A DNA stretch of 64,000 nucleotides from Corallococcus silvisoli (GTDB lineage Bacteria > Myxococcota > Myxococcia > Myxococcales > Myxococcaceae). The notes beneath the pieces were generated by a model that had not been told where the DNA came from, ran no database searches, and saw only the letters and a program-made list of their open reading frames with translations. Below, piece after piece: positions 1-64,000 of this stretch; within the stretch, counting starts at the first letter, position 1, and every line of letters starts with the position of its first letter. The stretch is from contig NZ_JAAAPJ010000005.1 in assembly GCF_009909145.1 (NCBI RefSeq), forward strand, positions 336,470 through 400,469, read 5' to 3'. A program made the translations under genes and the position numbers.

Positions 1-1
1 C

Positions 2-238
2 CAGATGCCCACCACGCTCTGGTTCACGGCCGACGCGCAGTTCACCACGGTGGAGTCCACGGGCGCGGCCACCGCCTGCTTCGTGCTCCTGCGCCACCTG
101 CTCGACCACCACGCGGGACAGTTCGAGTCACCGGGTCGTCCGCTGCACGAGCTGTACGTTCGGCTGAGGCAGGAGTGGGCGGCGTTCAACCCGTCCAACC
201 CCCTGCCAGGGGAGCCCCAGCGGTCCATGGCGGCCTAG
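2..238 (+). CDS. 3' end of a hypothetical protein gene whose start lies upstream of the window
   Basis: Frame open from the window edge to TAG 236-238. High GC3. Translation ...LWFTADAQFTTVESTGAATACFVLLRHLLDHHAG... has no motif I recognise. Confidence 0.5.
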   Translation, partial: QMPTTLWFTADAQFTTVESTGAATACFVLLRHLLDHHAGQFESPGRPLHELYVRLRQEWAAFNPSNPLPGEPQRSMAA

Positions 239-239
239 A

Positions 240-437
240 GCGCCGAACAGGTCGGGTATTGGCGAGGCCGAGGACCGCGGTTGGTCCGAGCAGAGCCTCA
301 TCATCCCGGGACTGCCCCGCGCGGAGGCGGAGCGCTTCGGTCGCGCGCACGGTCAGGTGGCCGTCCTGGCGGATCGCACCGGAGGTCCCGCGGAGTTGCT
401 GCTGTGTGGCAACGAAGCGCCGCCATCCGCGCCATGA
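240..437 (+). pseudogene. Start-less coding-like frame: possibly a frameshifted continuation of the upstream ORF, or a gene with a non-canonical start
   Basis: Frame open 168-437 (TGA 435-437) with GC3-rich codons. Protein-like translation (APNRSGIGEAEDRGWSEQSLIIPGLPRAEAERFGRAHGQVAVLADRTGGPAELLLCGNEAPP). No in-frame ATG/GTG/TTG before GTG 357, which is why it is absent from the ORF track. Confidence 0.3.
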
Positions 438-501
438 GCACGGGCAACAGCCGCGGACCCGTGTCGAGACGAAGTCGGGGCGCGAGCTTCACCGCGCCAC
501 C

Positions 502-2532
502 ATGAAGTCGCGCCATCGTCCACGAACCAGAGTAGGTTCCCCCTCCCTGTTCGCTGGAGCTCCGTCGATGCCACAAGCCACACCGCGCTCGTCACCTCTG
601 GGAGCGCGTCCCAGCGTCTTCCTGCTCGCCGGAGCGTTCGTCACCGGCATGTTCCTCTTCGCCCATGGCGGCTGCGGAGGTGACGAGTGCCAGGACGCCG
701 CCGACTGCCGCTTCGATCACAGCACACCGGCCGAGGGCAAGGAGTGGGTCTGCGAGGACAAGCGCTGCGAGCAGCATCCCGTCCAGCAGCCGCCTCCGGA
801 TGCGGGCTCGGACGCGGGGATGCCCGACGCGGGGACGCCCGACTCGGGGACGCCCGACGCGGGGATGCCCGACGCGGGGATGCCCGACGCGGGGAGACCC
901 GACTCGGGGATGCCCGACTCGGGTCCCACCACGGTGAGCGTGCAGGTGCTGGCGTTCAATGACTTCCACGGACAGCTCGAGGAGCCCGCGGGCCAGATCC
1001 TGACGGGCGTGGCCCCCGACGGTGGACCGGTGCGGGTGAACGCGGGCGGCGTGACGTACTTCGCCCGGCATATCGCGGCCCTGCGGGCCACCAATCCGAA
1101 CACGGTGGTGGTGGCGGCGGGAGACCTCATCGGCGCCTCGCCGCTGCTGTCGGCGCTCTTCCACGACGAGCCCACCATCGAGGCGATGAACCTGATTGGC
1201 CTGGACCTGGTCGCGGTGGGCAATCACGAGTTCGACGAGGGCAGCACGGAGCTGTTGCGCATGCAGTCGGGCGGCTGCCACCCGGTGGATGGCTGCCTGG
1301 ACGGGGATGGCTTCCCGGGCGCGAAGTTCAAGTTCCTGGCGGCCAACGTGGCCACGGGCGTGGACCGCACGCTGTTCCCCCGCTACGACGTGCGCGAGTT
1401 CGAGGGCGTGAAGGTGGCCTTCATCGGCATGACGTTGGAGGAAACGCCGGAAATCGTCACGCCCACGGGCGTGGCGGGGCTCACCTTCAAGGACGAAGTG
1501 CAGACGGTGAACGCGCTGGTGCCGGAGCTGCGGCGGCAGGGCATCGAAGCCATCATCGTGGTGGTGCACCAGGGCGGAATCGCGACCTCGGGCTCGCTGG
1601 TGAACGACTGCAAGGGCGCGGGTGCGAACGGCCTCATCTCAGGTGCCATCGTGGGCATCGCCAAGGGCCTCGACGACGCGGTGGATGTCATCGTCAGCGG
1701 CCACACGCATCAGGCCTACAACTGCGTCATCGACGGCAAGGTCGTCACGAGCGCCTCGTCGATGGGGCAGCTCGTCACGGACATCGACCTGACGCTGAGC
1801 AAGGCGACGGGCGACGTCGTGGAGGCGCGAGCGAACAACGTCATCGTCACCCGCGACGTGCAGGAGGTCGGCGAGGTGAAGGAGCTGGTGACGAAGTACC
1901 AGGAGCTCGTCACGCCGCTGGCCAACCGGGTCGTCGGCTGGGTGGCGCAGACGCTCAGGACACAGTCAGACTCCGCGGGCCAGTCCACCCTGGGCTACGT
2001 CGTCGCGGACTCGCAGCTGGAGGCGACGAAGCCCGCGAACCTGGGTGGGGCGCAGGTGGCCTTCATGAACCCGGGCGGCGTGCGCGCGGACATCGCCCAG
2101 GGCGAGGTCACCTACGGCGAGGTCTTCACCACGCAGCCGTTCGGCAACAGCCTGGTCACCCTGACGCTGACGGGCGCGCAAATCGGGCAACTGCTGGAGC
2201 GGCAGTGGCGGTCGTCGGGAGCCACCCTCATGCTGCTTCCGTCTGCGGGCTTCACCTATGCGTTCAGCGCGTCGGCGCCCATCGGAAGCCGCGTCGACCC
2301 GGCGTCCATCCGGATCAACGGCGTGCCAGTGAGCCTGACGGCGGAGTACCGCGTCACCGCGAACAACTACCTCGCGAGTGGGGGTGATGGCTTCTCGGTG
2401 CTCGCCGAGGGGAAGAACCGGCTGGGTGGCGCCGTGGACAGCGACGCGCTGGAGGCATACCTGAAGGCACACAGCAGCCAGGCGAGCCCCTTGCCCGCCC
2501 CCGCGCTCAATCGCGTCACCGTGCGGCCCTAG
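502..2532 (+). CDS. Metallophosphatase/5'-nucleotidase family lipoprotein (UshA-like)
   Basis: Calcineurin-like phosphoesterase motifs NDFHGQL, GDLIGASP, GNHEFD and GHTH, followed by a 5'-nucleotidase C-terminal-type region (TTQPFGNSLVTL). N-terminal hydrophobic segment ends ..LFAHGGC. Alternative start ATG 568. The Arg/Pro-rich 175-501 extension of the track ORF is rejected. Confidence 0.85.
   Translation: MKSRHRPRTRVGSPSLFAGAPSMPQATPRSSPLGARPSVFLLAGAFVTGMFLFAHGGCGGDECQDAADCRFDHSTPAEGKEWVCEDKRCEQHPVQQPPPDAGSDAGMPDAGTPDSGTPDAGMPDAGMPDAGRPDSGMPDSGPTTVSVQVLAFNDFHGQLEEPAGQILTGVAPDGGPVRVNAGGVTYFARHIAALRATNPNTVVVAAGDLIGASPLLSALFHDEPTIEAMNLIGLDLVAVGNHEFDEGSTELLRMQSGGCHPVDGCLDGDGFPGAKFKFLAANVATGVDRTLFPRYDVREFEGVKVAFIGMTLEETPEIVTPTGVAGLTFKDEVQTVNALVPELRRQGIEAIIVVVHQGGIATSGSLVNDCKGAGANGLISGAIVGIAKGLDDAVDVIVSGHTHQAYNCVIDGKVVTSASSMGQLVTDIDLTLSKATGDVVEARANNVIVTRDVQEVGEVKELVTKYQELVTPLANRVVGWVAQTLRTQSDSAGQSTLGYVVADSQLEATKPANLGGAQVAFMNPGGVRADIAQGEVTYGEVFTTQPFGNSLVTLTLTGAQIGQLLERQWRSSGATLMLLPSAGFTYAFSASAPIGSRVDPASIRINGVPVSLTAEYRVTANNYLASGGDGFSVLAEGKNRLGGAVDSDALEAYLKAHSSQASPLPAPALNRVTVRP
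797..926 (+). repeat. Imperfect 15-bp tandem repeat (~8 units) encoding an xPD(A/S)G pentapeptide linker
   Basis: Repeated gcccgac(g/t)cgggga(t/c) units read directly. Translation is PDAGSDAGMPDAGTPDSGTPDAGMPDAGMPDAGRPDSGMPDSG, inside the nucleotidase gene. Confidence 0.9.
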
Positions 2533-2704
2533 AGCGCCGGACAGGTCAGGTCACGACGCGCGAAGGTGACGCGCGGCGACTTCGAGGTCTGGGTCGAGCG
2601 CTCCGAGAACCGACCGCCAGCAGCGGTCGCTCGCAGACATCGGGAAGCCTCAGGAGCTTCTGCTCGCGGGCACTGCACTTCATCGTGGGCTTCCATCGGT
2701 CCAA

Positions 2705-2731
2705 CCGGCACCTCCATGCGGAGGTGACCGG
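2705..2731. other. Strong stem-loop in a ~370-bp untranslated gap
   Basis: CCGGCACCTCC-ATGC-GGAGGTGACCGG: 11 bp with one bulge and a 4-nt loop. No T-tract. No convincing ORF between 2533 and 2906. Confidence 0.4.
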
Positions 2732-2906
2732 AGCACTCGGCGACGGCTCGCGTCGGCGGTGCTCGTAAGCGATCGATTTTCCCTCGGGCTGATTCCTGAT
2801 CGGCGCTCTAGCTTCCTGAAGGGGAGCGAATGCCTGGAGTTTCGCGTGCATCAGGCGATGCCCTGCGTAGGATTCAGGCCCTCACCCGTCCCCCTCCGGA
2901 GGTCCC

Positions 2907-3308
2907 ATGGCATCTCCCACCGATACGCAGGATCCCTTCGAGCGCATCTACCGCGTCTGCGAACAGGTGCCGGCCGGAAAGGTGGCCACGTACGGCGACA
3001 TCGCCGCCATCGTGGGCGGCGGCTGTGATGCGCGCATGGTGGGCCACGCGATGGCGGCCCTGGGTTCGCGCGCGGCGAAGGTGCCGTGGCAGCGCATCAT
3101 CAACCGCACGGGCGGCATCAGCACCTCCGGCCCTCGCCAGCGCGAGCTGCTGGAGGAGGAAGGCGTCGCGTTCGACGACAAGGGCCACGTGCGCATGGAC
3201 GCGCACCACTGGGCGGGACCGAGCGACGCGTGGGCGCGCGCCCACGGCTTCAGCGTGCTGCCGCCCCGGGACGCGCCAGCCCCGGCCTCGCAGCTCAAGC
3301 TCTTCTGA
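2907..3308 (+). CDS. MGMT-family DNA-binding protein, alkyltransferase-like (ATL) type
   Basis: Ogt/MGMT C-terminal domain pattern (VPAGKVATYGDIA...VGHAM...VPWQRIINRTGGIS). Trp replaces the acceptor Cys of the PCHRV motif. GGAGG lies 5 nt upstream of the ATG. Confidence 0.8.
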   Translation: MASPTDTQDPFERIYRVCEQVPAGKVATYGDIAAIVGGGCDARMVGHAMAALGSRAAKVPWQRIINRTGGISTSGPRQRELLEEEGVAFDDKGHVRMDAHHWAGPSDAWARAHGFSVLPPRDAPAPASQLKLF

Positions 3309-3429
3309 AACACACCCCGCGTCGGGGCGTCCGGGCATCAGCCCGAAGCGCTCGGTGGGTCGGCTGCTTTTCAGCGCGGAATAAAGACGGCACCTTCAGG
3401 TCCTCGCCCACTCCTTGGACCTCCGAAGA

Positions 3430-3975
3430 ATGTCCCCTCCCCTGCTCCCACGGGGCCTCGTGCTCCTGGCCTGGCTGCTGGCAACCCCTGGGTTCGCGAA
3501 GGACGCGAAGGTCGGCAAGGCCCAGGGGAAGGGCCCGCGGCTGGTGCGCATCCAGGGCGCCCACCGGCTCCACCGCGACGCGGCGGCGGCCTTCGAGCGC
3601 ATGGCGGCGGAGGCTCGCGCGGCGGGGCGGACCCTGCTCGTGACGAGCGGGTGGCGTTCGTACCAGCAGCAGCGCTTCCTTTGGCGCCGCTACCGCAACG
3701 GCCTGGGGCCCAAGGCCGCGTGGCCGGGCCGCTCCAACCACAACCGCGGGCTGGCGGTGGATCTGGTCGTGGGGAGGGACATGGACTCCCCCACGTATGA
3801 ATGGCTCGCGGCGAACGCGTGCCGCTTCGGCTTCCGGCGAACGGTCGCGTCGGAGCCGTGGCACTGGGAGTACCGGCCGCGAAGCACCGCGACGCCCCAG
3901 GACGGTGAGGACTGCCTGGGGCGTCCGGTGGAGAGTGAGCCCGCGTCAGCCGTGGTCCGTCAGGACGCCAGCTAG
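3430..3975 (+). CDS. Secreted D-alanyl-D-alanine carboxypeptidase family protein (peptidase M15B, VanY-like)
   Basis: Signal peptide MSPPLLPRGLVLLAWLLATPGFA. Motifs SGWRSYQQQ, SNHNRGLAVD and EPWHWEY are typical of VanY-type zinc peptidases. The track ORF starts at TTG 3415; ATG 3430 is preferred. Confidence 0.85.
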   Translation: MSPPLLPRGLVLLAWLLATPGFAKDAKVGKAQGKGPRLVRIQGAHRLHRDAAAAFERMAAEARAAGRTLLVTSGWRSYQQQRFLWRRYRNGLGPKAAWPGRSNHNRGLAVDLVVGRDMDSPTYEWLAANACRFGFRRTVASEPWHWEYRPRSTATPQDGEDCLGRPVESEPASAVVRQDAS

Positions 3976-3994
3976 CGCGTGCGCCTCCGTCACC

Positions 3995-4867
3995 TCACTG
4001 GCACCTGCCGAAGCTGCACGTGAGCGGGAAGCCACACGTATTGCCGCAGCAGGGCCCGTTCCGGTAGCCGCAGGACTCGCAGCGGTTCGACACACCACAC
4101 CCACCCTGCACGCAGTAGGCCCCCGAGCAGCAGGTTTCACCGATGTGGCCGCAGAACAGCTGACAGGTCCCACCGCTGCACGTGAGGACCCCTGAGCAGA
4201 CCTGCCCCGGGCAGCACGTCTCGCCGTTGTAACCACAATGGGCCTGACCGCAGCCGAACAGCTCCAGCTTCCCCATGGAGACGACGACGATGCCCGCCGC
4301 CGGATCATTGTCATCCGTGATGTTCAGCCGGTACTTCAGGTAGCTTCCCGGGGACCCCACCGTATAGGTGCGGGTCTGCAGCCCGGGCCAGCCGGTCTCT
4401 CCCGAGCGCGTGTCCACCACCACCCAACCGCTGCCATTCCACCCCTCCAGCGTCCAGGCGCTGGGCGCGCGACTGGTCAGCGAGCCGTTGGCGAACGTGA
4501 TGGCGTAGCTGGTGACGAGCCGGGGCGTGAAGTCCGTCCACTCGTAGGCGATCCACGCCGGCGTTTGATAGACGGCGGAGATCCACATGCTCGTGTTGGA
4601 GCTGTCGAAGGCCTGCCAGGCCTCATACGAGGAGTCATAGGCGCCTGACCGGGTGACACTGCCGCTGGGGGCCGTCGCGCTGGTCATCGCTGGCACCAGG
4701 CTGACGGTCGTCGAACAGCTCAGCGCGGCCTCGCTCGTGGCCAGTTCGGGTATCGCCGCGGCGCTCTCCTCTAGCGGCGCTCCAGGCGAATCGGTATTTC
4801 CACAGCCAAGGGCGAACAGTGAAAGCAAGGCACTTCCCAGGACGACGATACGGCCAGGATTTCTCAT
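3995..4867 (-). CDS. Lipoprotein with a galactose-binding-like (discoidin/F5-8C-like) domain and three C-terminal 6-Cys modules
   Basis: Lipobox LFALGC. Central beta-rich region (AWTLEGWNGSGWVVVDT...YRLNITDDND). C-terminus holds three modules of CG-x5-CC-x3/4-C-x4/6-C-x4/5-C. GGAGG lies upstream of the ATG. Confidence 0.8.
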   Translation of the reverse strand: MRNPGRIVVLGSALLSLFALGCGNTDSPGAPLEESAAAIPELATSEAALSCSTTVSLVPAMTSATAPSGSVTRSGAYDSSYEAWQAFDSSNTSMWISAVYQTPAWIAYEWTDFTPRLVTSYAITFANGSLTSRAPSAWTLEGWNGSGWVVVDTRSGETGWPGLQTRTYTVGSPGSYLKYRLNITDDNDPAAGIVVVSMGKLELFGCGQAHCGYNGETCCPGQVCSGVLTCSGGTCQLFCGHIGETCCSGAYCVQGGCGVSNRCESCGYRNGPCCGNTCGFPLTCSFGRCQ

Positions 4868-5097
4868 CGAGATGAGCCTCCAGGATTCGGAATGGTGAGC
4901 CTTTGATAACTCACACCCAGAGTCTCAGTTGCTTCACCCTCGATGTCCATCACCGCGCCCCCGCCCTCCCGTTCTTCCGTGGCGGACGCCGCGGCGCGCA
5001 CGTGCGTGCGGTAGCGTTCCGGTGCGGGTGGATCGCCGGCTGGGCAGGGGATGCACTTGGGCACGAAGATGTCACCCAAGACGCGCTCCTTTTTCAT
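4864..5097 (-). CDS. Candidate 77-aa ORF translationally coupled to the lipoprotein gene
   Basis: Its TGA overlaps the lipoprotein ATG (ATGA). GC3 is high over the first two-thirds. No SD sequence and no recognisable motif (MKKERVLGDIFVPKCIPCPAGD...). Confidence 0.3.
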   Translation of the reverse strand: MKKERVLGDIFVPKCIPCPAGDPPAPERYRTHVRAAASATEEREGGGAVMDIEGEATETLGVSYQRLTIPNPGGSSR

Positions 5098-5318
5098 CGC
5101 CAATGCGAGAAGCGTCGGGTGCCCCCATCCGCGATAAAAGCCGGCGAGCCAGACTGTATTCTAGTCGATACTCGGCGGGAGCGCGTCCATGAGCAGCCCG
5201 TGTATGAGGCATGCTGCTGGCGGGTCGGTATTGCCCGTCCAGGTTGGTGTTTGGATTGGAAGTCGAGCGCCTGGATTTGAGGGGGAGCCGTTGCGCGCCA
5301 TCCGAGATCGGGTGCTAC

Positions 5319-6671
5319 ATGAAAACCTGGATTCGCTTCCTGGGGAGTCGCGCCACTCAACTCCGGCAGACGGTGCTGGGAGCCCTCCAAGGCTCGGGCC
5401 TCGAGATGGTGTCGCGCCCGGAGGAAGCTCCCCCTGGCCTCGGAGTGATTGTCTTCGATGAAGTGGAAGCGAACACGCTGGAAGCCGTGCGGGACTGCCG
5501 GCTGAGCCCTTCGACACGGGTCCTCGCGGTGGCCACGACGGGCCAGGGACTCGGTGAAGGGGCTTGCTGGCGGCTGCTTCAGGCGGGAGCCTCGGACGTG
5601 CTCGTCTGGGAGGGCGCGCGTGACGCGGCGGCGGAGATCGCCGCACGGCTGGAGCGCTGGCACCAGGTGGAGCGGCTCATCGAGTCGCCCGCCGTGCAAC
5701 GGCGCCTGGTGGGCCGGGCCGCCACCTGGCTCCCGGTGCTGCGCCAGCTCGTGGAGGTGGCCGCGTTCACTGACGCCTCGGTGCTGCTGCTCGGGGAGAG
5801 CGGCACCGGCAAGGAGGAGATGGCCTGTCTCATCCACGAGCTGGACATGCGCCCGGACAAGCGGGAGCTGGTGACGCTGGACTGTACGACGGTGGTGCCG
5901 GAGCTGTCGGGCAGCGAGTTCTTCGGGCATGAGCGGGGCGCCTTCACGGGAGCGACGAACACCCGAGACGGGGCCTTCGCCCTGGCCCATGGCGGGACGC
6001 TGTTCCTGGACGAGGTGGGCGAGCTGCCCCTGGCCCTCCAGGCTCAGTTGCTGCGGGTGGTGCAGGAGCGTCTGTACAAGCGCGTGGGCTCCAACACCTG
6101 GCAGCGGACGGACTTCCGGCTCGTCTGCGCCACCAACCGCGAGCTGTCCCAGCAGGTCGCCCAGGGCGGCTTCCGCCGCGACTTCTTCCACCGCATCCTG
6201 AGCTGGGTGTGCCGGCTCCCGCCCCTGCGCGAGCGACCCGAGGACATCCTCCCGCTGGCCCAGCACTTCCTCCGGTCGATGCGACCCGACATGGCGCTCG
6301 AGCTGGATCCCCACGTGCGGGAGTACCTCCTCAAGCGCAGCTACCCGGGAAACATCCGGGAGCTGCGTCAGCTCATCGGGCGCCTCTGCAAGCGGCACGT
6401 GGGCACCGGGCCCATCACCGTGGGCGACATTCCCCCCGACGAGCTCCCTTCCTCCGAAGGGCTCGGGGACTGGCAGGACGTCTCGTTCGCGCAGGCCATC
6501 CAGCGCGCCCTGTCGCTCGGGGTGGGGCTCAAGGAGATTGGCCGGAGCGCCTCGGACACGGCCATCCGGCTGGCCCTCGCCGAGGAGCAGGGCAACCTCC
6601 AACGCGCCGCCCGGCGGCTGGGCGTCACGGACCGCGCGCTCCAGCTCCGCCGGGCCCAGCGCGACGAATAG
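5319..6671 (+). CDS. Sigma-54-dependent transcriptional activator (NtrC family) with a degenerate receiver-like N-terminus
   Basis: AAA+ Walker A GESGTGKE, the sigma-54 contact motif GAFTGA, and a C-terminal Fis-type HTH (GNLQRAARRLGVTDRALQ). The N-terminal ~120 aa is receiver-like but lacks the acidic pair and the conserved Lys. Confidence 0.9.
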   Translation: MKTWIRFLGSRATQLRQTVLGALQGSGLEMVSRPEEAPPGLGVIVFDEVEANTLEAVRDCRLSPSTRVLAVATTGQGLGEGACWRLLQAGASDVLVWEGARDAAAEIAARLERWHQVERLIESPAVQRRLVGRAATWLPVLRQLVEVAAFTDASVLLLGESGTGKEEMACLIHELDMRPDKRELVTLDCTTVVPELSGSEFFGHERGAFTGATNTRDGAFALAHGGTLFLDEVGELPLALQAQLLRVVQERLYKRVGSNTWQRTDFRLVCATNRELSQQVAQGGFRRDFFHRILSWVCRLPPLRERPEDILPLAQHFLRSMRPDMALELDPHVREYLLKRSYPGNIRELRQLIGRLCKRHVGTGPITVGDIPPDELPSSEGLGDWQDVSFAQAIQRALSLGVGLKEIGRSASDTAIRLALAEEQGNLQRAARRLGVTDRALQLRRAQRDE

Positions 6672-6685
6672 CCGGAGTCATCGCC

Positions 6686-7522
6686 TCAGCATCCGCCGCC
6701 TCGGAGCGCATCGGGGGTCCAGGGGTCTCGCGGCTCTTCCTCCACCGAGGGGGCCGGGCCCTTCCAGGCAGACCTCCGCCCCAAGGGCCTTGGGCGGCAC
6801 CGGCCCATCAATCGCAGCAGGTTGCCCCCCAACACGAGCTGCCGGTCCTTCGGAGACAGCTCCAGCGCGAGCACCTTGGCCAGCTCCACCCCCGGGTGCA
6901 GCCACGGGCCATCCGAGCCGAAGAGCAGCTTGTGTGCCCCGGCCCGCTCCACCGCCTCCTCCAGCAGGTCGAAGCGGCGCACCCCAGCGGTGTCGGCGTG
7001 GACGTTGGGCAGGCGCGCCAGGAGGTCCAACAGCGCGCGCTGCGCTCGCCAGTCGTCCGCGAAGCTGCCCAGGTGCGGGATGATGAAGCTCACCTCCGGG
7101 TACTCGGTGGCGATCAACTCCACACCGGAGACTTCTCCCATCACGTCGTAGAGGATGGGCAGCGCGAAGGCCCGGGCCACCTCGCAGATCTCACGGGAGA
7201 TGCGCGCGTCGTAGCGGTGGACCTTGATGCCCCGGAAGCCGTAGCGCCGCACGGCCTCCTGGACCCGCTCGAAGACGCGCCCGCGGTCTCTCACGGCATG
7301 CACGAAGGCGAAGCCGTAGAAGCGCTCCGGGTGGCGTTTCACGAGGCGGGCCACCTGGCGATTCGCCGTGGCGTAGTCGGAGTGGAACGCGGCCAGCAGC
7401 ACCGTGCGGGAGATGCCCGCGGCGGACGCGCGCCGCAGGTAGTCCTCCAGCGGCGCGGAGGTGTCCCAGGGGCCGGTGAGCCCGTCGCCCTTCCCGGCAT
7501 GGCAATGGCAGTCGATGATCAT
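6686..7522 (-). CDS. Amidohydrolase-2 family metal-dependent hydrolase (operon gene F)
   Basis: Starts MIIDCHCH (HxH metal motif). Also GIKVH, IIPHLG and LLFGSDGPW, typical of TIM-barrel amidohydrolases. The track ORF 6686-7657 is trimmed to ATG 7522, 7 nt after the stop of gene E. Confidence 0.85.
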   Translation of the reverse strand: MIIDCHCHAGKGDGLTGPWDTSAPLEDYLRRASAAGISRTVLLAAFHSDYATANRQVARLVKRHPERFYGFAFVHAVRDRGRVFERVQEAVRRYGFRGIKVHRYDARISREICEVARAFALPILYDVMGEVSGVELIATEYPEVSFIIPHLGSFADDWRAQRALLDLLARLPNVHADTAGVRRFDLLEEAVERAGAHKLLFGSDGPWLHPGVELAKVLALELSPKDRQLVLGGNLLRLMGRCRPRPLGRRSAWKGPAPSVEEEPRDPWTPDALRGGGC

Positions 7523-7529
7523 CGTCGCG

Positions 7530-8516
7530 TCATCGGCGCTCGAACAGCTCGTAGAGCGCCTTGTCGGGGAGCGAGAGCGCGCGGTTGGCGATGCCAGGCG
7601 CCTTGGCGGCCCGGACGCCCCATGGATTCGGCGGGAGCAAGCCCTGGATGGAGACACCTCCTCTCACGCGGAACTGCCGGATGGAGCTCAGGTTGCGAAG
7701 GCGGCCCGCGGGGACGGCTCCAGAGAGCAGGAGCGCGCGGATCAGCGCATGCTCCACCGCCCTGCGAGCCTGTCGGGTGTTGGGCTGAATCGTCCCGAAC
7801 CAGACCGTGATGGGCTTGGGCAGCAGCCCCCCCTTCTGGGTGAGCCCCATCTGGTAGAGGCTCAGCAGGCGTCCTCGCCAGCGCCCCTGGAAGCTGTCCG
7901 TCTCGCCCACGTAGAGGGGAAGCCCCTCCTCCTCCACGACGTACAAGCCACCTCCGGCGGGAAGCGCGGAGAACGGGTGGCGATCAATCTTCCGCACCGA
8001 CCAGGAGAGGACCTTCGCGGTGACGGGGCCCCGCTGTGCCTCGAGCTCCTGCGACTCCGCGGGAGGGGGCCCGTCCTGCCCGGGCGGAGCGTCCGAGGGT
8101 TCCTCGGGAGGCGCCACATCCGGCGGCGGCTGCGCCGCGGCCACCGGCTCGACGCTGTCGGGAGGGGGCTCGTTCAGGGCCGGCTGGTAGAGCGGGTAGC
8201 CGTACGGCCCTCCGCCGTAGACCACCCAGGGGCGGCCCCTCGGCCACCGCCGCCCCGGCCTCGGCCCCTGCCCCTGCCCCTGCCCCTGCCCGGGGCTCCG
8301 CCACGCACGGGCCGGTCTCGAACCCGAACGCCAGACCTGCGCCCGGGGGACGCCCATCATCCCGCGTCCGACCCCGAACCGCCTCGCGCCGGGCTGGAGT
8401 GCACGAGCGCGGCGCGCAGGTGGCGCACGGAAGGACCGCGCGAAGTGGCCCTCCTCTTCGCCTTCCCACTCGGACTCCAACGCGTCTTCGCTCTCGTTCT
8501 CGTACCACTCATTCAT
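7530..8516 (-). CDS. Hypothetical protein: acidic head, Arg-rich/GQ-repeat segment, Pro-rich linker, GIY-YIG-like C-terminal domain (operon gene E)
   Basis: N-terminus MNEWYENESEDALESEWEGEEEG, followed by about 18 Arg with no acidic residues. The C-terminal half contains GLYVVEEEGLPLYVGETDSFQGRWRGRL...AVEHALI, resembling GIY-x8-YxG-R...E. Start overlaps the gene D stop (ATGAATGA). Confidence 0.75.
   Translation of the reverse strand: MNEWYENESEDALESEWEGEEEGHFARSFRAPPARRARALQPGARRFGVGRGMMGVPRAQVWRSGSRPARAWRSPGQGQGQGQGPRPGRRWPRGRPWVVYGGGPYGYPLYQPALNEPPPDSVEPVAAAQPPPDVAPPEEPSDAPPGQDGPPPAESQELEAQRGPVTAKVLSWSVRKIDRHPFSALPAGGGLYVVEEEGLPLYVGETDSFQGRWRGRLLSLYQMGLTQKGGLLPKPITVWFGTIQPNTRQARRAVEHALIRALLLSGAVPAGRLRNLSSIRQFRVRGGVSIQGLLPPNPWGVRAAKAPGIANRALSLPDKALYELFERR
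8265..8291 (-). repeat. Hexanucleotide tandem repeat (cccctg x4.5) encoding (GQ)4
   Basis: Read directly from the sequence. In frame within gene E. Confidence 0.9.
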
Positions 8517-9594
8517 GACGTGTCCTCCGCTGCTGCCTTCCGTCGACGGCTTCCACCAGCGCCTCCACTGCGTGAGTCAGCTCCTCCGCGCCGTGCCGCG
8601 CGGTGAGGATGAAGCTCACCGACACCTCCGGACCGCAGCGCGAGCGCTGGAGCACGGTCCGGATGCCACGCCGGTGCAGCCGCTCGTGGACCGCTCGCGG
8701 GTTCACCCCGCGAGGAAGCTGGATCCGCTGCACCGGGAACCGCCCGCCCACCGAGGCCAACCCCGACCGCCGCAGCCGCCCCCGGAAGTGCGCCACCCGC
8801 AGCGCCAGCGCCTCCCGGAGCGCGTCGCCTTTCCGGCGATTGATGGCCACCGCGTGCTCGGCGGCATGGAGATCCGCCACCGAAGGTGGACTGCAATGCA
8901 TCCGCGTCTCGCTGCGCTCCTCGTACCTGGCCACCACCCGCGCGCCGCCGGCCATCAGCGCCATCGGCACACCCAAGGCCTTCGCCATCGAGCCGCACCA
9001 CAGGACATCTGGCCCGTGGATGCCGTACCAGCGCAGCGAACCCCCTCCGCCGGCTCCGTATGGCAGGCCGGGCCCCGGCATGCCGAACACTCCCAAGGCT
9101 TGGGTGTCGTCCAGGATGAGCAGGCCCCCATGGGCCCGGACCACCTCCAGGTACGCGTCGAGCGGCGCCAGCGCGCCGCAGCCCGGACACCAACCGTCGC
9201 AGACCACCACCGGCCGGAGCCCCTGGCGCGGCGCCCGTGCCAGGAGCCTCGCCAGGGCCTCGGGCGAATGATGGGGAAAGCTCCTCACGGGTCCGCCGCG
9301 CGCCACCACCCGCTCGAACCCCCACCGCACCACCGGGTAGCTGCCTTCATCCCAGTAGAGGGCCACGGGGCGCCCCGCGAGCGCTCCGAACACGTCCCAG
9401 AACAGGTGCAGCGTGGAGCGGGCGAACAGCCCCCGCTCGCAGCCCACCAGCTCCGCCAGGGCGCGTGACGTCTCTTGCGTTCCGGGGGGCTCCTCGAGGA
9501 TGGCCGGAGTGCCCAGGGTGAGCCGCTCCCACGGCGCGAGCGATCCGCTGGAGTGCTCCAGGCCCAGGTAGAGCGCGGAGGTGAAGTCGAGCAC
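8509..9594 (-). CDS. 8-amino-7-oxononanoate synthase-like PLP-dependent acyltransferase, divergent active site (operon gene D)
   Basis: N-terminal LDFTSALYLGLEHS (compare DFxSNDYLGL). DDTQALGVFG stands where the family has DDAHGxG. Lys is retained in GSMAKALG. GTG start with GGGGGA 9 nt upstream. Confidence 0.8.
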   Translation of the reverse strand: MLDFTSALYLGLEHSSGSLAPWERLTLGTPAILEEPPGTQETSRALAELVGCERGLFARSTLHLFWDVFGALAGRPVALYWDEGSYPVVRWGFERVVARGGPVRSFPHHSPEALARLLARAPRQGLRPVVVCDGWCPGCGALAPLDAYLEVVRAHGGLLILDDTQALGVFGMPGPGLPYGAGGGGSLRWYGIHGPDVLWCGSMAKALGVPMALMAGGARVVARYEERSETRMHCSPPSVADLHAAEHAVAINRRKGDALREALALRVAHFRGRLRRSGLASVGGRFPVQRIQLPRGVNPRAVHERLHRRGIRTVLQRSRCGPEVSVSFILTARHGAEELTHAVEALVEAVDGRQQRRTRHE

Positions 9595-9609
9595 CGGCGC
9601 CGTCCCCCG

Positions 9610-11466
9610 TCACCGCCTCCGCTGCAGGGCCAGCCGGTTGCGCAGGTGCACCGAGGGGGACACGTAGCGCTCCGCCAGGCGCTGCTGGTCGGTGATGTCG
9701 ACCGCGAGGTCCACGCCGGTGACGGCCCGGTACGCGTGGATGTAGCCCTGGATCTCCGGCCGCCAGTAGCGCGCCCAGTTGGCGGCCTGGTTCGGGTCGT
9801 TCGTGATGCTCCACGCGCCGTAGCGCACGGCCAGGAGCACCTGCTCGCCGTAGACGGCGAGGTCGTGGAAGTGCACCACGCTGACGTCCGTCCACCCCAG
9901 GAGCGACTTCATCGCATCCACCCGGTCCATCCACGGCTCCGGGTAGGGCACCATCACCCGCCCGCCGAGGAACTCGCGCATCTCCGGGCGCGACAGCAGC
10001 CACTGCTGCATCAGCATCTCCTGGCGCGCGGTGGAGGGCATGTCTCCGAACTGGTTATGGGCCCCCTGCGCCAGCAGGTAGTGCGTCTCCTTGAGCGAGT
10101 TGAGCACCGGGAAGCCGTCCGACACCACGGTGGTGTCATCGTCCTGCCGGAAGAACTGCACGCATTGGTGGAGCAGGTTGTGGAAGGACTCGAGGAACTT
10201 CGAGCGCCGATCCGCGGTGCGCATCCCGGACACGGCCTTGCCGTGCAGCGTGAAGCCATATTCGTGGTCGTACTCGTGGGCGCGGCGCACGACGCTCAGC
10301 CGGTGCTGCTCGTCCTGGAGGTAGCCCCACAACACGTTGTTGAGGGGCCGCAGCGGATCGATCTCCATGTTCGCCAGCGGATCCCGGTCCCCGGGCCCGC
10401 GCACGTTCTGGAAGCGATTGCTGATGTAGTTCATCGCCTGGACCAGCATTCCCTCCTCGTGCCAGTAGTTCCAGATGAGCTCCAGGAAGGTGGGGTAGCC
10501 CAGCTTCTGCTGGAGGATGCCGTAGCAAGCGGCGTAGTCGTCCTCCGGAATGTTCCGAGGCGCGATGACCGGCACGTCGGGGAGCTTGTTGCGGATGATC
10601 GCCAGGTAGGGGAGCGCGACATCGGCGCTTCCGTTCACATCCTCCAGGTAGTGCTTCCACACGACCTCGAAGTCGAAATCGCGAGGAAGCGTCTGGCCGA
10701 GGCGACCGCCCTCCACGCGCGCGTCCAGCTTGTCCAGCAGCTCCGTGAAGTCCACCAGCACGCCCGTGCGCTCCAGCATGAAGGCCTCGGTCAGGGCCTT
10801 CAGCTTCCGGTAGGCATCCACGCCAGGGAATGGCAGCCGGAGCTTGGGCTTGCGGATCGGGGTCGGCCTGCCCGGGCCCGGCAGGCCCGTGCCCGGGTCC
10901 GTCATGTGGTCGGGCGGGCAGAGGTGTGCGTCGATGAACCGGCTGTATTGATCGAAGGAGAGCCAATCGGTGGTCTTGCGGATGACCATCCAGAGGATGA
11001 CGTCGGTCGTCAGCGGATGAAGGGTGCGCTGCAGCGCCACGGGGAGGACAGGCATGCGTCCAGCCGCGCCGAAGGAGTTGAGCTCGTTGAGCGCTTCGCG
11101 CACCACCTCCCGGACGTTCCTGTCGCCCTCTCCCGGGAGGAGGGTCAGCGACTGTTCGGCTTCCCAGGTGAACGCGGGCCTGGTGGAGCCCGCCCCTTCG
11201 AACTCCTCGAGGATGACCTTGGCCTTGAGGACGCCCGCGCGCCTCGAGCTGGGAATCGTCCAGGTCGCGTGGCCATTGAGCTCCTGCCTGTCCGCGCTGG
11301 ACTTGGAGACCGGGGGTTCGACGCTGCCGGCCTCCACGGACCATCTGTAGACCCGATGCGTGAGCTTCGGGTTCACGTGGACGGGGGACGCCGACAGTTC
11401 GACGGTGGCACCCGAAGCGCTCGAGGTGACGGTGGTGGGTGAGAGAGTGAGTGTGACGCCAGCCAT
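9610..11466 (-). CDS. Large hypothetical protein, 618 aa, no recognisable domain (operon gene C)
   Basis: High GC3. ATG 11466 is preceded by GGAGGA (the track ORF starts at TTG 11481). N-terminal ~110 aa is beta-rich, followed by a long helical region (FLELIWNYWHEEGMLVQAMNYISNRF, HEYDHEYGF). Confidence 0.8.
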   Translation of the reverse strand: MAGVTLTLSPTTVTSSASGATVELSASPVHVNPKLTHRVYRWSVEAGSVEPPVSKSSADRQELNGHATWTIPSSRRAGVLKAKVILEEFEGAGSTRPAFTWEAEQSLTLLPGEGDRNVREVVREALNELNSFGAAGRMPVLPVALQRTLHPLTTDVILWMVIRKTTDWLSFDQYSRFIDAHLCPPDHMTDPGTGLPGPGRPTPIRKPKLRLPFPGVDAYRKLKALTEAFMLERTGVLVDFTELLDKLDARVEGGRLGQTLPRDFDFEVVWKHYLEDVNGSADVALPYLAIIRNKLPDVPVIAPRNIPEDDYAACYGILQQKLGYPTFLELIWNYWHEEGMLVQAMNYISNRFQNVRGPGDRDPLANMEIDPLRPLNNVLWGYLQDEQHRLSVVRRAHEYDHEYGFTLHGKAVSGMRTADRRSKFLESFHNLLHQCVQFFRQDDDTTVVSDGFPVLNSLKETHYLLAQGAHNQFGDMPSTARQEMLMQQWLLSRPEMREFLGGRVMVPYPEPWMDRVDAMKSLLGWTDVSVVHFHDLAVYGEQVLLAVRYGAWSITNDPNQAANWARYWRPEIQGYIHAYRAVTGVDLAVDITDQQRLAERYVSPSVHLRNRLALQRRR

Positions 11467-11483
11467 GATTCCATCCTCCAACG

Positions 11484-12827
11484 CTAGGTGACGACGTTCC
11501 GCGGCAACGCGGGAGCCCGGAGCACCGACGCCAGGGTCCGCGACTTCGAGAGTGACGCGCAGGTCTCGGACGCATCGAGCGTGCTGCGCAGGGCCCAGTA
11601 CTTGAGGAGCTCGGCCAGGGCCTTGCTCTCCTCCTCGGGAGTGATGGCCCCGTCGGCCCTGGCCTGCCCGATGACGGCGAACACCAGCGAGGGCGGCGAC
11701 TCACGAATGCGGGAGCGCCGGGCGCGCCACTCCCGGTACAGCTCGGAGAGCCGGTCTGGCTGACGCTCCCGCGTCTTCATGACCTCCACCAGCGTGCGTC
11801 CACGAAGGGACTCCGGCCGGTGCTCCACCAGGAGCCGCGCGATGCGCGGCAGGCTCGCCTCGAGCGCGCCGAGCACCCGGCGGTGCTGCTCGGACAGTCC
11901 GTCGATGGGGTAGAACGCCTTCCACAGTCGCGCCAGCCGCGCCCACTGCGGATGCGGATACAGCAGTCCGCCCAGCGCGCTGCTCAGCTTGACGCGGATC
12001 CACGGGATGGGATGGGGGTCGTCCATGTTCAGCCGGAACACGAACGGCCGCGGCAGGCTCACCACCCCCATCAGCCCCACCGTGGCGGTCACCCCCACGC
12101 GAGCCACCGACCAGAAATCCGCGACGACCTCCGAGATCCACCGCTCCCACAGGCCCCAGACCAGCGCGTCCTCGGGCCCTTCACGCGGCACGTCGCGCAG
12201 GGCCACGCGGAGCGAGGCCACCAGGTCCAGCAGCGCCGCCCCCTGGTGCCCCACCTCGTGGAAGAGGGAGGACGCGAGGCTGCTGCCGATCATCCGCTCG
12301 CGGGGGACGCGGATGATGGCCACCGGGTTCGCCCCGCCGCCGGGCAGACGCGTGCGCGCCCGGCGGATGGCCGCTCCGGGGCCGCGAGCCAGGTAGCAGA
12401 TGACGGGCGGCGCCTCGTAGTACCCCGGCAGCTCCAGCGCGTTCTTGGAGAGCACGTCCAGCCCCGCCAGCCAGACGCCGTTGTCCGCCTCGCTGCGCTG
12501 GCTCATGGCCTCGCTGAAGATGTCGAACTGCGACAGCACCACGTTGAAGCGCAGCCGCAGGAAGGTGAAGCGCCGCTGCGCCTCGGCGGGGGCCGCGTGT
12601 CGGCCCCAGGGGCCCTCCAACCACGCGAGGTACTGGTGGATCTGCGTCCGTAGCTCACGGCGCCCCTTGACCAGGTAGCTCTCCAACGCCGCCTGCGCTT
12701 CGACGGAGAGCGTGGCCGCTGGGACCATCGTCTCCGACATGGCGAAGGACTTGATGCGCTCGAGCCGGGTGAGCAGCGCGCGGGCCTCCTGTGACAGCAT
12801 CCAGGAGGCGAAGGAGCCGGAGGACAT
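11484..12827 (-). CDS. Hypothetical protein with a single HExxH zinc-metalloprotease motif (operon gene B)
   Basis: SLFHEVGHQGAALLDL is the only recognisable motif. Starts 6 nt after the gene A stop. Confidence 0.75.
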   Translation of the reverse strand: MSSGSFASWMLSQEARALLTRLERIKSFAMSETMVPAATLSVEAQAALESYLVKGRRELRTQIHQYLAWLEGPWGRHAAPAEAQRRFTFLRLRFNVVLSQFDIFSEAMSQRSEADNGVWLAGLDVLSKNALELPGYYEAPPVICYLARGPGAAIRRARTRLPGGGANPVAIIRVPRERMIGSSLASSLFHEVGHQGAALLDLVASLRVALRDVPREGPEDALVWGLWERWISEVVADFWSVARVGVTATVGLMGVVSLPRPFVFRLNMDDPHPIPWIRVKLSSALGGLLYPHPQWARLARLWKAFYPIDGLSEQHRRVLGALEASLPRIARLLVEHRPESLRGRTLVEVMKTRERQPDRLSELYREWRARRSRIRESPPSLVFAVIGQARADGAITPEEESKALAELLKYWALRSTLDASETCASLSKSRTLASVLRAPALPRNVVT

Positions 12828-12833
12828 GGTGGC

Positions 12834-13463
12834 TCAGACCCCGTAGAGGATGATCTTGTTGCCCTTGCGCACCCAGCGGCCACTGCGGCCACCGGTGCCC
12901 GCGGCGTGCGGCATCTGGGCGGCGAAGCCAGGGGCGAACTTCTGGATGGCCTGGTGGACGGCGGCGCCAGCCACCTGCTGGGGCGAAGCATTGTCGGGCG
13001 AGTTGAGGGCCGTCTTGGAGGCGTCCGAGGCGAGTCGGACAATCTGCCGGGCCACCTCGAACTCGCGGTCCTCCTGGCTCAGGCCCTCCAGTTCGAGCCC
13101 GAACGCCTGGCCCGCCATGGAGGCCAGCTTGCCACCGACGGCGCCGCCCACGCCGGGGACCACGAGGTTGCCGAGCGCGCTGCCCACCATCGGCAGGGCC
13201 TGCCTGGCCAGTCCCTTGAGCATGCCCCCGAGCTGCTTGCCCAGCGGAGACTTCACGACCTTGCCGACGGCGCTGCCCACCTTCTTGATGATGTTGCCGA
13301 GGAACTGATCCAGCTCCTGCTCGTTGCTGACCTCCAGCAGCTCCGAGGCGAGCTCGTTCAGCTCGTTCTCGTTGAAGACCTCGCCCCACTCCGACTCGGC
13401 GTTGAACTCGAACTCGAACGACTCCCCCTCCAGTTCCTGGTAGGTGCGATCCACGTCATGCAT
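12834..13463 (-). CDS. 209-aa protein with an acidic head and a cationic Gly/Lys-rich core (operon gene A)
   Basis: ATG 13463 preceded by GAGGAA. The track ORF 12834-13712 is trimmed because its upstream part is Arg/Pro/Ala-rich junk. Residues 1-54 carry 15 Glu, 3 Asp and 1 Arg. Residues 55-122 carry 7 Lys, 1 Arg, 16 Gly and no acidic residues. C-terminus is GRWVRKGNKIILYGV. Confidence 0.8.
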   Translation of the reverse strand: MHDVDRTYQELEGESFEFEFNAESEWGEVFNENELNELASELLEVSNEQELDQFLGNIIKKVGSAVGKVVKSPLGKQLGGMLKGLARQALPMVGSALGNLVVPGVGGAVGGKLASMAGQAFGLELEGLSQEDREFEVARQIVRLASDASKTALNSPDNASPQQVAGAAVHQAIQKFAPGFAAQMPHAAGTGGRSGRWVRKGNKIILYGV

Positions 13464-13520
13464 GGTCAGTTCCTCGTGTGATGGGGCCGGCTTCGTGGCC
13501 GCGGGTTCGGACCGGGCATA

Positions 13521-13536
13521 AGCAGCGGCTGTGCCA
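13521..13536 (-). promoter_or_regulatory. Sigma-54 (-24/-12) promoter candidate for the six-gene operon
   Basis: Minus strand reads TGGCACAGCCGCTGCT against the consensus TGGCACG-N4-TTGCW. GG and GC have correct spacing. The -12 element is about 58 nt upstream of ATG 13463. No other correctly placed TGGCAC/GC pair was found in the window. Confidence 0.6.
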
Positions 13537-13581
13537 ACCCCGCCGAGGGTCGCTCCTGCTCTGGGAGTCAGGGCGCGGGAG

Positions 13582-13639
13582 CGAAGCGCGCTTCGGCGGC
13601 GCCGGCCGAACGGGAGATTCGGCGAAGCAGGCTTCGGCG
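13582..13639. promoter_or_regulatory. Candidate upstream activator sites: perfect palindrome plus TTCGGCG repeats
   Basis: CGAAGCGCGCTTCG (13582-13595) is a perfect 14-bp palindrome. TTCGGCG occurs at 13592, 13618 and 13633, with an inverted GCCGAA at 13605. The sites lie about 45-105 bp upstream of the -24 element. Confidence 0.3.
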
Positions 13640-13766
13640 CCCCGTCATGGCCCCGTGGGCTCCGGGCGAGTCCCCCCCCTGGCGAGGGCATTCGTCCCCT
13701 CGCCGTCGCCATTCGCGGGGCCGTCGGCTAGCGTTCGGCCCTCTCCGCGGAACAAGAGGGGGGCCC

Positions 13767-16040
13767 ATGCGCGTCGTACCGTCCATCCTGGAATCCGTCA
13801 CCGTTCACGCCGAAGGCGCGCTGTGCACCCGCGCGCTCGTGCTCTCCCCCGAGGACGGGCACCTGCCCGAACAGGTCCGCGTCGACGGCCTGCCCCTGGC
13901 CCTGCGAACAGCGACCCTGCGCGCCCGCGTGGTGGAGGGCCCCACCGGGCTCCTCGTCCGCGACCTGCGGCCCACGTTCGACGTGCGGCTGCCCGCCGAA
14001 TCGGACCTGCCCGCGGAGCTGCACGCGGCCGAAGCGGCGGAGGCCGCGCTGTCGGACGTGCTGGGCCGGCTGGAGCGGGTGCGCGCGGAGCTGGAGACCC
14101 TTCAGGGACTGGCGCCCTCCTTCCCGCCCCAGCGCAAGGGCCAGCTCCCGCGCGAGGCGCCCCTCGCCGCGATGCTGGCGCTGACGGGCTTCGTGGACGC
14201 GGAGCTGACGGCGCTGCATGCCCAGCGGCTGGAGCTGGAGCGGCAGTACCGCGACGCCACCCAAGAGCTGGAGCTGCGCCGCCGCCGCGTCCAGGAGCTG
14301 TCCTCCGCGCGAAGCGTGGACCGGGCCCGGCTCTTCCGCGCGGCCCTCCTCACGCTGTCCGGCCCCATCGCCGCGAACGCGGAGGCGCGCCTGGTGTTGG
14401 AGTACGCCGTGGCGGGCGCGCGATGGGTGCCCACCTACGACCTGCGCCTGCCGCGCACGCTGGAGGAAGGCACGCTGCGCATGCGTGCCGCCGTCATCCA
14501 GCGGACCGGCGAGGACTGGAAGGGGGTCCGGCTGTCGGTCTCCACCGCGAGCCTGGAGCGGCGCGCGGTGGTGCCGGAGCTGAAGTCGCTGCGCATCGGC
14601 CGCAGCCAGCCGGCGCCCGTGCGCTCGGGATGGCGTGAGCCCGCGCCGGGCCTGGACGAGCTGTTCGCGGGCTACGACGCCATGACGGTGCCGCCCCCTC
14701 TCGCGATGCCCGAGCCTCTTCCGCCCCCTCCGATGGACGAGCTGGACGCGGATGAGGACTCGTTCGGGAGCGTGGTGGCCTTCGAGGAGTCCTTGAAGGA
14801 GAAGTCGCCGAAGGCGATGTCGTCCTCGTATGGGGGCGCGCCGGGCGCTCCGCCCATGGCGCCCCCTTCCGTCTCCCGGCCCGCGCCGCCGCCCATGCCG
14901 GCTCCCAAGGCCGCGGCCCCCGCGCTGGGCGGAGTCCGCCCGTCGGCGGCCCCGAGCCGGAACCTCAGCGACGGCGGAGACCTCAGCCGGAGTTTCCGGC
15001 GGGATGCCCCGGGCCGGGGCGGCGGCGGGATGAGCAAGAAGCGCGCGGCCGAGGAGGAGAGCCTCGATGATGCCCCGATGATGGACCTGTCATCGGACCT
15101 CTCGGACGGCGAGGGCGGCGGCGGGGAGTCGCGGCGCACGAGGGCCCTGGAGCCCGCGGACAGCCTGTTCGACTACGACTCGCTGACGCTGGCCCCTCCG
15201 GGCGCTCCAGCCGAGCGCGGCCGGCTGACGCCCCGGCCGGCGCTCATCACGCAGGCGAGGCTGTCCGTCACTTCCGTGAGTCTCCAGGTCGAAGTGGTGC
15301 GCCTGGAGGCCCAGGCCTTCGTCACCGCCGAGTCCGTGAACACCGTGCCGCCGCCCACGTGGGCGGTGGCGCCGCGCGACTCCGCCCGGCACTTCGACGC
15401 GCGCTTCGACGCGGAGGCGGTCGCGGACGTGCCCGCCGACGGCGCGTGGCACACGGTGCCCATGCTGACGGTGCCCCTGGAGTTCCGCGCCGAATACGTC
15501 TGCGTGCCTTCGGTGGAGCCGCGGGTCTTCCGCACGGTGCGCCTGGACAATCGGACACCGCACCCGCTGCTCGCGGGGCCCGTGGACGTGACGCTCGGGG
15601 ATGAGTTCCTGATGACCTCTCCGCTGCCCACGCTCGGGCCCGGCGAGACGCAGCGGCTGGGATTGGGCGTGGAGGAAGCGATCCAGGTGGCGCGCAACAC
15701 GCGCTTCGAGGAAGCGACGGGCGGCATGTTCGGCAACAACACCGTCCTCACGCACCACGTCTCCGTGGAGGTGACCAACCACCTCGCGCGTCCCGCGACG
15801 CTCGCCATCTCCGAGCGCATCGGCGCGGTGCCCGAGTCCCAGAAGGACCTCAAGGTCGAGGAGGCGGAGGTCATCCCGCCCTGGCAGAAGCCCACGCCCC
15901 TGCCCGGAGAGGTCGCGGTGGAGGGCGAGCGGGTCTGGCGCATGAGCATGCCCGCCGGAGAGAAGCGTTCGATGAAGGCGACATGGGTCGTGAAGCTGCC
16001 CGGCAACAAGATGCTGTACGGCGGGAACCGGAGGACATGA
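13767..16040 (+). CDS. DUF4139 (mucoidy inhibitor MuiA-like) family protein with a ~150-aa Pro/Ala/Gly-rich insertion
   Basis: Hallmark ARWVPTYDLRLP...AAVIQRTGEDWKGVRLSVSTAS. ATG 13767 preceded by AAGAGGGGGG. Low-complexity insertion at about 14640-15190. Confidence 0.8.
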   Translation: MRVVPSILESVTVHAEGALCTRALVLSPEDGHLPEQVRVDGLPLALRTATLRARVVEGPTGLLVRDLRPTFDVRLPAESDLPAELHAAEAAEAALSDVLGRLERVRAELETLQGLAPSFPPQRKGQLPREAPLAAMLALTGFVDAELTALHAQRLELERQYRDATQELELRRRRVQELSSARSVDRARLFRAALLTLSGPIAANAEARLVLEYAVAGARWVPTYDLRLPRTLEEGTLRMRAAVIQRTGEDWKGVRLSVSTASLERRAVVPELKSLRIGRSQPAPVRSGWREPAPGLDELFAGYDAMTVPPPLAMPEPLPPPPMDELDADEDSFGSVVAFEESLKEKSPKAMSSSYGGAPGAPPMAPPSVSRPAPPPMPAPKAAAPALGGVRPSAAPSRNLSDGGDLSRSFRRDAPGRGGGGMSKKRAAEEESLDDAPMMDLSSDLSDGEGGGGESRRTRALEPADSLFDYDSLTLAPPGAPAERGRLTPRPALITQARLSVTSVSLQVEVVRLEAQAFVTAESVNTVPPPTWAVAPRDSARHFDARFDAEAVADVPADGAWHTVPMLTVPLEFRAEYVCVPSVEPRVFRTVRLDNRTPHPLLAGPVDVTLGDEFLMTSPLPTLGPGETQRLGLGVEEAIQVARNTRFEEATGGMFGNNTVLTHHVSVEVTNHLARPATLAISERIGAVPESQKDLKVEEAEVIPPWQKPTPLPGEVAVEGERVWRMSMPAGEKRSMKATWVVKLPGNKMLYGGNRRT

Positions 16041-17599
16041 TGCGCACTTCCATTCTGTTGCCCCTGGTCAAGGTGACGGTCCTGGAGGACCGGGCCCTCA
16101 TCGAGCGCACCGGCGAGGTGACGCTGCCTCCGGGCCCGTGCCGCCTCGCGGTGGACGGCCTGCCGGCGGTGGCCGTGGACCGCTCGCTTCAAGCGAAGCT
16201 CTCAGGTGGCGTGGTGACCCAGGCCAGCCTGCGCCGCTCGATGCGCGCGGTGCTCCCGGAGGCCCTGCGCGAACACGCCACGGAGCTGGCCCGCCGCGCC
16301 TTCGAGCGCGAGCAGGAGCTGGAGCGCGCGCAGGCGGAGGTCGGTCGCCTGGAGACGCGGCGCGACCTGCTGGAGGCCGCGCGGACCGAGGTCTTCCGCG
16401 CCATCAGCGAGCGCACCGGCGCGGGCGAGGCGGATCCGACGCGCTGGAAGGAACAGCTCGAAACGCTGCGCAAGGAGCAGGCCGCGACGGACGACACGCT
16501 CTGGCAGGCCCGGCGCTCCGCGGCGCGCCTCCAACGCCAGCATGAGCAGGAGACCCGCGAGGTGCTGGCGCGCACGGCTCCCGCCGAGCCCACGGTGGAC
16601 GTGCGCGCGGAGCTGGACGTGAGCCACGCGACGGGCGGGCCGGTGACGTTGACGCTGACGTACCTGGTGCCCTGCGCCGCATGGCGGCCCGCGTATCGCG
16701 CGGCCCTGAGCCTCGCGGACGAGGGCTCGACGGTGGCGTTGGAGTGCGAGGCCGTCGTCTGGCAGAACACGGGCGAGGCCTGGAAGGACGTGACGCTGGC
16801 CTTCTCCACGGCGCGCCCCACGCTGGGTGCCACGCCCCCCAGGCTCGAGGAGGACTGGCTGTCCCTGCGGGACAAGACAGCGCGAGAGAAGCAGGTGGTG
16901 GAGGTCTCCGTCCGCGAGGAGTCCATCCAGACGACCGGCGAGGCCGGGACCTCGAAGGCCGCGGATGCGCTGCCCGGCATGGACGACGGCGGAGCGCCGG
17001 TGACGCTGTCCACGCCCCACAAGGTCACGGTGCCGTCGGACGGCGAGGCGCACCGCGTGGCGCTGTTCGCGTTCACGGCGCCCGCGACGTCGGAGCTGGT
17101 GGCCTGCCCGGAGCAGTCGCCGCTGGTGCACCGGGTGGCGCGGTTCGCCAACACGGGGCCGACGGTGCTGATGGCCGGGCCGGTGGACCTGGTGCGCTCG
17201 AAGGGCTACGTGGGCCGCGCGCAGCTCAAGTTCGCGGGCCGGGGCGAGCGCGTGAAGCTGGGCTTCGGCAGCGAGGACTCGCTGCGCGTGTCACGGCAGG
17301 CGGAGTCGAGCGAGGAGGTCGCGCGCATCACCAGCCGGCGCACGAACACGGAGCGGGTGAAGCTGTTCGTCTCCAACATGGGGGCGATGCCGGCGAACCT
17401 GGTGGTGGAGGAGCGCATGCCGGTGTCCGAGGTGGAGGCCGTGGAGGTGGCGCTGCTCAAGGACGCCACGAAGCCCGCGCCCACGAAGGTGAGCGACGAC
17501 GGCATCGTGCGCTTCGAGTTGAACGTCCCGCCGCGCTCCCGGCAGACGGTGTCCTTCGGCTTCACGGTGGCCCGCTCCGGGAAGGTCTCGGGCCTGTAG
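16037..17599 (+). CDS. DUF4139 (MuiA-like) family protein, paralog of the upstream gene
   Basis: AAWRPAYRAALSL...AVVWQNTGEAWKDVTLAFSTARP. Its ATG overlaps the upstream TGA (ATGA). Confidence 0.8.
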   Translation: MMRTSILLPLVKVTVLEDRALIERTGEVTLPPGPCRLAVDGLPAVAVDRSLQAKLSGGVVTQASLRRSMRAVLPEALREHATELARRAFEREQELERAQAEVGRLETRRDLLEAARTEVFRAISERTGAGEADPTRWKEQLETLRKEQAATDDTLWQARRSAARLQRQHEQETREVLARTAPAEPTVDVRAELDVSHATGGPVTLTLTYLVPCAAWRPAYRAALSLADEGSTVALECEAVVWQNTGEAWKDVTLAFSTARPTLGATPPRLEEDWLSLRDKTAREKQVVEVSVREESIQTTGEAGTSKAADALPGMDDGGAPVTLSTPHKVTVPSDGEAHRVALFAFTAPATSELVACPEQSPLVHRVARFANTGPTVLMAGPVDLVRSKGYVGRAQLKFAGRGERVKLGFGSEDSLRVSRQAESSEEVARITSRRTNTERVKLFVSNMGAMPANLVVEERMPVSEVEAVEVALLKDATKPAPTKVSDDGIVRFELNVPPRSRQTVSFGFTVARSGKVSGL

Positions 17600-17614
17600 G
17601 AGAGAGTCCACGCC

Positions 17615-18379
17615 ATGCCCTTCGCGACGAAGTCCGGCCGCCGCATCCACTACGAGGTCCAGGGACGTGGGCCTCCCCTGCTCCTCCTGCACGGCCTGCT
17701 CCAGCTGGGCTCGCACTGGGCCCTCAAGGGGTACCTGCCCGCGCTGACGGAGGCGTACACCGTGGTGACCTTCGACTCGCTGGGGCACGGGCGGAGCGAA
17801 GCGCCCCACGACCTGGAGGCCTACAGGCTGCGGCACCGGGTGGAGGACGTGCTGTCGGTGCTCGACACGCTGTCCATCGGCAGGGCCCAGGCGTGGGGCT
17901 ATTCGATGGGCGGTTGGACGCTGTGCGGGCTGGCCGCCGCCGCGCCGGAGCGGCTGACGTCCTACGTGGTGGGCGGTTGGGATCCCGTCGTCGGGCTGCC
18001 CATCGCCTACGCGGCCCTGGCGAAGCAGCTCAAGTCGTCCGAGGAAGTGGATTGGTTCCACGTGCTCCTGATGGGCGCGCGGCGAGCCCCGGAGCTGGCG
18101 GAGGCCATCGACGCGGGCGACCTGGAGGCCCTGCGCCTGTGCCTGAGGGCCTGCGAGGACTCAGCGGGCCAGGATGAAGCGCTGGTCCGCTCCGGGCGAC
18201 CGGGGCTCTTGTACTGCGGGGAGAAGGACCCGTACCACGACGCCATGAAGGGGGTGGCGGAGCGGGCGGGCGCGGCCTTCGCCACCATCGAACACGCGGA
18301 CCATGGTGGAGCCTGGGCGAAGGCCCCCAAGGTGCTGCCGCACGTCCTGCCGTTCCTCGCGTCGACCGCGTCGAAGTGA
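17615..18379 (+). CDS. Alpha/beta hydrolase
   Basis: LLLLHG oxyanion region and nucleophile elbow GYSMGG. AGGAGAGAG lies upstream. Starts 15 nt after the previous gene. Confidence 0.85.
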   Translation: MPFATKSGRRIHYEVQGRGPPLLLLHGLLQLGSHWALKGYLPALTEAYTVVTFDSLGHGRSEAPHDLEAYRLRHRVEDVLSVLDTLSIGRAQAWGYSMGGWTLCGLAAAAPERLTSYVVGGWDPVVGLPIAYAALAKQLKSSEEVDWFHVLLMGARRAPELAEAIDAGDLEALRLCLRACEDSAGQDEALVRSGRPGLLYCGEKDPYHDAMKGVAERAGAAFATIEHADHGGAWAKAPKVLPHVLPFLASTASK

Positions 18380-18380
18380 C

Positions 18381-18414
18381 CCCCGGCCTGACCGGGGCGC
18401 GGGTGAGACCGCGC
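18381..18414. terminator. Two short GC hairpins between convergent genes
   Basis: CCCCGG-cctga-CCGGGG and GCGCGG-gtgaga-CCGCGC. No T-tract. Confidence 0.25.
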
Positions 18415-18431
18415 GCCCGCTCCGGCGCGGC

Positions 18432-19607
18432 TCAGCGCAAGGGCGCCACCAGCTGGCGGAGCTGGTTCTTCGCGGCGGACTCCGGGACACGCCGGAAGAG
18501 CGCATCGCGGACAAAGCGAGCGGCCGTGCTCTCCCACTGGGCCATCCGTCCCACCTGGTGTGAGCGCACGACCATCGCGTTGGCGCGCTTCACCCGGATG
18601 GCCTCGTAGGCGCGCAGCGCGTCCTCCACGCTCCCGGGAGCCGTCAGACACTCCGCCAGCACCACGCCGTCCTCGATGGCCTGACATCCCCCCTGCCCCA
18701 GGTTCGGGGTCATCGGGTGCGCGGCGTCTCCCAGGAGCGTCACCCGTCCGCGGCTCCAGTGCGCCAGCGGCGGCCGGTCGTGGATGTCCGTGCGCAGGAC
18801 GCGCTCGGGAGGCGTCGCCGCGAGCAGTCGCGCGATGGGCGCATGCCACCCCGCGAAACGCTCCTGGAGGACCGCGAGCGTCTGGCCCGGAGCATCCTCC
18901 GCCCCCGCGGGGGCGTTGAGCGTGGCGTACCAGTACACCTCGCCGTGACCGATGGGCACGATGCCGAAGCGCGCCCCGGGCCCCCACGTCTCGATCATCT
19001 GGCCCGCCGTGACCCACTCCGCGCCCGGGCAGACGCCACGCCAGCTGGTGTAGCCGGAGTACCGCGTGGGCTCGTCGCCCCGAAGGCCGGAGCGCACGAC
19101 GGAGCGCAGGCCATCCGCGCCCACCAGCACGTCGCCGGAGACGGTGGTGCCGTCGGACAGCGACACCGTGACGTGCCCCTCCGCGTCCTGGAAGCCCGTC
19201 ACCGACACGCCCAGCCGCACGGCGTCCTCGGGGCCCGCATGGGCGCGCAGGACGGCCTGGAGGCGGGCGCGGTGGATGGCGACCATCGGGGCATCCAGCT
19301 CCTGCTGGAGCGAGCGCACGTCGACGCGGCTGATGCGTCGCCCCGCCAAGTCGAGGATGAGGGTCTGCTCGGGCCGCTCGCCTTCCGCCACGACGGCGTC
19401 ACACAGGCCGATCCTGCGCAGGGCGAGCGCCGCGTTCATCTGCACGATGATGCCCGCGCCGACCTGCCGCAGCGCCTCCGCGCGCTCGAACACCGTGGCG
19501 CGAACGCCGGCCCGCTGGAGCGCGCACGCCAGCGTGAGGCCGCCAATGCCCGCGCCCGCGATGAGGACATGGCGGGAGGACGGAGGCGCGACGAGGGGAG
19601 GAGTCAT
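18432..19607 (-). CDS. FAD-dependent monooxygenase (UbiH/salicylate hydroxylase-like)
   Basis: Dinucleotide-binding motif VLIAGAGIGGLTLA. DG motif region and GDAAHPMTPNLGQGG. The track start is TTG 19643 (overlapping the upstream stop); ATG 19607 is preferred. Confidence 0.85.
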   Translation of the reverse strand: MTPPLVAPPSSRHVLIAGAGIGGLTLACALQRAGVRATVFERAEALRQVGAGIIVQMNAALALRRIGLCDAVVAEGERPEQTLILDLAGRRISRVDVRSLQQELDAPMVAIHRARLQAVLRAHAGPEDAVRLGVSVTGFQDAEGHVTVSLSDGTTVSGDVLVGADGLRSVVRSGLRGDEPTRYSGYTSWRGVCPGAEWVTAGQMIETWGPGARFGIVPIGHGEVYWYATLNAPAGAEDAPGQTLAVLQERFAGWHAPIARLLAATPPERVLRTDIHDRPPLAHWSRGRVTLLGDAAHPMTPNLGQGGCQAIEDGVVLAECLTAPGSVEDALRAYEAIRVKRANAMVVRSHQVGRMAQWESTAARFVRDALFRRVPESAAKNQLRQLVAPLR

Positions 19608-19639
19608 GGTGGGCCTCGCGGGAAGGCCGGGGCTGGCGC

Positions 19640-20488
19640 TCAACCGAACCAGCGGCCGGAGTCAGGCGCGAAGACTCGCACGCGCTCCAGGAGTGAGGCG
19701 GGGAGGCGGGCCTGGAGGGTCGCATGGACCTGCGCGGGGCTGTAAGCCTGACTGAAGTGCATCAGGACCAGGGCCTCGTTCTGGAAGCGGTCGGCCATGG
19801 CGGCGATCTCCTCCAGGTGGATGTGCGCCCGCTCCTGCGCGTCGCGCACGGTGCGCTCCGAGTCAATGAACGTGCACTCCAGGATGAGCACGCGGCTGTC
19901 GAACAGGGACGGCTGGCGCTCCAATACATTGGAGAGCGTGTCGGTGCAGTAGGCCAGCTCCAGGCGCTCGACTTCATCGAACAGGGGCTCACCGGCCTGC
20001 CTCCGGCGGCCGATCTCCGCTGGAGGCAGCTCGCGGTACTCGGCCTTGAGCTTGGCGACGCGGCGGAGGAACTGGTAGCCCAGCGAGGGCACGGGGTGGT
20101 GCGTGCGAAAGGCGCGCACCCACAGGTCCTGCTGCACCTTCACGGTGTCGCCGGGCCGCAGGGGAACGGTGCGGATGTCCGACTTCATGCGGTGCAGCCG
20201 CCCCAGGGCCGCGAGCGCCTCCTGCACGGGCGCTTCGATCTCCGCCGGAAGGTAGACGAACGGAGGCCCCTTCCCCACGAGCGCGCGGATGCCCAGGAGC
20301 GAGCCCAGGGCGCTGGCGTGGTCCGCGTGGCCATGGCTCAGGAAGATGCGGTCGGTGCCAGCGAAGGACCGGATGGGGATGCCGGCATCCAGCAACACCC
20401 CCAGCTCCGGGACCAGGAGCGACGTGTACACGCCGCCCACGGACACACCGCGCACGGTATAGGGGCCCGCCTGCACTTCGGTCAGCAT
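19640..20488 (-). CDS. MBL-fold metallo-hydrolase (RNase Z/ElaC-like)
   Basis: HxHxDH motif in FLSHGHADHASAL. Confidence 0.8.
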   Translation of the reverse strand: MLTEVQAGPYTVRGVSVGGVYTSLLVPELGVLLDAGIPIRSFAGTDRIFLSHGHADHASALGSLLGIRALVGKGPPFVYLPAEIEAPVQEALAALGRLHRMKSDIRTVPLRPGDTVKVQQDLWVRAFRTHHPVPSLGYQFLRRVAKLKAEYRELPPAEIGRRRQAGEPLFDEVERLELAYCTDTLSNVLERQPSLFDSRVLILECTFIDSERTVRDAQERAHIHLEEIAAMADRFQNEALVLMHFSQAYSPAQVHATLQARLPASLLERVRVFAPDSGRWFG

Positions 20489-20540
20489 GGGGACCAGCTT
20501 ACGCGGACTTTGAACGGGACCGGCGGCCCCAGGACGCGCG

Positions 20541-21608
20541 TCAGTTCTTCGCGCGCTCGTACTGGTGCGGCCACATCACGTCCGCGCGCAGCTCCTTCGC
20601 GGCGCGCAGCGGCCAGTACGGATCCCTCAGGAGCTCCCGGGCCAGGATGACGACGTCCGCCTGCCCGGTGACGAGCACGTGCTCCGCCTGGAACGCGGAG
20701 CGGATCATCCCCACCGCGCCCGTCATCACGCCCGTCTCCTGGCGCACCTTCTCCGCCAGGTGCGTCTGGTAGCCCGGCCCCACCGGGATCTTCGCGGTGG
20801 CCACCACGCCCCCCGACGAGCAGTCGATGAGGTCCACGCCCTCCTTCGCCACCAGCCGCGCCAGCGCCACCGACTCCTCCGGCGTCCAGCCCCCCTCCAC
20901 CCAGTCCGTCGCGGAGATGCGCATGAAGAGCGGCAACGACTCCGGCCACTTCGAGCGCACCGCGCGCGTCACCTCCAGCGCGAAGCGCGTGCGGTTCTCG
21001 AACGACCCGCCGTACCGGTCCGTCCGCGTGTTCGACAGCGGCGACAGGAACTCATGCAGCAGGTAGCCGTGCGCCGCGTGCAGCTCGATGACCTGGAACC
21101 CCGCCGCCTTCGCGCGCACCGCCGCGTCCGCGAACGCCTTCACGACGCGCGCGATGCCCGCCTCATCCAGCGCCGCGGGCACCGGATAGCCCTCCGTGAA
21201 CGACTCCGTCGTGGGCCCGAACGGCGTCCAGCCCCCGTCCTCCGGAGCCACCCGCGCCCCCGCGTCCCAGGGCCGGGGCGTGGACGCCTTGCGCCCCGCG
21301 TGCGCCAGCTGCACGCCCGACGCGGCCCCATTCTGGTGCAGGAAGCGGTTGATGCGCGCCAGCTGCTCCACGTGCGCGTCCTTCCACAACCCCAGGTCCT
21401 GCGGCGAGATGCGCCCCTCCGGCTCCACGGCCGTGGCCTCCGTCAGGATGAGCCCCGCGCCGCCCACCGCGCGGCTGCCCAGGTGCACCACGTGCCACTC
21501 GTTGGCGAAGCCGTCCTCGCTCGAGTACTGGCACATGGGCGAGACCACGACACGGTTTCGCAACGTGATGTCCCGCAGCTTCAACGGGCTGAAGAGCTTG
21601 CTGCTCAT
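20541..21608 (-). CDS. NADH:flavin oxidoreductase, Old Yellow Enzyme family (YqjM/NamA-like)
   Basis: VVSPMCQYS, HAGRK and HAAHGYLLHEFLSPLSN. Start overlaps the def stop (ATGA). Confidence 0.9.
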   Translation of the reverse strand: MSSKLFSPLKLRDITLRNRVVVSPMCQYSSEDGFANEWHVVHLGSRAVGGAGLILTEATAVEPEGRISPQDLGLWKDAHVEQLARINRFLHQNGAASGVQLAHAGRKASTPRPWDAGARVAPEDGGWTPFGPTTESFTEGYPVPAALDEAGIARVVKAFADAAVRAKAAGFQVIELHAAHGYLLHEFLSPLSNTRTDRYGGSFENRTRFALEVTRAVRSKWPESLPLFMRISATDWVEGGWTPEESVALARLVAKEGVDLIDCSSGGVVATAKIPVGPGYQTHLAEKVRQETGVMTGAVGMIRSAFQAEHVLVTGQADVVILARELLRDPYWPLRAAKELRADVMWPHQYERAKN

Positions 21609-22231
21609 GACTTGTCCTCCGGGGAAATCGAAACCTGCTGCTCCGCCAGCCCCAGCGCCGCGCGCACCTGGGCCGTGCTCCTGCCCAGCCAGTGCCGCCG
21701 GTGGTTCTCCTGCGTCGTGAGGCTGCGCGTCTCCATGCGGTCCACGTAGAGCGTGCCGTCCAGGTGATCCACCTCATGCTGGAGGATGCGCGCGTACCAG
21801 CCCCGCGCCGACACCGTCACCGGCTTCCCGTGCTCGTCCAGCGCCTCCACCCGCACGCCGCGTGCCCGGGACACCAGCGCCGCGAGCCCGTTCACGCTCA
21901 GACACCCTTCGTGGAACTCCATCGGCGTGGGGTCCTCCACCACCAGCCGCGGGTTGATCAACACGTGGAAGCCCACCGGCGCCCGCTCCCGCGAGGCGAG
22001 GTCCGCGGCCGAGGCTCCGGCCTGGTACTCGGCGCGGTCCTCGATGACGACCAGCCGCACGCCCACCCCCACCTGGGGCGCCGCCAACCCCACGCCGGGG
22101 GCATCCCGCATCGTGTCGCGCATCAGCGCGATGAGCTGGCGCGTGGCCTCGCCGCCAATCTCCTCGGGGGTCAGCTCTCGCGCGCGCTGGCGCAGCACCG
22201 GTTCTCCTGCCTGGACGATTTTCAGCACCAT
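21605..22231 (-). CDS. def: Peptide deformylase
   Basis: The three deformylase motifs GVGLAAPQVG, EGCLS and HEVDHL. The track ORF is trimmed to ATG 22231 (MVLKIVQAGEPVLR). Confidence 0.92.
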   Translation of the reverse strand: MVLKIVQAGEPVLRQRARELTPEEIGGEATRQLIALMRDTMRDAPGVGLAAPQVGVGVRLVVIEDRAEYQAGASAADLASRERAPVGFHVLINPRLVVEDPTPMEFHEGCLSVNGLAALVSRARGVRVEALDEHGKPVTVSARGWYARILQHEVDHLDGTLYVDRMETRSLTTQENHRRHWLGRSTAQVRAALGLAEQQVSISPEDKS

Positions 22232-22370
22232 GGTGGCCCCCACCGTAACAATCGCTCTCCCGCCGCGCCGCATCCCCGTGAAGCGGGCACGGGCCCGGCC
22301 GCCGGGTTCCCCACGGGGAGGGCAACCCCTGGCGTGGAGGGGTGCCACTGACGGTAGGCTGCGTCGCACC

Positions 22371-22868
22371 ATGGCTCGCCGCAAGAAGGCCGAAGAGACC
22401 ACCGCCCGGGTGCGCAACCTGCTCGCCCTCGACGCCGCCGGCATCATGCGGAGGCTCGCCGCGCGCAGGGAGGAGATGTTCCTGCTCTTCTCCCGCCTGC
22501 GCAGCCGAGGGCCGCTGGTGGAGACGGTGGCGTCGCGCTACGCGGAGGGCGCCTTCGCCCAGCTCATCCACCTCCCCGAACAGGAGCAGGCGGTGGTGGA
22601 CCACTTCTACGCGCGCCTGGACGAGCTGCGCTGGTACTTCACCTACACCGAGGACATGCCCGGCACCGCGCACCAGACCTTCATCGCGCTGCACCGCAGG
22701 CTGGAGGAGAGCTACCGCCTGTTCGTGGAGACGCTGGGGCTGCCCGTGCAACCCGACGGCGTGCGCGTGGTGAACGCGGAGGCCGTCCGCCACGAGGAGG
22801 TCGCCGCGGAGCCCACGCCGGTGGCGCTCGCCCCGCTGCCCCGCCGCCGGCGCGCGCCGCCCGCCTGA
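22371..22868 (+). CDS. Hypothetical protein (165 aa)
   Basis: High GC3 from ATG 22371 (MARRKKAEETTARV...). The upstream part of track ORF 21786-22868 is antisense to def. No motif recognised. Confidence 0.7.
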   Translation: MARRKKAEETTARVRNLLALDAAGIMRRLAARREEMFLLFSRLRSRGPLVETVASRYAEGAFAQLIHLPEQEQAVVDHFYARLDELRWYFTYTEDMPGTAHQTFIALHRRLEESYRLFVETLGLPVQPDGVRVVNAEAVRHEEVAAEPTPVALAPLPRRRRAPPA

Positions 22869-22869
22869 C

Positions 22870-24018
22870 TCAGGCCGCGGAGGCCTCCGCCGCGTCCGCC
22901 GCCGACATCTCGGGGGCCGGAGCCTTCACCAGCCGCTTCATGGACGCCTTGCCCACGACGACGTCCACCATCTTCCGCGCGCGCGTCCAGACGCTCTCCT
23001 GCACGTACGGGATGCCGTACTTCTCGCACAGGGCGCGCACGTGTGGCTGCGCCTCGCGGTACTTCAGCATCGGCAGGTCCGGCCAGAGGTGGTGTTCAAT
23101 CTGGTAGTTCAGCCACAGGTGCGCGAAGTCGTTGAGGTCGCCGCCCGTGCGGTAGTTCGCGCTGCCCAGCACCTGCTGCACCATGCGCTCCGACTTGTTC
23201 GCGGGCGCGGAGTCGAAGCGGTACAGGTCCTCGCCGGTGTGGTTGGGCCCCACGACGAAGAACGTGTGCAGGTTGGTGACGACGTCCGCCAGCACGGAGT
23301 TGCACAGCACGCTGAACGCCGCCCACGGGCCCAGCAGCCCGAAGACCGCCGGGTACAGTCCAAAGTAGACCGCCGCGTACGGCAGGTAGCAGCGCGAGAG
23401 GAGCTCCCACACCTCCGCGCGCGTCAGCGCCCCACCCTCGCGGCGCCCCTTGCGCCGCAGCGACCCCAGCGTCTCCGGCGCGTAGTAGCTCGCGCGCCAG
23501 GTGATGGCCAGCAGCGCCAGCTGCACGTAGCGCAGCGGCAGCGGCCGGCCGGTGTCGCGCAGCGTGCCCTCCGCGTTGCGCTCCAGCAGATCCGGATCCG
23601 CGTCCTCGCCCGTGTGCGAGTGGTGCAGCACGTTGTGCTCGAAGACCCACGCCTCCGGCAGCATCCAGTCCAGCCAGTCCACGAACCTGCGGGCCCCCTT
23701 CGCGAAGCCCTTGCTGGTGCGCGACGCGGGCATGCCCGGCACCCGGTCGTAGCCCCGGTGCCCCACGTGGTGCATGAGCAGCCAGCGCGTGGAGCGCCCC
23801 AGCCCCAGCGCCACCGCGCTCAGCGGGTTGGGGGCGATCCACGCCGTGGCCACGCCCAGCGCCGTGGCCACCCGCCCCCAGCGCTCCAGCTTGCGCAGGT
23901 GCGCCGCGTCCGCCTCGCCCAGGTTCGCGTCCAGCCGGGCGCGCAGCGCCTTCAGCTCCTGGTGGAACCCCTCCACGTCCACGGAGGCGAGGTCGAAGTC
24001 GGGGGTACCGCGAGACAT
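22870..24018 (-). CDS. Membrane fatty-acid desaturase family protein
   Basis: Histidine boxes HHVGH, HNVLHHSH and QIEHHLWP. GAGGAG lies 7 nt upstream of ATG 24018. Confidence 0.85.
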   Translation of the reverse strand: MSRGTPDFDLASVDVEGFHQELKALRARLDANLGEADAAHLRKLERWGRVATALGVATAWIAPNPLSAVALGLGRSTRWLLMHHVGHRGYDRVPGMPASRTSKGFAKGARRFVDWLDWMLPEAWVFEHNVLHHSHTGEDADPDLLERNAEGTLRDTGRPLPLRYVQLALLAITWRASYYAPETLGSLRRKGRREGGALTRAEVWELLSRCYLPYAAVYFGLYPAVFGLLGPWAAFSVLCNSVLADVVTNLHTFFVVGPNHTGEDLYRFDSAPANKSERMVQQVLGSANYRTGGDLNDFAHLWLNYQIEHHLWPDLPMLKYREAQPHVRALCEKYGIPYVQESVWTRARKMVDVVVGKASMKRLVKAPAPEMSAADAAEASAA

Positions 24019-24115
24019 GGAGGAACTCCTCGGGAGCGGGACGGAAACCAAGGCACGGCCAAGGCGGGCCGCACGGTAGCCTCCGCCCGCGCTCGCGAAA
24101 AGCCTCCCGGCCCGC

Positions 24116-24592
24116 TCACCCGCCCGCCGGGCGACGGGGCAGCACCAGCTTCGCGGTGAGCACCTGCAGCACCTCTCCCTTCTGGTTGCGGGTCTCGCTG
24201 CGCACGACGGCGATGCCCCGGTCCGGCCGCGTGCGCGAGGGAATGAGCTCCAGCACCTCGCTCTCCACGTGCAGCACGTCCCCCGGACGCGTGGGCTTCG
24301 GCCAGCGCAGCTCCCCGCCCGCCCCCACGATGCCCCCCTTGAACGGCAGCCCGCTCTGGACGTTGAGCTTCATGGTGAGCGCCGCCGTGTGCCAGCCGCT
24401 CGCCGCAAGTCCCTCGAACAGCGTGTCCCGGGCCGCGTCATCGTCCAGGTGGAACCCCTGCGGATCGAACTCCCGCGCGAAGGCGACGATCTGCGCCGCG
24501 TCCAGCGCGTGCGTGCCGCTGATGAACTTCTGGCCCACCTGGAGGTCGTCCAGGCAGAACTCCTTGCGCCCACCCTCTTGCGACGAAGCCAT
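24116..24592 (-). CDS. MaoC-like (R)-hydratase/dehydratase hot-dog protein
   Basis: FAREFDPQGFHLD and ASGWHT, typical of the MaoC dehydratase fold. The track ORF 24116-25171 is trimmed to ATG 24592. Confidence 0.85.
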   Translation of the reverse strand: MASSQEGGRKEFCLDDLQVGQKFISGTHALDAAQIVAFAREFDPQGFHLDDDAARDTLFEGLAASGWHTAALTMKLNVQSGLPFKGGIVGAGGELRWPKPTRPGDVLHVESEVLELIPSRTRPDRGIAVVRSETRNQKGEVLQVLTAKLVLPRRPAGG

Positions 24593-24746
24593 GTCCACGT
24601 CCTTCCCAAATGGATGCATATCCAGATGATGAGGATAATGCATTCTTTGGGGACCGCGCCGCACCACCCGTGCGTGCCACCGCGTCCTCCGCGCCGAGCC
24701 GAGGGCGCGGGGTGCCGCCGAACGTCGAGCATCGCGCGTCCTCCCG

Positions 24747-26189
24747 GTGCGGGAGGAGCCGGGGCCCCGGAGCCTGGGGTATGAGCACGGGGTGCTCGTG
24801 TCCTCGCGCGTCCGCTCCCTGCTGTCCCTCCTCACCGTGGCCATGACGGGAGGGGGCGCGTCCGTGGCCTGGGCCGAGGAGGAGCCCGGGGCCGCCTCCG
24901 GCCCGCCGGAGGTCGCGGAGGTGCGGGTGGAGGGCGTGGACAAGACGAGGCCCTCGACGGTGCGTTCGTACGCGCGGCTGGACGTGGGTGACACCGTCGA
25001 CGAAGAGCTGCTGCGCAAGGTGGAGCGGCGCCTGCTGGCCACGGGCCTGTTCCAGGAGGCCCACGCGAGCACGGAGCCCCTGCCCGACGGCCGCGTGCGG
25101 CTGGTGCTGAAGGTGACGGACAAGGCGTCGTGGGTGGTGGCCCCGACGGTGGCCTTGTCCTCCGCCAACACCGGCGGCGGCCTGCTCTACGCGGAGAACA
25201 ACCTGGCCGGCCGCGCGAAGAAGTTCGCCGTCGCCGGGCAGGTCAGCACCGCCGAGAGCGGCCTGTACGTGGGCTTCCTGGACCCGCTCCTCTTCGGCCT
25301 GCCCCAACTGAAGTTCAGCCTGGAGGGCCAGCTGCGCAGCGACCGCGTGGACGAGTACCTTCCAGGGGCGAGCCAGGCGGATCCGGAGATCCTCCGGCGC
25401 ACGCGGCTCAACTCCGCGGCCCTGGGCGCGGAGCTGGGCTTCATCCTCTTCGAGCGGGTGCGCGCGGCGGCGAAGTACCGCGTGTCCAGCATCGACGCGC
25501 AGTCGCCGGACCCGAAGAAGCCGGTCACAGCGCAGGCGTTCTCCACCGGCCCCGCCCTGCGCGACACGTCGCTGCGCTTCATGGTGGGCCTGGACTCGCG
25601 CCAGACGCTGCACGCGGTGACGGAGGGCCTCAACCTGGAGGGCTCCTACGAGGTGTCCGTCCCGGGCGTGTGGAGCGAGTTCCGCTACCGCAAGTTCAGC
25701 GTCCTCTACCGCCAGGGCCTGCGCTTCTTCAGCGAGCACAACCTGGTGCTGCGCGGCGAGCTGAACGTGGGAAAGGACCTGCCCTTCCACCAGGAGCTGG
25801 TGATGGGCGGCACCACCCTGCGGGGCTTCCAGTACCGCCAGTTCCGCGGCGACACCCGGCTCACCCTCAGCGCCGAGTACCACTTCCCGCTCTTCTCCGT
25901 GAAGTCGCTGGCCTTCCGCGGCGTGGGCTTCTCCGACACGGGCGCCATCGCGTGGAGGGACCTGCCCGCGGATGGAACGCTGACCGACACCACCGGTCGC
26001 GTCATCCGCCGTTACCTGCCGGAGTCCAGGTCCGGCCTGGACCACGCCACCGTGGCCCAGGGCGTGGGCGCGGGCCTGCGGCTGTACTTGAGCAACGTCG
26101 TCCTGCCCCTGCTGGGCGTGGACGTCGCGTACGGCGTCAACTCCGGCCAGGTGCGCGTCTACCTCGTGGCCGGAGTCACGCCCTCCTGA
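24747..26189 (+). CDS. Omp85/BamA-family outer-membrane protein with one POTRA-like domain
   Basis: Signal peptide ...LLSLLTVAMTGGGASVAWA. POTRA-like VRVEGVDKTRPSTVRSYARLDVGDTV. C-terminal beta-barrel region (bacterial surface antigen type). Start uncertain: GTG 24747, 24792 or 24798. Confidence 0.75.
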   Translation: MREEPGPRSLGYEHGVLVSSRVRSLLSLLTVAMTGGGASVAWAEEEPGAASGPPEVAEVRVEGVDKTRPSTVRSYARLDVGDTVDEELLRKVERRLLATGLFQEAHASTEPLPDGRVRLVLKVTDKASWVVAPTVALSSANTGGGLLYAENNLAGRAKKFAVAGQVSTAESGLYVGFLDPLLFGLPQLKFSLEGQLRSDRVDEYLPGASQADPEILRRTRLNSAALGAELGFILFERVRAAAKYRVSSIDAQSPDPKKPVTAQAFSTGPALRDTSLRFMVGLDSRQTLHAVTEGLNLEGSYEVSVPGVWSEFRYRKFSVLYRQGLRFFSEHNLVLRGELNVGKDLPFHQELVMGGTTLRGFQYRQFRGDTRLTLSAEYHFPLFSVKSLAFRGVGFSDTGAIAWRDLPADGTLTDTTGRVIRRYLPESRSGLDHATVAQGVGAGLRLYLSNVVLPLLGVDVAYGVNSGQVRVYLVAGVTPS

Positions 26190-26195
26190 GCGCCC

Positions 26196-27164
26196 TCAGC
26201 TGGCGCGGGCGCTGACGTCCGCGTCCGCCGGGTCCGGGACCTTCACGCCGGGCCAGTCCTCCGGCGCCAGGTCCAGGCTGAAGGGCGGCGCCTCGCCGCG
26301 CAGCGTGTGCCACAGCGCGTAGTCCGCGCACAGCGCCTGCGCGATGCGGCCGGACGTCGTGCGAACGCGCTCCACGACCGCCTGATGCTCCTCGGGCGTC
26401 TGCGCCTCCAGCATCGCGACGACGTTCTCCCAGACGCGCTGCCGCCAGACGATGAGCATCTGCATGACGGCCCGCTCCACCATGGGGCGGCTGAAGGGCA
26501 CGAGCAGGACGAGCTTCGTGGACGTGCAGTGGTAGCGCTCGACGAGCAGATCCAGACACTCGGGGATGCACGAGCGGAGGATCTCATTCACGTGGAAGTA
26601 GTCGTGCCGGTAGCGCGCCATGCGCCGCGCATCCGCCGGGGGAGACTGGTGCGCGATGTTGTCGTAAACGACCATGCCCAGGTCGTGGTTGATGTGCGCG
26701 CTGACGCCCAGGAGCGCGTCCTGGAACGGCCGCGTGAGTCGCTGGGCCGGATAGTGCGTCGCGAAGCGCCAGGCGGCCGTGGGCAGCGGCAGGTTCTTCA
26801 GCGAGTCCCGCACCGCGATGAGCGCCTCCTCCGCGAAGCGGCCCGTCAGATGCGACAGCCACTCGGGCTCCAGGAACCCGCCCGCGTCCGGCTGGCTCAA
26901 CAGGTGGACCACCCGCCGTGTGACAATGGCGTAGATGTCCAGGAAGATGGCGCGTGAATCATCCCGTGCGTTCAGCCGGGCGAGGATCTTCTCCAGACCC
27001 TCCAGCGCTTCCTCCGCGTTGATGGGATTCCAGAGGACGTCATCCAGTTGGATGGGGCCCGTGTCTTCCGGGGCCTTCGTCTCATGGAGGTGGACGGCCT
27101 TCGAACGATTCTTCCGGTGCGGCTCGGGGGAAACCGGTGAAACATTCATGGAGTGACGCTCCAC
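26196..27164 (-). CDS. Hypothetical protein, DUF5995-like
   Basis: DSRAIFLDIYAIVTRRV and GVSAHINHDLG resemble the DUF5995 family as I remember it. Alternative start ATG 27149. Confidence 0.6.
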   Translation of the reverse strand: MERHSMNVSPVSPEPHRKNRSKAVHLHETKAPEDTGPIQLDDVLWNPINAEEALEGLEKILARLNARDDSRAIFLDIYAIVTRRVVHLLSQPDAGGFLEPEWLSHLTGRFAEEALIAVRDSLKNLPLPTAAWRFATHYPAQRLTRPFQDALLGVSAHINHDLGMVVYDNIAHQSPPADARRMARYRHDYFHVNEILRSCIPECLDLLVERYHCTSTKLVLLVPFSRPMVERAVMQMLIVWRQRVWENVVAMLEAQTPEEHQAVVERVRTTSGRIAQALCADYALWHTLRGEAPPFSLDLAPEDWPGVKVPDPADADVSARAS

Positions 27165-27255
27165 GGCTGGGGGAACGACTTCGCATGAAACCTTATCTCA
27201 CCCGGTACTTTCTGTAACGCCAGCCCCCCCGGAAAAACGCTTTGTTTCAGCGAAT

Positions 27256-27282
27256 CCCCGCGTGTCGACATGACACGCGGGG
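27256..27282 (-). terminator. Perfect 11-bp inverted repeat 24 nt downstream of the cytochrome gene stop
   Basis: CCCCGCGTGTC-gacat-GACACGCGGGG. On the minus strand a second small hairpin and a TTTTT run follow about 20 nt later. Confidence 0.5.
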
Positions 27283-27305
27283 CATTTGTCACCCGCTTGT
27301 GGCAC

Positions 27306-28559
27306 TCAGGGCGCGGTGCCTTCGCTCACGCCACTGCCCGTCTTGCCCAGCACATACTTCGCGAGCGTGAGGGCGTTGGCCTCGTCGAGGAGGGATTCGT
27401 AGGTGGGCATCTGCGTCCCGGGCTTGAAGGACTCCGGGTTGCGGATCCACTTCGCCACCTCTTCGGCGGGCTTGCCCTTCGCGCCCTGGAGCTTGGCCTC
27501 GAACTGCTTGTTGGCGCCGTGGCACGAGGCGCAGCCCAGGGAGCTGAACAGCTTCTCCGGGTCGTTGGTGGGCTCCGCCTTGGGACGGCCACCGGCGGGG
27601 GGCGGCACGGCCTTGTCGTTGGCCTTCATCGTGCGCAGGAAGGTGTAGATGGCGGTGAGCTCCACGTCGTCCGCGTAGCGGTACTTGGGCATCGGCGCGC
27701 GCAGGATGTAGCCGCCCGGCGTCACACCGGTCTTCATCGCGAGCTTGAACTCCTCCAGCGTCCACTTTCCGATACCGGCCGTCTCGCTGGGGGTGATGTT
27801 GGGCGACAGCAGCTTGCCCTCGCCGCCCATGGGCGTGAGGTCGAACTCGAAGCCGCCGCTCAGCACCGTGTCCGGGTTCTTCAGCTTCGCCGCGCTGCCC
27901 TCGAAGCCGGGCGAGTGGCAGAAGACGCAGTCGTAGACGCTGGCGGACACGTAGCGGCCGTACTCCACGGAGTCCGCCGCCTTCGCGGGGATGACCACCG
28001 GCTCCGTGCGGGCCTTGTCGTTGATGCCCATCGCGAAGGAGAACACCATCCGGCCCATGGGCGTCAGCACGGAGCGCGGCGGCTGGGACTGCTCCGGCGC
28101 GAAGTCCGGGTGACCGGAGCGCATGAAGCCAATCACCGCCGCCAGGTCCTTGTCGCCCATGTTGGGGAAGGCCGGCATGGGGCGCACGTGGTTGTCACGG
28201 TCGATGGCGTTGATGACCATGCGGGCGATCTCCTCGTCCTTCCAGGCGCCCACGCCCTTCTCCGGATCCGAGGTGATGTTCGCCGAGTAGAACGTGCCCA
28301 GCTCCGGCGGGAAGTCGTGCATCTGCACGCCGGTGGGCTTCGTGTTGCCGCCGCCAGCGTGACACTCGGCGCACACCGCGCGGAACACCTGCTCACCGCG
28401 GGCGATGCCCTCCGGTGAGCTGTCTCGCTGGATGTTCGGCAGTGCCACGTCCGCGTAGGACTTGTTGATCTTGTGGGTGGCGACACCCATCGCGGTGCCC
28501 GCGCCAATCAAGACCAGGACGACCAATGCTCCAAGGGCCAGCAGTATCTTCTTCACCAT
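27306..28559 (-). CDS. Membrane-anchored tri-haem c-type cytochrome
   Basis: N-terminal TM helix and three CxxCH motifs (CAECH, CVFCH, CASCH). Resembles the cytochrome c subunits of membrane-bound dehydrogenases. Confidence 0.85.
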   Translation of the reverse strand: MVKKILLALGALVVLVLIGAGTAMGVATHKINKSYADVALPNIQRDSSPEGIARGEQVFRAVCAECHAGGGNTKPTGVQMHDFPPELGTFYSANITSDPEKGVGAWKDEEIARMVINAIDRDNHVRPMPAFPNMGDKDLAAVIGFMRSGHPDFAPEQSQPPRSVLTPMGRMVFSFAMGINDKARTEPVVIPAKAADSVEYGRYVSASVYDCVFCHSPGFEGSAAKLKNPDTVLSGGFEFDLTPMGGEGKLLSPNITPSETAGIGKWTLEEFKLAMKTGVTPGGYILRAPMPKYRYADDVELTAIYTFLRTMKANDKAVPPPAGGRPKAEPTNDPEKLFSSLGCASCHGANKQFEAKLQGAKGKPAEEVAKWIRNPESFKPGTQMPTYESLLDEANALTLAKYVLGKTGSGVSEGTAP

Positions 28560-28594
28560 GGGGAACGTTGCTCCGGCAGGACGGGGACACGGCT

Positions 28595-28629
28595 CTCCGC
28601 CGGTCCCCTCGAAAGGGGAGCCGGCGGAG
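28595..28629 (-). other. Intercistronic stem-loop (14 bp with one bulge)
   Basis: CTCCGCCGGTCCCC-tcgaaa-GGGGAGCCGGCGGAG, between the lipoprotein stop (28662) and the cytochrome start (28559). No T-tract. Confidence 0.4.
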
Positions 28630-28661
28630 CGGAGGCGTTGGGACGGGGTGTGACGGGGGTG

Positions 28662-29774
28662 CTACTGCCCGGGCACGCAGGTGCTGGGCGGGGGAATCGA
28701 CGGCGTCGTCGACGGGGTGCTGCTCGCCATCTGGAGGCCGGCGAACGTGACGATGCCGGGGATCTGCGGAATGGCCAGCGCCTGGAGCAGCCAGGGCCGC
28801 CCCTCCGGCGCGCTCGTCGTGGAGTCCTTCGCCGTGTACGTGACGACCGGCGGCGGGCCCATCAGCGGCGGGTGGACGACGGCGACCAGGCCCAGGCTGC
28901 TGTTGGGGGCGGGCGGGCCGGGCGGGATGAAGAAGCCGCGCGGCGACTGGAGCGGCGCCAGCGGCGGCGGCAGCGCGCCCACCGGTGCCCACTCGATGTT
29001 GAGCACGCGGCCGGACGTGGCCTCCACGGTGGTGTTCGCCGCGGGCACGCGGAAGACGGGGAACCCCGGGCGGTAGAGCCAGAAGACCGTCACGCCGCCG
29101 AAGCGGGCCGGGTTGAGCAGGTCCTGCACCGTGACGGAGGTGCCCTCGGAGCTCAGGCGCCGGGCCACCGCGTCCAGGATGCCCTTGTCGCTCACCTGGA
29201 GCGCCTCCAGGCCCACGCACGCGCTGTGGGCCGGCACCACCGGACGCACGGTCATCGTGGTCAGGTAGTTGCCTTCCACGACGGGCGGCAGCGGCGGCGA
29301 CGGGGCGTCGTTGGCCAGCGTGCCCTGCTGTCCCAGCGACAGGACGAAGAACGGCGCGCCCCGGCGGGTGGGCACCTTCTCCAGGGTCCACAGGCCCGTG
29401 GGCCCGGACACCACGGGCGCGGGCGGCGGGGGCGGCTGCCCCGTGGCCGGGTCCGGCACCGTGTCCTGCAGGGTCACCAGCGCGTTGCGCACCACCGAGC
29501 GCTGCAGCAGCGGGCTGAACTCCGCGTACAGCGGCGGCAGCTGGCACTGCGTGCCCGGCGGGGCGCAGTTGGCCAGGTTGATGAAGTAGGCCTCCGGATC
29601 CACCGTGAAGCCGGTGAGCCGGGAGGTCAGACCCTCCGGCTCGCGGTTCTGGTAGTTCGGGCGCGGGATGAACGTCGACACCGCGGGGGAGGAGGATTCC
29701 TGGCAGCCGGCGCCCAGCAGGGCCGCGCCAAGGAGCGTTCCAACGTAGAGGGCTCTTTGCATGGCTCGTCGCAT
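28662..29774 (-). CDS. Lipoprotein of unknown function
   Basis: Lipobox LLGAGC. Starts 3 nt after the upstream stop. No recognisable domain. Confidence 0.8.
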   Translation of the reverse strand: MRRAMQRALYVGTLLGAALLGAGCQESSSPAVSTFIPRPNYQNREPEGLTSRLTGFTVDPEAYFINLANCAPPGTQCQLPPLYAEFSPLLQRSVVRNALVTLQDTVPDPATGQPPPPPAPVVSGPTGLWTLEKVPTRRGAPFFVLSLGQQGTLANDAPSPPLPPVVEGNYLTTMTVRPVVPAHSACVGLEALQVSDKGILDAVARRLSSEGTSVTVQDLLNPARFGGVTVFWLYRPGFPVFRVPAANTTVEATSGRVLNIEWAPVGALPPPLAPLQSPRGFFIPPGPPAPNSSLGLVAVVHPPLMGPPPVVTYTAKDSTTSAPEGRPWLLQALAIPQIPGIVTFAGLQMASSTPSTTPSIPPPSTCVPGQ

Positions 29775-29777
29775 CCC

Positions 29778-31688
29778 CTACTTCGCGGGGAGGATGTGTC
29801 GGGAGGGAAGCTGATCGCCGCCGTGGCACGTCTGCGCGCAGTTGCCGAACCGGCTGGGCGTGCCGCGCTGACTGAAGGCGATCTGGAAGAACTCGTCACC
29901 GTGCTGAGACACGTGGCACGAGCCGCACAGCGACAGGCTGGGCCGCTCGGTGCTCTTGCGCGTCAGGTGGCAGACGGTGCAGTCCGCGCGGTTCGCCGGG
30001 TAGCTGGGCGAGTTCATGTGGATGCGGTGCACCATCTCCTGCGTGCGGCCCACCGTGTCGGTGTCGTAGTGGTGGCACACCTTGCAGCTCTCGATGTGGT
30101 CCACCGACAGGCCGTGGCGCAGGTTGTCCAGCGACAGCACGCCGCGGTGGCACAGCTGGCAGTTGCCCACGTTGCCCGGGTAGGTCGTCGGCTCGTCCTG
30201 GCCCACCTGGAAGAAGAACGGCGACATCTTCGCCACGCGCTCGCCCATGGCGGCGCGGTTGAACTTCACCAGCGCCACGTAGGTGCCCGGCTTCGCGTCC
30301 GCGGGCAGCGTGAACGTCTGGCGCGTGGGCCACTTGAAGTCGACGAGGCCCGGCGTCAGCCCCGTGAGCGTGGCGTCATCCAGGAAGGCGAACGGGAACG
30401 GCTTGGCGAAGAACTGGGGCTTGTCGCCCGGGTCGCCCAGCACCTTCAGGTCCTGGATGGGACCGGCGATGGCCACGTTGGAGATGGAGTCGTTCTCCGT
30501 GATGATCCCGATGACGTTGGGGACGAACGTCATGATGCCGTTGGCCTGGTTGGTGATGATCTCCTTCGCGGACGGCAGCAGGTCCGGCGAGTGCAGGTGG
30601 GCGCCCGCGCTGTCGCGCAGGTCGACGTACATGCTCACGTCCTCGCCGGGCTTGTAGAAGCTGCCCTCCTTCGGGGGCGAGAACACCAGCCGCGAGTCCA
30701 GGCCCGGGCTGCACTGCACCGCATTGCCGCTGTCGTCGGTGCAGGTGGACGGGCGGTCATCCGGGATGACGTACGTCACCGGGAAGTAGAACGGGCGGTC
30801 CGGCAGCTGGCTCCAGGTCGCCTTGAGCGCGCCGGGGCCCGACAGGCGCGGGATGCGCAGCACCTTGAAGGGGTTGGTGCTGCCCACCATGTCCACGCGC
30901 GCGATGGTGCGGAACGTGGGGCCCTGCGCCATGCCACCCGGGAAGCCCGCCACGTTGCGGGTCTCCTTGTCACCGGGGAAGCGCGGCGCCTGCAGGTTCT
31001 CCGAACGCCAGGAGAAGCGGCTGTGGCCCGCGTAGGGCGAGGACGCCAGCAGCTCCGAGCGCAGGTACGTCTGGCTGGCGCGCGGGGCGCCCGTCTCGTC
31101 CAGCACCTCCACGGTGATGGTGTCGCCCTTCACCTTCTGCCAGTTCGCGTTGCCGAACTGCACCTCGCGGGTCCAGCAGTCCTCCACGGCCCCGCCGAGG
31201 CTGTAGAAGCTCCACTCGTCCGCGCCCTGGTTGACGTTGCTCCAGTCCAGGCCCGCGAAGACCGACTGGTTCTTGATCCACCCCAGCGCGGCGCTCAGGT
31301 CGGTGGGGTTGGTGTGCTGGTTGACCACCGTCTCCGAGACGGAGAACTGGTTCAGGAAGTACTGGGTGTCCGACAGGATCTGCAGCGTGCCCGTGGGGGG
31401 CGACAGCGTCAGCGGATCCTGGCCGAGCGGCGTGATGCACACGTCCGGGTACGGGACGGGCACTCCGTTCTTCGCGACCATCTGCCCGTTGGGAAGAAAG
31501 GCGCAGCCGTTGATGTACTGGAGGCTGAGCCGGATCGCGCCGGAATCAAGCCCCTGGTACGGGTCGAACCGCTTGGCGCCGCGCCCCGTGGTGGAGCCTT
31601 CGTCGTCGGTGACCTTGAGGAGGTTGCAGGACAGCAGGGGCACCAGCAGGGCGCACCACGCGCTCTTGCGTAGGATTGAGCGGATCAT
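29778..31688 (-). CDS. Multihaem c-type cytochrome lipoprotein (4 CxxCH + 1 CxxxCH)
   Basis: Lipobox-like LLSC after MIRSILRKSAWCALLVP. C-terminal CQLCH, CKVCH, CTVCH, CGSCH and CAQTCH. Large beta-rich N-terminal region. The track ORF is trimmed to ATG 31688. Confidence 0.8.
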   Translation of the reverse strand: MIRSILRKSAWCALLVPLLSCNLLKVTDDEGSTTGRGAKRFDPYQGLDSGAIRLSLQYINGCAFLPNGQMVAKNGVPVPYPDVCITPLGQDPLTLSPPTGTLQILSDTQYFLNQFSVSETVVNQHTNPTDLSAALGWIKNQSVFAGLDWSNVNQGADEWSFYSLGGAVEDCWTREVQFGNANWQKVKGDTITVEVLDETGAPRASQTYLRSELLASSPYAGHSRFSWRSENLQAPRFPGDKETRNVAGFPGGMAQGPTFRTIARVDMVGSTNPFKVLRIPRLSGPGALKATWSQLPDRPFYFPVTYVIPDDRPSTCTDDSGNAVQCSPGLDSRLVFSPPKEGSFYKPGEDVSMYVDLRDSAGAHLHSPDLLPSAKEIITNQANGIMTFVPNVIGIITENDSISNVAIAGPIQDLKVLGDPGDKPQFFAKPFPFAFLDDATLTGLTPGLVDFKWPTRQTFTLPADAKPGTYVALVKFNRAAMGERVAKMSPFFFQVGQDEPTTYPGNVGNCQLCHRGVLSLDNLRHGLSVDHIESCKVCHHYDTDTVGRTQEMVHRIHMNSPSYPANRADCTVCHLTRKSTERPSLSLCGSCHVSQHGDEFFQIAFSQRGTPSRFGNCAQTCHGGDQLPSRHILPAK

Positions 31689-31909
31689 GGAAGACGAGGC
31701 CGGGGGAAGGCAGAGGGAGGAAGGGAAGGAGGTGCACTCACGCGCAGGCCCACGCGTCCTACCCTTCCCGACGCCGCCACCACTTCGCCACGCGAAGTCG
31801 GTGAGGGCCGGCAAGGGTTGGGAGGAGAACACCTCATCGCATCAAACTGACCACATTATGAGAGTCCGCGCAATTCGCGAACCTCCCGGGGAATACCGGA
31901 CACGGTGGA

Positions 31910-32851
31910 TCAGCGGCCTCCCGGGAGGAGAAGGAAGCCCGCGGACAACAAGAGCGCGAAGACGAGCCCCAGGCCCGCCGTCCTGCCCAGGTGGGGATTG
32001 AGGGCGCTGCCGTCCTCGCGCCAGATGGCGCGGATCTCCCGGGCCGCCAGCGGGAGCGCCAGCAGCGGACAGAGCCACGCCAGCGGGTGTCCCGGCAGCG
32101 TCATCCAGGAGATGACGGGGATGACGAACGCGCCGACCACCGCCACCGTGTACTCCCACTGACCGAAGGCCCGGCCAAAGCGCACCACCAGCGTGCGCTT
32201 GCCGGCGGCCCTGTCCGTGTCGCGGTCCCGCAGGTTGTTCACCGCGAGGATTCCGGACGCGATGAGCCCCATGGACAGGCCCGCGAGCACGACGCCCGGC
32301 GTGACGTGGTGGGCGAGCACGGCGTAGCTGCCGGACACCCCGGACAGGCCGAAGATGAGCAGCACCAGCACGTCCCCCAGGCCCATGTAGCCCAGGGGCA
32401 CCGGGCCCGCGGAATAGAAGACCGCGCCCGCGAGACAGAAGGCGCCGCCCGCGAACACGGGCCAGCCCCCCACCGGGGTCAGCACCAACAGCGCGAGCAT
32501 GGAGCCAGCGAACGCCAGGGCCGCGGCGCTCGCCACCTCGCGCGCGCTCAGCCAGCCCTTCTGGGTGACGCGCGCGGGCCCCAGCCGCTCGGCCGTGTCC
32601 GCGCCGCGCTCGAAGTCCGCGTAGTCGTTCACCAGGTTGCTGACGATCTGCATCAGCACGAAGCCCACCAGGAACGTGAGCGCTGGCGCGGGCCGCCAGC
32701 TGCCTTCCGCGTTGGCGAAGGCCCAACCCAGCAGGGTCGGAGCCACCGACGCGGTCAGCGTCTTGGGGCGCAGCGCGAGCCACCAGATGCGCGCCAACGG
32801 GGGTTTTGCTTCAAGCGCGACACTCGACGACGGGGGATTCGGAGTGGCCAT
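31910..32851 (-). CDS. menA: 1,4-dihydroxy-2-naphthoate polyprenyltransferase
   Basis: UbiA-family polytopic protein with the NDYADFERGAD motif and MenA-like overall pattern. ATG 32851 preferred over the track start 32908. Confidence 0.8.
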   Translation of the reverse strand: MATPNPPSSSVALEAKPPLARIWWLALRPKTLTASVAPTLLGWAFANAEGSWRPAPALTFLVGFVLMQIVSNLVNDYADFERGADTAERLGPARVTQKGWLSAREVASAAALAFAGSMLALLVLTPVGGWPVFAGGAFCLAGAVFYSAGPVPLGYMGLGDVLVLLIFGLSGVSGSYAVLAHHVTPGVVLAGLSMGLIASGILAVNNLRDRDTDRAAGKRTLVVRFGRAFGQWEYTVAVVGAFVIPVISWMTLPGHPLAWLCPLLALPLAAREIRAIWREDGSALNPHLGRTAGLGLVFALLLSAGFLLLPGGR

Positions 32852-32916
32852 GTGACCCTGGGGGAAGGGCAGCAGGCGCACGCTAGTGCTACAAAACATC
32901 CGTATCAATACGTCTC

Positions 32917-33066
32917 ATGTCTCAAATGAAACATCCTCACTCTCAGGAATCATGTGTTTTATCGCCCAGAAACGTAAAAACCGATAACTCGAAACACGCG
33001 CATCCGGCGCGACGGCACCAGAGCAGAATAAGCAGATTTACGAGCTTAAAATGCTCTCCCGGGTGA
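32917..33066 (+). CDS. Candidate 49-aa small ORF in an AT-rich intergenic region
   Basis: MSQMKHPHSQESCVLSPRNVKTDNSKHAHPARRHQSRISRFTSLKCSPG. Low GC3 and no SD sequence. Ends 14 nt before the lipoprotein gene. Shares the MS-x-MKH start with the ORF at 37518. Confidence 0.2.
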   Translation: MSQMKHPHSQESCVLSPRNVKTDNSKHAHPARRHQSRISRFTSLKCSPG

Positions 33067-33079
33067 TAAGACCCGGGGC

Positions 33080-33775
33080 ATGATCCCTTCCCATCTCCCG
33101 CTCTCCCGTTCCCCTTCCCTTTCGCGTCGGAGTGTCCTGGCGCTGCTCGGCGTCGTCGCGCTCGCGCTCGGCGGCTGCGACACGGCGCTCTCCATCGCCG
33201 ACGCGCGTTCGCGTGGCACCGGCGCGGAGGTGACGGTGGAGGGCACCGTCACCGTGGCCCCCGGCACCTTCGCCTCCGCGTTGGGGGACGAAGGGTTCGC
33301 GATCCAGGACGACACCGCCGGCCTCTACGTCAAGGTGGCCGAGAAGCTGTCGTTCGGGCTGGGCGCCCGCGTGCGCGTCACCGGCACGCTGGATGAGCAG
33401 AACCAGCTGCGCATCCTCAAGGCCGTGCCCGCGGACGTCGAGCTGAAGTCCGGAACCGGGACCGTGCCCCCGAAGGACGTCTCCACCGGCGGCGTGAACG
33501 AGTCCGTGGAGGGCCAGCTCATCCGCGTCAGCGGCGCCATCACCCAGGCGTTCCAGGACGACTCGCCCTACGGCTACAAGCTCTACATCAACGATGGCTC
33601 TGGCGAGGTGCAGGTGTTCGTGCACGTGTCGGCCGGCTTCGACGCGGCGGCGCTGAAGGCCCTCGCCGTGGGCCAGCGCATCCAGGTGGTGGGCCTGGCC
33701 GCCCAGTACGAAACGACCTACGAGGTCGCGCCCCGCATGCCGGGCGACCTCGTCGTCCAGACGACGACCCCCTAG
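33080..33775 (+). CDS. Lipoprotein of unknown function
   Basis: Lipobox LALGGC. Two beta-rich halves (EVTVEGTVTVAPG..., QLIRVSGAITQAF...). Confidence 0.8.
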   Translation: MIPSHLPLSRSPSLSRRSVLALLGVVALALGGCDTALSIADARSRGTGAEVTVEGTVTVAPGTFASALGDEGFAIQDDTAGLYVKVAEKLSFGLGARVRVTGTLDEQNQLRILKAVPADVELKSGTGTVPPKDVSTGGVNESVEGQLIRVSGAITQAFQDDSPYGYKLYINDGSGEVQVFVHVSAGFDAAALKALAVGQRIQVVGLAAQYETTYEVAPRMPGDLVVQTTTP

Positions 33776-33982
33776 CACCCGACGCCCCCCTGGGTGCGAG
33801 GAACCCCGGGCACCCGTTCCGGGTGAACCGGGCCGTTGGCTTTCGTGCATCGCTTGGGATGTGGGCCTCCGAGCGGATGCACGAAAGCCAACGCGCGTCC
33901 ACGAGGTGGCCGGACGGGCAGGTTCCGTTCTCACCGGCAGTGCCAATCCATCGAGGTCCCTGGCGGACGAACGAGGGCTGGC

Positions 33983-36433
33983 ATGGACGGAGTTCGAGGA
34001 GCGACAGCGGTCTTGCTCGCGTGCGCGGGGCTGTGGGCTCCGGGCGCCGCGTGGGCCCAGGCCCCCGGCGAGGACGAAGCCAGCGACGTGATGTCGGAGG
34101 AGAAGCTGGAGGCCCTGCTGGACACGCCGACGGCGCAGCCTACCCAGGACGAGGTGACGGCGGAGGCGTTTGGACCGGAGCGGCTGACGTCCTACTTCGC
34201 GCAGGGACTGCTCGCGAAGGCGCGCGCGGAGTTCGACCGGGGCCGCTACCGGTCCGCGCGGGCGCTGCTCGCCACCGAATCCCCCCCTTCCCTTCCGGGC
34301 CGCTACCTCCAGGCCCAGAGCGCCTTCCTCGCGCGCGACTTCGCCACCGCCGCCGAGGAGTTCACCGCGCTGGCGGAGGACTATGTGCCCCTGCGCGACC
34401 ACTGCCTGATGCGGGCCGCCGAGTCCCATGAGCGCCTGCACAAGCCGCTGCGCGCGGCGGAGCAGTACGGCGCGGTGAGTCCGGCCTCGCCGCTCTATCC
34501 GGAGGCGCGCTTCACCCTGGCGCGCGTGCTCAAGCGCCAGAACCGCATCCCCGAGGCGCTGACCGCGCTCCAGGCCCTCATCGACAGCCGGCAGGCGCGG
34601 GGGCCGGACGCGCTCCGGATGAAGGCGCTGCTGGCGTACTGCGACCTGGCGCGCGCGCAGGGGCAGTACAACGCCGAGCACCGCGCGCTGCTGGAGGTCT
34701 GGGCGACGGCGCCCCTGTCGCCCGAGGCGGCCCGCGCGCGCGTGCTGCTGCGGGATCTGCCGCTGCCCATGAAGTGGCGGGTGCGCCGCGCCGAGGCGCT
34801 GGTGGAGCTGCACCAGAACGTCGCGGCCATGAACCTGCTGGCCCGTTCGGGGCCGCGGACGGAGCTCCCGGACGAGCTGGCCTGCGGCGCCCAGCTCACC
34901 CTGGGCCGCGCGCTGCGCAAGGAGCGGCAGCACCGGCGCGCCATCCAGGTGCTGGAGCCGGTGGCGCGCGAGTGCCTGTCCCCCGAGCAGCGCCCGCAGG
35001 CGCTCTACCTCCTCGCGTATTCGCAGTCGGTGGTGCAGCCGGAGGCGGCCGTGGACACGTACGCCACGCTGGCCCGGGACTACCCGGCGCACGGCTACGC
35101 GGACGACGCGCTGTTCTTCGAGGCGTGGACGCAGCAGCGCCTGGGGCTCGTGGACGAGGCGCTCCAGAACTACGAGGCGCTGGCGAAGCAATACCCCGCC
35201 GGCAACTTCGCCGCCGAGGCCCTCTTCCGCGCCTTCTGGCTGCACCAGCGCAAGGGCGAGACGCAGCCCGCGCTCGCGTCGCTGATGGCGGTGGAGCAGC
35301 TGCCGGAAGCGGCGCGCACCGACGAAGCCCTGTGGCGCGCCCGCTACTGGCAGGCGCGCGTGCAGGAGTCCGGCGGCGCGGTGGACGCGGCGCTCACGCG
35401 CTACGAGCTCATCGCCACCGAGCGGCCCACGGCCTGGTACGGCCTGCTCGCCCGGACGCGGCTCGCGCAGCACGCGCCGGAGCGGATGGCCCGCCTGACG
35501 GCGGCGTCCGCCGCACCGAAGGCCACGTCCATCCCGAACACCGCCGGGCCCGTCACCGACGAGGTCTGGCCCCTGCCCCCGGGCCCGCTCCAGAAGGACC
35601 CGCGCTTCGCCGCGGGCGTGGAGCTCTTGCGCCTGGGCCAGCCAGGCGTGGTGGAGGAGCTGCTCGCGGTGGACACGCGCGGCCTGGCGGAGGCGCCCGC
35701 GCGGCTGCTCTACCAGACGATGCGCCGCACCGGGCGGGGCCGGGCCACGCGGCAGGTGGCGCGCGTGTCGCTTCGCCAGGAGGCCGCCGGGCCGCTGAGC
35801 GCCGCGTCGCGCCCGGTGTGGGAGGCCACGTGGCCGCTCGCGTTCCGGCCGCTCATCCAGAGCTCTTCGCGGTCAGCGCGAGTGGATCCCGATCTGCTCC
35901 AGGGCCTCATCCGCGAGGAGAGCCGCTTCAACCCGCGCGCGCGCTCCGCCACGGGAGCGCTGGGACTGGCGCAGCTCATGCCCTCGACGGCGCGCCAGGT
36001 GGCGGACTCGCTGAAGATGGCCTCGTTCGACGTGTCCTCGCTGCTTCAGCCCGCGCCGAACATCCGCCTGGGCGCGGCGTACCTGGGGCAGTTGCTCAAG
36101 CACTTCGACGGCAACCCCGCCTACGCCGTGGCCGCGTACAACGCGGGACCCGCGGCCGTGGAGCGCTGGCGCCGGGCCCTGCCCCAGGCGGAGCTGGACG
36201 AGTGGGTGGAGCACATCGCCTTCGACGAGACCCGCGACTACGTGAAGCGCGTCCTGGGCAGCTACAGCGCCTACAAGCTGCTCTACGCGAACGAAGTGCC
36301 CGCGTCGTTCCAGAAGGCCCACAAGGCCCCCCTGGAGGCCGCGCGCGCGCCCACGGTGAGCCCCGCGACGGGCACCGGCGGCAGCGGCAGGAACGCGGTG
36401 ACGCCGACGTCCACCCTGTCTGGCGGACGGTAG
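33983..36433 (+). CDS. Soluble lytic murein transglycosylase (Slt70-like)
   Basis: Signal peptide MDGVRGATAVLLACAGLWAPGAAWA. Long helical-repeat N-terminal region. Catalytic motifs EESRFNPRARSATGALGLAQLMP and AYNAGP. Confidence 0.88.
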   Translation: MDGVRGATAVLLACAGLWAPGAAWAQAPGEDEASDVMSEEKLEALLDTPTAQPTQDEVTAEAFGPERLTSYFAQGLLAKARAEFDRGRYRSARALLATESPPSLPGRYLQAQSAFLARDFATAAEEFTALAEDYVPLRDHCLMRAAESHERLHKPLRAAEQYGAVSPASPLYPEARFTLARVLKRQNRIPEALTALQALIDSRQARGPDALRMKALLAYCDLARAQGQYNAEHRALLEVWATAPLSPEAARARVLLRDLPLPMKWRVRRAEALVELHQNVAAMNLLARSGPRTELPDELACGAQLTLGRALRKERQHRRAIQVLEPVARECLSPEQRPQALYLLAYSQSVVQPEAAVDTYATLARDYPAHGYADDALFFEAWTQQRLGLVDEALQNYEALAKQYPAGNFAAEALFRAFWLHQRKGETQPALASLMAVEQLPEAARTDEALWRARYWQARVQESGGAVDAALTRYELIATERPTAWYGLLARTRLAQHAPERMARLTAASAAPKATSIPNTAGPVTDEVWPLPPGPLQKDPRFAAGVELLRLGQPGVVEELLAVDTRGLAEAPARLLYQTMRRTGRGRATRQVARVSLRQEAAGPLSAASRPVWEATWPLAFRPLIQSSSRSARVDPDLLQGLIREESRFNPRARSATGALGLAQLMPSTARQVADSLKMASFDVSSLLQPAPNIRLGAAYLGQLLKHFDGNPAYAVAAYNAGPAAVERWRRALPQAELDEWVEHIAFDETRDYVKRVLGSYSAYKLLYANEVPASFQKAHKAPLEAARAPTVSPATGTGGSGRNAVTPTSTLSGGR

Positions 36434-36525
36434 GGCTCCCACCTCGACGGTGAGGCCAGGACGCGAACGCCCAACGGCGGCAGGACTCCATGGCACGTTG
36501 GGCGAACGCCTTGCCCCCCTCACGT

Positions 36526-36556
36526 CGCCGGACGGGACCTTGGCTCCCGTCCGGCG
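36526..36556. terminator. Perfect 12-bp stem-loop between convergent genes
   Basis: CGCCGGACGGGA-ccttggc-TCCCGTCCGGCG. No T-tract. Confidence 0.4.
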
Positions 36557-36583
36557 CGCGAGGAAACAGTGCGGCGATGGGCG

Positions 36584-37399
36584 CTACTTCACACCCGTGG
36601 GCGCGGTGATGGACTCGGAGTTGATGGTGTACTGGCTGGCGATGGCGTTCGTGTCGATGCCCGTGAAGTGGCGGTACGGGTAGGCACCCTCCGCGATGGT
36701 CTCGATGAACTCCACCTGATCACCGGTGATGCGCTTGCCGTTGATGTCCACCGTGAACGTGTTCTTCTCCGAACCCACGCGCCACACGCACGCGCCCACG
36801 TTCTCCTTGGCCGAGCCGAGCGACAGACCGTCGACGTCGAAGTCGTTCAGGAAGTGGTGGTGCATCTCCGCCCAGCGGAGGAAGTCCCGCCAGTTGGTGA
36901 ACACGATGACCATGCCCGCCGGCTGCGGGCTGGAGCCCTGGAGCACGCCGCCCAGGTAGACGTTCATCGTGTAGCGCGAGCCCCCCGGCGAACCGGTGAA
37001 CGTGGGCGCCATGGTGACCGAGTTGGCCTCCTTGCCCGGCGTGACCCTCAGCGTGCTGACGACCTGATCGCCGTCACGCGCGGACAGCTGGTAGCCACCG
37101 TTCGCGCCCAGGCTCATCCCGACGCGCTGCTCCCACTTCACGGCCTGCGCGAAGGTGCTCGCGACGCCGTCCTTCTGGGTGGCGAGCCCGGACACAGCGA
37201 GACCGTCCGCCACGGAATCGAGCTTCGCCCGGCCCATCGCACAGCTGCTGATGCCTTCGAACCTCTTGACACACTGGGACTGCGCCGCCGACTCCTGCGC
37301 GTTCAGGGAACCGGCGGACTGGCTGTCGTCGCCGCCCGCACAACCCGCGAGGCTCAGGAACATGGAAGCCAGCAGGGGACCCGTCATCTTCAGGTGCAT
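36584..37399 (-). CDS. Lipoprotein of unknown function
   Basis: Lipobox LSLAGC. No recognisable domain. Confidence 0.8.
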   Translation of the reverse strand: MHLKMTGPLLASMFLSLAGCAGGDDSQSAGSLNAQESAAQSQCVKRFEGISSCAMGRAKLDSVADGLAVSGLATQKDGVASTFAQAVKWEQRVGMSLGANGGYQLSARDGDQVVSTLRVTPGKEANSVTMAPTFTGSPGGSRYTMNVYLGGVLQGSSPQPAGMVIVFTNWRDFLRWAEMHHHFLNDFDVDGLSLGSAKENVGACVWRVGSEKNTFTVDINGKRITGDQVEFIETIAEGAYPYRHFTGIDTNAIASQYTINSESITAPTGVK

Positions 37400-37486
37400 G
37401 CGCTACCTCGTCATGGGGTGAACTGCACGCCTCCCCATTGCACCCCTTGAGCCAACACACCGGACGCGTCTGTCTTCACTCTTGCC

Positions 37487-37499
37487 ATTCATTGAATGA
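37487..37499. promoter_or_regulatory. Palindromic motif ATTCATTGAATGA (copy 1)
   Basis: TCA-N-TGA type inverted repeat. A near-identical copy lies 126 bp downstream. Confidence 0.3.
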
Positions 37500-37517
37500 G
37501 AAAACAGGAGTAGCGAC

Positions 37518-37625
37518 ATGAGTCACATGAAACACTGTATTTGTAGCAAGGCGAGTCACAGCGGCCGCCAAGACGGCCCGGCGGGATCCGGCGCGCCCCC
37601 TTTGAAACCTGGATTCACTGAATGA
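37518..37625 (+). CDS. Candidate 35-aa small ORF with a strong SD sequence
   Basis: AGGAG lies 7 nt upstream of ATG 37518. Translation MSHMKHCICSKASHSGRQDGPAGSGAPPLKPGFTE. Its stop lies inside the second palindrome. Below the ORF-track size cut-off. Confidence 0.3.
   Translation: MSHMKHCICSKASHSGRQDGPAGSGAPPLKPGFTE
37613..37625. promoter_or_regulatory. Palindromic motif ATTCACTGAATGA (copy 2)
   Basis: 12 of 13 identical to the copy at 37487. About 97 nt upstream of the M28 peptidase start. Confidence 0.3.
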
Positions 37626-37721
37626 ACTGATAACGCACGGAATCGCGCCGCGGCGCACAACTTCTGACCGGCTCCGTCGGATAATCTCAGGAAGCGCGTT
37701 TCCTCCCCCGGACTCCCCACC

Positions 37722-39113
37722 ATGGCCACGAAGATCAACGACAGCTCGCGCCCCCTCACCTCCGTGTCGCGGTTGAACTCGCAGGACGCGCGGAGCACGG
37801 ACGCGAAGTCGAAGAACCGTCCCCTCGCGTTCAAGGACGGCTTCGAGTCCTCCGGCACGCGCCCCTCCCTGCCCCGGCTGCCCGCGCCGCCCCCGGTGCT
37901 GTCGCTGCCCGCGCCCTGCACTCCGGCGCCCACGACGCCGGTGCCGGAGACGCCCGCCGAGCCGCCCGTGTCGGTCGACTCGGATCCGATGACGCACATC
38001 GAGTACCTGGCCTCCGACGCGCTGAAGGGCCGTGACAGCCCCTCCGAGGGCCTGGACGCGGCGAGCGCCTACGTGCAGGCGCACGCGGAGAAGTACGGCC
38101 TCGTGGGGCCCAACTCGAACAACCCGGCGAACCCCTTCCAGCAGAAGTTCAACGTCTACTCCTGGCTGGGGCCGAACACGGCCGGCGAGGCGAACGGCGC
38201 GGCCCACGGCGAGCACAAGCAGTTCGGCCACAAGATGTTCCAGGAGGGGTTCTACCTGGACGAGAAGATGCCCAAGGACACGCTGAAGCTGCTCAACAAG
38301 CAGTACGAGAGCACGATGAAGGCGGCGGGCCAGCCGCTGGCCCCGGCGCGGTCCGGGAAGCAGCGCAGCGTGGAGGAGCTCAAGCAGGTGGCCACGGCGA
38401 CGGGACAGGCCGTGAACACGATGGCGATGCTGCCCGGCACCGGCCCCCACAAGGACGAGGTCATCGTGGTGATGGCCCACCTGGACCACGTGGGCGTGGA
38501 CCGCAAGGGCAACCCGTTCAACGGCGCGGACGACAACGCGTCAGGCAGCGCGGTGCTGATGGCGGCGGTGCCGGAGCTGGCGGAGGCCGCGAAGAACGGC
38601 AAGCTGGACCGCTCCGTGCTCTTCATCTGGACGGGCGCGGAGGAGAAGGGGCTGGTGGGCTCGCAGTACTTCGTGGACCACCCCATCCCCGGGCTGGAGA
38701 TGAAGGACATCGCCGGCGTCATCAACACGGACATGGTGGGCCGCTGGGATGATCAGCGCCTGTCCGTCGTGGACACCAACACCAAGGGCCAGCCCAACTA
38801 CTTCCGGGACGTGGTGGACCAGGCGAACCAGCAGATGGCGGACCCGTTCGACCGCATCAACCGGGACATCAACGTGTACCGCGACCGCCAGGACGGCGCG
38901 TCGTTCGGGCGCAAGGGCGAGGACGTGCTCTTCCTCTTCGAGGGCCTGTCCAACCCCGAGGGCGGCGGCGATCTCATCCCCGAGTACCACCGGCAGGATG
39001 ACGACATCGAGAAGATCATCGAGGACAACGGCGGCAACAAGCCCCGCCGCGTGAAGGACCTCCTGGTGAACGTCATCAACCTGGCGGCGAACCGCGTCCC
39101 CGCAGAGAAGTGA
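37722..39113 (+). CDS. M28-family aminopeptidase with a disordered Pro-rich N-terminal region
   Basis: MAHLDHVG, GADDNASGSAVLMA and FIWTGAEEKGLVGSQYF, typical of M28 zinc peptidases. No obvious signal peptide. Confidence 0.85.
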   Translation: MATKINDSSRPLTSVSRLNSQDARSTDAKSKNRPLAFKDGFESSGTRPSLPRLPAPPPVLSLPAPCTPAPTTPVPETPAEPPVSVDSDPMTHIEYLASDALKGRDSPSEGLDAASAYVQAHAEKYGLVGPNSNNPANPFQQKFNVYSWLGPNTAGEANGAAHGEHKQFGHKMFQEGFYLDEKMPKDTLKLLNKQYESTMKAAGQPLAPARSGKQRSVEELKQVATATGQAVNTMAMLPGTGPHKDEVIVVMAHLDHVGVDRKGNPFNGADDNASGSAVLMAAVPELAEAAKNGKLDRSVLFIWTGAEEKGLVGSQYFVDHPIPGLEMKDIAGVINTDMVGRWDDQRLSVVDTNTKGQPNYFRDVVDQANQQMADPFDRINRDINVYRDRQDGASFGRKGEDVLFLFEGLSNPEGGGDLIPEYHRQDDDIEKIIEDNGGNKPRRVKDLLVNVINLAANRVPAEK

Positions 39114-39119
39114 TGGGAC

Positions 39120-39147
39120 GGGGGGGCGGAGCGCCCCCCCTCTTTTT
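39120..39147 (+). terminator. Rho-independent terminator
   Basis: GGGGGGGCG-gag-CGCCCCCCC followed by TCTTTTT, 7 nt after the peptidase stop. Confidence 0.8.
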
Positions 39148-39184
39148 CCGCCGGACGACGGCGCTCCGCGGGGGGCCCTCGGCC

Positions 39185-40066
39185 TCAGGCCGCCAGCTTC
39201 TCCCCCGTCGCCGCGGGCGCCGCGGCGATGGCGTCCAGTTCGTGCTGGCTGAGCACCACCTTCGCTTCGGAGCCGCGCCAGACGAACGGGATGCCCGGCT
39301 GACGGTAGAGGTGCGCGGGGATCTCCCGCGCGAGCTGGGCGTGCAGCTCCGGCAGCTTGGACCAGTGCAGCCCGTGCCGCGTGTGATGCGCGGTGTGGTA
39401 GCCCAGGTTGCCGGTCATCAGGTTGTAGCCGCGGTGGAGGATGTTGTACGAGGCCTCCGAGTGCAGCTCGGTGTTCAGGTCCACGTGGTGGAAGAAGGTC
39501 GCCCACACCGTGACGAACAGCGACGCCACCATGGGCAGCAGGAACACGAAGAGCGCGTTGTAGGGGTTCACCCAGAACAGCCCCGCCAACAGGACGACCT
39601 GCAGCACGCCCATCGCGATGAACACCCGCAGCGCCTTGGGGTGCTGCTGGCGCCCCACTTCGAACGCCCGCGGATACGCGGTCAGCATGGTGCTGAGCGA
39701 GTACTCCAGCTCGCCCATGGTCGTGCCGTCATCGCGCTTCCAGCGCGACTCGTCCTTCGTCTGGTCCAGGTAGTTGCGGTGGTGACCCAGCACGTGGTGG
39801 AGGAACCACGCCTGCGACGTCACGCCCGTCTGGAAACCGAAGATGATCTCCAGGAGGCGGTTGGGCAGCGCGTGCCGGAACATCGACAGGTGCTGGTGGT
39901 GGTGGTTCCACGAGCAGATCCATCCCTTGGGGATGATGCCCAGGCCGAACCACAACACCGGCACCCACCAGCTGCTCGCCGTGAGGAACACCGTCACGTC
40001 GAGCGCGAACACGCACGTGAACAACAGGACCGGGATGCGATCTTCGGGATGCCGGAACAGGGTCAT
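39185..40066 (-). CDS. Membrane fatty-acid desaturase/hydroxylase-family protein
   Basis: Histidine boxes WNHHHQH, HHVLGHHRNY and HTAHHTRHG. TM helices. The track ORF is trimmed to ATG 40066. Confidence 0.8.
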   Translation of the reverse strand: MTLFRHPEDRIPVLLFTCVFALDVTVFLTASSWWVPVLWFGLGIIPKGWICSWNHHHQHLSMFRHALPNRLLEIIFGFQTGVTSQAWFLHHVLGHHRNYLDQTKDESRWKRDDGTTMGELEYSLSTMLTAYPRAFEVGRQQHPKALRVFIAMGVLQVVLLAGLFWVNPYNALFVFLLPMVASLFVTVWATFFHHVDLNTELHSEASYNILHRGYNLMTGNLGYHTAHHTRHGLHWSKLPELHAQLAREIPAHLYRQPGIPFVWRGSEAKVVLSQHELDAIAAAPAATGEKLAA

Positions 40067-40356
40067 GCGCCTTCCGCGACAAGAGGGATCAGGGAACAAA
40101 TGCTGATTTTCCAACTGTAGGACGTGAAGCCCCGCCTGGAACAGGCCCGCCCAGGCGGACATGCCCCACGTCGCCCGCTCGCCCCTTCTCCCACACACCC
40201 GCCGTGGGGGCCCCCTCTGGAACGGGCAGGTTCCACAATGGCGGTAAACAACGTAGTCGCATTGAACTTGTATTTCTACTATTTCAAGAATCACAGTCCT
40301 GAATTGTGATAAACGCCGACCCAGCCCTTTCTGGCAGCACAGGCCCTGGAGGCGTC

Positions 40357-41019
40357 ATGCGGAACCAGACCATCGAGGCGGCGCTCGCGAAGAACCCCCA
40401 CCGTGAGCAGCTCATCAAGCACCGGTTCTTCGAAGTGGTGGATGAGAAGGCCTTCAGCCGCGAGCAGGCGGAGATGGTGCTGGGCCAGTGGTGGCACCCG
40501 CTGCACTACTTCCCCAACTTCCTGGGCAAGCTGCTCGCCGTCTGCCCGCAGATCGAGATGAAGACGGCGGTGTCGCACATCCTCAACCAGGAGGTGGGCG
40601 AAGGGGATCCGGAGCGCGCGCACGAGCGCTTCTTCATCACGACGATGACGGACGCGGGCTTCACGAAGGCGGGCGTGTCCGAAGCGGACATGGCGCCCGC
40701 CACGCGCCGGCTGCTCGACGGCTACCAGCGCTCCACGGACAACCACCTCACGGGCCTGGGCTTCCTCTACGGCACGGAGGTGGCGGACCTCACCATGGTG
40801 GCGAAGCTGGGCAAGCTGGTGCGCCGCACCACGGGCCTCAAGTCCCTGCCCTGGGTGGACATCCACGTGAAGCAGGAGCCGGACCACGTGGAGACGGCCG
40901 GCCACACCATGGGGCTCGAGTACACCGACGCGGAGCTGGCCACCATCACCCGGGGCGCGGAGGAGATGTGGCAGCTGTGGGTGGGATTCTTCGAGGAGCT
41001 GCGCAACCGCGTCGTCTGA
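40357..41019 (+). CDS. Haem-oxygenase-like fold, iron-containing redox enzyme family protein
   Basis: All-helical, with Glu/His-rich motifs (LNQEVGEGDPERAHERFF, YGTEVADL, HVKQEPDHVE) resembling the TenA/PqqC/haem-oxygenase-like di-iron family. GGAGG lies 6 nt upstream of ATG 40357. Confidence 0.65.
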   Translation: MRNQTIEAALAKNPHREQLIKHRFFEVVDEKAFSREQAEMVLGQWWHPLHYFPNFLGKLLAVCPQIEMKTAVSHILNQEVGEGDPERAHERFFITTMTDAGFTKAGVSEADMAPATRRLLDGYQRSTDNHLTGLGFLYGTEVADLTMVAKLGKLVRRTTGLKSLPWVDIHVKQEPDHVETAGHTMGLEYTDAELATITRGAEEMWQLWVGFFEELRNRVV

Positions 41020-41054
41020 GCCGCCGCCGCGTCACGCTCCAACCTCCTGGAATT

Positions 41055-41070
41055 CGTGCGATTTCGCACG
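41055..41070. promoter_or_regulatory. Perfect 16-bp palindrome CGTGCGATTTCGCACG
   Basis: 7-bp arms with a 2-nt centre, too tight for an RNA hairpin. About 125 nt upstream of the DUF47/PiT operon. Confidence 0.3.
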
Positions 41071-41192
41071 CGGCACTGGCGAATCTCTCCAGGTAGGGTA
41101 CTCACTCGCGCGCCACGGGAGTGCCACACCTCGCGCCTCTCCTCCTCCCGCGGCGGACCTCGCCTGGCCCTCCAGGCGCCGAGGGAGAATCC

Positions 41193-41819
41193 ATGCTCGA
41201 AAAGCTGATGCCGAAGTCGGACGAGTTCTTCGACGACTTCGACGCGCAATGCGCAAGGACCGTCGAGGGAGCCCAGCTCCTGCACGACCTGTTGAGCGAC
41301 TACCGGGACGTGCCCGCGCGCGTCCAGGCGCTCAAGGACGTGGAGCACAAGGGTGACGACGTCACCCACGCGGCCTTCAACCGGCTCCACCAGCAGTTCA
41401 TCACCCCCTTCGACCGCGGGCAGATCCACTCGCTGCTGTCGCGCATCGACGACGTGCTGGACCTGACCAACGCGGCGGCGGCGCGCCTGCTGTACTACGA
41501 GATCGACAGCACCCGGGCGGACGCCACGGAGCTGGCGCGGCTCCTGGTGCTGTCCACGCGCAAGGTGCAGGAGGTGGTGGCCGCCCTGCGCCTCATCAAG
41601 AAGCCGGAGCAGATCCTGGCGGGCTGCAAGGAGATCAAGCACCTGGAGTCGCAGGCGGACGAGGTGCTGCGCGCGGGCATGGGCCGGCTGTTCAAGAGCG
41701 GCGTGGACACCCTGACCATCATCAAGTGGAAGGAGATCTACGACCTCATCGAGACGGCGACCGACAAGTGCCAGGGTGTCGCCAACGTCATCGAAGGCGT
41801 CGTGCTGGAGCACTCCTGA
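41193..41819 (+). CDS. DUF47 (PhoU-like) phosphate-transport accessory protein
   Basis: MLEKLMPKSDEFFDDF... and ...EHKGDDVTH...ESQADEV are typical of the TIGR00153/DUF47 family that pairs with PiT. GAGGGAGA lies upstream. Confidence 0.85.
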   Translation: MLEKLMPKSDEFFDDFDAQCARTVEGAQLLHDLLSDYRDVPARVQALKDVEHKGDDVTHAAFNRLHQQFITPFDRGQIHSLLSRIDDVLDLTNAAAARLLYYEIDSTRADATELARLLVLSTRKVQEVVAALRLIKKPEQILAGCKEIKHLESQADEVLRAGMGRLFKSGVDTLTIIKWKEIYDLIETATDKCQGVANVIEGVVLEHS

Positions 41820-41820
41820 G

Positions 41821-42846
41821 ATGCTGCTCGCCGCGGTCGTCCTCATCGTCATCGTCGCGCTCGTCTTCGACTTCATCAACGGCTTCCACGACGCCGCGAA
41901 CTCCATCGCCACGGTCGTCTCCACGCGCGTGCTGTCGCCCAACCTCGCGGTGGCCTGGGCGGCGTTCTTCAACTTCGTGGCTGCGTTCGCCGGCGGCGTT
42001 CACGTCGCCAACACCATGGGCAAGGGCATCATCAACTTCGACATGCTCCGCGCGGCCGGCCCCACCGCGGTGTTGATGGTCATCTTCTCCTCGCTCATCG
42101 GGGCCATCTCCTGGAACCTGCTCACTTGGTGGTGGGGGCTGCCCTCGTCGTCGTCGCACGCGCTGGCGGGCGGGATGATTGGCGCCACGCTGCCGGTGCT
42201 GGGCTTCCAGGGCCTGGTGGGCTCCGGCATCGCGCGCATCGCGGCGTTCATCGTGCTGTCGCCGCTCATCGGCATGGTGCTGGGCATCGGGATGATGGTG
42301 GCCAGCACGTGGGCGGTGCGCCGTCAGACGCCCCTGCGCGTGGACACCTGGTTCCGCAGGCTCCAGCTGGTGTCGTCCGCCATCTTCTCCTTCAGCCACG
42401 GCACCAACGACGCGCAGAAGGTGATGGGCATCATCGCCGTGGTGCTCTTCGGCACCATCTGGCGCGACCGGCCCTTCCACATCGACTGGTGGATGATCAT
42501 CTCCTGCCACGCCGCCATCGCGATGGGCACCTTCTTCGGCGGCTGGCGCATCATCCGCACCATGGGCCACAGCCTCACGAAGCTGGCGCCCATTGGCGGC
42601 TTCTGCGCGGAGACGGGCGGCGGCGTCACCATCATCGCGCTGGCGGAGCTGGGCATCCCCGTGTCCACCACCCACACCATCACCGGCGCCATCGTCGGCG
42701 TGGGGTCCACGCGCGGCTGGCGCGCGGTGAAGTGGGGCACCGCGGGACGCATCATCTGGGCGTGGGTGTTCACCATCCCCGCCGCCGCGCTGGTGTCCGT
42801 CATCGTCTACGGCATCACGCTGGCCATCGTCCAGATGGTGGGCTGA
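41821..42846 (+). CDS. Inorganic phosphate transporter, PiT family
   Basis: FDFINGFHDAANSIATVVSTRVL and the second-half repeat SFSHGTNDAQKVMG. ATG lies 1 nt after the DUF47 stop. Confidence 0.9.
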   Translation: MLLAAVVLIVIVALVFDFINGFHDAANSIATVVSTRVLSPNLAVAWAAFFNFVAAFAGGVHVANTMGKGIINFDMLRAAGPTAVLMVIFSSLIGAISWNLLTWWWGLPSSSSHALAGGMIGATLPVLGFQGLVGSGIARIAAFIVLSPLIGMVLGIGMMVASTWAVRRQTPLRVDTWFRRLQLVSSAIFSFSHGTNDAQKVMGIIAVVLFGTIWRDRPFHIDWWMIISCHAAIAMGTFFGGWRIIRTMGHSLTKLAPIGGFCAETGGGVTIIALAELGIPVSTTHTITGAIVGVGSTRGWRAVKWGTAGRIIWAWVFTIPAAALVSVIVYGITLAIVQMVG

Positions 42847-42872
42847 GCGCAAGAGCAGCGTCCCCCCACCCA

Positions 42873-42911
42873 GGGCGGGCCCCTTCGCGGGGGTCCGCCC
42901 TTCGTGTCTTT
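42873..42911 (+). terminator. Terminator-like hairpin after the PiT gene
   Basis: GGGCGGGCCCC-ttcgcg-GGGGTCCGCCC (11 bp including one G-U pair) followed by TTCGTGTCTTT. Confidence 0.5.
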
Positions 42912-42914
42912 GGA

Positions 42915-44702
42915 CTAATCCACGACGCGGGCGTTGGTCAGCGACGGCGGCCCGCCCAGCGCGGGCGGCGTCCAGGGGATCACCTTGCGGTTGCGCCACT
43001 CGACGAACTTGAGCGACGGGTCCTCCAGCGGCACGTCGAAGGTGAAGGAGATGCGCGTGGGGCCCTCCGCGTCCGCCTCCTCGATGCGCGCCTTCATGCC
43101 CTTCATGTCGAACTCATCCCCCTGCTTCACCGGGTAGTTCACGCCGCGGTAGATGCGCTCCTCCAGGATGTTGAGGTAGTGCTTCCCGTCCGTCAGCGAC
43201 AGCTCCAGCGAGTTGGGGCCGGTGCGCGTCACCTTCTGCTCCTCCGACTTGTAGGACAGCACCCACCAGTTCTTCGGCAGGGGCCGGCCCGAGGACCACC
43301 ACTGCACGGAGCCGTAGATGCCCACCGTGCCGCTGGGGGCGTTGAGCACCACCAGGCGCTGGTTCGGGAACTGCTCCAGGTCCAGGGCCTCCGCGTAGCG
43401 CAGGTTCACGCGCTTGAACAACGCGTCCACCTGCGAATAGAAGCCCGAGGTCTGCCACCAGACGTACGGCGCGCCCACGACGTGCAGGAGCGCCATCACC
43501 GCCGCGCCCGCCAGCACCGCGCCCGCCCGGGGCTTCAGCGCGCGGCCGCGCCACGCGCAGCGCAGCACCACCGCCAGCGCCACCGCCATGCCCAGGCTGG
43601 GCACGATGAGCGTGCGGGCGCCCGCCAGCGGCGAGCTGCCCAGCCACGTGGACAGGAACGAGCCCGTCAGCAGCCACTTCAGCGTCTTGCGCTCCGCCGG
43701 CTCCACCTGCGGCCACACGCCCCACAGGAGCAGCCCGAAGAACACCAGGCCCGCCGCGCCCAGCAGCTGGAAGGTGGGCACATAGGACGGGTCCAGGATG
43801 TAGTCGTTGGGCGCGCTGAGCGTCAGCCCCGCGATGGCGGCGGGCACGCGCGCGAACATCCCCATGAACCACTGCACCGGCGCCCCGTACGGATCCAGGT
43901 GCGTGTCCTGCCTCGCCGCGCCGTAGCCCAGCGCCTTGTACATGACGAGGAAGGCGGTCATCAGCGCGCCAAACGGGATGAGCGCCTTGAGCCGGTCGGA
44001 CGGCTTGCCCGGACCCGCGAAGGCCTCATAGGCGAGGACGTAGGGGATCATGATGAGCACCGTCTCCGCGCCCGCCAGGCCCAGCGCGAAGGCGATGAGC
44101 GACCCCACCAGCGCGCCCTTGCGCTGGCGCTCGCGCCACTCCATGTGCAGCCAGAGGCCCAGCACCCCGAAGAGCATGGACACCAGCAGCACGCGGTAGG
44201 ACAGCCAGCCCACCACCGCGCTGTGGGAGCCGTTGACGGCGAAGAGGAACAGCGCCAGCCCGGCCAGCCCCGTGGGCAGCAGCCGCCGGAACAGCACGCC
44301 CACCAGCATCACCAGGCCCACGTACCAGAGCAGCGAGTGCACGTGATACGCGACGGCGACGCGGTTGTAGAGCAGGTGATCCAGGCCGAACAGCGCGCTG
44401 CCCAGCGGCCGGAAGAAGGCCAGCTTCACCCCGGGCTCCACCCACCACGGGAAGATGCCCGCATGGGACATCTGCGCGGTGTGCTCCGCGACGCCCGTGG
44501 CCGTGCGGTACACGTCGAAGTGCGTGTTCGCCAGCGGCGCTGGCTGCGGCAGGTTGTCCCAGACGCCCAGCCAGACATAGTCGTCGAACATCCAGCCCGT
44601 GTTCAGCGTCAGCAGGCTGAGCGCCGCCGCGGCGACGACTGAAATCCAGAAATAGCGTCGAAACGGCCAACCACCGGAGGATGGCGGAGGAGAGGTATCC
44701 AT
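42915..44702 (-). CDS. Polytopic membrane protein, possibly a GT-C-type glycosyltransferase, with a C-terminal soluble domain
   Basis: Many hydrophobic helices. An Asp pair (MFDDYVW) lies after the first helix, as in GT-C enzymes. The functional call is weak. Confidence 0.6.
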   Translation of the reverse strand: MDTSPPPSSGGWPFRRYFWISVVAAAALSLLTLNTGWMFDDYVWLGVWDNLPQPAPLANTHFDVYRTATGVAEHTAQMSHAGIFPWWVEPGVKLAFFRPLGSALFGLDHLLYNRVAVAYHVHSLLWYVGLVMLVGVLFRRLLPTGLAGLALFLFAVNGSHSAVVGWLSYRVLLVSMLFGVLGLWLHMEWRERQRKGALVGSLIAFALGLAGAETVLIMIPYVLAYEAFAGPGKPSDRLKALIPFGALMTAFLVMYKALGYGAARQDTHLDPYGAPVQWFMGMFARVPAAIAGLTLSAPNDYILDPSYVPTFQLLGAAGLVFFGLLLWGVWPQVEPAERKTLKWLLTGSFLSTWLGSSPLAGARTLIVPSLGMAVALAVVLRCAWRGRALKPRAGAVLAGAAVMALLHVVGAPYVWWQTSGFYSQVDALFKRVNLRYAEALDLEQFPNQRLVVLNAPSGTVGIYGSVQWWSSGRPLPKNWWVLSYKSEEQKVTRTGPNSLELSLTDGKHYLNILEERIYRGVNYPVKQGDEFDMKGMKARIEEADAEGPTRISFTFDVPLEDPSLKFVEWRNRKVIPWTPPALGGPPSLTNARVVD

Positions 44703-44921
44703 GTTTCAAAGATCTATCAGCAGCGCCCCCCGACGAGATAGGTCCTGCCGGGTCGTCCGCTGACACCGGAAACACGCGGAGTGCGTCGCGGCCCGCGGAG
44801 ATCCTTTGCCACTGCCCGGACTCCGGGTGATTCTCGGCGAACGGAGGGGGCCGCGGTCCGGCAGAGGCAACCGCGAACGGGCGCGGGGCGTTCCTTCCGT
44901 GCCCTCGTCCGGAGCGCACGC

Positions 44922-46337
44922 ATGCGCATCGCCATCATCGCCACGTACACCCATCCGACCCGCCTGCGGATCAAGGAACCCTCCATCATGCAGTCCTCCG
45001 TGCCGGAGCTGATCGCCGGCCTGTGCCCGGAGCACGCGCAGGTGGAGATCTTCAACGAGAAGGAGGCCGACCTGCCGTTGGACAGGCACTGGGACCTGGT
45101 CTTCTTCTCGTACCTGCACTCGTACTACGAGCACACCAAGGTGCTCTCCACCCTCTTCCGTCAGCGCGGCATGACGACGGTGGCGGGCGGGCGGCACGCC
45201 AGCCACTTCCCCGACGACGCGGCCCTCTATTTCGACGCGGTCATCACCGGCGAGCCCGAATCCAACGTGCCCGCGCTCATCGCCGACTTCGAGAAGGGCG
45301 AGCTGAAGCCGCGCTACAGCCTGCCGTCGCAGGGCGCCGCGGCCATCCGCCCGTACCGCTACGAGCTCATCGACTTCACGCACAACAAGGTGCGCCTGCC
45401 GGGCATCGAGGCGTCGCGAGGCTGCCCCTTCACCTGCAACTTCTGCGTGCTCACCGGCCACGAGCGCTACCGCTTCCGCCCCATCCCCGAGGTCATCGAC
45501 GAGATCCAGACGCGCATGCGCTGGAACCCGAACTTCCTGGGGCTGATGGATGACGCCTTCGTCTTCCTGGACAACAACCTGGGCGGCTCCCCCAAGTACC
45601 TGCGCGCGCTTTGCGAAGCGCTCATCCCCTTGAAGAAGACCTGGGGCTGCGCCCTCACCTTCAACGTGCTCAAGGATGAAGCGCTGGTGAAGCTGATGGC
45701 GAAGGCGGGCTGCCGCTACGTCTACACCGGCCTGGAGTCCCTCAACCCGGACTCCATCAAGGCGATGAACAAGGGGCAGAACAAGCTGTCGGAGGTGGAC
45801 GCCGTCATCCGCCGCGTCTTCTCCGCCGGCATCCTGCTGTCCTTCGGGCTCATCGTCGGCTCGGACGGCGACACCAACGAATACCTGCACCGGCTGCCGG
45901 AGTACCTGGCGGACCTGAAGTACTTCTCCGTCACCTTCCTGGGCATCGTGTGCCCGTATCCGGAGACGCCCTTCTTTCGCGAGCTCCAGGCGGACAACCG
46001 GCTGCTGCCGGGCACCACCAGCCGCGACTATGACGGCTACACGCTGTGCCACCGGCCCAAGCAGCTCCACGGGTCGGAGGTGGTGGAGCACTTCCGCCGG
46101 CTGTGTCACACGCTGGGGAGCCTGCCCAACATCGCGCGGCACTACGCGTCCAAGCTGATGATGAGCGACCTGCCCCGCTACAAGCAGACCATCCTCTTCT
46201 CCGGGCCGGAGATCATCAGCATCCGCAACCCGGTGAAGAACCCGGCGCGCCGCTACATCGCGGGCCTGGACGCCATCGAGGAGTGGGACGTGAAGCAGAT
46301 GGCCGCGCTGGGCCTCAAGCCCCAGCTTCTGACCTGA
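44922..46337 (+). CDS. B12-binding-domain radical SAM enzyme
   Basis: N-terminal Rossmann-like MRIAIIATY...VFFSYLH...VAGGRHAS, followed by the radical SAM cluster motif CPFTCNFC. The track ORF is trimmed to ATG 44922. Confidence 0.85.
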   Translation: MRIAIIATYTHPTRLRIKEPSIMQSSVPELIAGLCPEHAQVEIFNEKEADLPLDRHWDLVFFSYLHSYYEHTKVLSTLFRQRGMTTVAGGRHASHFPDDAALYFDAVITGEPESNVPALIADFEKGELKPRYSLPSQGAAAIRPYRYELIDFTHNKVRLPGIEASRGCPFTCNFCVLTGHERYRFRPIPEVIDEIQTRMRWNPNFLGLMDDAFVFLDNNLGGSPKYLRALCEALIPLKKTWGCALTFNVLKDEALVKLMAKAGCRYVYTGLESLNPDSIKAMNKGQNKLSEVDAVIRRVFSAGILLSFGLIVGSDGDTNEYLHRLPEYLADLKYFSVTFLGIVCPYPETPFFRELQADNRLLPGTTSRDYDGYTLCHRPKQLHGSEVVEHFRRLCHTLGSLPNIARHYASKLMMSDLPRYKQTILFSGPEIISIRNPVKNPARRYIAGLDAIEEWDVKQMAALGLKPQLLT

Positions 46338-47145
46338 GCCGGGACGGCAGGCGCACGTCCCACGCCAGCCCCACGGCCTGGAGCGCGCGGATGAAGAGCC
46401 AGCCTGGATCCCACTGCCACCACACCCAGCCATGCCGCGCGGACGCGGGGAAGGCGTGGTGGTTGTTGTGCCAGCCCTCGCCCAGCGCGAGGACGCTCAC
46501 CCACCACACGTTCCGGCTCTGGTCGCGCGTGTCGTGGACGCGCGAGCCGAACGCGGCGTGGCACACGGAGTTCACCGCGTAGGTGCTCTGCATCCAGCAC
46601 ACCACCGGCAGGAAGAAGTACGCGGGCACCGCGCGCCAGCCGAACGTCAGCCCCACCGCGAGCACCGCCAGCACCTGCGGCGCGATCCGGTAGCGCAGGA
46701 GCCAGTGGTAGTAGCCGTCCTGCGCCATGTCGCGGCACCAGGTGCGCCAGCCGTCCTCCTCCGTGGAGGCCTCGTTGAGGATCCACCCCATGTGCGCGTA
46801 CCAGAAGCCGCGCACGGGCGAATGCACGTCGCCCTCCATGTCCGCCTTCGCGTGATGCAGCCGGTGGTTGGCGGCCCACAGCAGCGGGCTGCCCTGGGCC
46901 GTCAGCATGGCCACCGTCACCAGCGCGTACTCCACCCAGCGGGGGCAGGCGAAGGCCCGGTGGCAGAGGAGCCGGTGCAGCCCCACCGTGGTGCCCAGCC
47001 CGATGGACACGTACACCCCCAGCGCCACCGGCAGCGCGTACGGAGGCCACGGGAGGAAGAAGGCCAGCGCGGCCAGCGCATGCACCACGAGCATGTAGCC
47101 GACGATGACGGGACTGAACCGGAAGCGGAGCGGAGCGGTGGTCAT
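46315..47145 (-). CDS. Acyl-CoA (delta-9-type) fatty-acid desaturase
   Basis: Histidine boxes HRLLCH, HRLHH and HNNHH. Only the last 276 codons of track ORF 46315-49815 are used. The 3' end overlaps the radical SAM gene by 23 bp. Confidence 0.85.
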   Translation of the reverse strand: MTTAPLRFRFSPVIVGYMLVVHALAALAFFLPWPPYALPVALGVYVSIGLGTTVGLHRLLCHRAFACPRWVEYALVTVAMLTAQGSPLLWAANHRLHHAKADMEGDVHSPVRGFWYAHMGWILNEASTEEDGWRTWCRDMAQDGYYHWLLRYRIAPQVLAVLAVGLTFGWRAVPAYFFLPVVCWMQSTYAVNSVCHAAFGSRVHDTRDQSRNVWWVSVLALGEGWHNNHHAFPASARHGWVWWQWDPGWLFIRALQAVGLAWDVRLPSRLRSEAGA

Positions 47146-47216
47146 GGCCTGGTGCGGAGTCGAAGGGGAGGCACGCAGCGTAGGGGCCGGGCCTGACGGC
47201 GCGGGGGGATGCACGG

Positions 47217-50200
47217 TCACCCCCCCCGCGCGGCGCGGAGCGGCGGGAGCGCCGCGGTGCCGGGCAGCAGGGCCTGCATCGCGGCCTGGAAGCGGTCCAT
47301 GCGGCGCAGCTCCGCGTGGGCCTCCACCTGCGTGAAGATGGCCCGGGCGCGGGCCAGGAACGCGTCCCGCCGGTGCGGCAGCGCCACCGCCGCGTCGAAG
47401 TAGGCCACGCCCGTCTCCCAGCGGTTGGGGCTCTTCTCCAGGACGGCGATGGCCTCCAGGAACACCGGCTCCGCGGCCCTCGGGCCCTTGCGCAGGGCCA
47501 GGGCGCGCGCCGTCACGCGCAGCGCCGGGCCCTTGAGGTACGGGTACAGCCGGGCGATCACGCGCGCCTTGAGGCAGGCCAGCCGCACGATGCGCAGCAG
47601 CTTCTTGCGCGACACCACCGTGGCGCCCTCCTCCAGCGCGAAGAGGGCCGCCTCCGCCGCGTCCACCAGCCCCACCTGGAGGAAGGGCACCAGCACCTGG
47701 TAGCTCCAGATGCTCTTGAAGCAGCGCACCGCGACGAGCGCCGCCTCCTCCACCTGGTGCTCGCGCACGGTGACGTTGGCCAGGTGGTTGAGGCTCGCGC
47801 ACTGGTTGGCCAGGTCCGCCACCTCCATGCTGATGCGCAGGCCCTGCTCCATCTCCGCGCACAGCTCGCCGACGTCGCCTTCGCCCAGCAGGTAGCGGCA
47901 CATGGGCGCCCACGAGTGCGCCCAGCCCTGGTGCATCAGCGCGTTGAGCTCCAGGCCAATGGTCCCCATCTGCTCGTAGAGCGACTCCGCCGTCCGGAAG
48001 CGCGAGTGGAGGAACTCCCCTGTCGCCTGCATCATCAGGGACGTCTGGCGCTCCCAGCGCTCGCCCACCTGGCGCAGCGTGGAGACGGCCTCCTCCTGGA
48101 ACTCCCGCGCGCGCTCCAGCTCGTTGGCGAAGAAGGCCTGGATGCCCAGGCGGCTGAGCGCGAGCCCCTCCGCCACGGGGTCGCGGGAGCGCAGTGCGTA
48201 GGTGAGCGCCCGCTCGCAGTGCAGCCGCGCGCGCTTGAGCAACCCCGCGCCGAACAGCAGCGTGCCGTAATAGCCGCTGGCGAGGCTCATGGCGTAGTCG
48301 CTGCGCGAGCGCTCCGCCATGTTGGTGGACACCAGCGTCGCCCAGGTGAGCTTGGTGATGTCCGCGAAGTAGTAGATGCGGATGAGCGAGTTGAGCGTGG
48401 ACAGCTGCTGGAGGTAGTTGCCCAGCCGCGACGCGGGCAGCGGCCGCAGCACGAACGGCATCAGCGTGGCCAGCCCCCGGAGGAGCAGGTTGCCCAGCGT
48501 CCGCGCGCCCAGCGCGGCCAGGTTCCCGGGGAGGCTGCGGCCTCGGAGGACCAGCGACTGCTCCAGGTGCTGCGTGGCCAGCGCGGACTCGCCCTTCTCC
48601 TGGTGCGCGCGGCCCAGGCCCAGGTGCAGCTCCGCCTGCTGCGGCACCTCCTCCTCGTCCACCAGGCACTGCTCGAACATCAGGATGGCGTTGGCGTAGT
48701 GGCCCGCCTGGAGCAGCGTCTCCGCCAGCTCCTGCATCACCCGGCGCGTCTTCAGCAGCATCGCCTCCGGGTCCACCGGCACGACGGTGCCCAGGAGCTC
48801 CAACCCCCGGTTGTAGTGGTAGAGGGCGTCGTCGTTGGCGTACTGCGCCCGCGCGCTGCGGGCCGCCATCAGCGTGTACTCCAGGCCCTTGTCCTCCACG
48901 TTGCCCGCGAGGAAGTGGAACGCGAGCAGACCCGCGGAGCCCGCGAGGTTGTCGCTCGCGCGGGCCTCCAGGTAGCGCGCGAGCCGGCGGTGCAGGTCCT
49001 CGCGCGCCGACACCAGCAGCGTGTTGTAGGCCACGTCGCGGATGACGATGTGCTTGAAGAGGCAGGTGTAGGGCTCCTCCGCCTCCAGGAGGGTGAGGCC
49101 CAGGCGCCGGAGCGTGTCCATGGCCTCGCGGAGCCTCGGGCCGGCCAGGGAGGGCACCAGCGCCGCCACCGCGTCCAGCGTGAAGATGCGCCCGATGACG
49201 GACGCCACCTTCACCACCAGCTTCTCCGTCTCGCTCAGCAGGTCGATGCGCGACAGCACCACGTCCTGGATGGAGTCCGGGAGCAGCAGGTCCTGCAGGC
49301 CGCGCTTCACCTCCATCCGCGACGCGCCGGGCTCCACCGGTCCCAGGTAGCCCTGCTCCGCCAGGCCCTCCACGATGGACTCGATGAAGAACGGGTTGCC
49401 CTGCACCTTCGCGAGCAGCCGCTCCTCCAGCGCCACGTCCGGCGGCGACAAGCGCAGGTGCACGCGCAGGAGCGCTCGCGTGTCCTCGTCGTCCAGGCTG
49501 CTCAGGTCCACCGGACAGTACTCGGGCGTGTCGCGCAGCCCCTTGAGCTGGTCGCCCGGGCGCATCGTCGCCAGCACCATGATGCGGTGCGACCCCACGC
49601 GCGCCGCGAGGTGCTGGAGCAGGTCCAACGAGATGTAGTCCGCCCAGTGCAGGTCCTCGAAGAAGAGCAGCAGCGGCTGCGCGTGGCTGAGCTTCTCCAG
49701 GAGCTGGAAGACGATCTGGAACACCTTCTGCTGCTTGCGCCTCGCGTCCATCCCCGCCGTGACGGACGTCTCCTCCAGGGACATGCCCAGGATGCCCGCG
49801 ACCACGGGCATCCACTCCGGCCCCACGTCCTCCAGGCCGTCCAGCCCCTGCCGCAGGCGCGTCAGCTGCGCCTCCGTGTCATCCGAGTCGTGCAGCCCGA
49901 AGGCCTGGAGCAGCACTTCCTTCCAGGGGAAGAAGGGGGTGAACATCTCGTAGGAGTAGCAGACGCCGTACAGCGCCCGCGCGCCGCCCTCCTCCGCGTC
50001 CTCCAGGACGCGCGCGCCCAGCCGTGACTTGCCGATGCCGGCCTCGCCGGACACCACGCACACGCGGCCCTGGCCGGTGAACGACGCGTTCAGCGCCTCA
50101 TGCAGCACGTTCAGCTCACGGCTGCGGCCGATGATGTCGCCCCGGCCCTTGATGAAGAGGCCGCGGCGCGTCTCCCCCAGCAGCCGGTACACCGGCACCG

Positions 50201-51509
50201 TGCGCGAGACGCCCTTGAGCTTCGCGTCCTCCACGAACTCGGTGGCGAAGCCGCCCTGCAGCGAGCGGGCCTGGGTGTTGGCGCACAGGTGCACGCCGCT
50301 CTGGCGTCCGCCGTGCGTCATCAAGCGCGCGGCCATGTTCACGACCTCGCCCAGCGCCGAGTACCCCTTGCGCGTCGGGGAGCCCATGTCCCCGCAGTAG
50401 GCGTGGCCGGTGGCGATGCCGATCTGCAGCTCGTCCAGGAACGGGAACGACTCCCGGGCCTTGAGCAGCTTGCAGGCCAGCCGGCACGCCAGCACCTCCT
50501 TGTTCTGCTGGGCGGTGGGCGCGCCGAACAGGACGTAGAGCACGTTGCCCTTGTCCGTGAAGTCCGTCATCAGCAGCACGCCGCCGTGGTGGGCGCTCTC
50601 GCGCTGGACGAACTCGTAGTAGGCGTTGAGGTCGCGGGTGAACGCGCCGGGGTCGTGGTCCGACGTCGCATGCGTGAAGCGCACGAAGAAGCAGGTGACG
50701 TCGCGGAAGTCTCCGGTGAACTCCTGGTGCGCGGTGGTGATCTTCGTGAAGAGCACCGGGTGCAGCAGGAGCGCGCACCGGCCCACCAGCTCCGCCCCTC
50801 CCGTGGGCGGCGGCAGCGGGCGCTTGACGGAGTCCACCGGCGCGTCGAGCGCCAGCCGGTGGTTGCCGCCCTCGCGGGGCTCCCCCCTTCGCGCGGCTTC
50901 CGGCAACACGTCCCACGCACGGGGGCTGAGCACCACCTCCGACACCGTGGCCTGCTTCTCCGCGCCCACCGCCTGCGCCAGCGGCTCGCCCACGAGCGCC
51001 GGGTGCATCCACAGGCCGGTGCTCCCCATCACGATGCGGGTGGACTCACCAAAGCCGATGCCGATGCGCGACGACACGCCGAAGCGCTGACCCAACAGCT
51101 CCAGCCGCGCGAAGCGCGCGAGCCGCCGCTGCACGCCCAGCGCGCACACCGCCGCGCGCTGCACGACGTCTGCGTCCGCCTCGCCGGGCGCGGCCTCGAA
51201 GCACGCGAGGATGGAGTCTCCGGCGAACTGGTAGATGTCCCCGCCGTGGTCGCGGACCACGTCGATCATCTCCGTGTAGTAGTTCGTGAGCAGCCGCTGG
51301 AGCGCGTCGATGCCTCGCGGACCCGCGCCGCTCAGCCCCACCACGATGGGCGTGAAGCCCGCGATGTCCAGCAGCAGGATGGCGCCCCGCACGGCTTCCG
51401 CGTGCGGCAGCGAATCCGCCTCATGGCTCCCGAGCCGCGCGAGGATGGCCGCCGGCATGTAGGGCGCCAGCGCCGCGACCACCGGATCAATGGGCTGCGT
51501 GGAGGACAT
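47217..51509 (-). CDS. Tandem class III adenylate/guanylate cyclase domains fused to a P-loop NTPase and TPR-like repeats
   Basis: Two cyclase homology domains (LLLDIAGFT..., FVRFTHAT...GDKGNVLYVLFG...). Walker A SGEAGIGKSRL. Long helical repeat C-terminus. Confidence 0.88.
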   Translation of the reverse strand: MSSTQPIDPVVAALAPYMPAAILARLGSHEADSLPHAEAVRGAILLLDIAGFTPIVVGLSGAGPRGIDALQRLLTNYYTEMIDVVRDHGGDIYQFAGDSILACFEAAPGEADADVVQRAAVCALGVQRRLARFARLELLGQRFGVSSRIGIGFGESTRIVMGSTGLWMHPALVGEPLAQAVGAEKQATVSEVVLSPRAWDVLPEAARRGEPREGGNHRLALDAPVDSVKRPLPPPTGGAELVGRCALLLHPVLFTKITTAHQEFTGDFRDVTCFFVRFTHATSDHDPGAFTRDLNAYYEFVQRESAHHGGVLLMTDFTDKGNVLYVLFGAPTAQQNKEVLACRLACKLLKARESFPFLDELQIGIATGHAYCGDMGSPTRKGYSALGEVVNMAARLMTHGGRQSGVHLCANTQARSLQGGFATEFVEDAKLKGVSRTVPVYRLLGETRRGLFIKGRGDIIGRSRELNVLHEALNASFTGQGRVCVVSGEAGIGKSRLGARVLEDAEEGGARALYGVCYSYEMFTPFFPWKEVLLQAFGLHDSDDTEAQLTRLRQGLDGLEDVGPEWMPVVAGILGMSLEETSVTAGMDARRKQQKVFQIVFQLLEKLSHAQPLLLFFEDLHWADYISLDLLQHLAARVGSHRIMVLATMRPGDQLKGLRDTPEYCPVDLSSLDDEDTRALLRVHLRLSPPDVALEERLLAKVQGNPFFIESIVEGLAEQGYLGPVEPGASRMEVKRGLQDLLLPDSIQDVVLSRIDLLSETEKLVVKVASVIGRIFTLDAVAALVPSLAGPRLREAMDTLRRLGLTLLEAEEPYTCLFKHIVIRDVAYNTLLVSAREDLHRRLARYLEARASDNLAGSAGLLAFHFLAGNVEDKGLEYTLMAARSARAQYANDDALYHYNRGLELLGTVVPVDPEAMLLKTRRVMQELAETLLQAGHYANAILMFEQCLVDEEEVPQQAELHLGLGRAHQEKGESALATQHLEQSLVLRGRSLPGNLAALGARTLGNLLLRGLATLMPFVLRPLPASRLGNYLQQLSTLNSLIRIYYFADITKLTWATLVSTNMAERSRSDYAMSLASGYYGTLLFGAGLLKRARLHCERALTYALRSRDPVAEGLALSRLGIQAFFANELERAREFQEEAVSTLRQVGERWERQTSLMMQATGEFLHSRFRTAESLYEQMGTIGLELNALMHQGWAHSWAPMCRYLLGEGDVGELCAEMEQGLRISMEVADLANQCASLNHLANVTVREHQVEEAALVAVRCFKSIWSYQVLVPFLQVGLVDAAEAALFALEEGATVVSRKKLLRIVRLACLKARVIARLYPYLKGPALRVTARALALRKGPRAAEPVFLEAIAVLEKSPNRWETGVAYFDAAVALPHRRDAFLARARAIFTQVEAHAELRRMDRFQAAMQALLPGTAALPPLRAARGG

Positions 51510-51525
51510 CCCCAGGGCCTTCCGC

Positions 51526-51927
51526 TCAGGACAGCGTGGCGTAGCGAAGGTACAGGGCCCCCACGCACACCAGGCCGTAGAGGGGAATCTCCGCCGTCTC
51601 CGTCCAGGGCTGCTGCTTCATCACCGCGCCCCAGATGTGCACCGCCGTCATCAGCCCGCCAATCAGGCCGATGAGCTCGAAGATGACCAGGTGGCTCTTG
51701 GGGTCCGGAATGAACCGCACCACCGCGATGATGACGGACAGCGCCAGGCCCCCCAGGCAGCGCGCGAAGTAGACCGTCAGGTCGTTGTTGCCCGTGGGCA
51801 GCTCCCACCCGAACCAGCGCGCCCACCGCAGTGGGACGAACAGCAACGGCAGTGCGTAGACGATCAGGAACAGCGACGTGGAGAGCGCGAGGAACCAGCT
51901 GGCCAGCGGATAGTCGGGGTTGATCAT
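51526..51927 (-). CDS. Small integral membrane protein (133 aa, 4 predicted helices)
   Basis: MINPDYPLASWFLALSTSLFLIVYALPLLF... High GC3. Ends 16 nt upstream of the cyclase gene. Confidence 0.7.
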   Translation of the reverse strand: MINPDYPLASWFLALSTSLFLIVYALPLLFVPLRWARWFGWELPTGNNDLTVYFARCLGGLALSVIIAVVRFIPDPKSHLVIFELIGLIGGLMTAVHIWGAVMKQQPWTETAEIPLYGLVCVGALYLRYATLS

Positions 51928-52066
51928 GGTGGCGAACGTGGCAGGGGCCTGGCGTCCGCGATGCCGGGCGCACCCTGCCCCACGTGTCCATCCTAGAATC
52001 TTTTCCCACCCCGTGGGGTACCTTCCCCCCACCCACCAAGGCCGGTGGGTCGCCTGCCCCGGCCGG

Positions 52067-52597
52067 CTACCGGGTGGCGGCCAGGAGGAACTCCGTCACC
52101 CGCTCCAGGGAGGTGGTGCGCTCGGCCTCCGCCGGGAAGCGCCGGAACAGCTCCGGTGGCCCATGGAGGATGAGCGGCTTGCCATAGCGCAGCGCCAGCA
52201 CGGCCTCCGCCGCGGTGCCCGCGCCCCCGGGCAGCGCCACCAGGGCGTGCGGGGTCAGCACGTTGATGTGGTTGCGGCTCATGGGGTCCGTGCCCTGCTC
52301 CCCGCTGAGCGGCAGGTGGGTGTAGATGGGGATTTCGATGTCCGTGTTCGGATAGCCGGGCCGGGGCTGGTAGCGGCCGTCCGTCCCCACGGTGCCGGGG
52401 ATGATGCCGATGGCCGCCCCCCGCCGCCCCTCCACCTGGACGAAGGCCTCCGCGGCCGCGCTCATCACACCGCCCCCCGCCCCGGTGAGCAGGTCGAAGC
52501 CCGCCTCGGCGATCCACCGCGCCAGGGGGACGACCCACTCCGCGTGGGCCTCCGCCCCCGAGCCGAAGACTCCGATGATGCGGCGGTGTCTGCGCAT
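52067..52597 (-). CDS. LOG/TIGR00725-family (SLOG-type Rossmann) protein
   Basis: IGVFGSG, LLTGAGGGVM and LPGGAGTAAE motifs. The track ORF is trimmed to ATG 52597. Confidence 0.7.
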   Translation of the reverse strand: MRRHRRIIGVFGSGAEAHAEWVVPLARWIAEAGFDLLTGAGGGVMSAAAEAFVQVEGRRGAAIGIIPGTVGTDGRYQPRPGYPNTDIEIPIYTHLPLSGEQGTDPMSRNHINVLTPHALVALPGGAGTAAEAVLALRYGKPLILHGPPELFRRFPAEAERTTSLERVTEFLLAATR

Positions 52598-52840
52598 GAC
52601 TGCATCCTCCCCAGGAGCCCCGAGCTGCGTGAGCCCCTGTTCCATGCGAATCCGTTGCCAACGCCGCAAGGGCTCACGGACCGCCGTGCGGCCTCCCTCC
52701 CGTCCACCCGTGGAAGGTGCGCGGGGCGAGCGTCCGACACCCGTCGCTTCCCCCCGCCTGGAGCGCCAGACGCCCTCACCCAACCTGGGATGTCGGACCC
52801 CTCCTCTACCTTCGTTCACGAATGAGCCCGGAGACTGCCC

Positions 52841-53146
52841 ATGTTCGACGCCTGTGGAGGTTGTGAGCGCCGTGGTACCGCCGGTGAGGTGTTCGACTGG
52901 TGCGCGCACTGCGAATTGTCCCTGTGCCCCCTCTGCCTCGGACGGGGCTGCTGCGGAAGCACCCCCGCGGAGTCCGGACGGGGCGCGCCCCGGGAGCTGC
53001 CCGAGCCCCCCGAGCACGCGTGCGAACCCCTGCCGGAGCACTTCGGCGGACGCTGCTGCACGCACGCGCGCGCGGTGGCGTGCTCCTGCGCCTTCCACTG
53101 GGTCTGCGTGCGCCACGGCGACGTGCACGTGGGGACGCACGACTGA
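52841..53146 (+). CDS. Cys-rich small protein (101 aa), B-box/zinc-ribbon-like N-terminus
   Basis: C5-x2-C8-x12-C21-x2-C24-x4-C29-x2-C32, then further Cys/His. High GC3. GGAGA lies upstream of the ATG. Confidence 0.55.
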   Translation: MFDACGGCERRGTAGEVFDWCAHCELSLCPLCLGRGCCGSTPAESGRGAPRELPEPPEHACEPLPEHFGGRCCTHARAVACSCAFHWVCVRHGDVHVGTHD

Positions 53147-53274
53147 CATCCGGTCAGTGCCCGGGTGACGTGAAGCATCAACCCCAGGCGGGGCGTTGAC
53201 ACATGGGGGGCCTGTCCACGACGGTTTCAGCCCGTCGGGCACTCCTGCCCGGACGCATCGCGGAGCAAGACACC

Positions 53275-53667
53275 ATGGGACTCGCCGAACGGAAGGAAAT
53301 GGCGGCGTTCAAGAGGGATTCCTTCGAGCCGAAGGTGCAGGAGCTGAGGCAGGCCGCGGGCGGCGCGGACATCCAGGCCACGCTCGACGAGGCCAGCTTC
53401 ACCACGGTGGCCGCCATCCAGATGATCTCCAACGGCATCTTCGACCGGCTCATCGACGACATGAAGTCCGTCTGCGACGACGACATCGGCAAGGAGGCCG
53501 TCCGGGACGGCATCAAGACGGTGCACATCCTCCACAAGGACGACGCCGGCTACACGCTGGAGCTGGGGGGCGGCACCTTCACCATCCGCGCGAAGGTGGA
53601 CGGCTCGCTGGGCGACGACCTGCCCGGGTACGGCGCCTACAAGGACTTCCTGCTGAAGAAGCTGTAG
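53275..53667 (+). CDS. Hypothetical protein (130 aa)
   Basis: High GC3 from ATG 53275 (MGLAERKEMAAFKRDSFEPKVQEL...). No motif recognised. Confidence 0.7.
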   Translation: MGLAERKEMAAFKRDSFEPKVQELRQAAGGADIQATLDEASFTTVAAIQMISNGIFDRLIDDMKSVCDDDIGKEAVRDGIKTVHILHKDDAGYTLELGGGTFTIRAKVDGSLGDDLPGYGAYKDFLLKKL

Positions 53668-53733
53668 GCCGCGCCGACAGGCCGGTGGGACGCCCGAGCT
53701 GGCCACCGCCAGCCCGGGATCATCCGCTCCAGC

Positions 53734-56700
53734 TCAGGGCACGTCCAACGCGACGCCCTGGCCCGGGACGGCCATCACCCAGCGGACGAGGTCAGGCTTG
53801 CCGCCGCAGGTGACGCGCACCTCGAACTCACGCCCCGCGGGCATGGGACTGGCGAGCGGCGTCTGCCCCTGGAGCACCTGGGAGCCCAGCGCGACGCGGC
53901 ACCCCTGGGCGCCGGTGACGCTGAGCGTGCCCCGGGCATCCGCCTGGGGCGCGGCATCCGCGAGCGTGCGCAGGTCGATGTGCTCGGCCTTCGCCACCTT
54001 GCCAAAGCGGTGCAGCTTGCCGTCCACGGCGGTGGAGACGAGCCAGCCGCCCGGATCCTCGGGCAGGGCGTGCTTGCCCTCCAGCAGCACGCCGGACACG
54101 TAGACGCGCTCACCCTCCTGGGCGTTGCGGACCTCCATGCCTCCCTTGGGCAACAGGAAGGCCAGCGCGAGCCCCGCGAGCACCAGTCCGCCTCCGCCCA
54201 CCCACAGCCCCTTGCGCTGACCGGACGTCAGGCCCTTGCCTGGCGCGGGGTGCCCGCCCGCGCTGGGAGCAACGGGCGCGGGCGGCGGCACGGCATGCAC
54301 CGGGGCCGGAGGTGGGGCCACGCGCTCTCCCGAGGCACGCGCATGCGTGGGCACGGGAGTGGAGCCAATGGGCGGCAAGGAGGCCGTGTGCGGAGGAGGC
54401 GGCGGCGCGGAGACCTGCGGCGCGGCGGCGACGGGAGGAGGCGGCGGGACCGCGGTCATCGGCGCCACGCTGGGCACGGAGACCGAGGGCCGCGCGGGCG
54501 GCTGCGGAGGAGGCCCCACGCGCGTGGGCACGTTGGCGGAAGCGGCCGGGCGCACCGCCGTCGGTGACGGCAACGGCGACACGGGCGGCGGCGCGGCAGG
54601 GCGCGAAGGACGGGGCGCGGGAGCGGCCATCACGGGCGGCGCGGCGGGAGGGCGCGGCGGTTCGGAGGCGACGGAGACGACCTCGGTGCCCCGCTCGGCG
54701 GGCTCGGGCGCGGCGGCGACGGGCGGCGGCTCCATCCGCGGCATGCTGCCGGAGCCCCCGCGCACGGGAGGCCGGGACAGGTCCGACGGAGCCCGCATGT
54801 CGCTGCCAGAACCGGAGCCCGTGCCCAGGTTGCGCGAGTGCGAACCCGTGCCCGGCATCAGCGCCCGGGGGTTGGAGCCCGTCCCCGAGCCGGCGATGGA
54901 GGACGGCGCGTACTCGGAGAGCCGGTCCCCCAGCGCCTCCTTGAAGAACTGCGCCACCGACGCGGGCGACGAGGACAGCCGGTGGTGCGCGATGACCGCT
55001 TCGATCTCCTCGCGCATCGCCGCCGCGGAGGGCGTGCGGCGCGCCGGGTCCTTCACCAGCGCGCGCAGGATGAGGTCGGACACGTCCTGCGGGATGTGCG
55101 GCTTGAGCTGCGAGGGCACCGGCGCGGGCTCGCGCACGATGGCCGCGAGCGTGGCCGCGTCATGGTCCCGGCGGAACGGCAGCTGCCCGGTGAGCAGTTC
55201 GAAGAGCACCACGCCCAGCGCGAACACGTCGTTGCGCCAGTCCAGCGGGCGGCCGCTGGCGGCCTCCGGGGAGAGGTACGAAATCTTCCCCTTGATGACG
55301 CCCGCCTGCGTCTGCTCCTCGCCCTGCACCTTGGCGATGCCGAAGTCCGACAGCTTGATGGCGCCGTCGAGCGACACGAGCACGTTGTGGGGGCTGACGT
55401 CGCGGTGGACCACCGGGTGCGCGGTGCCGGACGGGTCCACGTAGCTGTGCGCGTAGTGCAGGCCCGCCGCGACCTCCGCCACGATGCGCAGCGCGTGCTC
55501 CAGCGGCAGCGCCATGCCCTTGCGGCGCAGCTCCGTGATCAGGCGCTTGAGGTCCGGGCCGCGCACGTACTCCATCAGGATGTACGCCACGCCGTCCGTC
55601 ACGCCCACGTCGAAGGTCTGGACGATGTTGGGGTGCGTGAGGCGCGCGTTCGCGCGGGCCTCCGCGAAGAGCATGTCGACGAACTCGGGGTTCTCCGCGA
55701 ACTGCGCGAGGATCTTCTTCATCACCACGAACTTCTCGAAGCCCTTCACGCCCTGCTGCTTGGCGAGGAACACCTCCGCCATGCCGCCCTGCCCCAGCCG
55801 GCGGATGATCTGCAGCCGGGCGCTGCCGCCGTGCACGTCCGTGGGCGACGTGCCGCGGGCCCCGGGGTCCGCGTTGGTGGAGCCGAAGAGGTACTGGCTG
55901 AGCGCGCGCTGCTCCAGCGCCTCGATGTCGTCGAGCGGCTTCTCGGTGAGCGGCGTGCGCGCCAGCAGGCCCTGGAACTGCGCCAGCGCCGGGGCCCGCG
56001 CGGTGCCGCCGCAGACGGGGCACACGCGGTCCATGGTGCCCTTGGCGCGCAGCACCTCCAGGTATTCGGAGGTCTGGATGCGCTGGTGGGTGACCTGGCC
56101 GCAGTTGCGGCAGTCGCACGGCAGCCACAGCGTGGCCAGCTTCGCCGGCAGCGGCTTGGAGGACTTCGCCAGCACGCCCAGCATCGGCGGGGGCACGCGG
56201 CAGAGCACCACCTGCGCGCCCTGCGCCGCCACCTCCAGCACTTGTTCGATGCGCGGCAGGGCCTCCGGCTCCACCGTGCTCACGTGACAGCAGTCGAACG
56301 CGACGCGCCCCTCCAGGCCGGACGCGAGCCGGCGCACGTTGAGGTCGCCCTTCAGCGTGCTGGCCAGGGTGATGAAGGTGATGTCGTCCTGGATGATCTT
56401 CAGGTGCGAGGAGAGCTCGGACGGCTCCGACGGACTGCTGGCGCGCAGGTAGCGCAGCACGGCCGGGTCCACCGCGGAGAACTGCTGGCGGCGGGCGAAG
56501 TCGAAGAACTCCGTGGGCTCGTCCGCGAACTCCAGGGGCTGCGCGCACACGGGGCACTGGTGCGGCGGGGCGCCGCCCTGCTCCAGGATCTTCGCCTCCT
56601 CCACCAGCCGGACCAGCCGCAGCCGGTCCTCCTTGCAGAAGCGGCAGGTGTAGGGCGCCAGCAGGGAGAGCACGCGCGCGACGCCCGCGAAGCCCTCCAC

Positions 56701-56973
56701 CATGTTGAGCTGATCCACCACCACCGGCGGCGCGTTGACGACGTACAGGGCCGACACGCCCTGCGGCGGGTGGCCCACGAACTCAATCCACCGGCGGACG
56801 CCGAAGGAGCTGATCCGCTCCACCAGGCCCAGGTCCACCACCACCAGCCCCGACATCCCCTTGGAGGCGGGGGAGAGGGGGAAGGTCTCGTCGATCACTC
56901 CGGCCACGCGCACGTGGGTCAGACTGCCCACGCGCAGGGGGGTGATGCTGGCATTGGAAGTTTGGCTTTCCAC
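53734..56973 (-). CDS. Hanks-type Ser/Thr protein kinase with two N-terminal STAS-like modules, zinc ribbons, one TM helix and a C-terminal extracytoplasmic domain
   Basis: Kinase motifs GQGGMAEV, VVMKKI, HRDVSPHN and DFGIAK. STAS-like VVVDLGLVERISSFGVRRW. CxxC...CxxC pairs (CRFC..CPVC, CRNC..CPVC). TM helix GLWVGGGGLVLAGLALAFLL. Probable GTG start 56973 with GAGGG upstream. Confidence 0.88.
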   Translation of the reverse strand: MESQTSNASITPLRVGSLTHVRVAGVIDETFPLSPASKGMSGLVVVDLGLVERISSFGVRRWIEFVGHPPQGVSALYVVNAPPVVVDQLNMVEGFAGVARVLSLLAPYTCRFCKEDRLRLVRLVEEAKILEQGGAPPHQCPVCAQPLEFADEPTEFFDFARRQQFSAVDPAVLRYLRASSPSEPSELSSHLKIIQDDITFITLASTLKGDLNVRRLASGLEGRVAFDCCHVSTVEPEALPRIEQVLEVAAQGAQVVLCRVPPPMLGVLAKSSKPLPAKLATLWLPCDCRNCGQVTHQRIQTSEYLEVLRAKGTMDRVCPVCGGTARAPALAQFQGLLARTPLTEKPLDDIEALEQRALSQYLFGSTNADPGARGTSPTDVHGGSARLQIIRRLGQGGMAEVFLAKQQGVKGFEKFVVMKKILAQFAENPEFVDMLFAEARANARLTHPNIVQTFDVGVTDGVAYILMEYVRGPDLKRLITELRRKGMALPLEHALRIVAEVAAGLHYAHSYVDPSGTAHPVVHRDVSPHNVLVSLDGAIKLSDFGIAKVQGEEQTQAGVIKGKISYLSPEAASGRPLDWRNDVFALGVVLFELLTGQLPFRRDHDAATLAAIVREPAPVPSQLKPHIPQDVSDLILRALVKDPARRTPSAAAMREEIEAVIAHHRLSSSPASVAQFFKEALGDRLSEYAPSSIAGSGTGSNPRALMPGTGSHSRNLGTGSGSGSDMRAPSDLSRPPVRGGSGSMPRMEPPPVAAAPEPAERGTEVVSVASEPPRPPAAPPVMAAPAPRPSRPAAPPPVSPLPSPTAVRPAASANVPTRVGPPPQPPARPSVSVPSVAPMTAVPPPPPVAAAPQVSAPPPPPHTASLPPIGSTPVPTHARASGERVAPPPAPVHAVPPPAPVAPSAGGHPAPGKGLTSGQRKGLWVGGGGLVLAGLALAFLLPKGGMEVRNAQEGERVYVSGVLLEGKHALPEDPGGWLVSTAVDGKLHRFGKVAKAEHIDLRTLADAAPQADARGTLSVTGAQGCRVALGSQVLQGQTPLASPMPAGREFEVRVTCGGKPDLVRWVMAVPGQGVALDVP

Positions 56974-56977
56974 CCGC

Positions 56978-57823
56978 CTACCCTCGTTCCAGACAGAACA
57001 GCAGCGACTTGGGCTGCGCGGCCCGGCGGCGTGTATCCCCCAGGTCCACCCCACAAGCGAATTGCGTCCGCTTTCCCGGGGTCACCCGCACCGCCACTGC
57101 GTCGCTGTGCTCCAGGATGCGCCGCAGACCCAGGCCCGCGCCACCGCCAGAAGCATCCACCTGCGCCTTCTCACCCCACGCCTTCACCACCCGCACCAGC
57201 GGTGACACCGTCAGCCGGCCGAAGCGGTCCGTCGCCTCCAGCCACGCGCGGCCCTCCGCCACCGCCCAGGACACCAGGCAGCGATCTTCCTCGGCCACCG
57301 CCTGCACCTGTCCCCGCCGGTGGGCGTACTTCGGCTGCCCCTCGGCGTCCACCGGGGCGTCGAGGAGCGCGTTCACGCCAATCTCATGGACGACATCCGC
57401 CACCCGGCTGGCCGCGCCCTTGGAGGCCCCCGTCCGCAGGACCTCCTCCGCGGCGCGCTCGCCCGCGGCCGTCACCTCCGCCACGCTGCCCAGCCAGGCC
57501 ACGGACGTGGCGGCCTCCCGCGGAATCAGGGGCTCGCCGCGCAACAGCGAGCTCAAGAGCCGCGCCTCCCAGCCGGACGGCTGCCCCGCCTCGCCGCGAG
57601 TGGCCAGGAGCAGGGCCGGGGGCCGCTGCTCCAACATCGCCGCGTGCGCGGCCGTCAGCCGCCCGTCGAAGAGCACCAGTCGCGGCGCCGCGTCGTCACC
57701 CCGCCCCAGCAACAGGCCATCCCGGGCGAGCACCCCGGAGGCCTTTTCCAGCGCCTCCGGCGTGAGGGTCGTATCCGGCGTCAACTTCAGGGGAGCATCC
57801 TTCACGGCGGCGACGGTATCCAA
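56978..57823 (-). CDS. RsbW/SpoIIAB-like HATPase domain protein
   Basis: C-terminal half has an N-box-like HEIGVNALLDA, then DRFGRL and GGGAGLGLRRI. Start uncertain: TTG 57823 lies 8 nt after the receptor stop. Stop lies 4 nt before the kinase GTG. Confidence 0.65.
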   Translation of the reverse strand: MDTVAAVKDAPLKLTPDTTLTPEALEKASGVLARDGLLLGRGDDAAPRLVLFDGRLTAAHAAMLEQRPPALLLATRGEAGQPSGWEARLLSSLLRGEPLIPREAATSVAWLGSVAEVTAAGERAAEEVLRTGASKGAASRVADVVHEIGVNALLDAPVDAEGQPKYAHRRGQVQAVAEEDRCLVSWAVAEGRAWLEATDRFGRLTVSPLVRVVKAWGEKAQVDASGGGAGLGLRRILEHSDAVAVRVTPGKRTQFACGVDLGDTRRRAAQPKSLLFCLERG

Positions 57824-57831
57824 ACAGCGCC

Positions 57832-60453
57832 CTAATAATGGAGTCGAACTTCTGTGAAGACGCCCAGCGGCGGAGCGGGGAAGCCGTGGGACTCCTCGTA
57901 CTTCGCGTTGAACAGGTTCGTGCCCAGCAGGGACACCGCCACCCGTTCGTGGACGTTGAAGCCCACGCGCGCCGTCGCGGTGATGTAGCTGGGCAGCTTC
58001 ACGCGGGTGGTGGTGCCCGCGTTCTCGTCCACCACGAAGCCGGGGTCGAAGCGCGGGCCCACGAACAGGCCGTAGAGCTCCACGAAGGCGAACTTCCCGA
58101 TGTTGGTGCGGCCGCGCAGGTAGACGCGGTGGCTGGGCGCGTAGTCCAGCGGGTAGCTGGCCCCGCCGCCCACGGGCAGCGCCTGGGCATCCAGGAACTG
58201 GTAGGCCACGTCGAAGGACGAGTTGAGGGACGGCACCTGCGCCGCCGCCTCCGCCTCGAAGCCCGCCACGCGCGCGTCGCCCAGGTTGCGGAACTGGGAC
58301 GTGGAGCCGAAGACGAGCTCCTGATTGATGAAGTTGCGGGCGCGGTTGTAGAAGCCCGTGCCCGTCAGGCGCACCCGGCGGTCGAACGGCCAGAAGTCCA
58401 CCGCCGCCTCCACCGTGTCCAGCGTCTCCGCGCGCAGCGACGGGTTGCCCAGCAGCGTCGCGGCGTACATCTGCTGGTTGATGGCGAGCTCCGCCAGCGT
58501 GGGCGCGCGGAAGGCGCGGCCGTAGTTGGTGCGCAGCGTGAGCAGCTCCGGGATGGCGTGGAACACGACGCTGGCGCGCGGGGAGATCTGATCCGTGCGC
58601 GCCTCCCAGACCTTTTCGGGGATCTGGTAGTTGTCGTAGCGGGCGCCCGCGCCCACCACCAGCCGGTCCGTGGCGCGGAACTCCGCGTCCACGAAGCCGC
58701 CCAGGATGGTCTGCTTCGTGTCATCCAGGGTCAGGCCCGGGAGCACGTTCTGGTTGTTCACCTGGTCGGCCTTCACGTCGCCGCCCACGGTGACGGACAG
58801 CCGGTCCAGGGAGAAGAGCGCGCGCGCCTCGCCGCCCAGCCGGCTGCGCTTGCCCAGCGTGTCCTCCAGCGCGCCCGTGATTTCATTCTCCAGCGTCACG
58901 TTGCGGCGCTTGAAGAACGCATAGCCCTGGGCGAACACGCGCACGTTGTCCGTCACCTGCTGATCCAGCTGCACGGCGGCGTTCAGGTTCTGGACGTGCT
59001 CGTTGTCCTGCGCGGTGTAGTGGCAGCGACCGCAGTTGCCCACGGTGGAGATGTTCTGCCCACCGGGCCGGCCGATGTTGCCGTCGGTGAAGTCCGCGTC
59101 CAGCGCGAGGGGACCCACGCGGACCTTGCCGTTCACCTGGTGCACCAGCGAGTCCTCGTTGGTGTCCGTCTGGTTGAGCTGCGGGTTGTTGAAGAGCTGC
59201 GGGCCGTCCGAGCCGTAGCCGTAGTAGCCGAGCAGCGCCTCCACGGGGCCACCGCGGCCGGCGACGTTGGTCTGCAGGCGCCACGTCTTGTCCTGGCCGG
59301 CGAGGATGCGCGCGTCGGCGCCCACGTTCTGGCCCTTGGCGATGAGATCGCCCGGCTGGCGCTCGATGATGTTGATGACGCCGCTGAAGGCGTTGGAGCC
59401 GTAGAGCGACGAACCCGGGCCGCGGATGACCTCCACCTGCTTGAGGTTGGTCAGCGGCGTCGTCTCATCCGCGTAGAACTGGCCCGTCCAGGGATCCGTC
59501 AGCGGACGGCCATCCTTGAGCAGCAGGAGGCGGTTGGACAGGTAGTTGGAGCCCAGGCCGCGCGCGCTCACCGCCGCCTTGCGCATGGAGCCCCGGCGGC
59601 ACTCCATGCCGGGGAAGTACTGGATGGCCTCGCAGAGCGAGAACTGGCCGGTGCCCTCCAGCTCCTCCGCCGGAATCCAGGACACCGTGAGGGGCACGTC
59701 GGAGATGCGCTGGCTGCGCTTGGAGGCCGTGGTGACCATGGCCTCGCTCAGCGCCTGGTTGACGGTCTTCTCGAAGTCGTCGCCGTTGCCCAGCGCATCC
59801 GGGCCATCCAGGCCGGAGAGGCTGGAGGGCGGCGGCATCGCGCGGTCCGACGCGGGCTCCGTGAAGGGCGCGCGGTCCGGGACGTTCTCGTTCATCCGCG
59901 GCTGCGAGCCCGACAGCACCGCGCCAGCGCCCAGGTGCTGCGCGGGCGGCGGGTTGGCCGGCACATCCGACGTCAGCGGGCCGTCGTAGGGAGACGGCGA
60001 CGCGACGGGCGTCCCCGGCGAGGCGACGGGCATCGGATCCGCCACCGACGGGCCCGGGCCGGGCGCGGCCACCGGGGCCGGCTGCTCCACGGGCGGCGTG
60101 GCGACGAACGGCTCCTCCGTGGGAGATGGCGCGGCGTCCGGCTCCACGGGCGGCGGAGGCGTCTTCGCCCCCCTGCGCGTCTTCGCCGTGCGCGCGGGTT
60201 TCGTCCCCGGCGCGGCGCTCTTCGCCGCTGGCGTGGCGCTCTTCGCCGCTGGCGTGGCGGGCGCGGCACGCTTGCGCGTGGCCTTCGTCCGCGTCTTGGG
60301 AGCCGGCTCCTGGGCCTCCTGGGCCTGGGCACGTTCCACCGTGAACAGCGACAGGGCGCACAGCACCAACGTCAGACGCGCGAACGCGCCCGGCCGTCCT
60401 GCAAGCCCCTTCACCGCGAAGCTTCGCGGCCCACCGTACTCAGTCGAGTCCAT
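57832..60453 (-). CDS. TonB-dependent receptor with a ~190-aa low-complexity N-terminal extension
   Basis: Signal peptide. Plug region (SKRSQRISDVPLTVSWIPAEELE...VEVIRGPGSSLYGSNAF). C-terminal barrel ending VFTEVRLHY. Confidence 0.88.
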   Translation of the reverse strand: MDSTEYGGPRSFAVKGLAGRPGAFARLTLVLCALSLFTVERAQAQEAQEPAPKTRTKATRKRAAPATPAAKSATPAAKSAAPGTKPARTAKTRRGAKTPPPPVEPDAAPSPTEEPFVATPPVEQPAPVAAPGPGPSVADPMPVASPGTPVASPSPYDGPLTSDVPANPPPAQHLGAGAVLSGSQPRMNENVPDRAPFTEPASDRAMPPPSSLSGLDGPDALGNGDDFEKTVNQALSEAMVTTASKRSQRISDVPLTVSWIPAEELEGTGQFSLCEAIQYFPGMECRRGSMRKAAVSARGLGSNYLSNRLLLLKDGRPLTDPWTGQFYADETTPLTNLKQVEVIRGPGSSLYGSNAFSGVINIIERQPGDLIAKGQNVGADARILAGQDKTWRLQTNVAGRGGPVEALLGYYGYGSDGPQLFNNPQLNQTDTNEDSLVHQVNGKVRVGPLALDADFTDGNIGRPGGQNISTVGNCGRCHYTAQDNEHVQNLNAAVQLDQQVTDNVRVFAQGYAFFKRRNVTLENEITGALEDTLGKRSRLGGEARALFSLDRLSVTVGGDVKADQVNNQNVLPGLTLDDTKQTILGGFVDAEFRATDRLVVGAGARYDNYQIPEKVWEARTDQISPRASVVFHAIPELLTLRTNYGRAFRAPTLAELAINQQMYAATLLGNPSLRAETLDTVEAAVDFWPFDRRVRLTGTGFYNRARNFINQELVFGSTSQFRNLGDARVAGFEAEAAAQVPSLNSSFDVAYQFLDAQALPVGGGASYPLDYAPSHRVYLRGRTNIGKFAFVELYGLFVGPRFDPGFVVDENAGTTTRVKLPSYITATARVGFNVHERVAVSLLGTNLFNAKYEESHGFPAPPLGVFTEVRLHY
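60215..60256 (-). repeat. Perfect 21-bp tandem duplication encoding ATPAAKS x2
   Basis: gcgctcttcgccgctggcgtg occurs twice in direct succession, inside the Lys/Ala/Pro tract of the receptor. Confidence 0.9.
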
Positions 60454-60688
60454 CGTTCTCTATTCCACGAGGGGAAGCAGGGATGTCCGCGGTCCTTGCG
60501 CCAGGATCCAGAGCCGGTGCGACTGGCAATCGTCCACAGGGGCGTGTTTCCACCCCTGAACGGTGGCGTTCCGCTCGACTTCTCAAATTACCGCAATAAC
60601 TGGTCTAAGGCCAAGTCATGGCTGTCGATCCCAGCAAATCGCGCGCGCGGCATCGCAAGGCCGCGCGCGGATCAGCCGCGCCACGCCG

Positions 60689-61606
60689 TCAGTCGTCGGG
60701 CTGTTCGGCGGAGACGGCCAGGTCGTCCGCGAACGGCGGCAGCGCGGGACCCAGCGAATCCGACTGCACCAGCGCGGGCGTCTCCACCCGCAGGTCGGGG
60801 GCGTCCGCGAAGACGGGCAGCCGGCGCGGAGGACCCTGGGTGACGAGCTTGCGGAAGTCGTCGAATTCACGGCCCTGGATGCGGGCGAAGGCGTCGAACG
60901 GGGCCACCGCCCCCACTTCGGGCAGGGACTGGGCCAGCGCGCTCCCCCCGCCCTTCAAGTCCACCAGCACCGCGCTCGGCACCCGGGCGCTGCGGAAGAG
61001 CACGCGCTGGTCCTTGGGGACGTGCGCCACGGGAACGAGCGCGGCCTCCGCGCCCTTCGCCTCCAGCATCTTCACCGCCGACTCCACGTTGGGCACCGGC
61101 ACCAGCTTGAAATGACGCTGCGCGTCCAGGTCTCCGCCCAGGACGACGTGGGAGACGAACTTGGGATCCGCGGGGCCCGCGCCCTTGACGAGCGCCATGC
61201 GCTTGCCGGCGAGGTCCTTCACGGTGCCCTTCTGGGTGGAGATGATGGCCCAGCGCTGCTGCGTCTCACCGGCGTGCGGCGCGTACGCCACGGGGTCCGC
61301 CTTGGCGCCCAGCTGCACGGCGGCCCAGGCGTCCACCACGGCGAAGTCGATCTGCCCCTCGCCCACCGCCTTGGAGAAGTCCTCGTAGCGGCCGAAGCTG
61401 CGGGCGGCGACGGGGCGCCCCAGGGCGGCCTCCAGCTTCTGGGCCAGCGCCTCCGCGTACTGGAAGCGCTCCTGGCCGTCCGACAGCGTGGTGGCGAGGA
61501 ACACGCCCAGCGTCGCCTTCTTGGGCGCCGCGGACGCGGGGAGTGCGACGAACAGCACGGCGGCGAGCAGGAGGCTCCACCGCGCGACAAGGGATGGCGT
61601 CTTCAC
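60689..61606 (-). CDS. Periplasmic substrate-binding protein, PhnD-like
   Basis: GTG start 61606 with GGAGGA upstream, overlapping the TPR gene stop. Signal peptide VKTPSLVARWSLLLAAVLFVALPASA. Type-2 periplasmic binding-protein-like pattern (YEDFSKAVGEGQIDFAVVDAW). The family call is tentative. Confidence 0.6.
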   Translation of the reverse strand: MKTPSLVARWSLLLAAVLFVALPASAAPKKATLGVFLATTLSDGQERFQYAEALAQKLEAALGRPVAARSFGRYEDFSKAVGEGQIDFAVVDAWAAVQLGAKADPVAYAPHAGETQQRWAIISTQKGTVKDLAGKRMALVKGAGPADPKFVSHVVLGGDLDAQRHFKLVPVPNVESAVKMLEAKGAEAALVPVAHVPKDQRVLFRSARVPSAVLVDLKGGGSALAQSLPEVGAVAPFDAFARIQGREFDDFRKLVTQGPPRRLPVFADAPDLRVETPALVQSDSLGPALPPFADDLAVSAEQPDD

Positions 61607-63993
61607 GGTGTCTCCTCCGCGACCCCGGAGGCCTGACCGACGCCCTGCGCGTCGCCCAGCCCGTAGAGGCCCTGCAGGCGGTCCTTCCATTCCCGAACCT
61701 GGGCGGCGCGGGGGCCCACGCCCGAGGCCAGGTAGCGGCGCCAGGCGTCCACGGCCTCGGCGGGTTCGTGGCGGCGGTCCTGCGCGTCGATGCCAAGGTT
61801 GAGCGCGGCGATGGGGACGGCCGTCTCCAGGCGCTTCCACGCCGTCAGCGCCGCCGCCGTCTCGCCCTGGCGCCAGTCCACGCAGGCCAGGTTGTGCTGC
61901 ACGAGCGCGTCGTCGGGCGTGGCGGCCAGCGCGGCCTTCAGCGCCTTCTCCGACGCCTTCATGTTGCCGGAGGCGTACGCGAGCGCCGCCTCGCGCCGGA
62001 GCAGCGCGCCGGTGAGGTTGCCCATCCAGCGGGGCTGCCCGGGCATGGGCTTCTTCTGGGCGGTGGTGAGCAGCTTGCGCGAGGGCGCCACCTTCCCCTG
62101 GCGGTACAGCACCCACGCGTCCGCGAGCGGGCGCGTGTTGGGCCACGCCCACTCCGGGGTCGGCGTGAGCGCGCGCTTGGTGCCGGCGGTGGCGTCCGCG
62201 AACTTGCCCTCCTCCGCGCGCGTGAGCGCCCGGGCGAAGGTGGCCAGCTTCGCCAGGTCCGCGCGCTTGCCGGTGCCCAGGCGGTCCACCGCGTCCAGGT
62301 CCCGGTTCGCCGAGGCCGCGTCGCCGACCTCCAGCTTCGCCAGGGCCCGGCGCACCAGCACGCGCGGCAGGTTCGCCTCCGCCACCTTCGCCGCCGTCTT
62401 GGAGGGCCCCGCGTCCGTCAGCCGCTGCACGGCGGCGTCCACCTGGCCCAGCTCCACCTCCGCGAGCGCGGCACCCGCGGAGGCCTCCGCGCGCTGATCC
62501 GGCTCCTGCGTGGCCTCACCGGACTGGGTGAAGGCGGCGAGCGCGGCCTGCGCGTCCCCGCCGCCCAGCCGGGCGTAGCCCAGGAGCAGGTGCTCGCGCC
62601 AGGTCGCGCCCGGCAGCGTCACCGCGCCCTCCATCACCTTGCGAGCCTCCGCGAACTGGTGGCTGTCCAGGAGCGCCGCGCCCAGCCGGCGGGCCATGGC
62701 CACGGAGCGATCCAGGTCGTACGCGCGGCGCAGGTCGCGCACGGCGTCGTCCAGGCGCTGCGTGCCCGCGCGGTCGCGCGCGCGGTGCGCCAGCGCTCGG
62801 GCCAGCCACTGGCTCGCGCCGGGGTGGCCGGGTTCGACCTGGAGCGCGCTGCTGTAGTCCTCGATGGCCTGGTCCCACTGGCCGGTGGCGAAGTGGTCCG
62901 CCCCCAGCAGCATCCAGCCCAGCGCCTGGCGCGGCGCCATCTCCACCACGCGCCGGTGCACCTCCACCGCGCGCTGATAGCGGCCGGCGCGGCGGTTGAC
63001 GGAGCCCAGCGTCGCCCACAGCTCCAGGCTGCCTCCGCCCGACTTCACCGCCGCCTCCAGGAACTGGATGGCCTCCTCGTGGCGGGCCTGCGCCTGGAGC
63101 GCCTTGCCCACGGCGATCTGCCCCATCAACAGGCCCGGCTGCAGCTCCAGCACCTTGCGGAACTCGGCCTCGGCCTGCGCGGGCTGCTTCTGCGCGAGCC
63201 GCACGTCGCCCAGCAAGAGGTGCGCGGCGGGCGTGGCGCCCAGGTTCACCAGCGCCAGCGCCTGGGCCTCCGCGCGGGGCACGTCCCCCGCGGACAGGTA
63301 CAGCCGCGCGAGGCGCTCCTTCGGCTCCGCCACCTGCGGGAACTTCGTCACCAGCCGCTCCAGCAGCGTGCGGGCCTCCGGGACGCGGCCCTCCAGCTCC
63401 AGCACCGCGGCGAGGCCGATCTGCGCGGTGGCGGACTCCGCCCTCCCCGCCTGGGCCTTCTCGAACGCGGCGCGCGCGGCGGGCGCGTCCCGGCGCAGCA
63501 GGTGCGCCTTGCCCAGCAGCTCGAGGATCTGGAAGTCATTGCCCGCGAGCTTCTCCGGGCGCAGCGACAGGTAGCGCTGGAGCCGCGCCACCGCGCGGTT
63601 CCCGTCCTGCACGTACAGGTAATAGCTGGCCAGGTAGTAGTGGACGATGAGGTGGTCCGGCTGATCCGCGGCGGCCACCTGCTCCAGGAGCGGCACGGCC
63701 TCCTGGAAGCGGCGCAGCTTGAAGTACGCCGTGCCCAGCGGGTACGCGAGCGACAGCTCCGCGCGGTTGCGCTCGAACACCGGCTGGAGGCGCGCGGCCG
63801 TGCGCTGGAAGTCCTGGAGCGCGTTGGCGGCGCTGCCCAGGCCCGCGGCGGCCGTGATGGACTGCGGCTCCTGCGTGAGGGCCTGCTCGAAGAGCTGGAG
63901 CGCCTTCTTGAACTTCTCCTCCGCCTCCTTCTTGTCGCCCTTGGACGCGGCGGCGTTGGCGGACACGAGCGCCTGCTCTCCCTGCTCCGTCAT
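61603..63993 (-). CDS. TPR-repeat protein (N-terminus may lie beyond the window)
   Basis: Repeated A-x3-F/Y-x2-A-L-x-L-x-P 34-residue patterns throughout. First ATG at 63993, but the frame stays open to the window edge. Confidence 0.8.
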   Translation of the reverse strand: MTEQGEQALVSANAAASKGDKKEAEEKFKKALQLFEQALTQEPQSITAAAGLGSAANALQDFQRTAARLQPVFERNRAELSLAYPLGTAYFKLRRFQEAVPLLEQVAAADQPDHLIVHYYLASYYLYVQDGNRAVARLQRYLSLRPEKLAGNDFQILELLGKAHLLRRDAPAARAAFEKAQAGRAESATAQIGLAAVLELEGRVPEARTLLERLVTKFPQVAEPKERLARLYLSAGDVPRAEAQALALVNLGATPAAHLLLGDVRLAQKQPAQAEAEFRKVLELQPGLLMGQIAVGKALQAQARHEEAIQFLEAAVKSGGGSLELWATLGSVNRRAGRYQRAVEVHRRVVEMAPRQALGWMLLGADHFATGQWDQAIEDYSSALQVEPGHPGASQWLARALAHRARDRAGTQRLDDAVRDLRRAYDLDRSVAMARRLGAALLDSHQFAEARKVMEGAVTLPGATWREHLLLGYARLGGGDAQAALAAFTQSGEATQEPDQRAEASAGAALAEVELGQVDAAVQRLTDAGPSKTAAKVAEANLPRVLVRRALAKLEVGDAASANRDLDAVDRLGTGKRADLAKLATFARALTRAEEGKFADATAGTKRALTPTPEWAWPNTRPLADAWVLYRQGKVAPSRKLLTTAQKKPMPGQPRWMGNLTGALLRREAALAYASGNMKASEKALKAALAATPDDALVQHNLACVDWRQGETAAALTAWKRLETAVPIAALNLGIDAQDRRHEPAEAVDAWRRYLASGVGPRAAQVREWKDRLQGLYGLGDAQGVGQASGVAEETP

Positions 63994-64000
63994 GCGCTGG

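Follow-up and report, generated by a model that had tools for sequence, protein, structure and literature searches.

A partner-switch-type gene cluster with a STAS-fused Hanks kinase as its candidate output, next to a TonB-dependent receptor, in Corallococcus silvisoli

Introduction

Eukaryotic-like kinases number about a hundred or more in myxobacteria, and to our knowledge almost none of them has a known input or control mechanism. The question of how such a kinase could be controlled is raised by a locus of Corallococcus silvisoli, in which genes for a TonB-dependent receptor, an RsbW/SpoIIAB-like protein and a membrane kinase follow one another within a stretch of 64,000 nucleotides, referred to here as the window. 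An earlier note on this DNA proposed that the three genes couple surface sensing through a partner switch onto the kinase. The switch itself gained support from the co-conservation of RsbW-like, STAS and SpoIIE components, while the receptor proved to lie outside the conserved core. According to a 2010 phosphatome survey (PMC2887360), Myxococcus xanthus was considered nearly free of partner-switching components: a single SpoIIE-like phosphatase was assigned to it, and STAS or RsbW proteins were recognised in small number.

Gene organization of the locus

The receptor gene (57832-60453; 873 aa, ATG start), the middle gene (56978-57823; 281 aa, TTG start) and the kinase gene (53734-56973; 1079 aa from the GTG at 56973) lie in series on the minus strand, and the ORFs and junction sequences bear out the earlier description of close packing with gaps of 8 and 4 nt. 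They encode a TonB-dependent receptor, an RsbW/SpoIIAB-like protein of the GHKL serine-kinase type and a membrane Hanks-type Ser/Thr kinase, orthologous to MXAN_4559, MXAN_4558 and MXAN_4557, respectively. The receptor/middle junction reads ...TAG ggcgctgt TTG... and the middle/kinase junction ...TAG gcgg GTG..., with a GAGG about 7 nt 5' of the kinase GTG. At its longest the kinase ORF begins at 57054, the excess part overlapping the middle gene; the chosen starts match the aligned N-termini of orthologues (METATP.., MSTAPH.., METQGSNA..). Since GC3 is 0.94, 0.88 and 0.94 in the receptor, middle and kinase genes and 0.66 in the large overlapping plus-strand ORFs, the minus-strand ORFs were taken as the coding frames.

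Two further minus-strand genes precede the receptor. The first cluster gene visible inside the 64-kb window encodes a cytoplasmic TPR protein (61603-63993; 796 aa, matching Pfam TPR families), in which neither a signal peptide nor a TM segment was found. Its stop codon overlaps the GTG start (GTGA) of a gene for a PhnD-like periplasmic solute-binding protein (60689-61606; 305 aa, Pfam Phosphonate-bd 5.5e-11), whose signal peptide ends in ...ALPASA before AP and whose assignment draws on start codon, SD and signal peptide; this gene is kept upstream of the receptor gene in type-A loci. Between the binding-protein and receptor genes lies a gap of 235 nt (60454-60688, minus strand), because of which the cluster may comprise more than one transcript. 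An internal promoter may lie in the gap, though neither a sigma-70-like site nor an Rfam element was detected there. The promoter scan found no sigma-70-like promoter, and an Rfam scan of 53000-64000 gave two sub-threshold snoRNA-like chance matches only and no riboswitch 5' of the receptor gene. The terminator scan gave one 5-bp terminator-like hairpin, located within the 3'-terminal part of the middle gene; chance alone would yield more. At the other end, a GC-rich inverted repeat, CCCGGGCTGG-6 nt-CCAGCTCGGG, at 53693-53718 between the kinase stop and a convergent gene (53203-53667) likely marks the end of the transcription unit. A minus-strand ORF at 53227-53706 was considered as a fourth operon gene and rejected, its GC3 being 0.66 against 0.94 for the convergent plus-strand gene.

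The RsbW-like protein

The middle protein is made of two halves, an N-terminal alpha/beta domain (57509-57823, minus strand) that may be a degenerate receiver, and a C-terminal ATP-binding domain (56981-57505, minus strand) with an N box (E147, N151), a G1 box (D199, G202) and a G2 box (G226-G232). It contains the motifs HEIGVNALLDAP and GGGAGLGL, neither of which varies within the family. Of the box residues, E147, N151, D199, G202 and G227-G232 lie where the secondary structure of the fold would place them and show no variation among 29 orthologues or across paralogues that share 21-28% identity with the window protein. An AlphaFold model adopts the Bergerat ATP-binding fold, with 1l0o, 1tid and 6m36 as the best structural matches, and is closest to STAS-phosphorylating kinases rather than to generic GHKL ATPases.

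Sequence profiles told less. Neither Pfam nor NCBIfam matched the whole protein at E<=1, its two halves and 29 family members also gave nothing usable, and a single one of the 29 members touched HATPase_c (E=0.12). Aligning the family by hhalign with a SpoIIAB sequence produced no meaningful alignment, a profile search of PDB sequences with the family alignment returned 0 matches, and a homologue search with a broadened RsbW-like alignment returned almost only orthologues. The earlier assignment as RsbW/SpoIIAB-like thus holds by fold and by the invariant ATP boxes and lacks a HATPase sequence HMM. HMM support for HATPase and STAS, whose absence the earlier note would have counted against its reading, is formally wanting, with no match for the middle protein and a marginal E=0.1 for STAS_2 in the kinase; the models support both assignments at the level of the fold. 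Because no Pfam or NCBIfam model covers it, the RsbW-like family would merit a new family definition. The literature search found no publication on MXAN_4557 or MXAN_4558.

The STAS-Zn-ribbon kinase

The kinase gene, read on the minus strand, begins with STAS-1 (56644-56952) and a first Zn ribbon (56524-56652; Cys 110/113/140/143), followed by STAS-2 (56110-56403) and a second Zn ribbon (55984-56121; Cys 288/291/318/321, with C286 adjoining the set). The kinase domain (55015-55812; Pfam Pkinase, E 3.3e-42) has all catalytic motifs, namely GQGGMAEV at 394, VVMKK at 416, HRDVSPHN at 523, DFG at 543 and SPE at 568. A Pro-rich linker (54259-54906; 26% Pro) leads to a TM segment (~54148-54210; residues ~922-942) and to a periplasmic domain of ~135 residues (53737 to ~54147) that has no Pfam match. 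The layout described earlier, with two STAS modules, CxxC pairs, a Hanks domain, a Pro-rich linker and one TM helix, is retained; the part outside the membrane is ~135 rather than ~150 residues long, and the STAS modules are marginal by HMM. PF01740 is precomputed for three homologues (P0122, P0124 and P0126), and a STAS HMM matched one of 26 paralogue segments (E=0.005). In the AlphaFold model the modules have the STAS alpha/beta fold, with moderate confidence for STAS-1 (pLDDT ~57-85).

The candidate acceptor is S56 of STAS-1, which in the model caps the N-terminus of helix 56-67 after strand 3. Its position is occupied by Ser in 101/101 motif occurrences, found with a search pattern that also permitted Thr and Ala, and hhalign pairs it with SpoIIAA S58 at weak statistics. 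The earlier placement of this Ser at the SpoIIAA/RsbV phosphorylation site is supported. The equivalent site of STAS-2 is variable and has no conserved Ser.

The same architecture extends to a large paralogous family, the full pair of STAS-Zn-ribbon units plus kinase being present in most of the 150 best-scoring 50%-identity clusters. The alignment used for the exhaustive search of representatives kept kinase-domain columns, so that its 812,621 matches are dominated by generic kinases and only the top-ranked full-length matches are informative.

The modules might serve as a ligand-binding or oligomerization scaffold, as in SLC26, YchM and MlaB, with no phospho-switch at all; the middle protein would then bind ATP and regulate the Hanks kinase in the manner of a chaperone or as a pseudo-kinase. 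Such a reading is very unlikely, given an invariant Ser exactly at the SpoIIAA/RsbV acceptor position, a middle protein whose closest folds are those of STAS-phosphorylating kinases, and the co-conservation of a SpoIIE phosphatase.

Conserved synteny and the SpoIIE phosphatase

The middle and kinase genes are adjacent in 56/56 assessable genome loci, a synteny far exceeding chance. The spacers are likewise short elsewhere: the 8 and 4 nt of Corallococcus (L001) correspond to ~3 and 5 nt in L014 and to ~12 and 5 nt in Archangium (L013). In Myxococcaceae and Archangiaceae the gene order is PP2C, TPR protein, periplasmic binding protein, receptor, RsbW-like protein and STAS-kinase, and it is kept across loci of Corallococcus, Myxococcus, Pyxidicoccus, Archangium, Hyalangium, Vitiosangium and Citreicoccus. 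PADLOC gave generic kinase-domain matches only (PD-T4-6, mad6), and a defence-system reading was discarded in view of the conservation of the locus as a chromosomal cluster in two families.

Forty-three receptor-containing loci have a HAMP-SpoIIE ORF at their 5' end, and in all Corallococcus loci this ORF ends ~135 nt upstream of the TPR gene. Judging from relatives at 87-92% nucleotide identity, the HAMP-SpoIIE gene of this genome is expected just past position 64000, outside the window. The M. xanthus orthologue, MXAN_4562, carries HAMP and was reported as the sole SpoIIE-like phosphatase of that species, in an orthologue group with sce8427 and adeh0917, in the 2010 survey (PMC2887360). This sole phosphatase appears to share its cluster with two cryptic partners, an RsbW-like kinase and the STAS modules of the Hanks kinase, and through this shared cluster the orphan enzyme gains a specific candidate substrate that can be tested, namely Ser56 in the orthologue of MXAN_4557.

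Six loci (L048, L049, L050, L054, L055 and L058) have the middle and kinase genes and no receptor gene. L058 reads HAMP-SpoIIE, middle gene, kinase, and L049 and L054 read HK-REC4-SpoIIE, SBP, middle gene, kinase. The three partner-switch components are therefore encoded together in the 43 receptor-containing loci and in L049, L054 and L058, the window itself ending before the phosphatase gene. The periplasmic binding protein is PhnD-like in the receptor-containing loci and SBP_bac_8 in several receptor-less ones. Since distant relatives do without it, the receptor is best regarded as a clade-specific addition to the core; of the three-gene order expected to be conserved, only the middle/kinase pair is constant.

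Paralogous STAS-Zn-ribbon or kinase genes are adjoined by RsbW-like genes in 13 loci (12 from metagenomes, plus L068, a MAG contig reached via a paralogue), in differing orders and orientations. In about half of the long paralogue loci no neighbour is RsbW-like or a PP2C, so the STAS Ser there would have to depend on proteins acting in trans or on the fused kinase. The latter leads to another model, in which the Hanks domain phosphorylates the STAS Ser in cis or in trans and the RsbW-like protein is a downstream effector held or released by STAS, with its own target elsewhere, for example a sigma factor; the signal would then run from the periplasm through the Hanks kinase and STAS to the RsbW-like protein. 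The fusion does unite kinase and STAS in one polypeptide, every catalytic motif is present, the Ser motif is kept in more than 100 paralogous STAS-kinase clusters, roughly half of the long loci examined lack the neighbours as just described, and PknD of Mycobacterium tuberculosis provides a precedent, as it phosphorylates the STAS protein Rv0516c (PMC1847690). However, the ATP-binding residues of the RsbW-like protein are all invariant, which a pure binder would not need, the co-conserved SpoIIE-type phosphatase is the usual antagonist of RsbW-type kinases, and no sigma factor gene was found among those genes of the window neighbourhood and of loci L063-L068 whose domains were examined. Phosphorylation of STAS by the Hanks domain is accordingly judged unlikely, and phosphorylation by the RsbW-like protein is preferred.

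The TonB-dependent receptor and its role

The receptor consists of a signal peptide (60319-60453; residues 1-45, ending in ...VERAQA before QE), a Pro/Ala-rich low-complexity extension (59749-60318; residues 46-235), a TonB-box-like EAMVTTAS (~59716-59748) that precedes the plug, the plug (59377-59706; residues 250-359, Pfam 2.8e-18) and the barrel (57913-59088; residues 456-847, Pfam 1.3e-40), all on the minus strand, and thus has the plug, barrel and TonB box of a TonB-dependent receptor. Pfam detected no STN domain, also when the isolated extension was searched at E<=10, and the extension alone had no Pfam match; a receptor with a low-complexity extension of ~190 aa in place of a signalling domain, as first described, was therefore found again. 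The extension is present in orthologues at varying length, the distance from the chosen ATG to the plug being 92 to 328 residues, signal peptide included; it shows basic residues clustered just behind the signal peptide, and an NVPxRAPFT motif is conserved in it. The nearest NCBIfam likeness is to haem and siderophore receptors, below cut-off. MXAN_4559 was detected in outer-membrane vesicles of M. xanthus (PMC4158809).

TonB-dependent transducers of the FecA/FecR/FecI type likewise have a receptor with an N-terminal extension, encoded beside signalling proteins of the cytoplasmic membrane. Unlike them, the present receptor lacks STN, an anti-sigma factor and an ECF sigma factor, its extension is disordered and Pro/Ala-rich, its gene neighbours encode the binding protein, the TPR protein and the RsbW-like protein, and it is dispensable in related clusters. 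The idea that the receptor extension contacts the C-terminal domain of the kinase is contradicted as a general principle by the receptor-less loci, most of which keep the periplasmic domain of the kinase.

Receptor, binding protein and TPR protein could instead form an ordinary nutrient-uptake module, inserted in and co-transcribed with a signalling operon to which it has no signalling connection. The absence of STN, the low complexity and variable length of the extension, the haem/siderophore likeness and the persistence of the middle-kinase pair and of the kinase periplasmic domain in distant loci without receptor all speak for this. Yet the insertion lies inside the phosphatase-to-kinase cluster in an order kept across seven genera, the spacer before the RsbW-like gene is ~3-12 nt where read, the cluster has no ABC permease or ATPase genes to go with the binding protein, and the receptor-less relatives keep a periplasmic binding protein gene in the same place. 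Mere uptake is thus the less probable reading, though the strongest of the alternatives weighed here, and a tie of the receptor to the circuit remains plausible.

A model for the circuit

Gene structure, folds, motif invariance and synteny were established computationally. The reading to which we lean, by a modest preference, is a conserved cluster of six genes with a partner-switching-type phospho-relay as its core, of which the three genes are the distal half. The cluster looks like a complete and previously unrecognised partner switch with a eukaryotic-like kinase, not a sigma factor, as its output. Three components would make up its core: a sensor phosphatase in the membrane that combines a periplasmic loop with HAMP and SpoIIE/PP2C (MXAN_4562 in M. 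xanthus), the middle gene product as a cytoplasmic RsbW/SpoIIAB-like serine kinase, and STAS acceptor modules that, rather than being free proteins, form the N-terminal part of the membrane Hanks kinase. The phosphorylation pairs, the direction of the signal, the role of the receptor and its ligand are inferred. The RsbW-like protein would bind unphosphorylated STAS-1 and phosphorylate its invariant Ser56, and periplasmic stimulation of the PP2C would remove the phosphate. The phosphorylation or occupancy of STAS-1 would then determine how active the Hanks kinase attached to it is, or how it oligomerizes, and with that the phosphorylation of the kinase's substrates, much as SiaA, SiaB and SiaC control SiaD.

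The TPR protein, binding protein and receptor are additions of Myxococcaceae and Archangiaceae between the phosphatase and RsbW-like genes. The receptor most likely imports a ligand across the outer membrane, which the binding protein may then present to one or both of two periplasmic domains, those of the phosphatase and the kinase. Binding protein feeding membrane phosphatase is an input route at least as likely as receptor-kinase contact, and is supported by fusions of periplasmic-binding domains to SpoIIE-like phosphatases in Sorangium, described in the survey (PMC2887360). If the receptor link is true, TonB-dependent surface signalling would here take a form that needs no sigma factor.

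The cluster also suggests a regulatory logic for the large paralogous family of STAS-Zn-ribbon kinases. In a broader and rather improbable version, a widespread, unannotated architecture of Myxococcota hard-wires the SpoIIE/RsbW/STAS switch to Hanks kinases via tandem STAS-Zn-ribbon modules, and Myxococcaceae and Archangiaceae captured a receptor and a binding protein as input. Such hard-wiring would join the two major bacterial Ser/Thr phosphorylation systems, and the capture would allow cell-surface signals to pass from the outer membrane to a eukaryotic-like kinase with no ECF sigma/anti-sigma pair involved.

Comparison with known systems

Parts of this arrangement were seen before. The accessible text of the phosphatome survey (PMC2887360) describes STAS (COG1366) fused to eukaryotic-like kinases in Sorangium cellulosum; within that text no such fusion is reported for M. 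xanthus, MXAN_4557 and MXAN_4558 go unmentioned, no link is drawn from MXAN_4562 to them, and the receptor-containing cluster is undescribed.

The SpoIIE/SpoIIAB/SpoIIAA and RsbU/RsbW/RsbV switches of Bacillus have three activities whose equivalents are predicted here, and share the GHKL N, G1 and G2 boxes as well as a Ser acceptor that begins the helix following strand 3. In contrast to them, the present cluster has no sigma gene among the genes whose domains were examined, Pfam and NCBIfam detect no membership at the sequence level, STAS is fused to a Hanks kinase, and the phosphatase is a transmembrane HAMP protein. A close known system is SiaABCD of Pseudomonas aeruginosa (PMC7647112; PDB 6kko), whereas the Corallococcus cluster is known from sequence and models. 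Here the acceptor modules are duplicated, each with a Zn ribbon, and fused to the output enzyme, which is a membrane Hanks kinase where SiaD is a diguanylate cyclase; an additional domain precedes the ATP-binding half of the RsbW-like protein, and the cluster also includes genes for a receptor, a binding protein and a TPR protein. PknD and Rv0516c of M. tuberculosis likewise couple a receptor Hanks kinase functionally to a STAS anti-anti-sigma homologue (PMC1847690). There STAS is a separate substrate and no dedicated RsbW-like/PP2C pair is encoded with PknD, whereas here STAS lies inside the kinase and the RsbW-like and PP2C genes are co-conserved with it.

The conserved gene cluster

In the window, the TonB-dependent receptor gene (57832-60453), the middle gene encoding 281 aa (56978-57823) and the kinase gene (53734-56973) were delimited on the minus strand from ORFs and GC3. 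The junctions, TAG-ggcgctgt-TTG of 8 nt and TAG-gcgg-GTG of 4 nt with GAGG preceding the kinase start, bear out the close spacing described in the earlier note, and the chosen starts of the middle and kinase genes fit the N-termini of orthologues. The region has a G+C of ~71%. GC3 values of 0.94, 0.88 and 0.94 for receptor, middle gene and kinase indicate that these ORFs are the coding frames. Long overlapping plus-strand ORFs and a minus-strand ORF at 53227-53706 were rejected as genes (GC3 0.66). The unit probably ends with the kinase gene. A GC-rich inverted repeat (53693-53718) lies between its stop and a convergent plus-strand gene for 154 aa of unknown function (53203-53667, GC3 0.94), which ends 66 nt from that stop. 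Over 9-10 kb, nucleotide identity to Corallococcus exercitus, carmarthensis, interemptor and coralloides is 91-92%. The minus-strand neighbours downstream, a SLOG (LDcluster4) family protein (52067-53242) and a protein of 1430 aa that combines adenylate/guanylate cyclase, AAA_16 and TPR domains (47217-51509), are placed outside the core because they adjoin the cluster only in Corallococcus, Hyalangium and a few Myxococcaceae MAG loci.

When one genome was scanned per species, relatives of the middle protein were located at 62 loci. The STAS-kinase gene directly follows the middle gene in 56 of 56 loci where the contig allows, and the receptor precedes the middle gene in 46, from Corallococcus, Myxococcus, Pyxidicoccus, Citreicoccus, Archangium, Vitiosangium, Hyalangium and several MAGs; a JGI metagenome contig (L063) also carries receptor, middle gene and kinase in that order. 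Of the three-gene order that the earlier note wanted checked in other Myxococcales, the middle-kinase pair is kept in every locus assessed, and the receptor is absent from six distant loci. The receptor gene is preceded by genes for a periplasmic binding protein of the PhnD type and for a TPR protein of 796 aa; in the window the former protein has a signal peptide and the latter has none. At 61603-61606, GTGA contains both the TGA stop of the TPR gene and the GTG start of the binding-protein gene, a start preceded by GGAGGAG; this suggests translational coupling.

In the receptor-less locus L058, a HAMP-SpoIIE phosphatase gene lies directly upstream of the middle gene, and two others (L049 and L054) encode, in this order, a HAMP-HisKA-HATPase-4xREC-SpoIIE protein, an SBP_bac_8 binding protein, the middle protein and the kinase. 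In L049, a MAG locus, a second, paralogous STAS-kinase gene (12-1601) lies upstream of the HK-REC4-SpoIIE gene, at a distance of a few kb. When all loci were searched with these SpoIIE domains, 43 of those containing the receptor proved to carry at their 5' end an L058-phosphatase orthologue (E ~1e-72), encoded on the same strand ~130 nt before the TPR gene, so that the conserved order is PP2C phosphatase, TPR protein, binding protein, receptor, RsbW-like protein and STAS2-kinase. The cluster phosphatase has two TM segments around a ~150-aa loop, then HAMP and SpoIIE domains. Since the TPR gene of the window starts at 63993, the phosphatase gene would lie beyond the window end, and it is expected just past it from eleven Corallococcus-type loci (L001-L011, 87-92% nucleotide identity).

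In M. xanthus, according to a published phosphatome survey, MXAN_4562 is the single SpoIIE-like phosphatase, carries a HAMP domain and has orthologues in Sorangium and Anaeromyxobacter (PMC2887360). By numbering it stands four genes from MXAN_4558, the middle-gene orthologue, and MXAN_4559 was confirmed as the receptor. MXAN_4545-MXAN_4561, overlapping the TPR-to-kinase cluster, are listed as a 'lantipeptide' region in a biosynthetic-cluster table (PMC4902038), probably through region padding or a kinase-domain match. A whole Myxococcus-like cluster with 79% nucleotide identity to the window also occurs in L030 (BNCN01000007.1), titled 'Comamonas sp. KCTC 72670', an assembly that is probably mislabelled or contaminated.

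The RsbW-like protein

The middle protein belongs to the MXAN_4558 family of 185 homologues annotated 'hypothetical', of which the named ones are all myxobacterial (Myxococcaceae/Archangiaceae genera or Myxococcales MAGs). The RsbW/SpoIIAB-like ATP-binding half proposed for it is upheld by fold and motifs and not by sequence HMMs: the protein, its halves and 29 family members gave no useful-level match to Pfam or NCBIfam models, and a profile search of PDB sequences gave 0 matches. The AlphaFold model (pLDDT 88) has two domains, and the nearest folds to the C-terminal one are precisely the STAS-phosphorylating kinases, namely SpoIIAB (13.2), UsfX/RsbW (12.0), SiaB (11.2), RsbW (10.8) and the Rv1364c RsbW domain (10.1), with histidine-kinase CA domains at <=6.9; Foldseek agrees. 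The GHKL boxes are family-invariant and at the expected places in the model: N (E147 and N151 in HE..NA..DAP), G1 (D199 and G202 in DRFGRL) and G2 (GGGAGLG, residues 226-232). They are still invariant in paralogues at 21-28% identity to the window protein. The N-terminal domain, a small alpha/beta fold of ~105 residues, is possibly a degenerate receiver; paralogue N-terminal domains look receiver-like (IGILDANR.., LLACDASD), and Foldseek aligns the whole model to LvrC, a REC plus GHKL protein.

The STAS-kinase

The kinase has a Pkinase domain (Pfam E 3e-42) with every catalytic motif, a linker of 26% Pro and one TM segment (~922-942), as the earlier note had described; the part beyond the membrane is ~135 periplasmic residues rather than about 150, and Pfam recognised no domain in it. 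The Pro-rich linker (window 54259-54906) has a G+C of 0.75-0.77, and many draft Corallococcus and Myxococcus contigs end inside it, ~2.3 kb into the kinase gene (L001, L002, L004, L007-L011). This probably explains why public kinase orthologues are mostly 'partial' and why a word-indexed protein search gave only truncated kinases.

The two N-terminal STAS modules, each with a CxxC...CxxC ribbon, are borne out at the fold level. The model of the first 385 residues (pLDDT 77, module 2 more confident than module 1) contains a beta-beta-beta-alpha-beta-alpha-beta unit twice, each followed by a four-Cys ribbon. HMM support for STAS is marginal, with STAS_2 at E=0.1 in the window kinase, STAS in 1 of 26 paralogue segments and PF01740 precomputed for three homologues; Zn_ribbon_8 matches 14 of the 26 segments. 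An ENA protein (P0126) has the same STAS-1-Zn-ribbon start, then cNMP-binding and more STAS domains and no kinase domain.

STAS-1 is marked by the motif R-[IVM]-[ST]-S-[FY]-G-V-R-x-W, in which the second Ser/Thr position, S56 in the window kinase, caps the N-terminus of the helix following strand 3. This position is Ser in 101 of 101 motif occurrences across all fetched loci, under a pattern that also permitted Thr and Ala, in keeping with the Ser that the earlier note pointed out in STAS-1. With hhalign, S56 falls on S58 of SpoIIAA, the phosphorylated residue, over 77 collinear columns in a statistically weak alignment (E 0.005, probability 7%). STAS-2 has no conserved Ser at the equivalent position. 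In the main rival to phosphorylation of S56 by the RsbW-like protein, the STAS Ser would be a substrate of the Hanks domain itself, with the RsbW-like protein as effector; PknD, which phosphorylates Rv0516c (PMC1847690), is a precedent, and we consider this reading unlikely.

In an exhaustive HMMER search, whose profile included the kinase domain, the full STAS-ZnR, STAS-ZnR, kinase layout was present in most of the best 150 50%-identity clusters; among the top clusters many are ~700 aa, and in some the kinase domain precedes the STAS pair. A metagenome scan with the paralogue STAS1-ZnR alignment yielded 36 loci, analyzed by HMM searches on six-frame ORFs. In 12 of the 36, an RsbW-like gene adjoins the STAS or kinase genes, downstream, upstream or divergent, and a paralogue's MAG contig (L068) is a further case, with the RsbW-like gene divergently transcribed. 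SpoIIE genes are adjacent in L073, L079, L091, L092, L094-L097 and L099. Roughly half of the loci >=7 kb have one or both partners. That the neighbourhood is kept while its genes are rearranged argues strongly for a joint function of the RsbW-like protein, SpoIIE phosphatase and STAS-kinase. The association is not universal. Two-gene paralogous systems are also frequent (L081, L084, L085, L086, L090, L091), in which X-STAS-ZnR-STAS-ZnR without a kinase domain precedes kinase-STAS-ZnR-STAS-ZnR; an RsbW-like gene follows in only some.

The receptor and the proposed switch

Pfam places the Plug at residues 250-359 and the TonB-dependent barrel at 456-847 of the receptor, with no STN signalling domain and no match to the N-terminal 230 residues taken alone. 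A signal peptide is followed by ~190 Pro/Ala-rich residues and a TonB-box-like EAMVTTAS, which agrees with the low-complexity extension in place of a signalling domain noted earlier. The extension occurs in every orthologue at variable length (92-328 residues from chosen ATG to plug, signal peptide included), with a short basic patch at its start and a conserved NVPxRAPFT motif at its end. MXAN_4559 is a predicted beta-barrel protein present in M. xanthus outer-membrane vesicles (PMC4158809, PMC3222651).

In the literature searched, recognition of the MXAN_4558 family, which is without a model, as RsbW-like was not found, nor were the tandem STAS-Zn-ribbon module of MXAN_4557-type kinases, a link of MXAN_4557/MXAN_4558 to the sole SpoIIE phosphatase, or a TonB-dependent receptor embedded in such a cluster. 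Partner switches with non-sigma outputs are already known. Among systems studied experimentally, SiaA/B/C/D of P. aeruginosa is the best analogue: phosphorylation of a STAS-like protein is set there by the balance between a PP2C-like phosphatase and an RsbW-like kinase (PMC7647112), and the STAS-like protein in turn binds and activates the enzyme SiaD (PMC8457831). In a recent Anabaena preprint, partner switching is likewise carried further, to an enzyme under its direct control, and STAS-eukaryotic-like kinase fusions were noted in Sorangium in 2010 (PMC2887360).

Beyond fold and synteny, we infer as the most parsimonious reading a partner-switch-type phospho-cycle on STAS-1 Ser56. The RsbW-like kinase would write the phosphate, the membrane HAMP-SpoIIE phosphatase would erase it, and the Hanks kinase, fused to the STAS modules, would read out the state of Ser56. 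The receptor extension may touch the periplasmic domain of the kinase, as the earlier note proposed; such a contact cannot be the ancestral principle. The favoured input would run from the receptor through the periplasmic binding protein to the phosphatase and/or the kinase, at their periplasmic domains, because Sorangium has SpoIIE phosphatases with fused periplasmic-binding domains (PMC2887360), a binding-protein gene is kept in several receptor-less loci, and loci that have the receptor and loci that lack it both conserve the periplasmic domain of the kinase.
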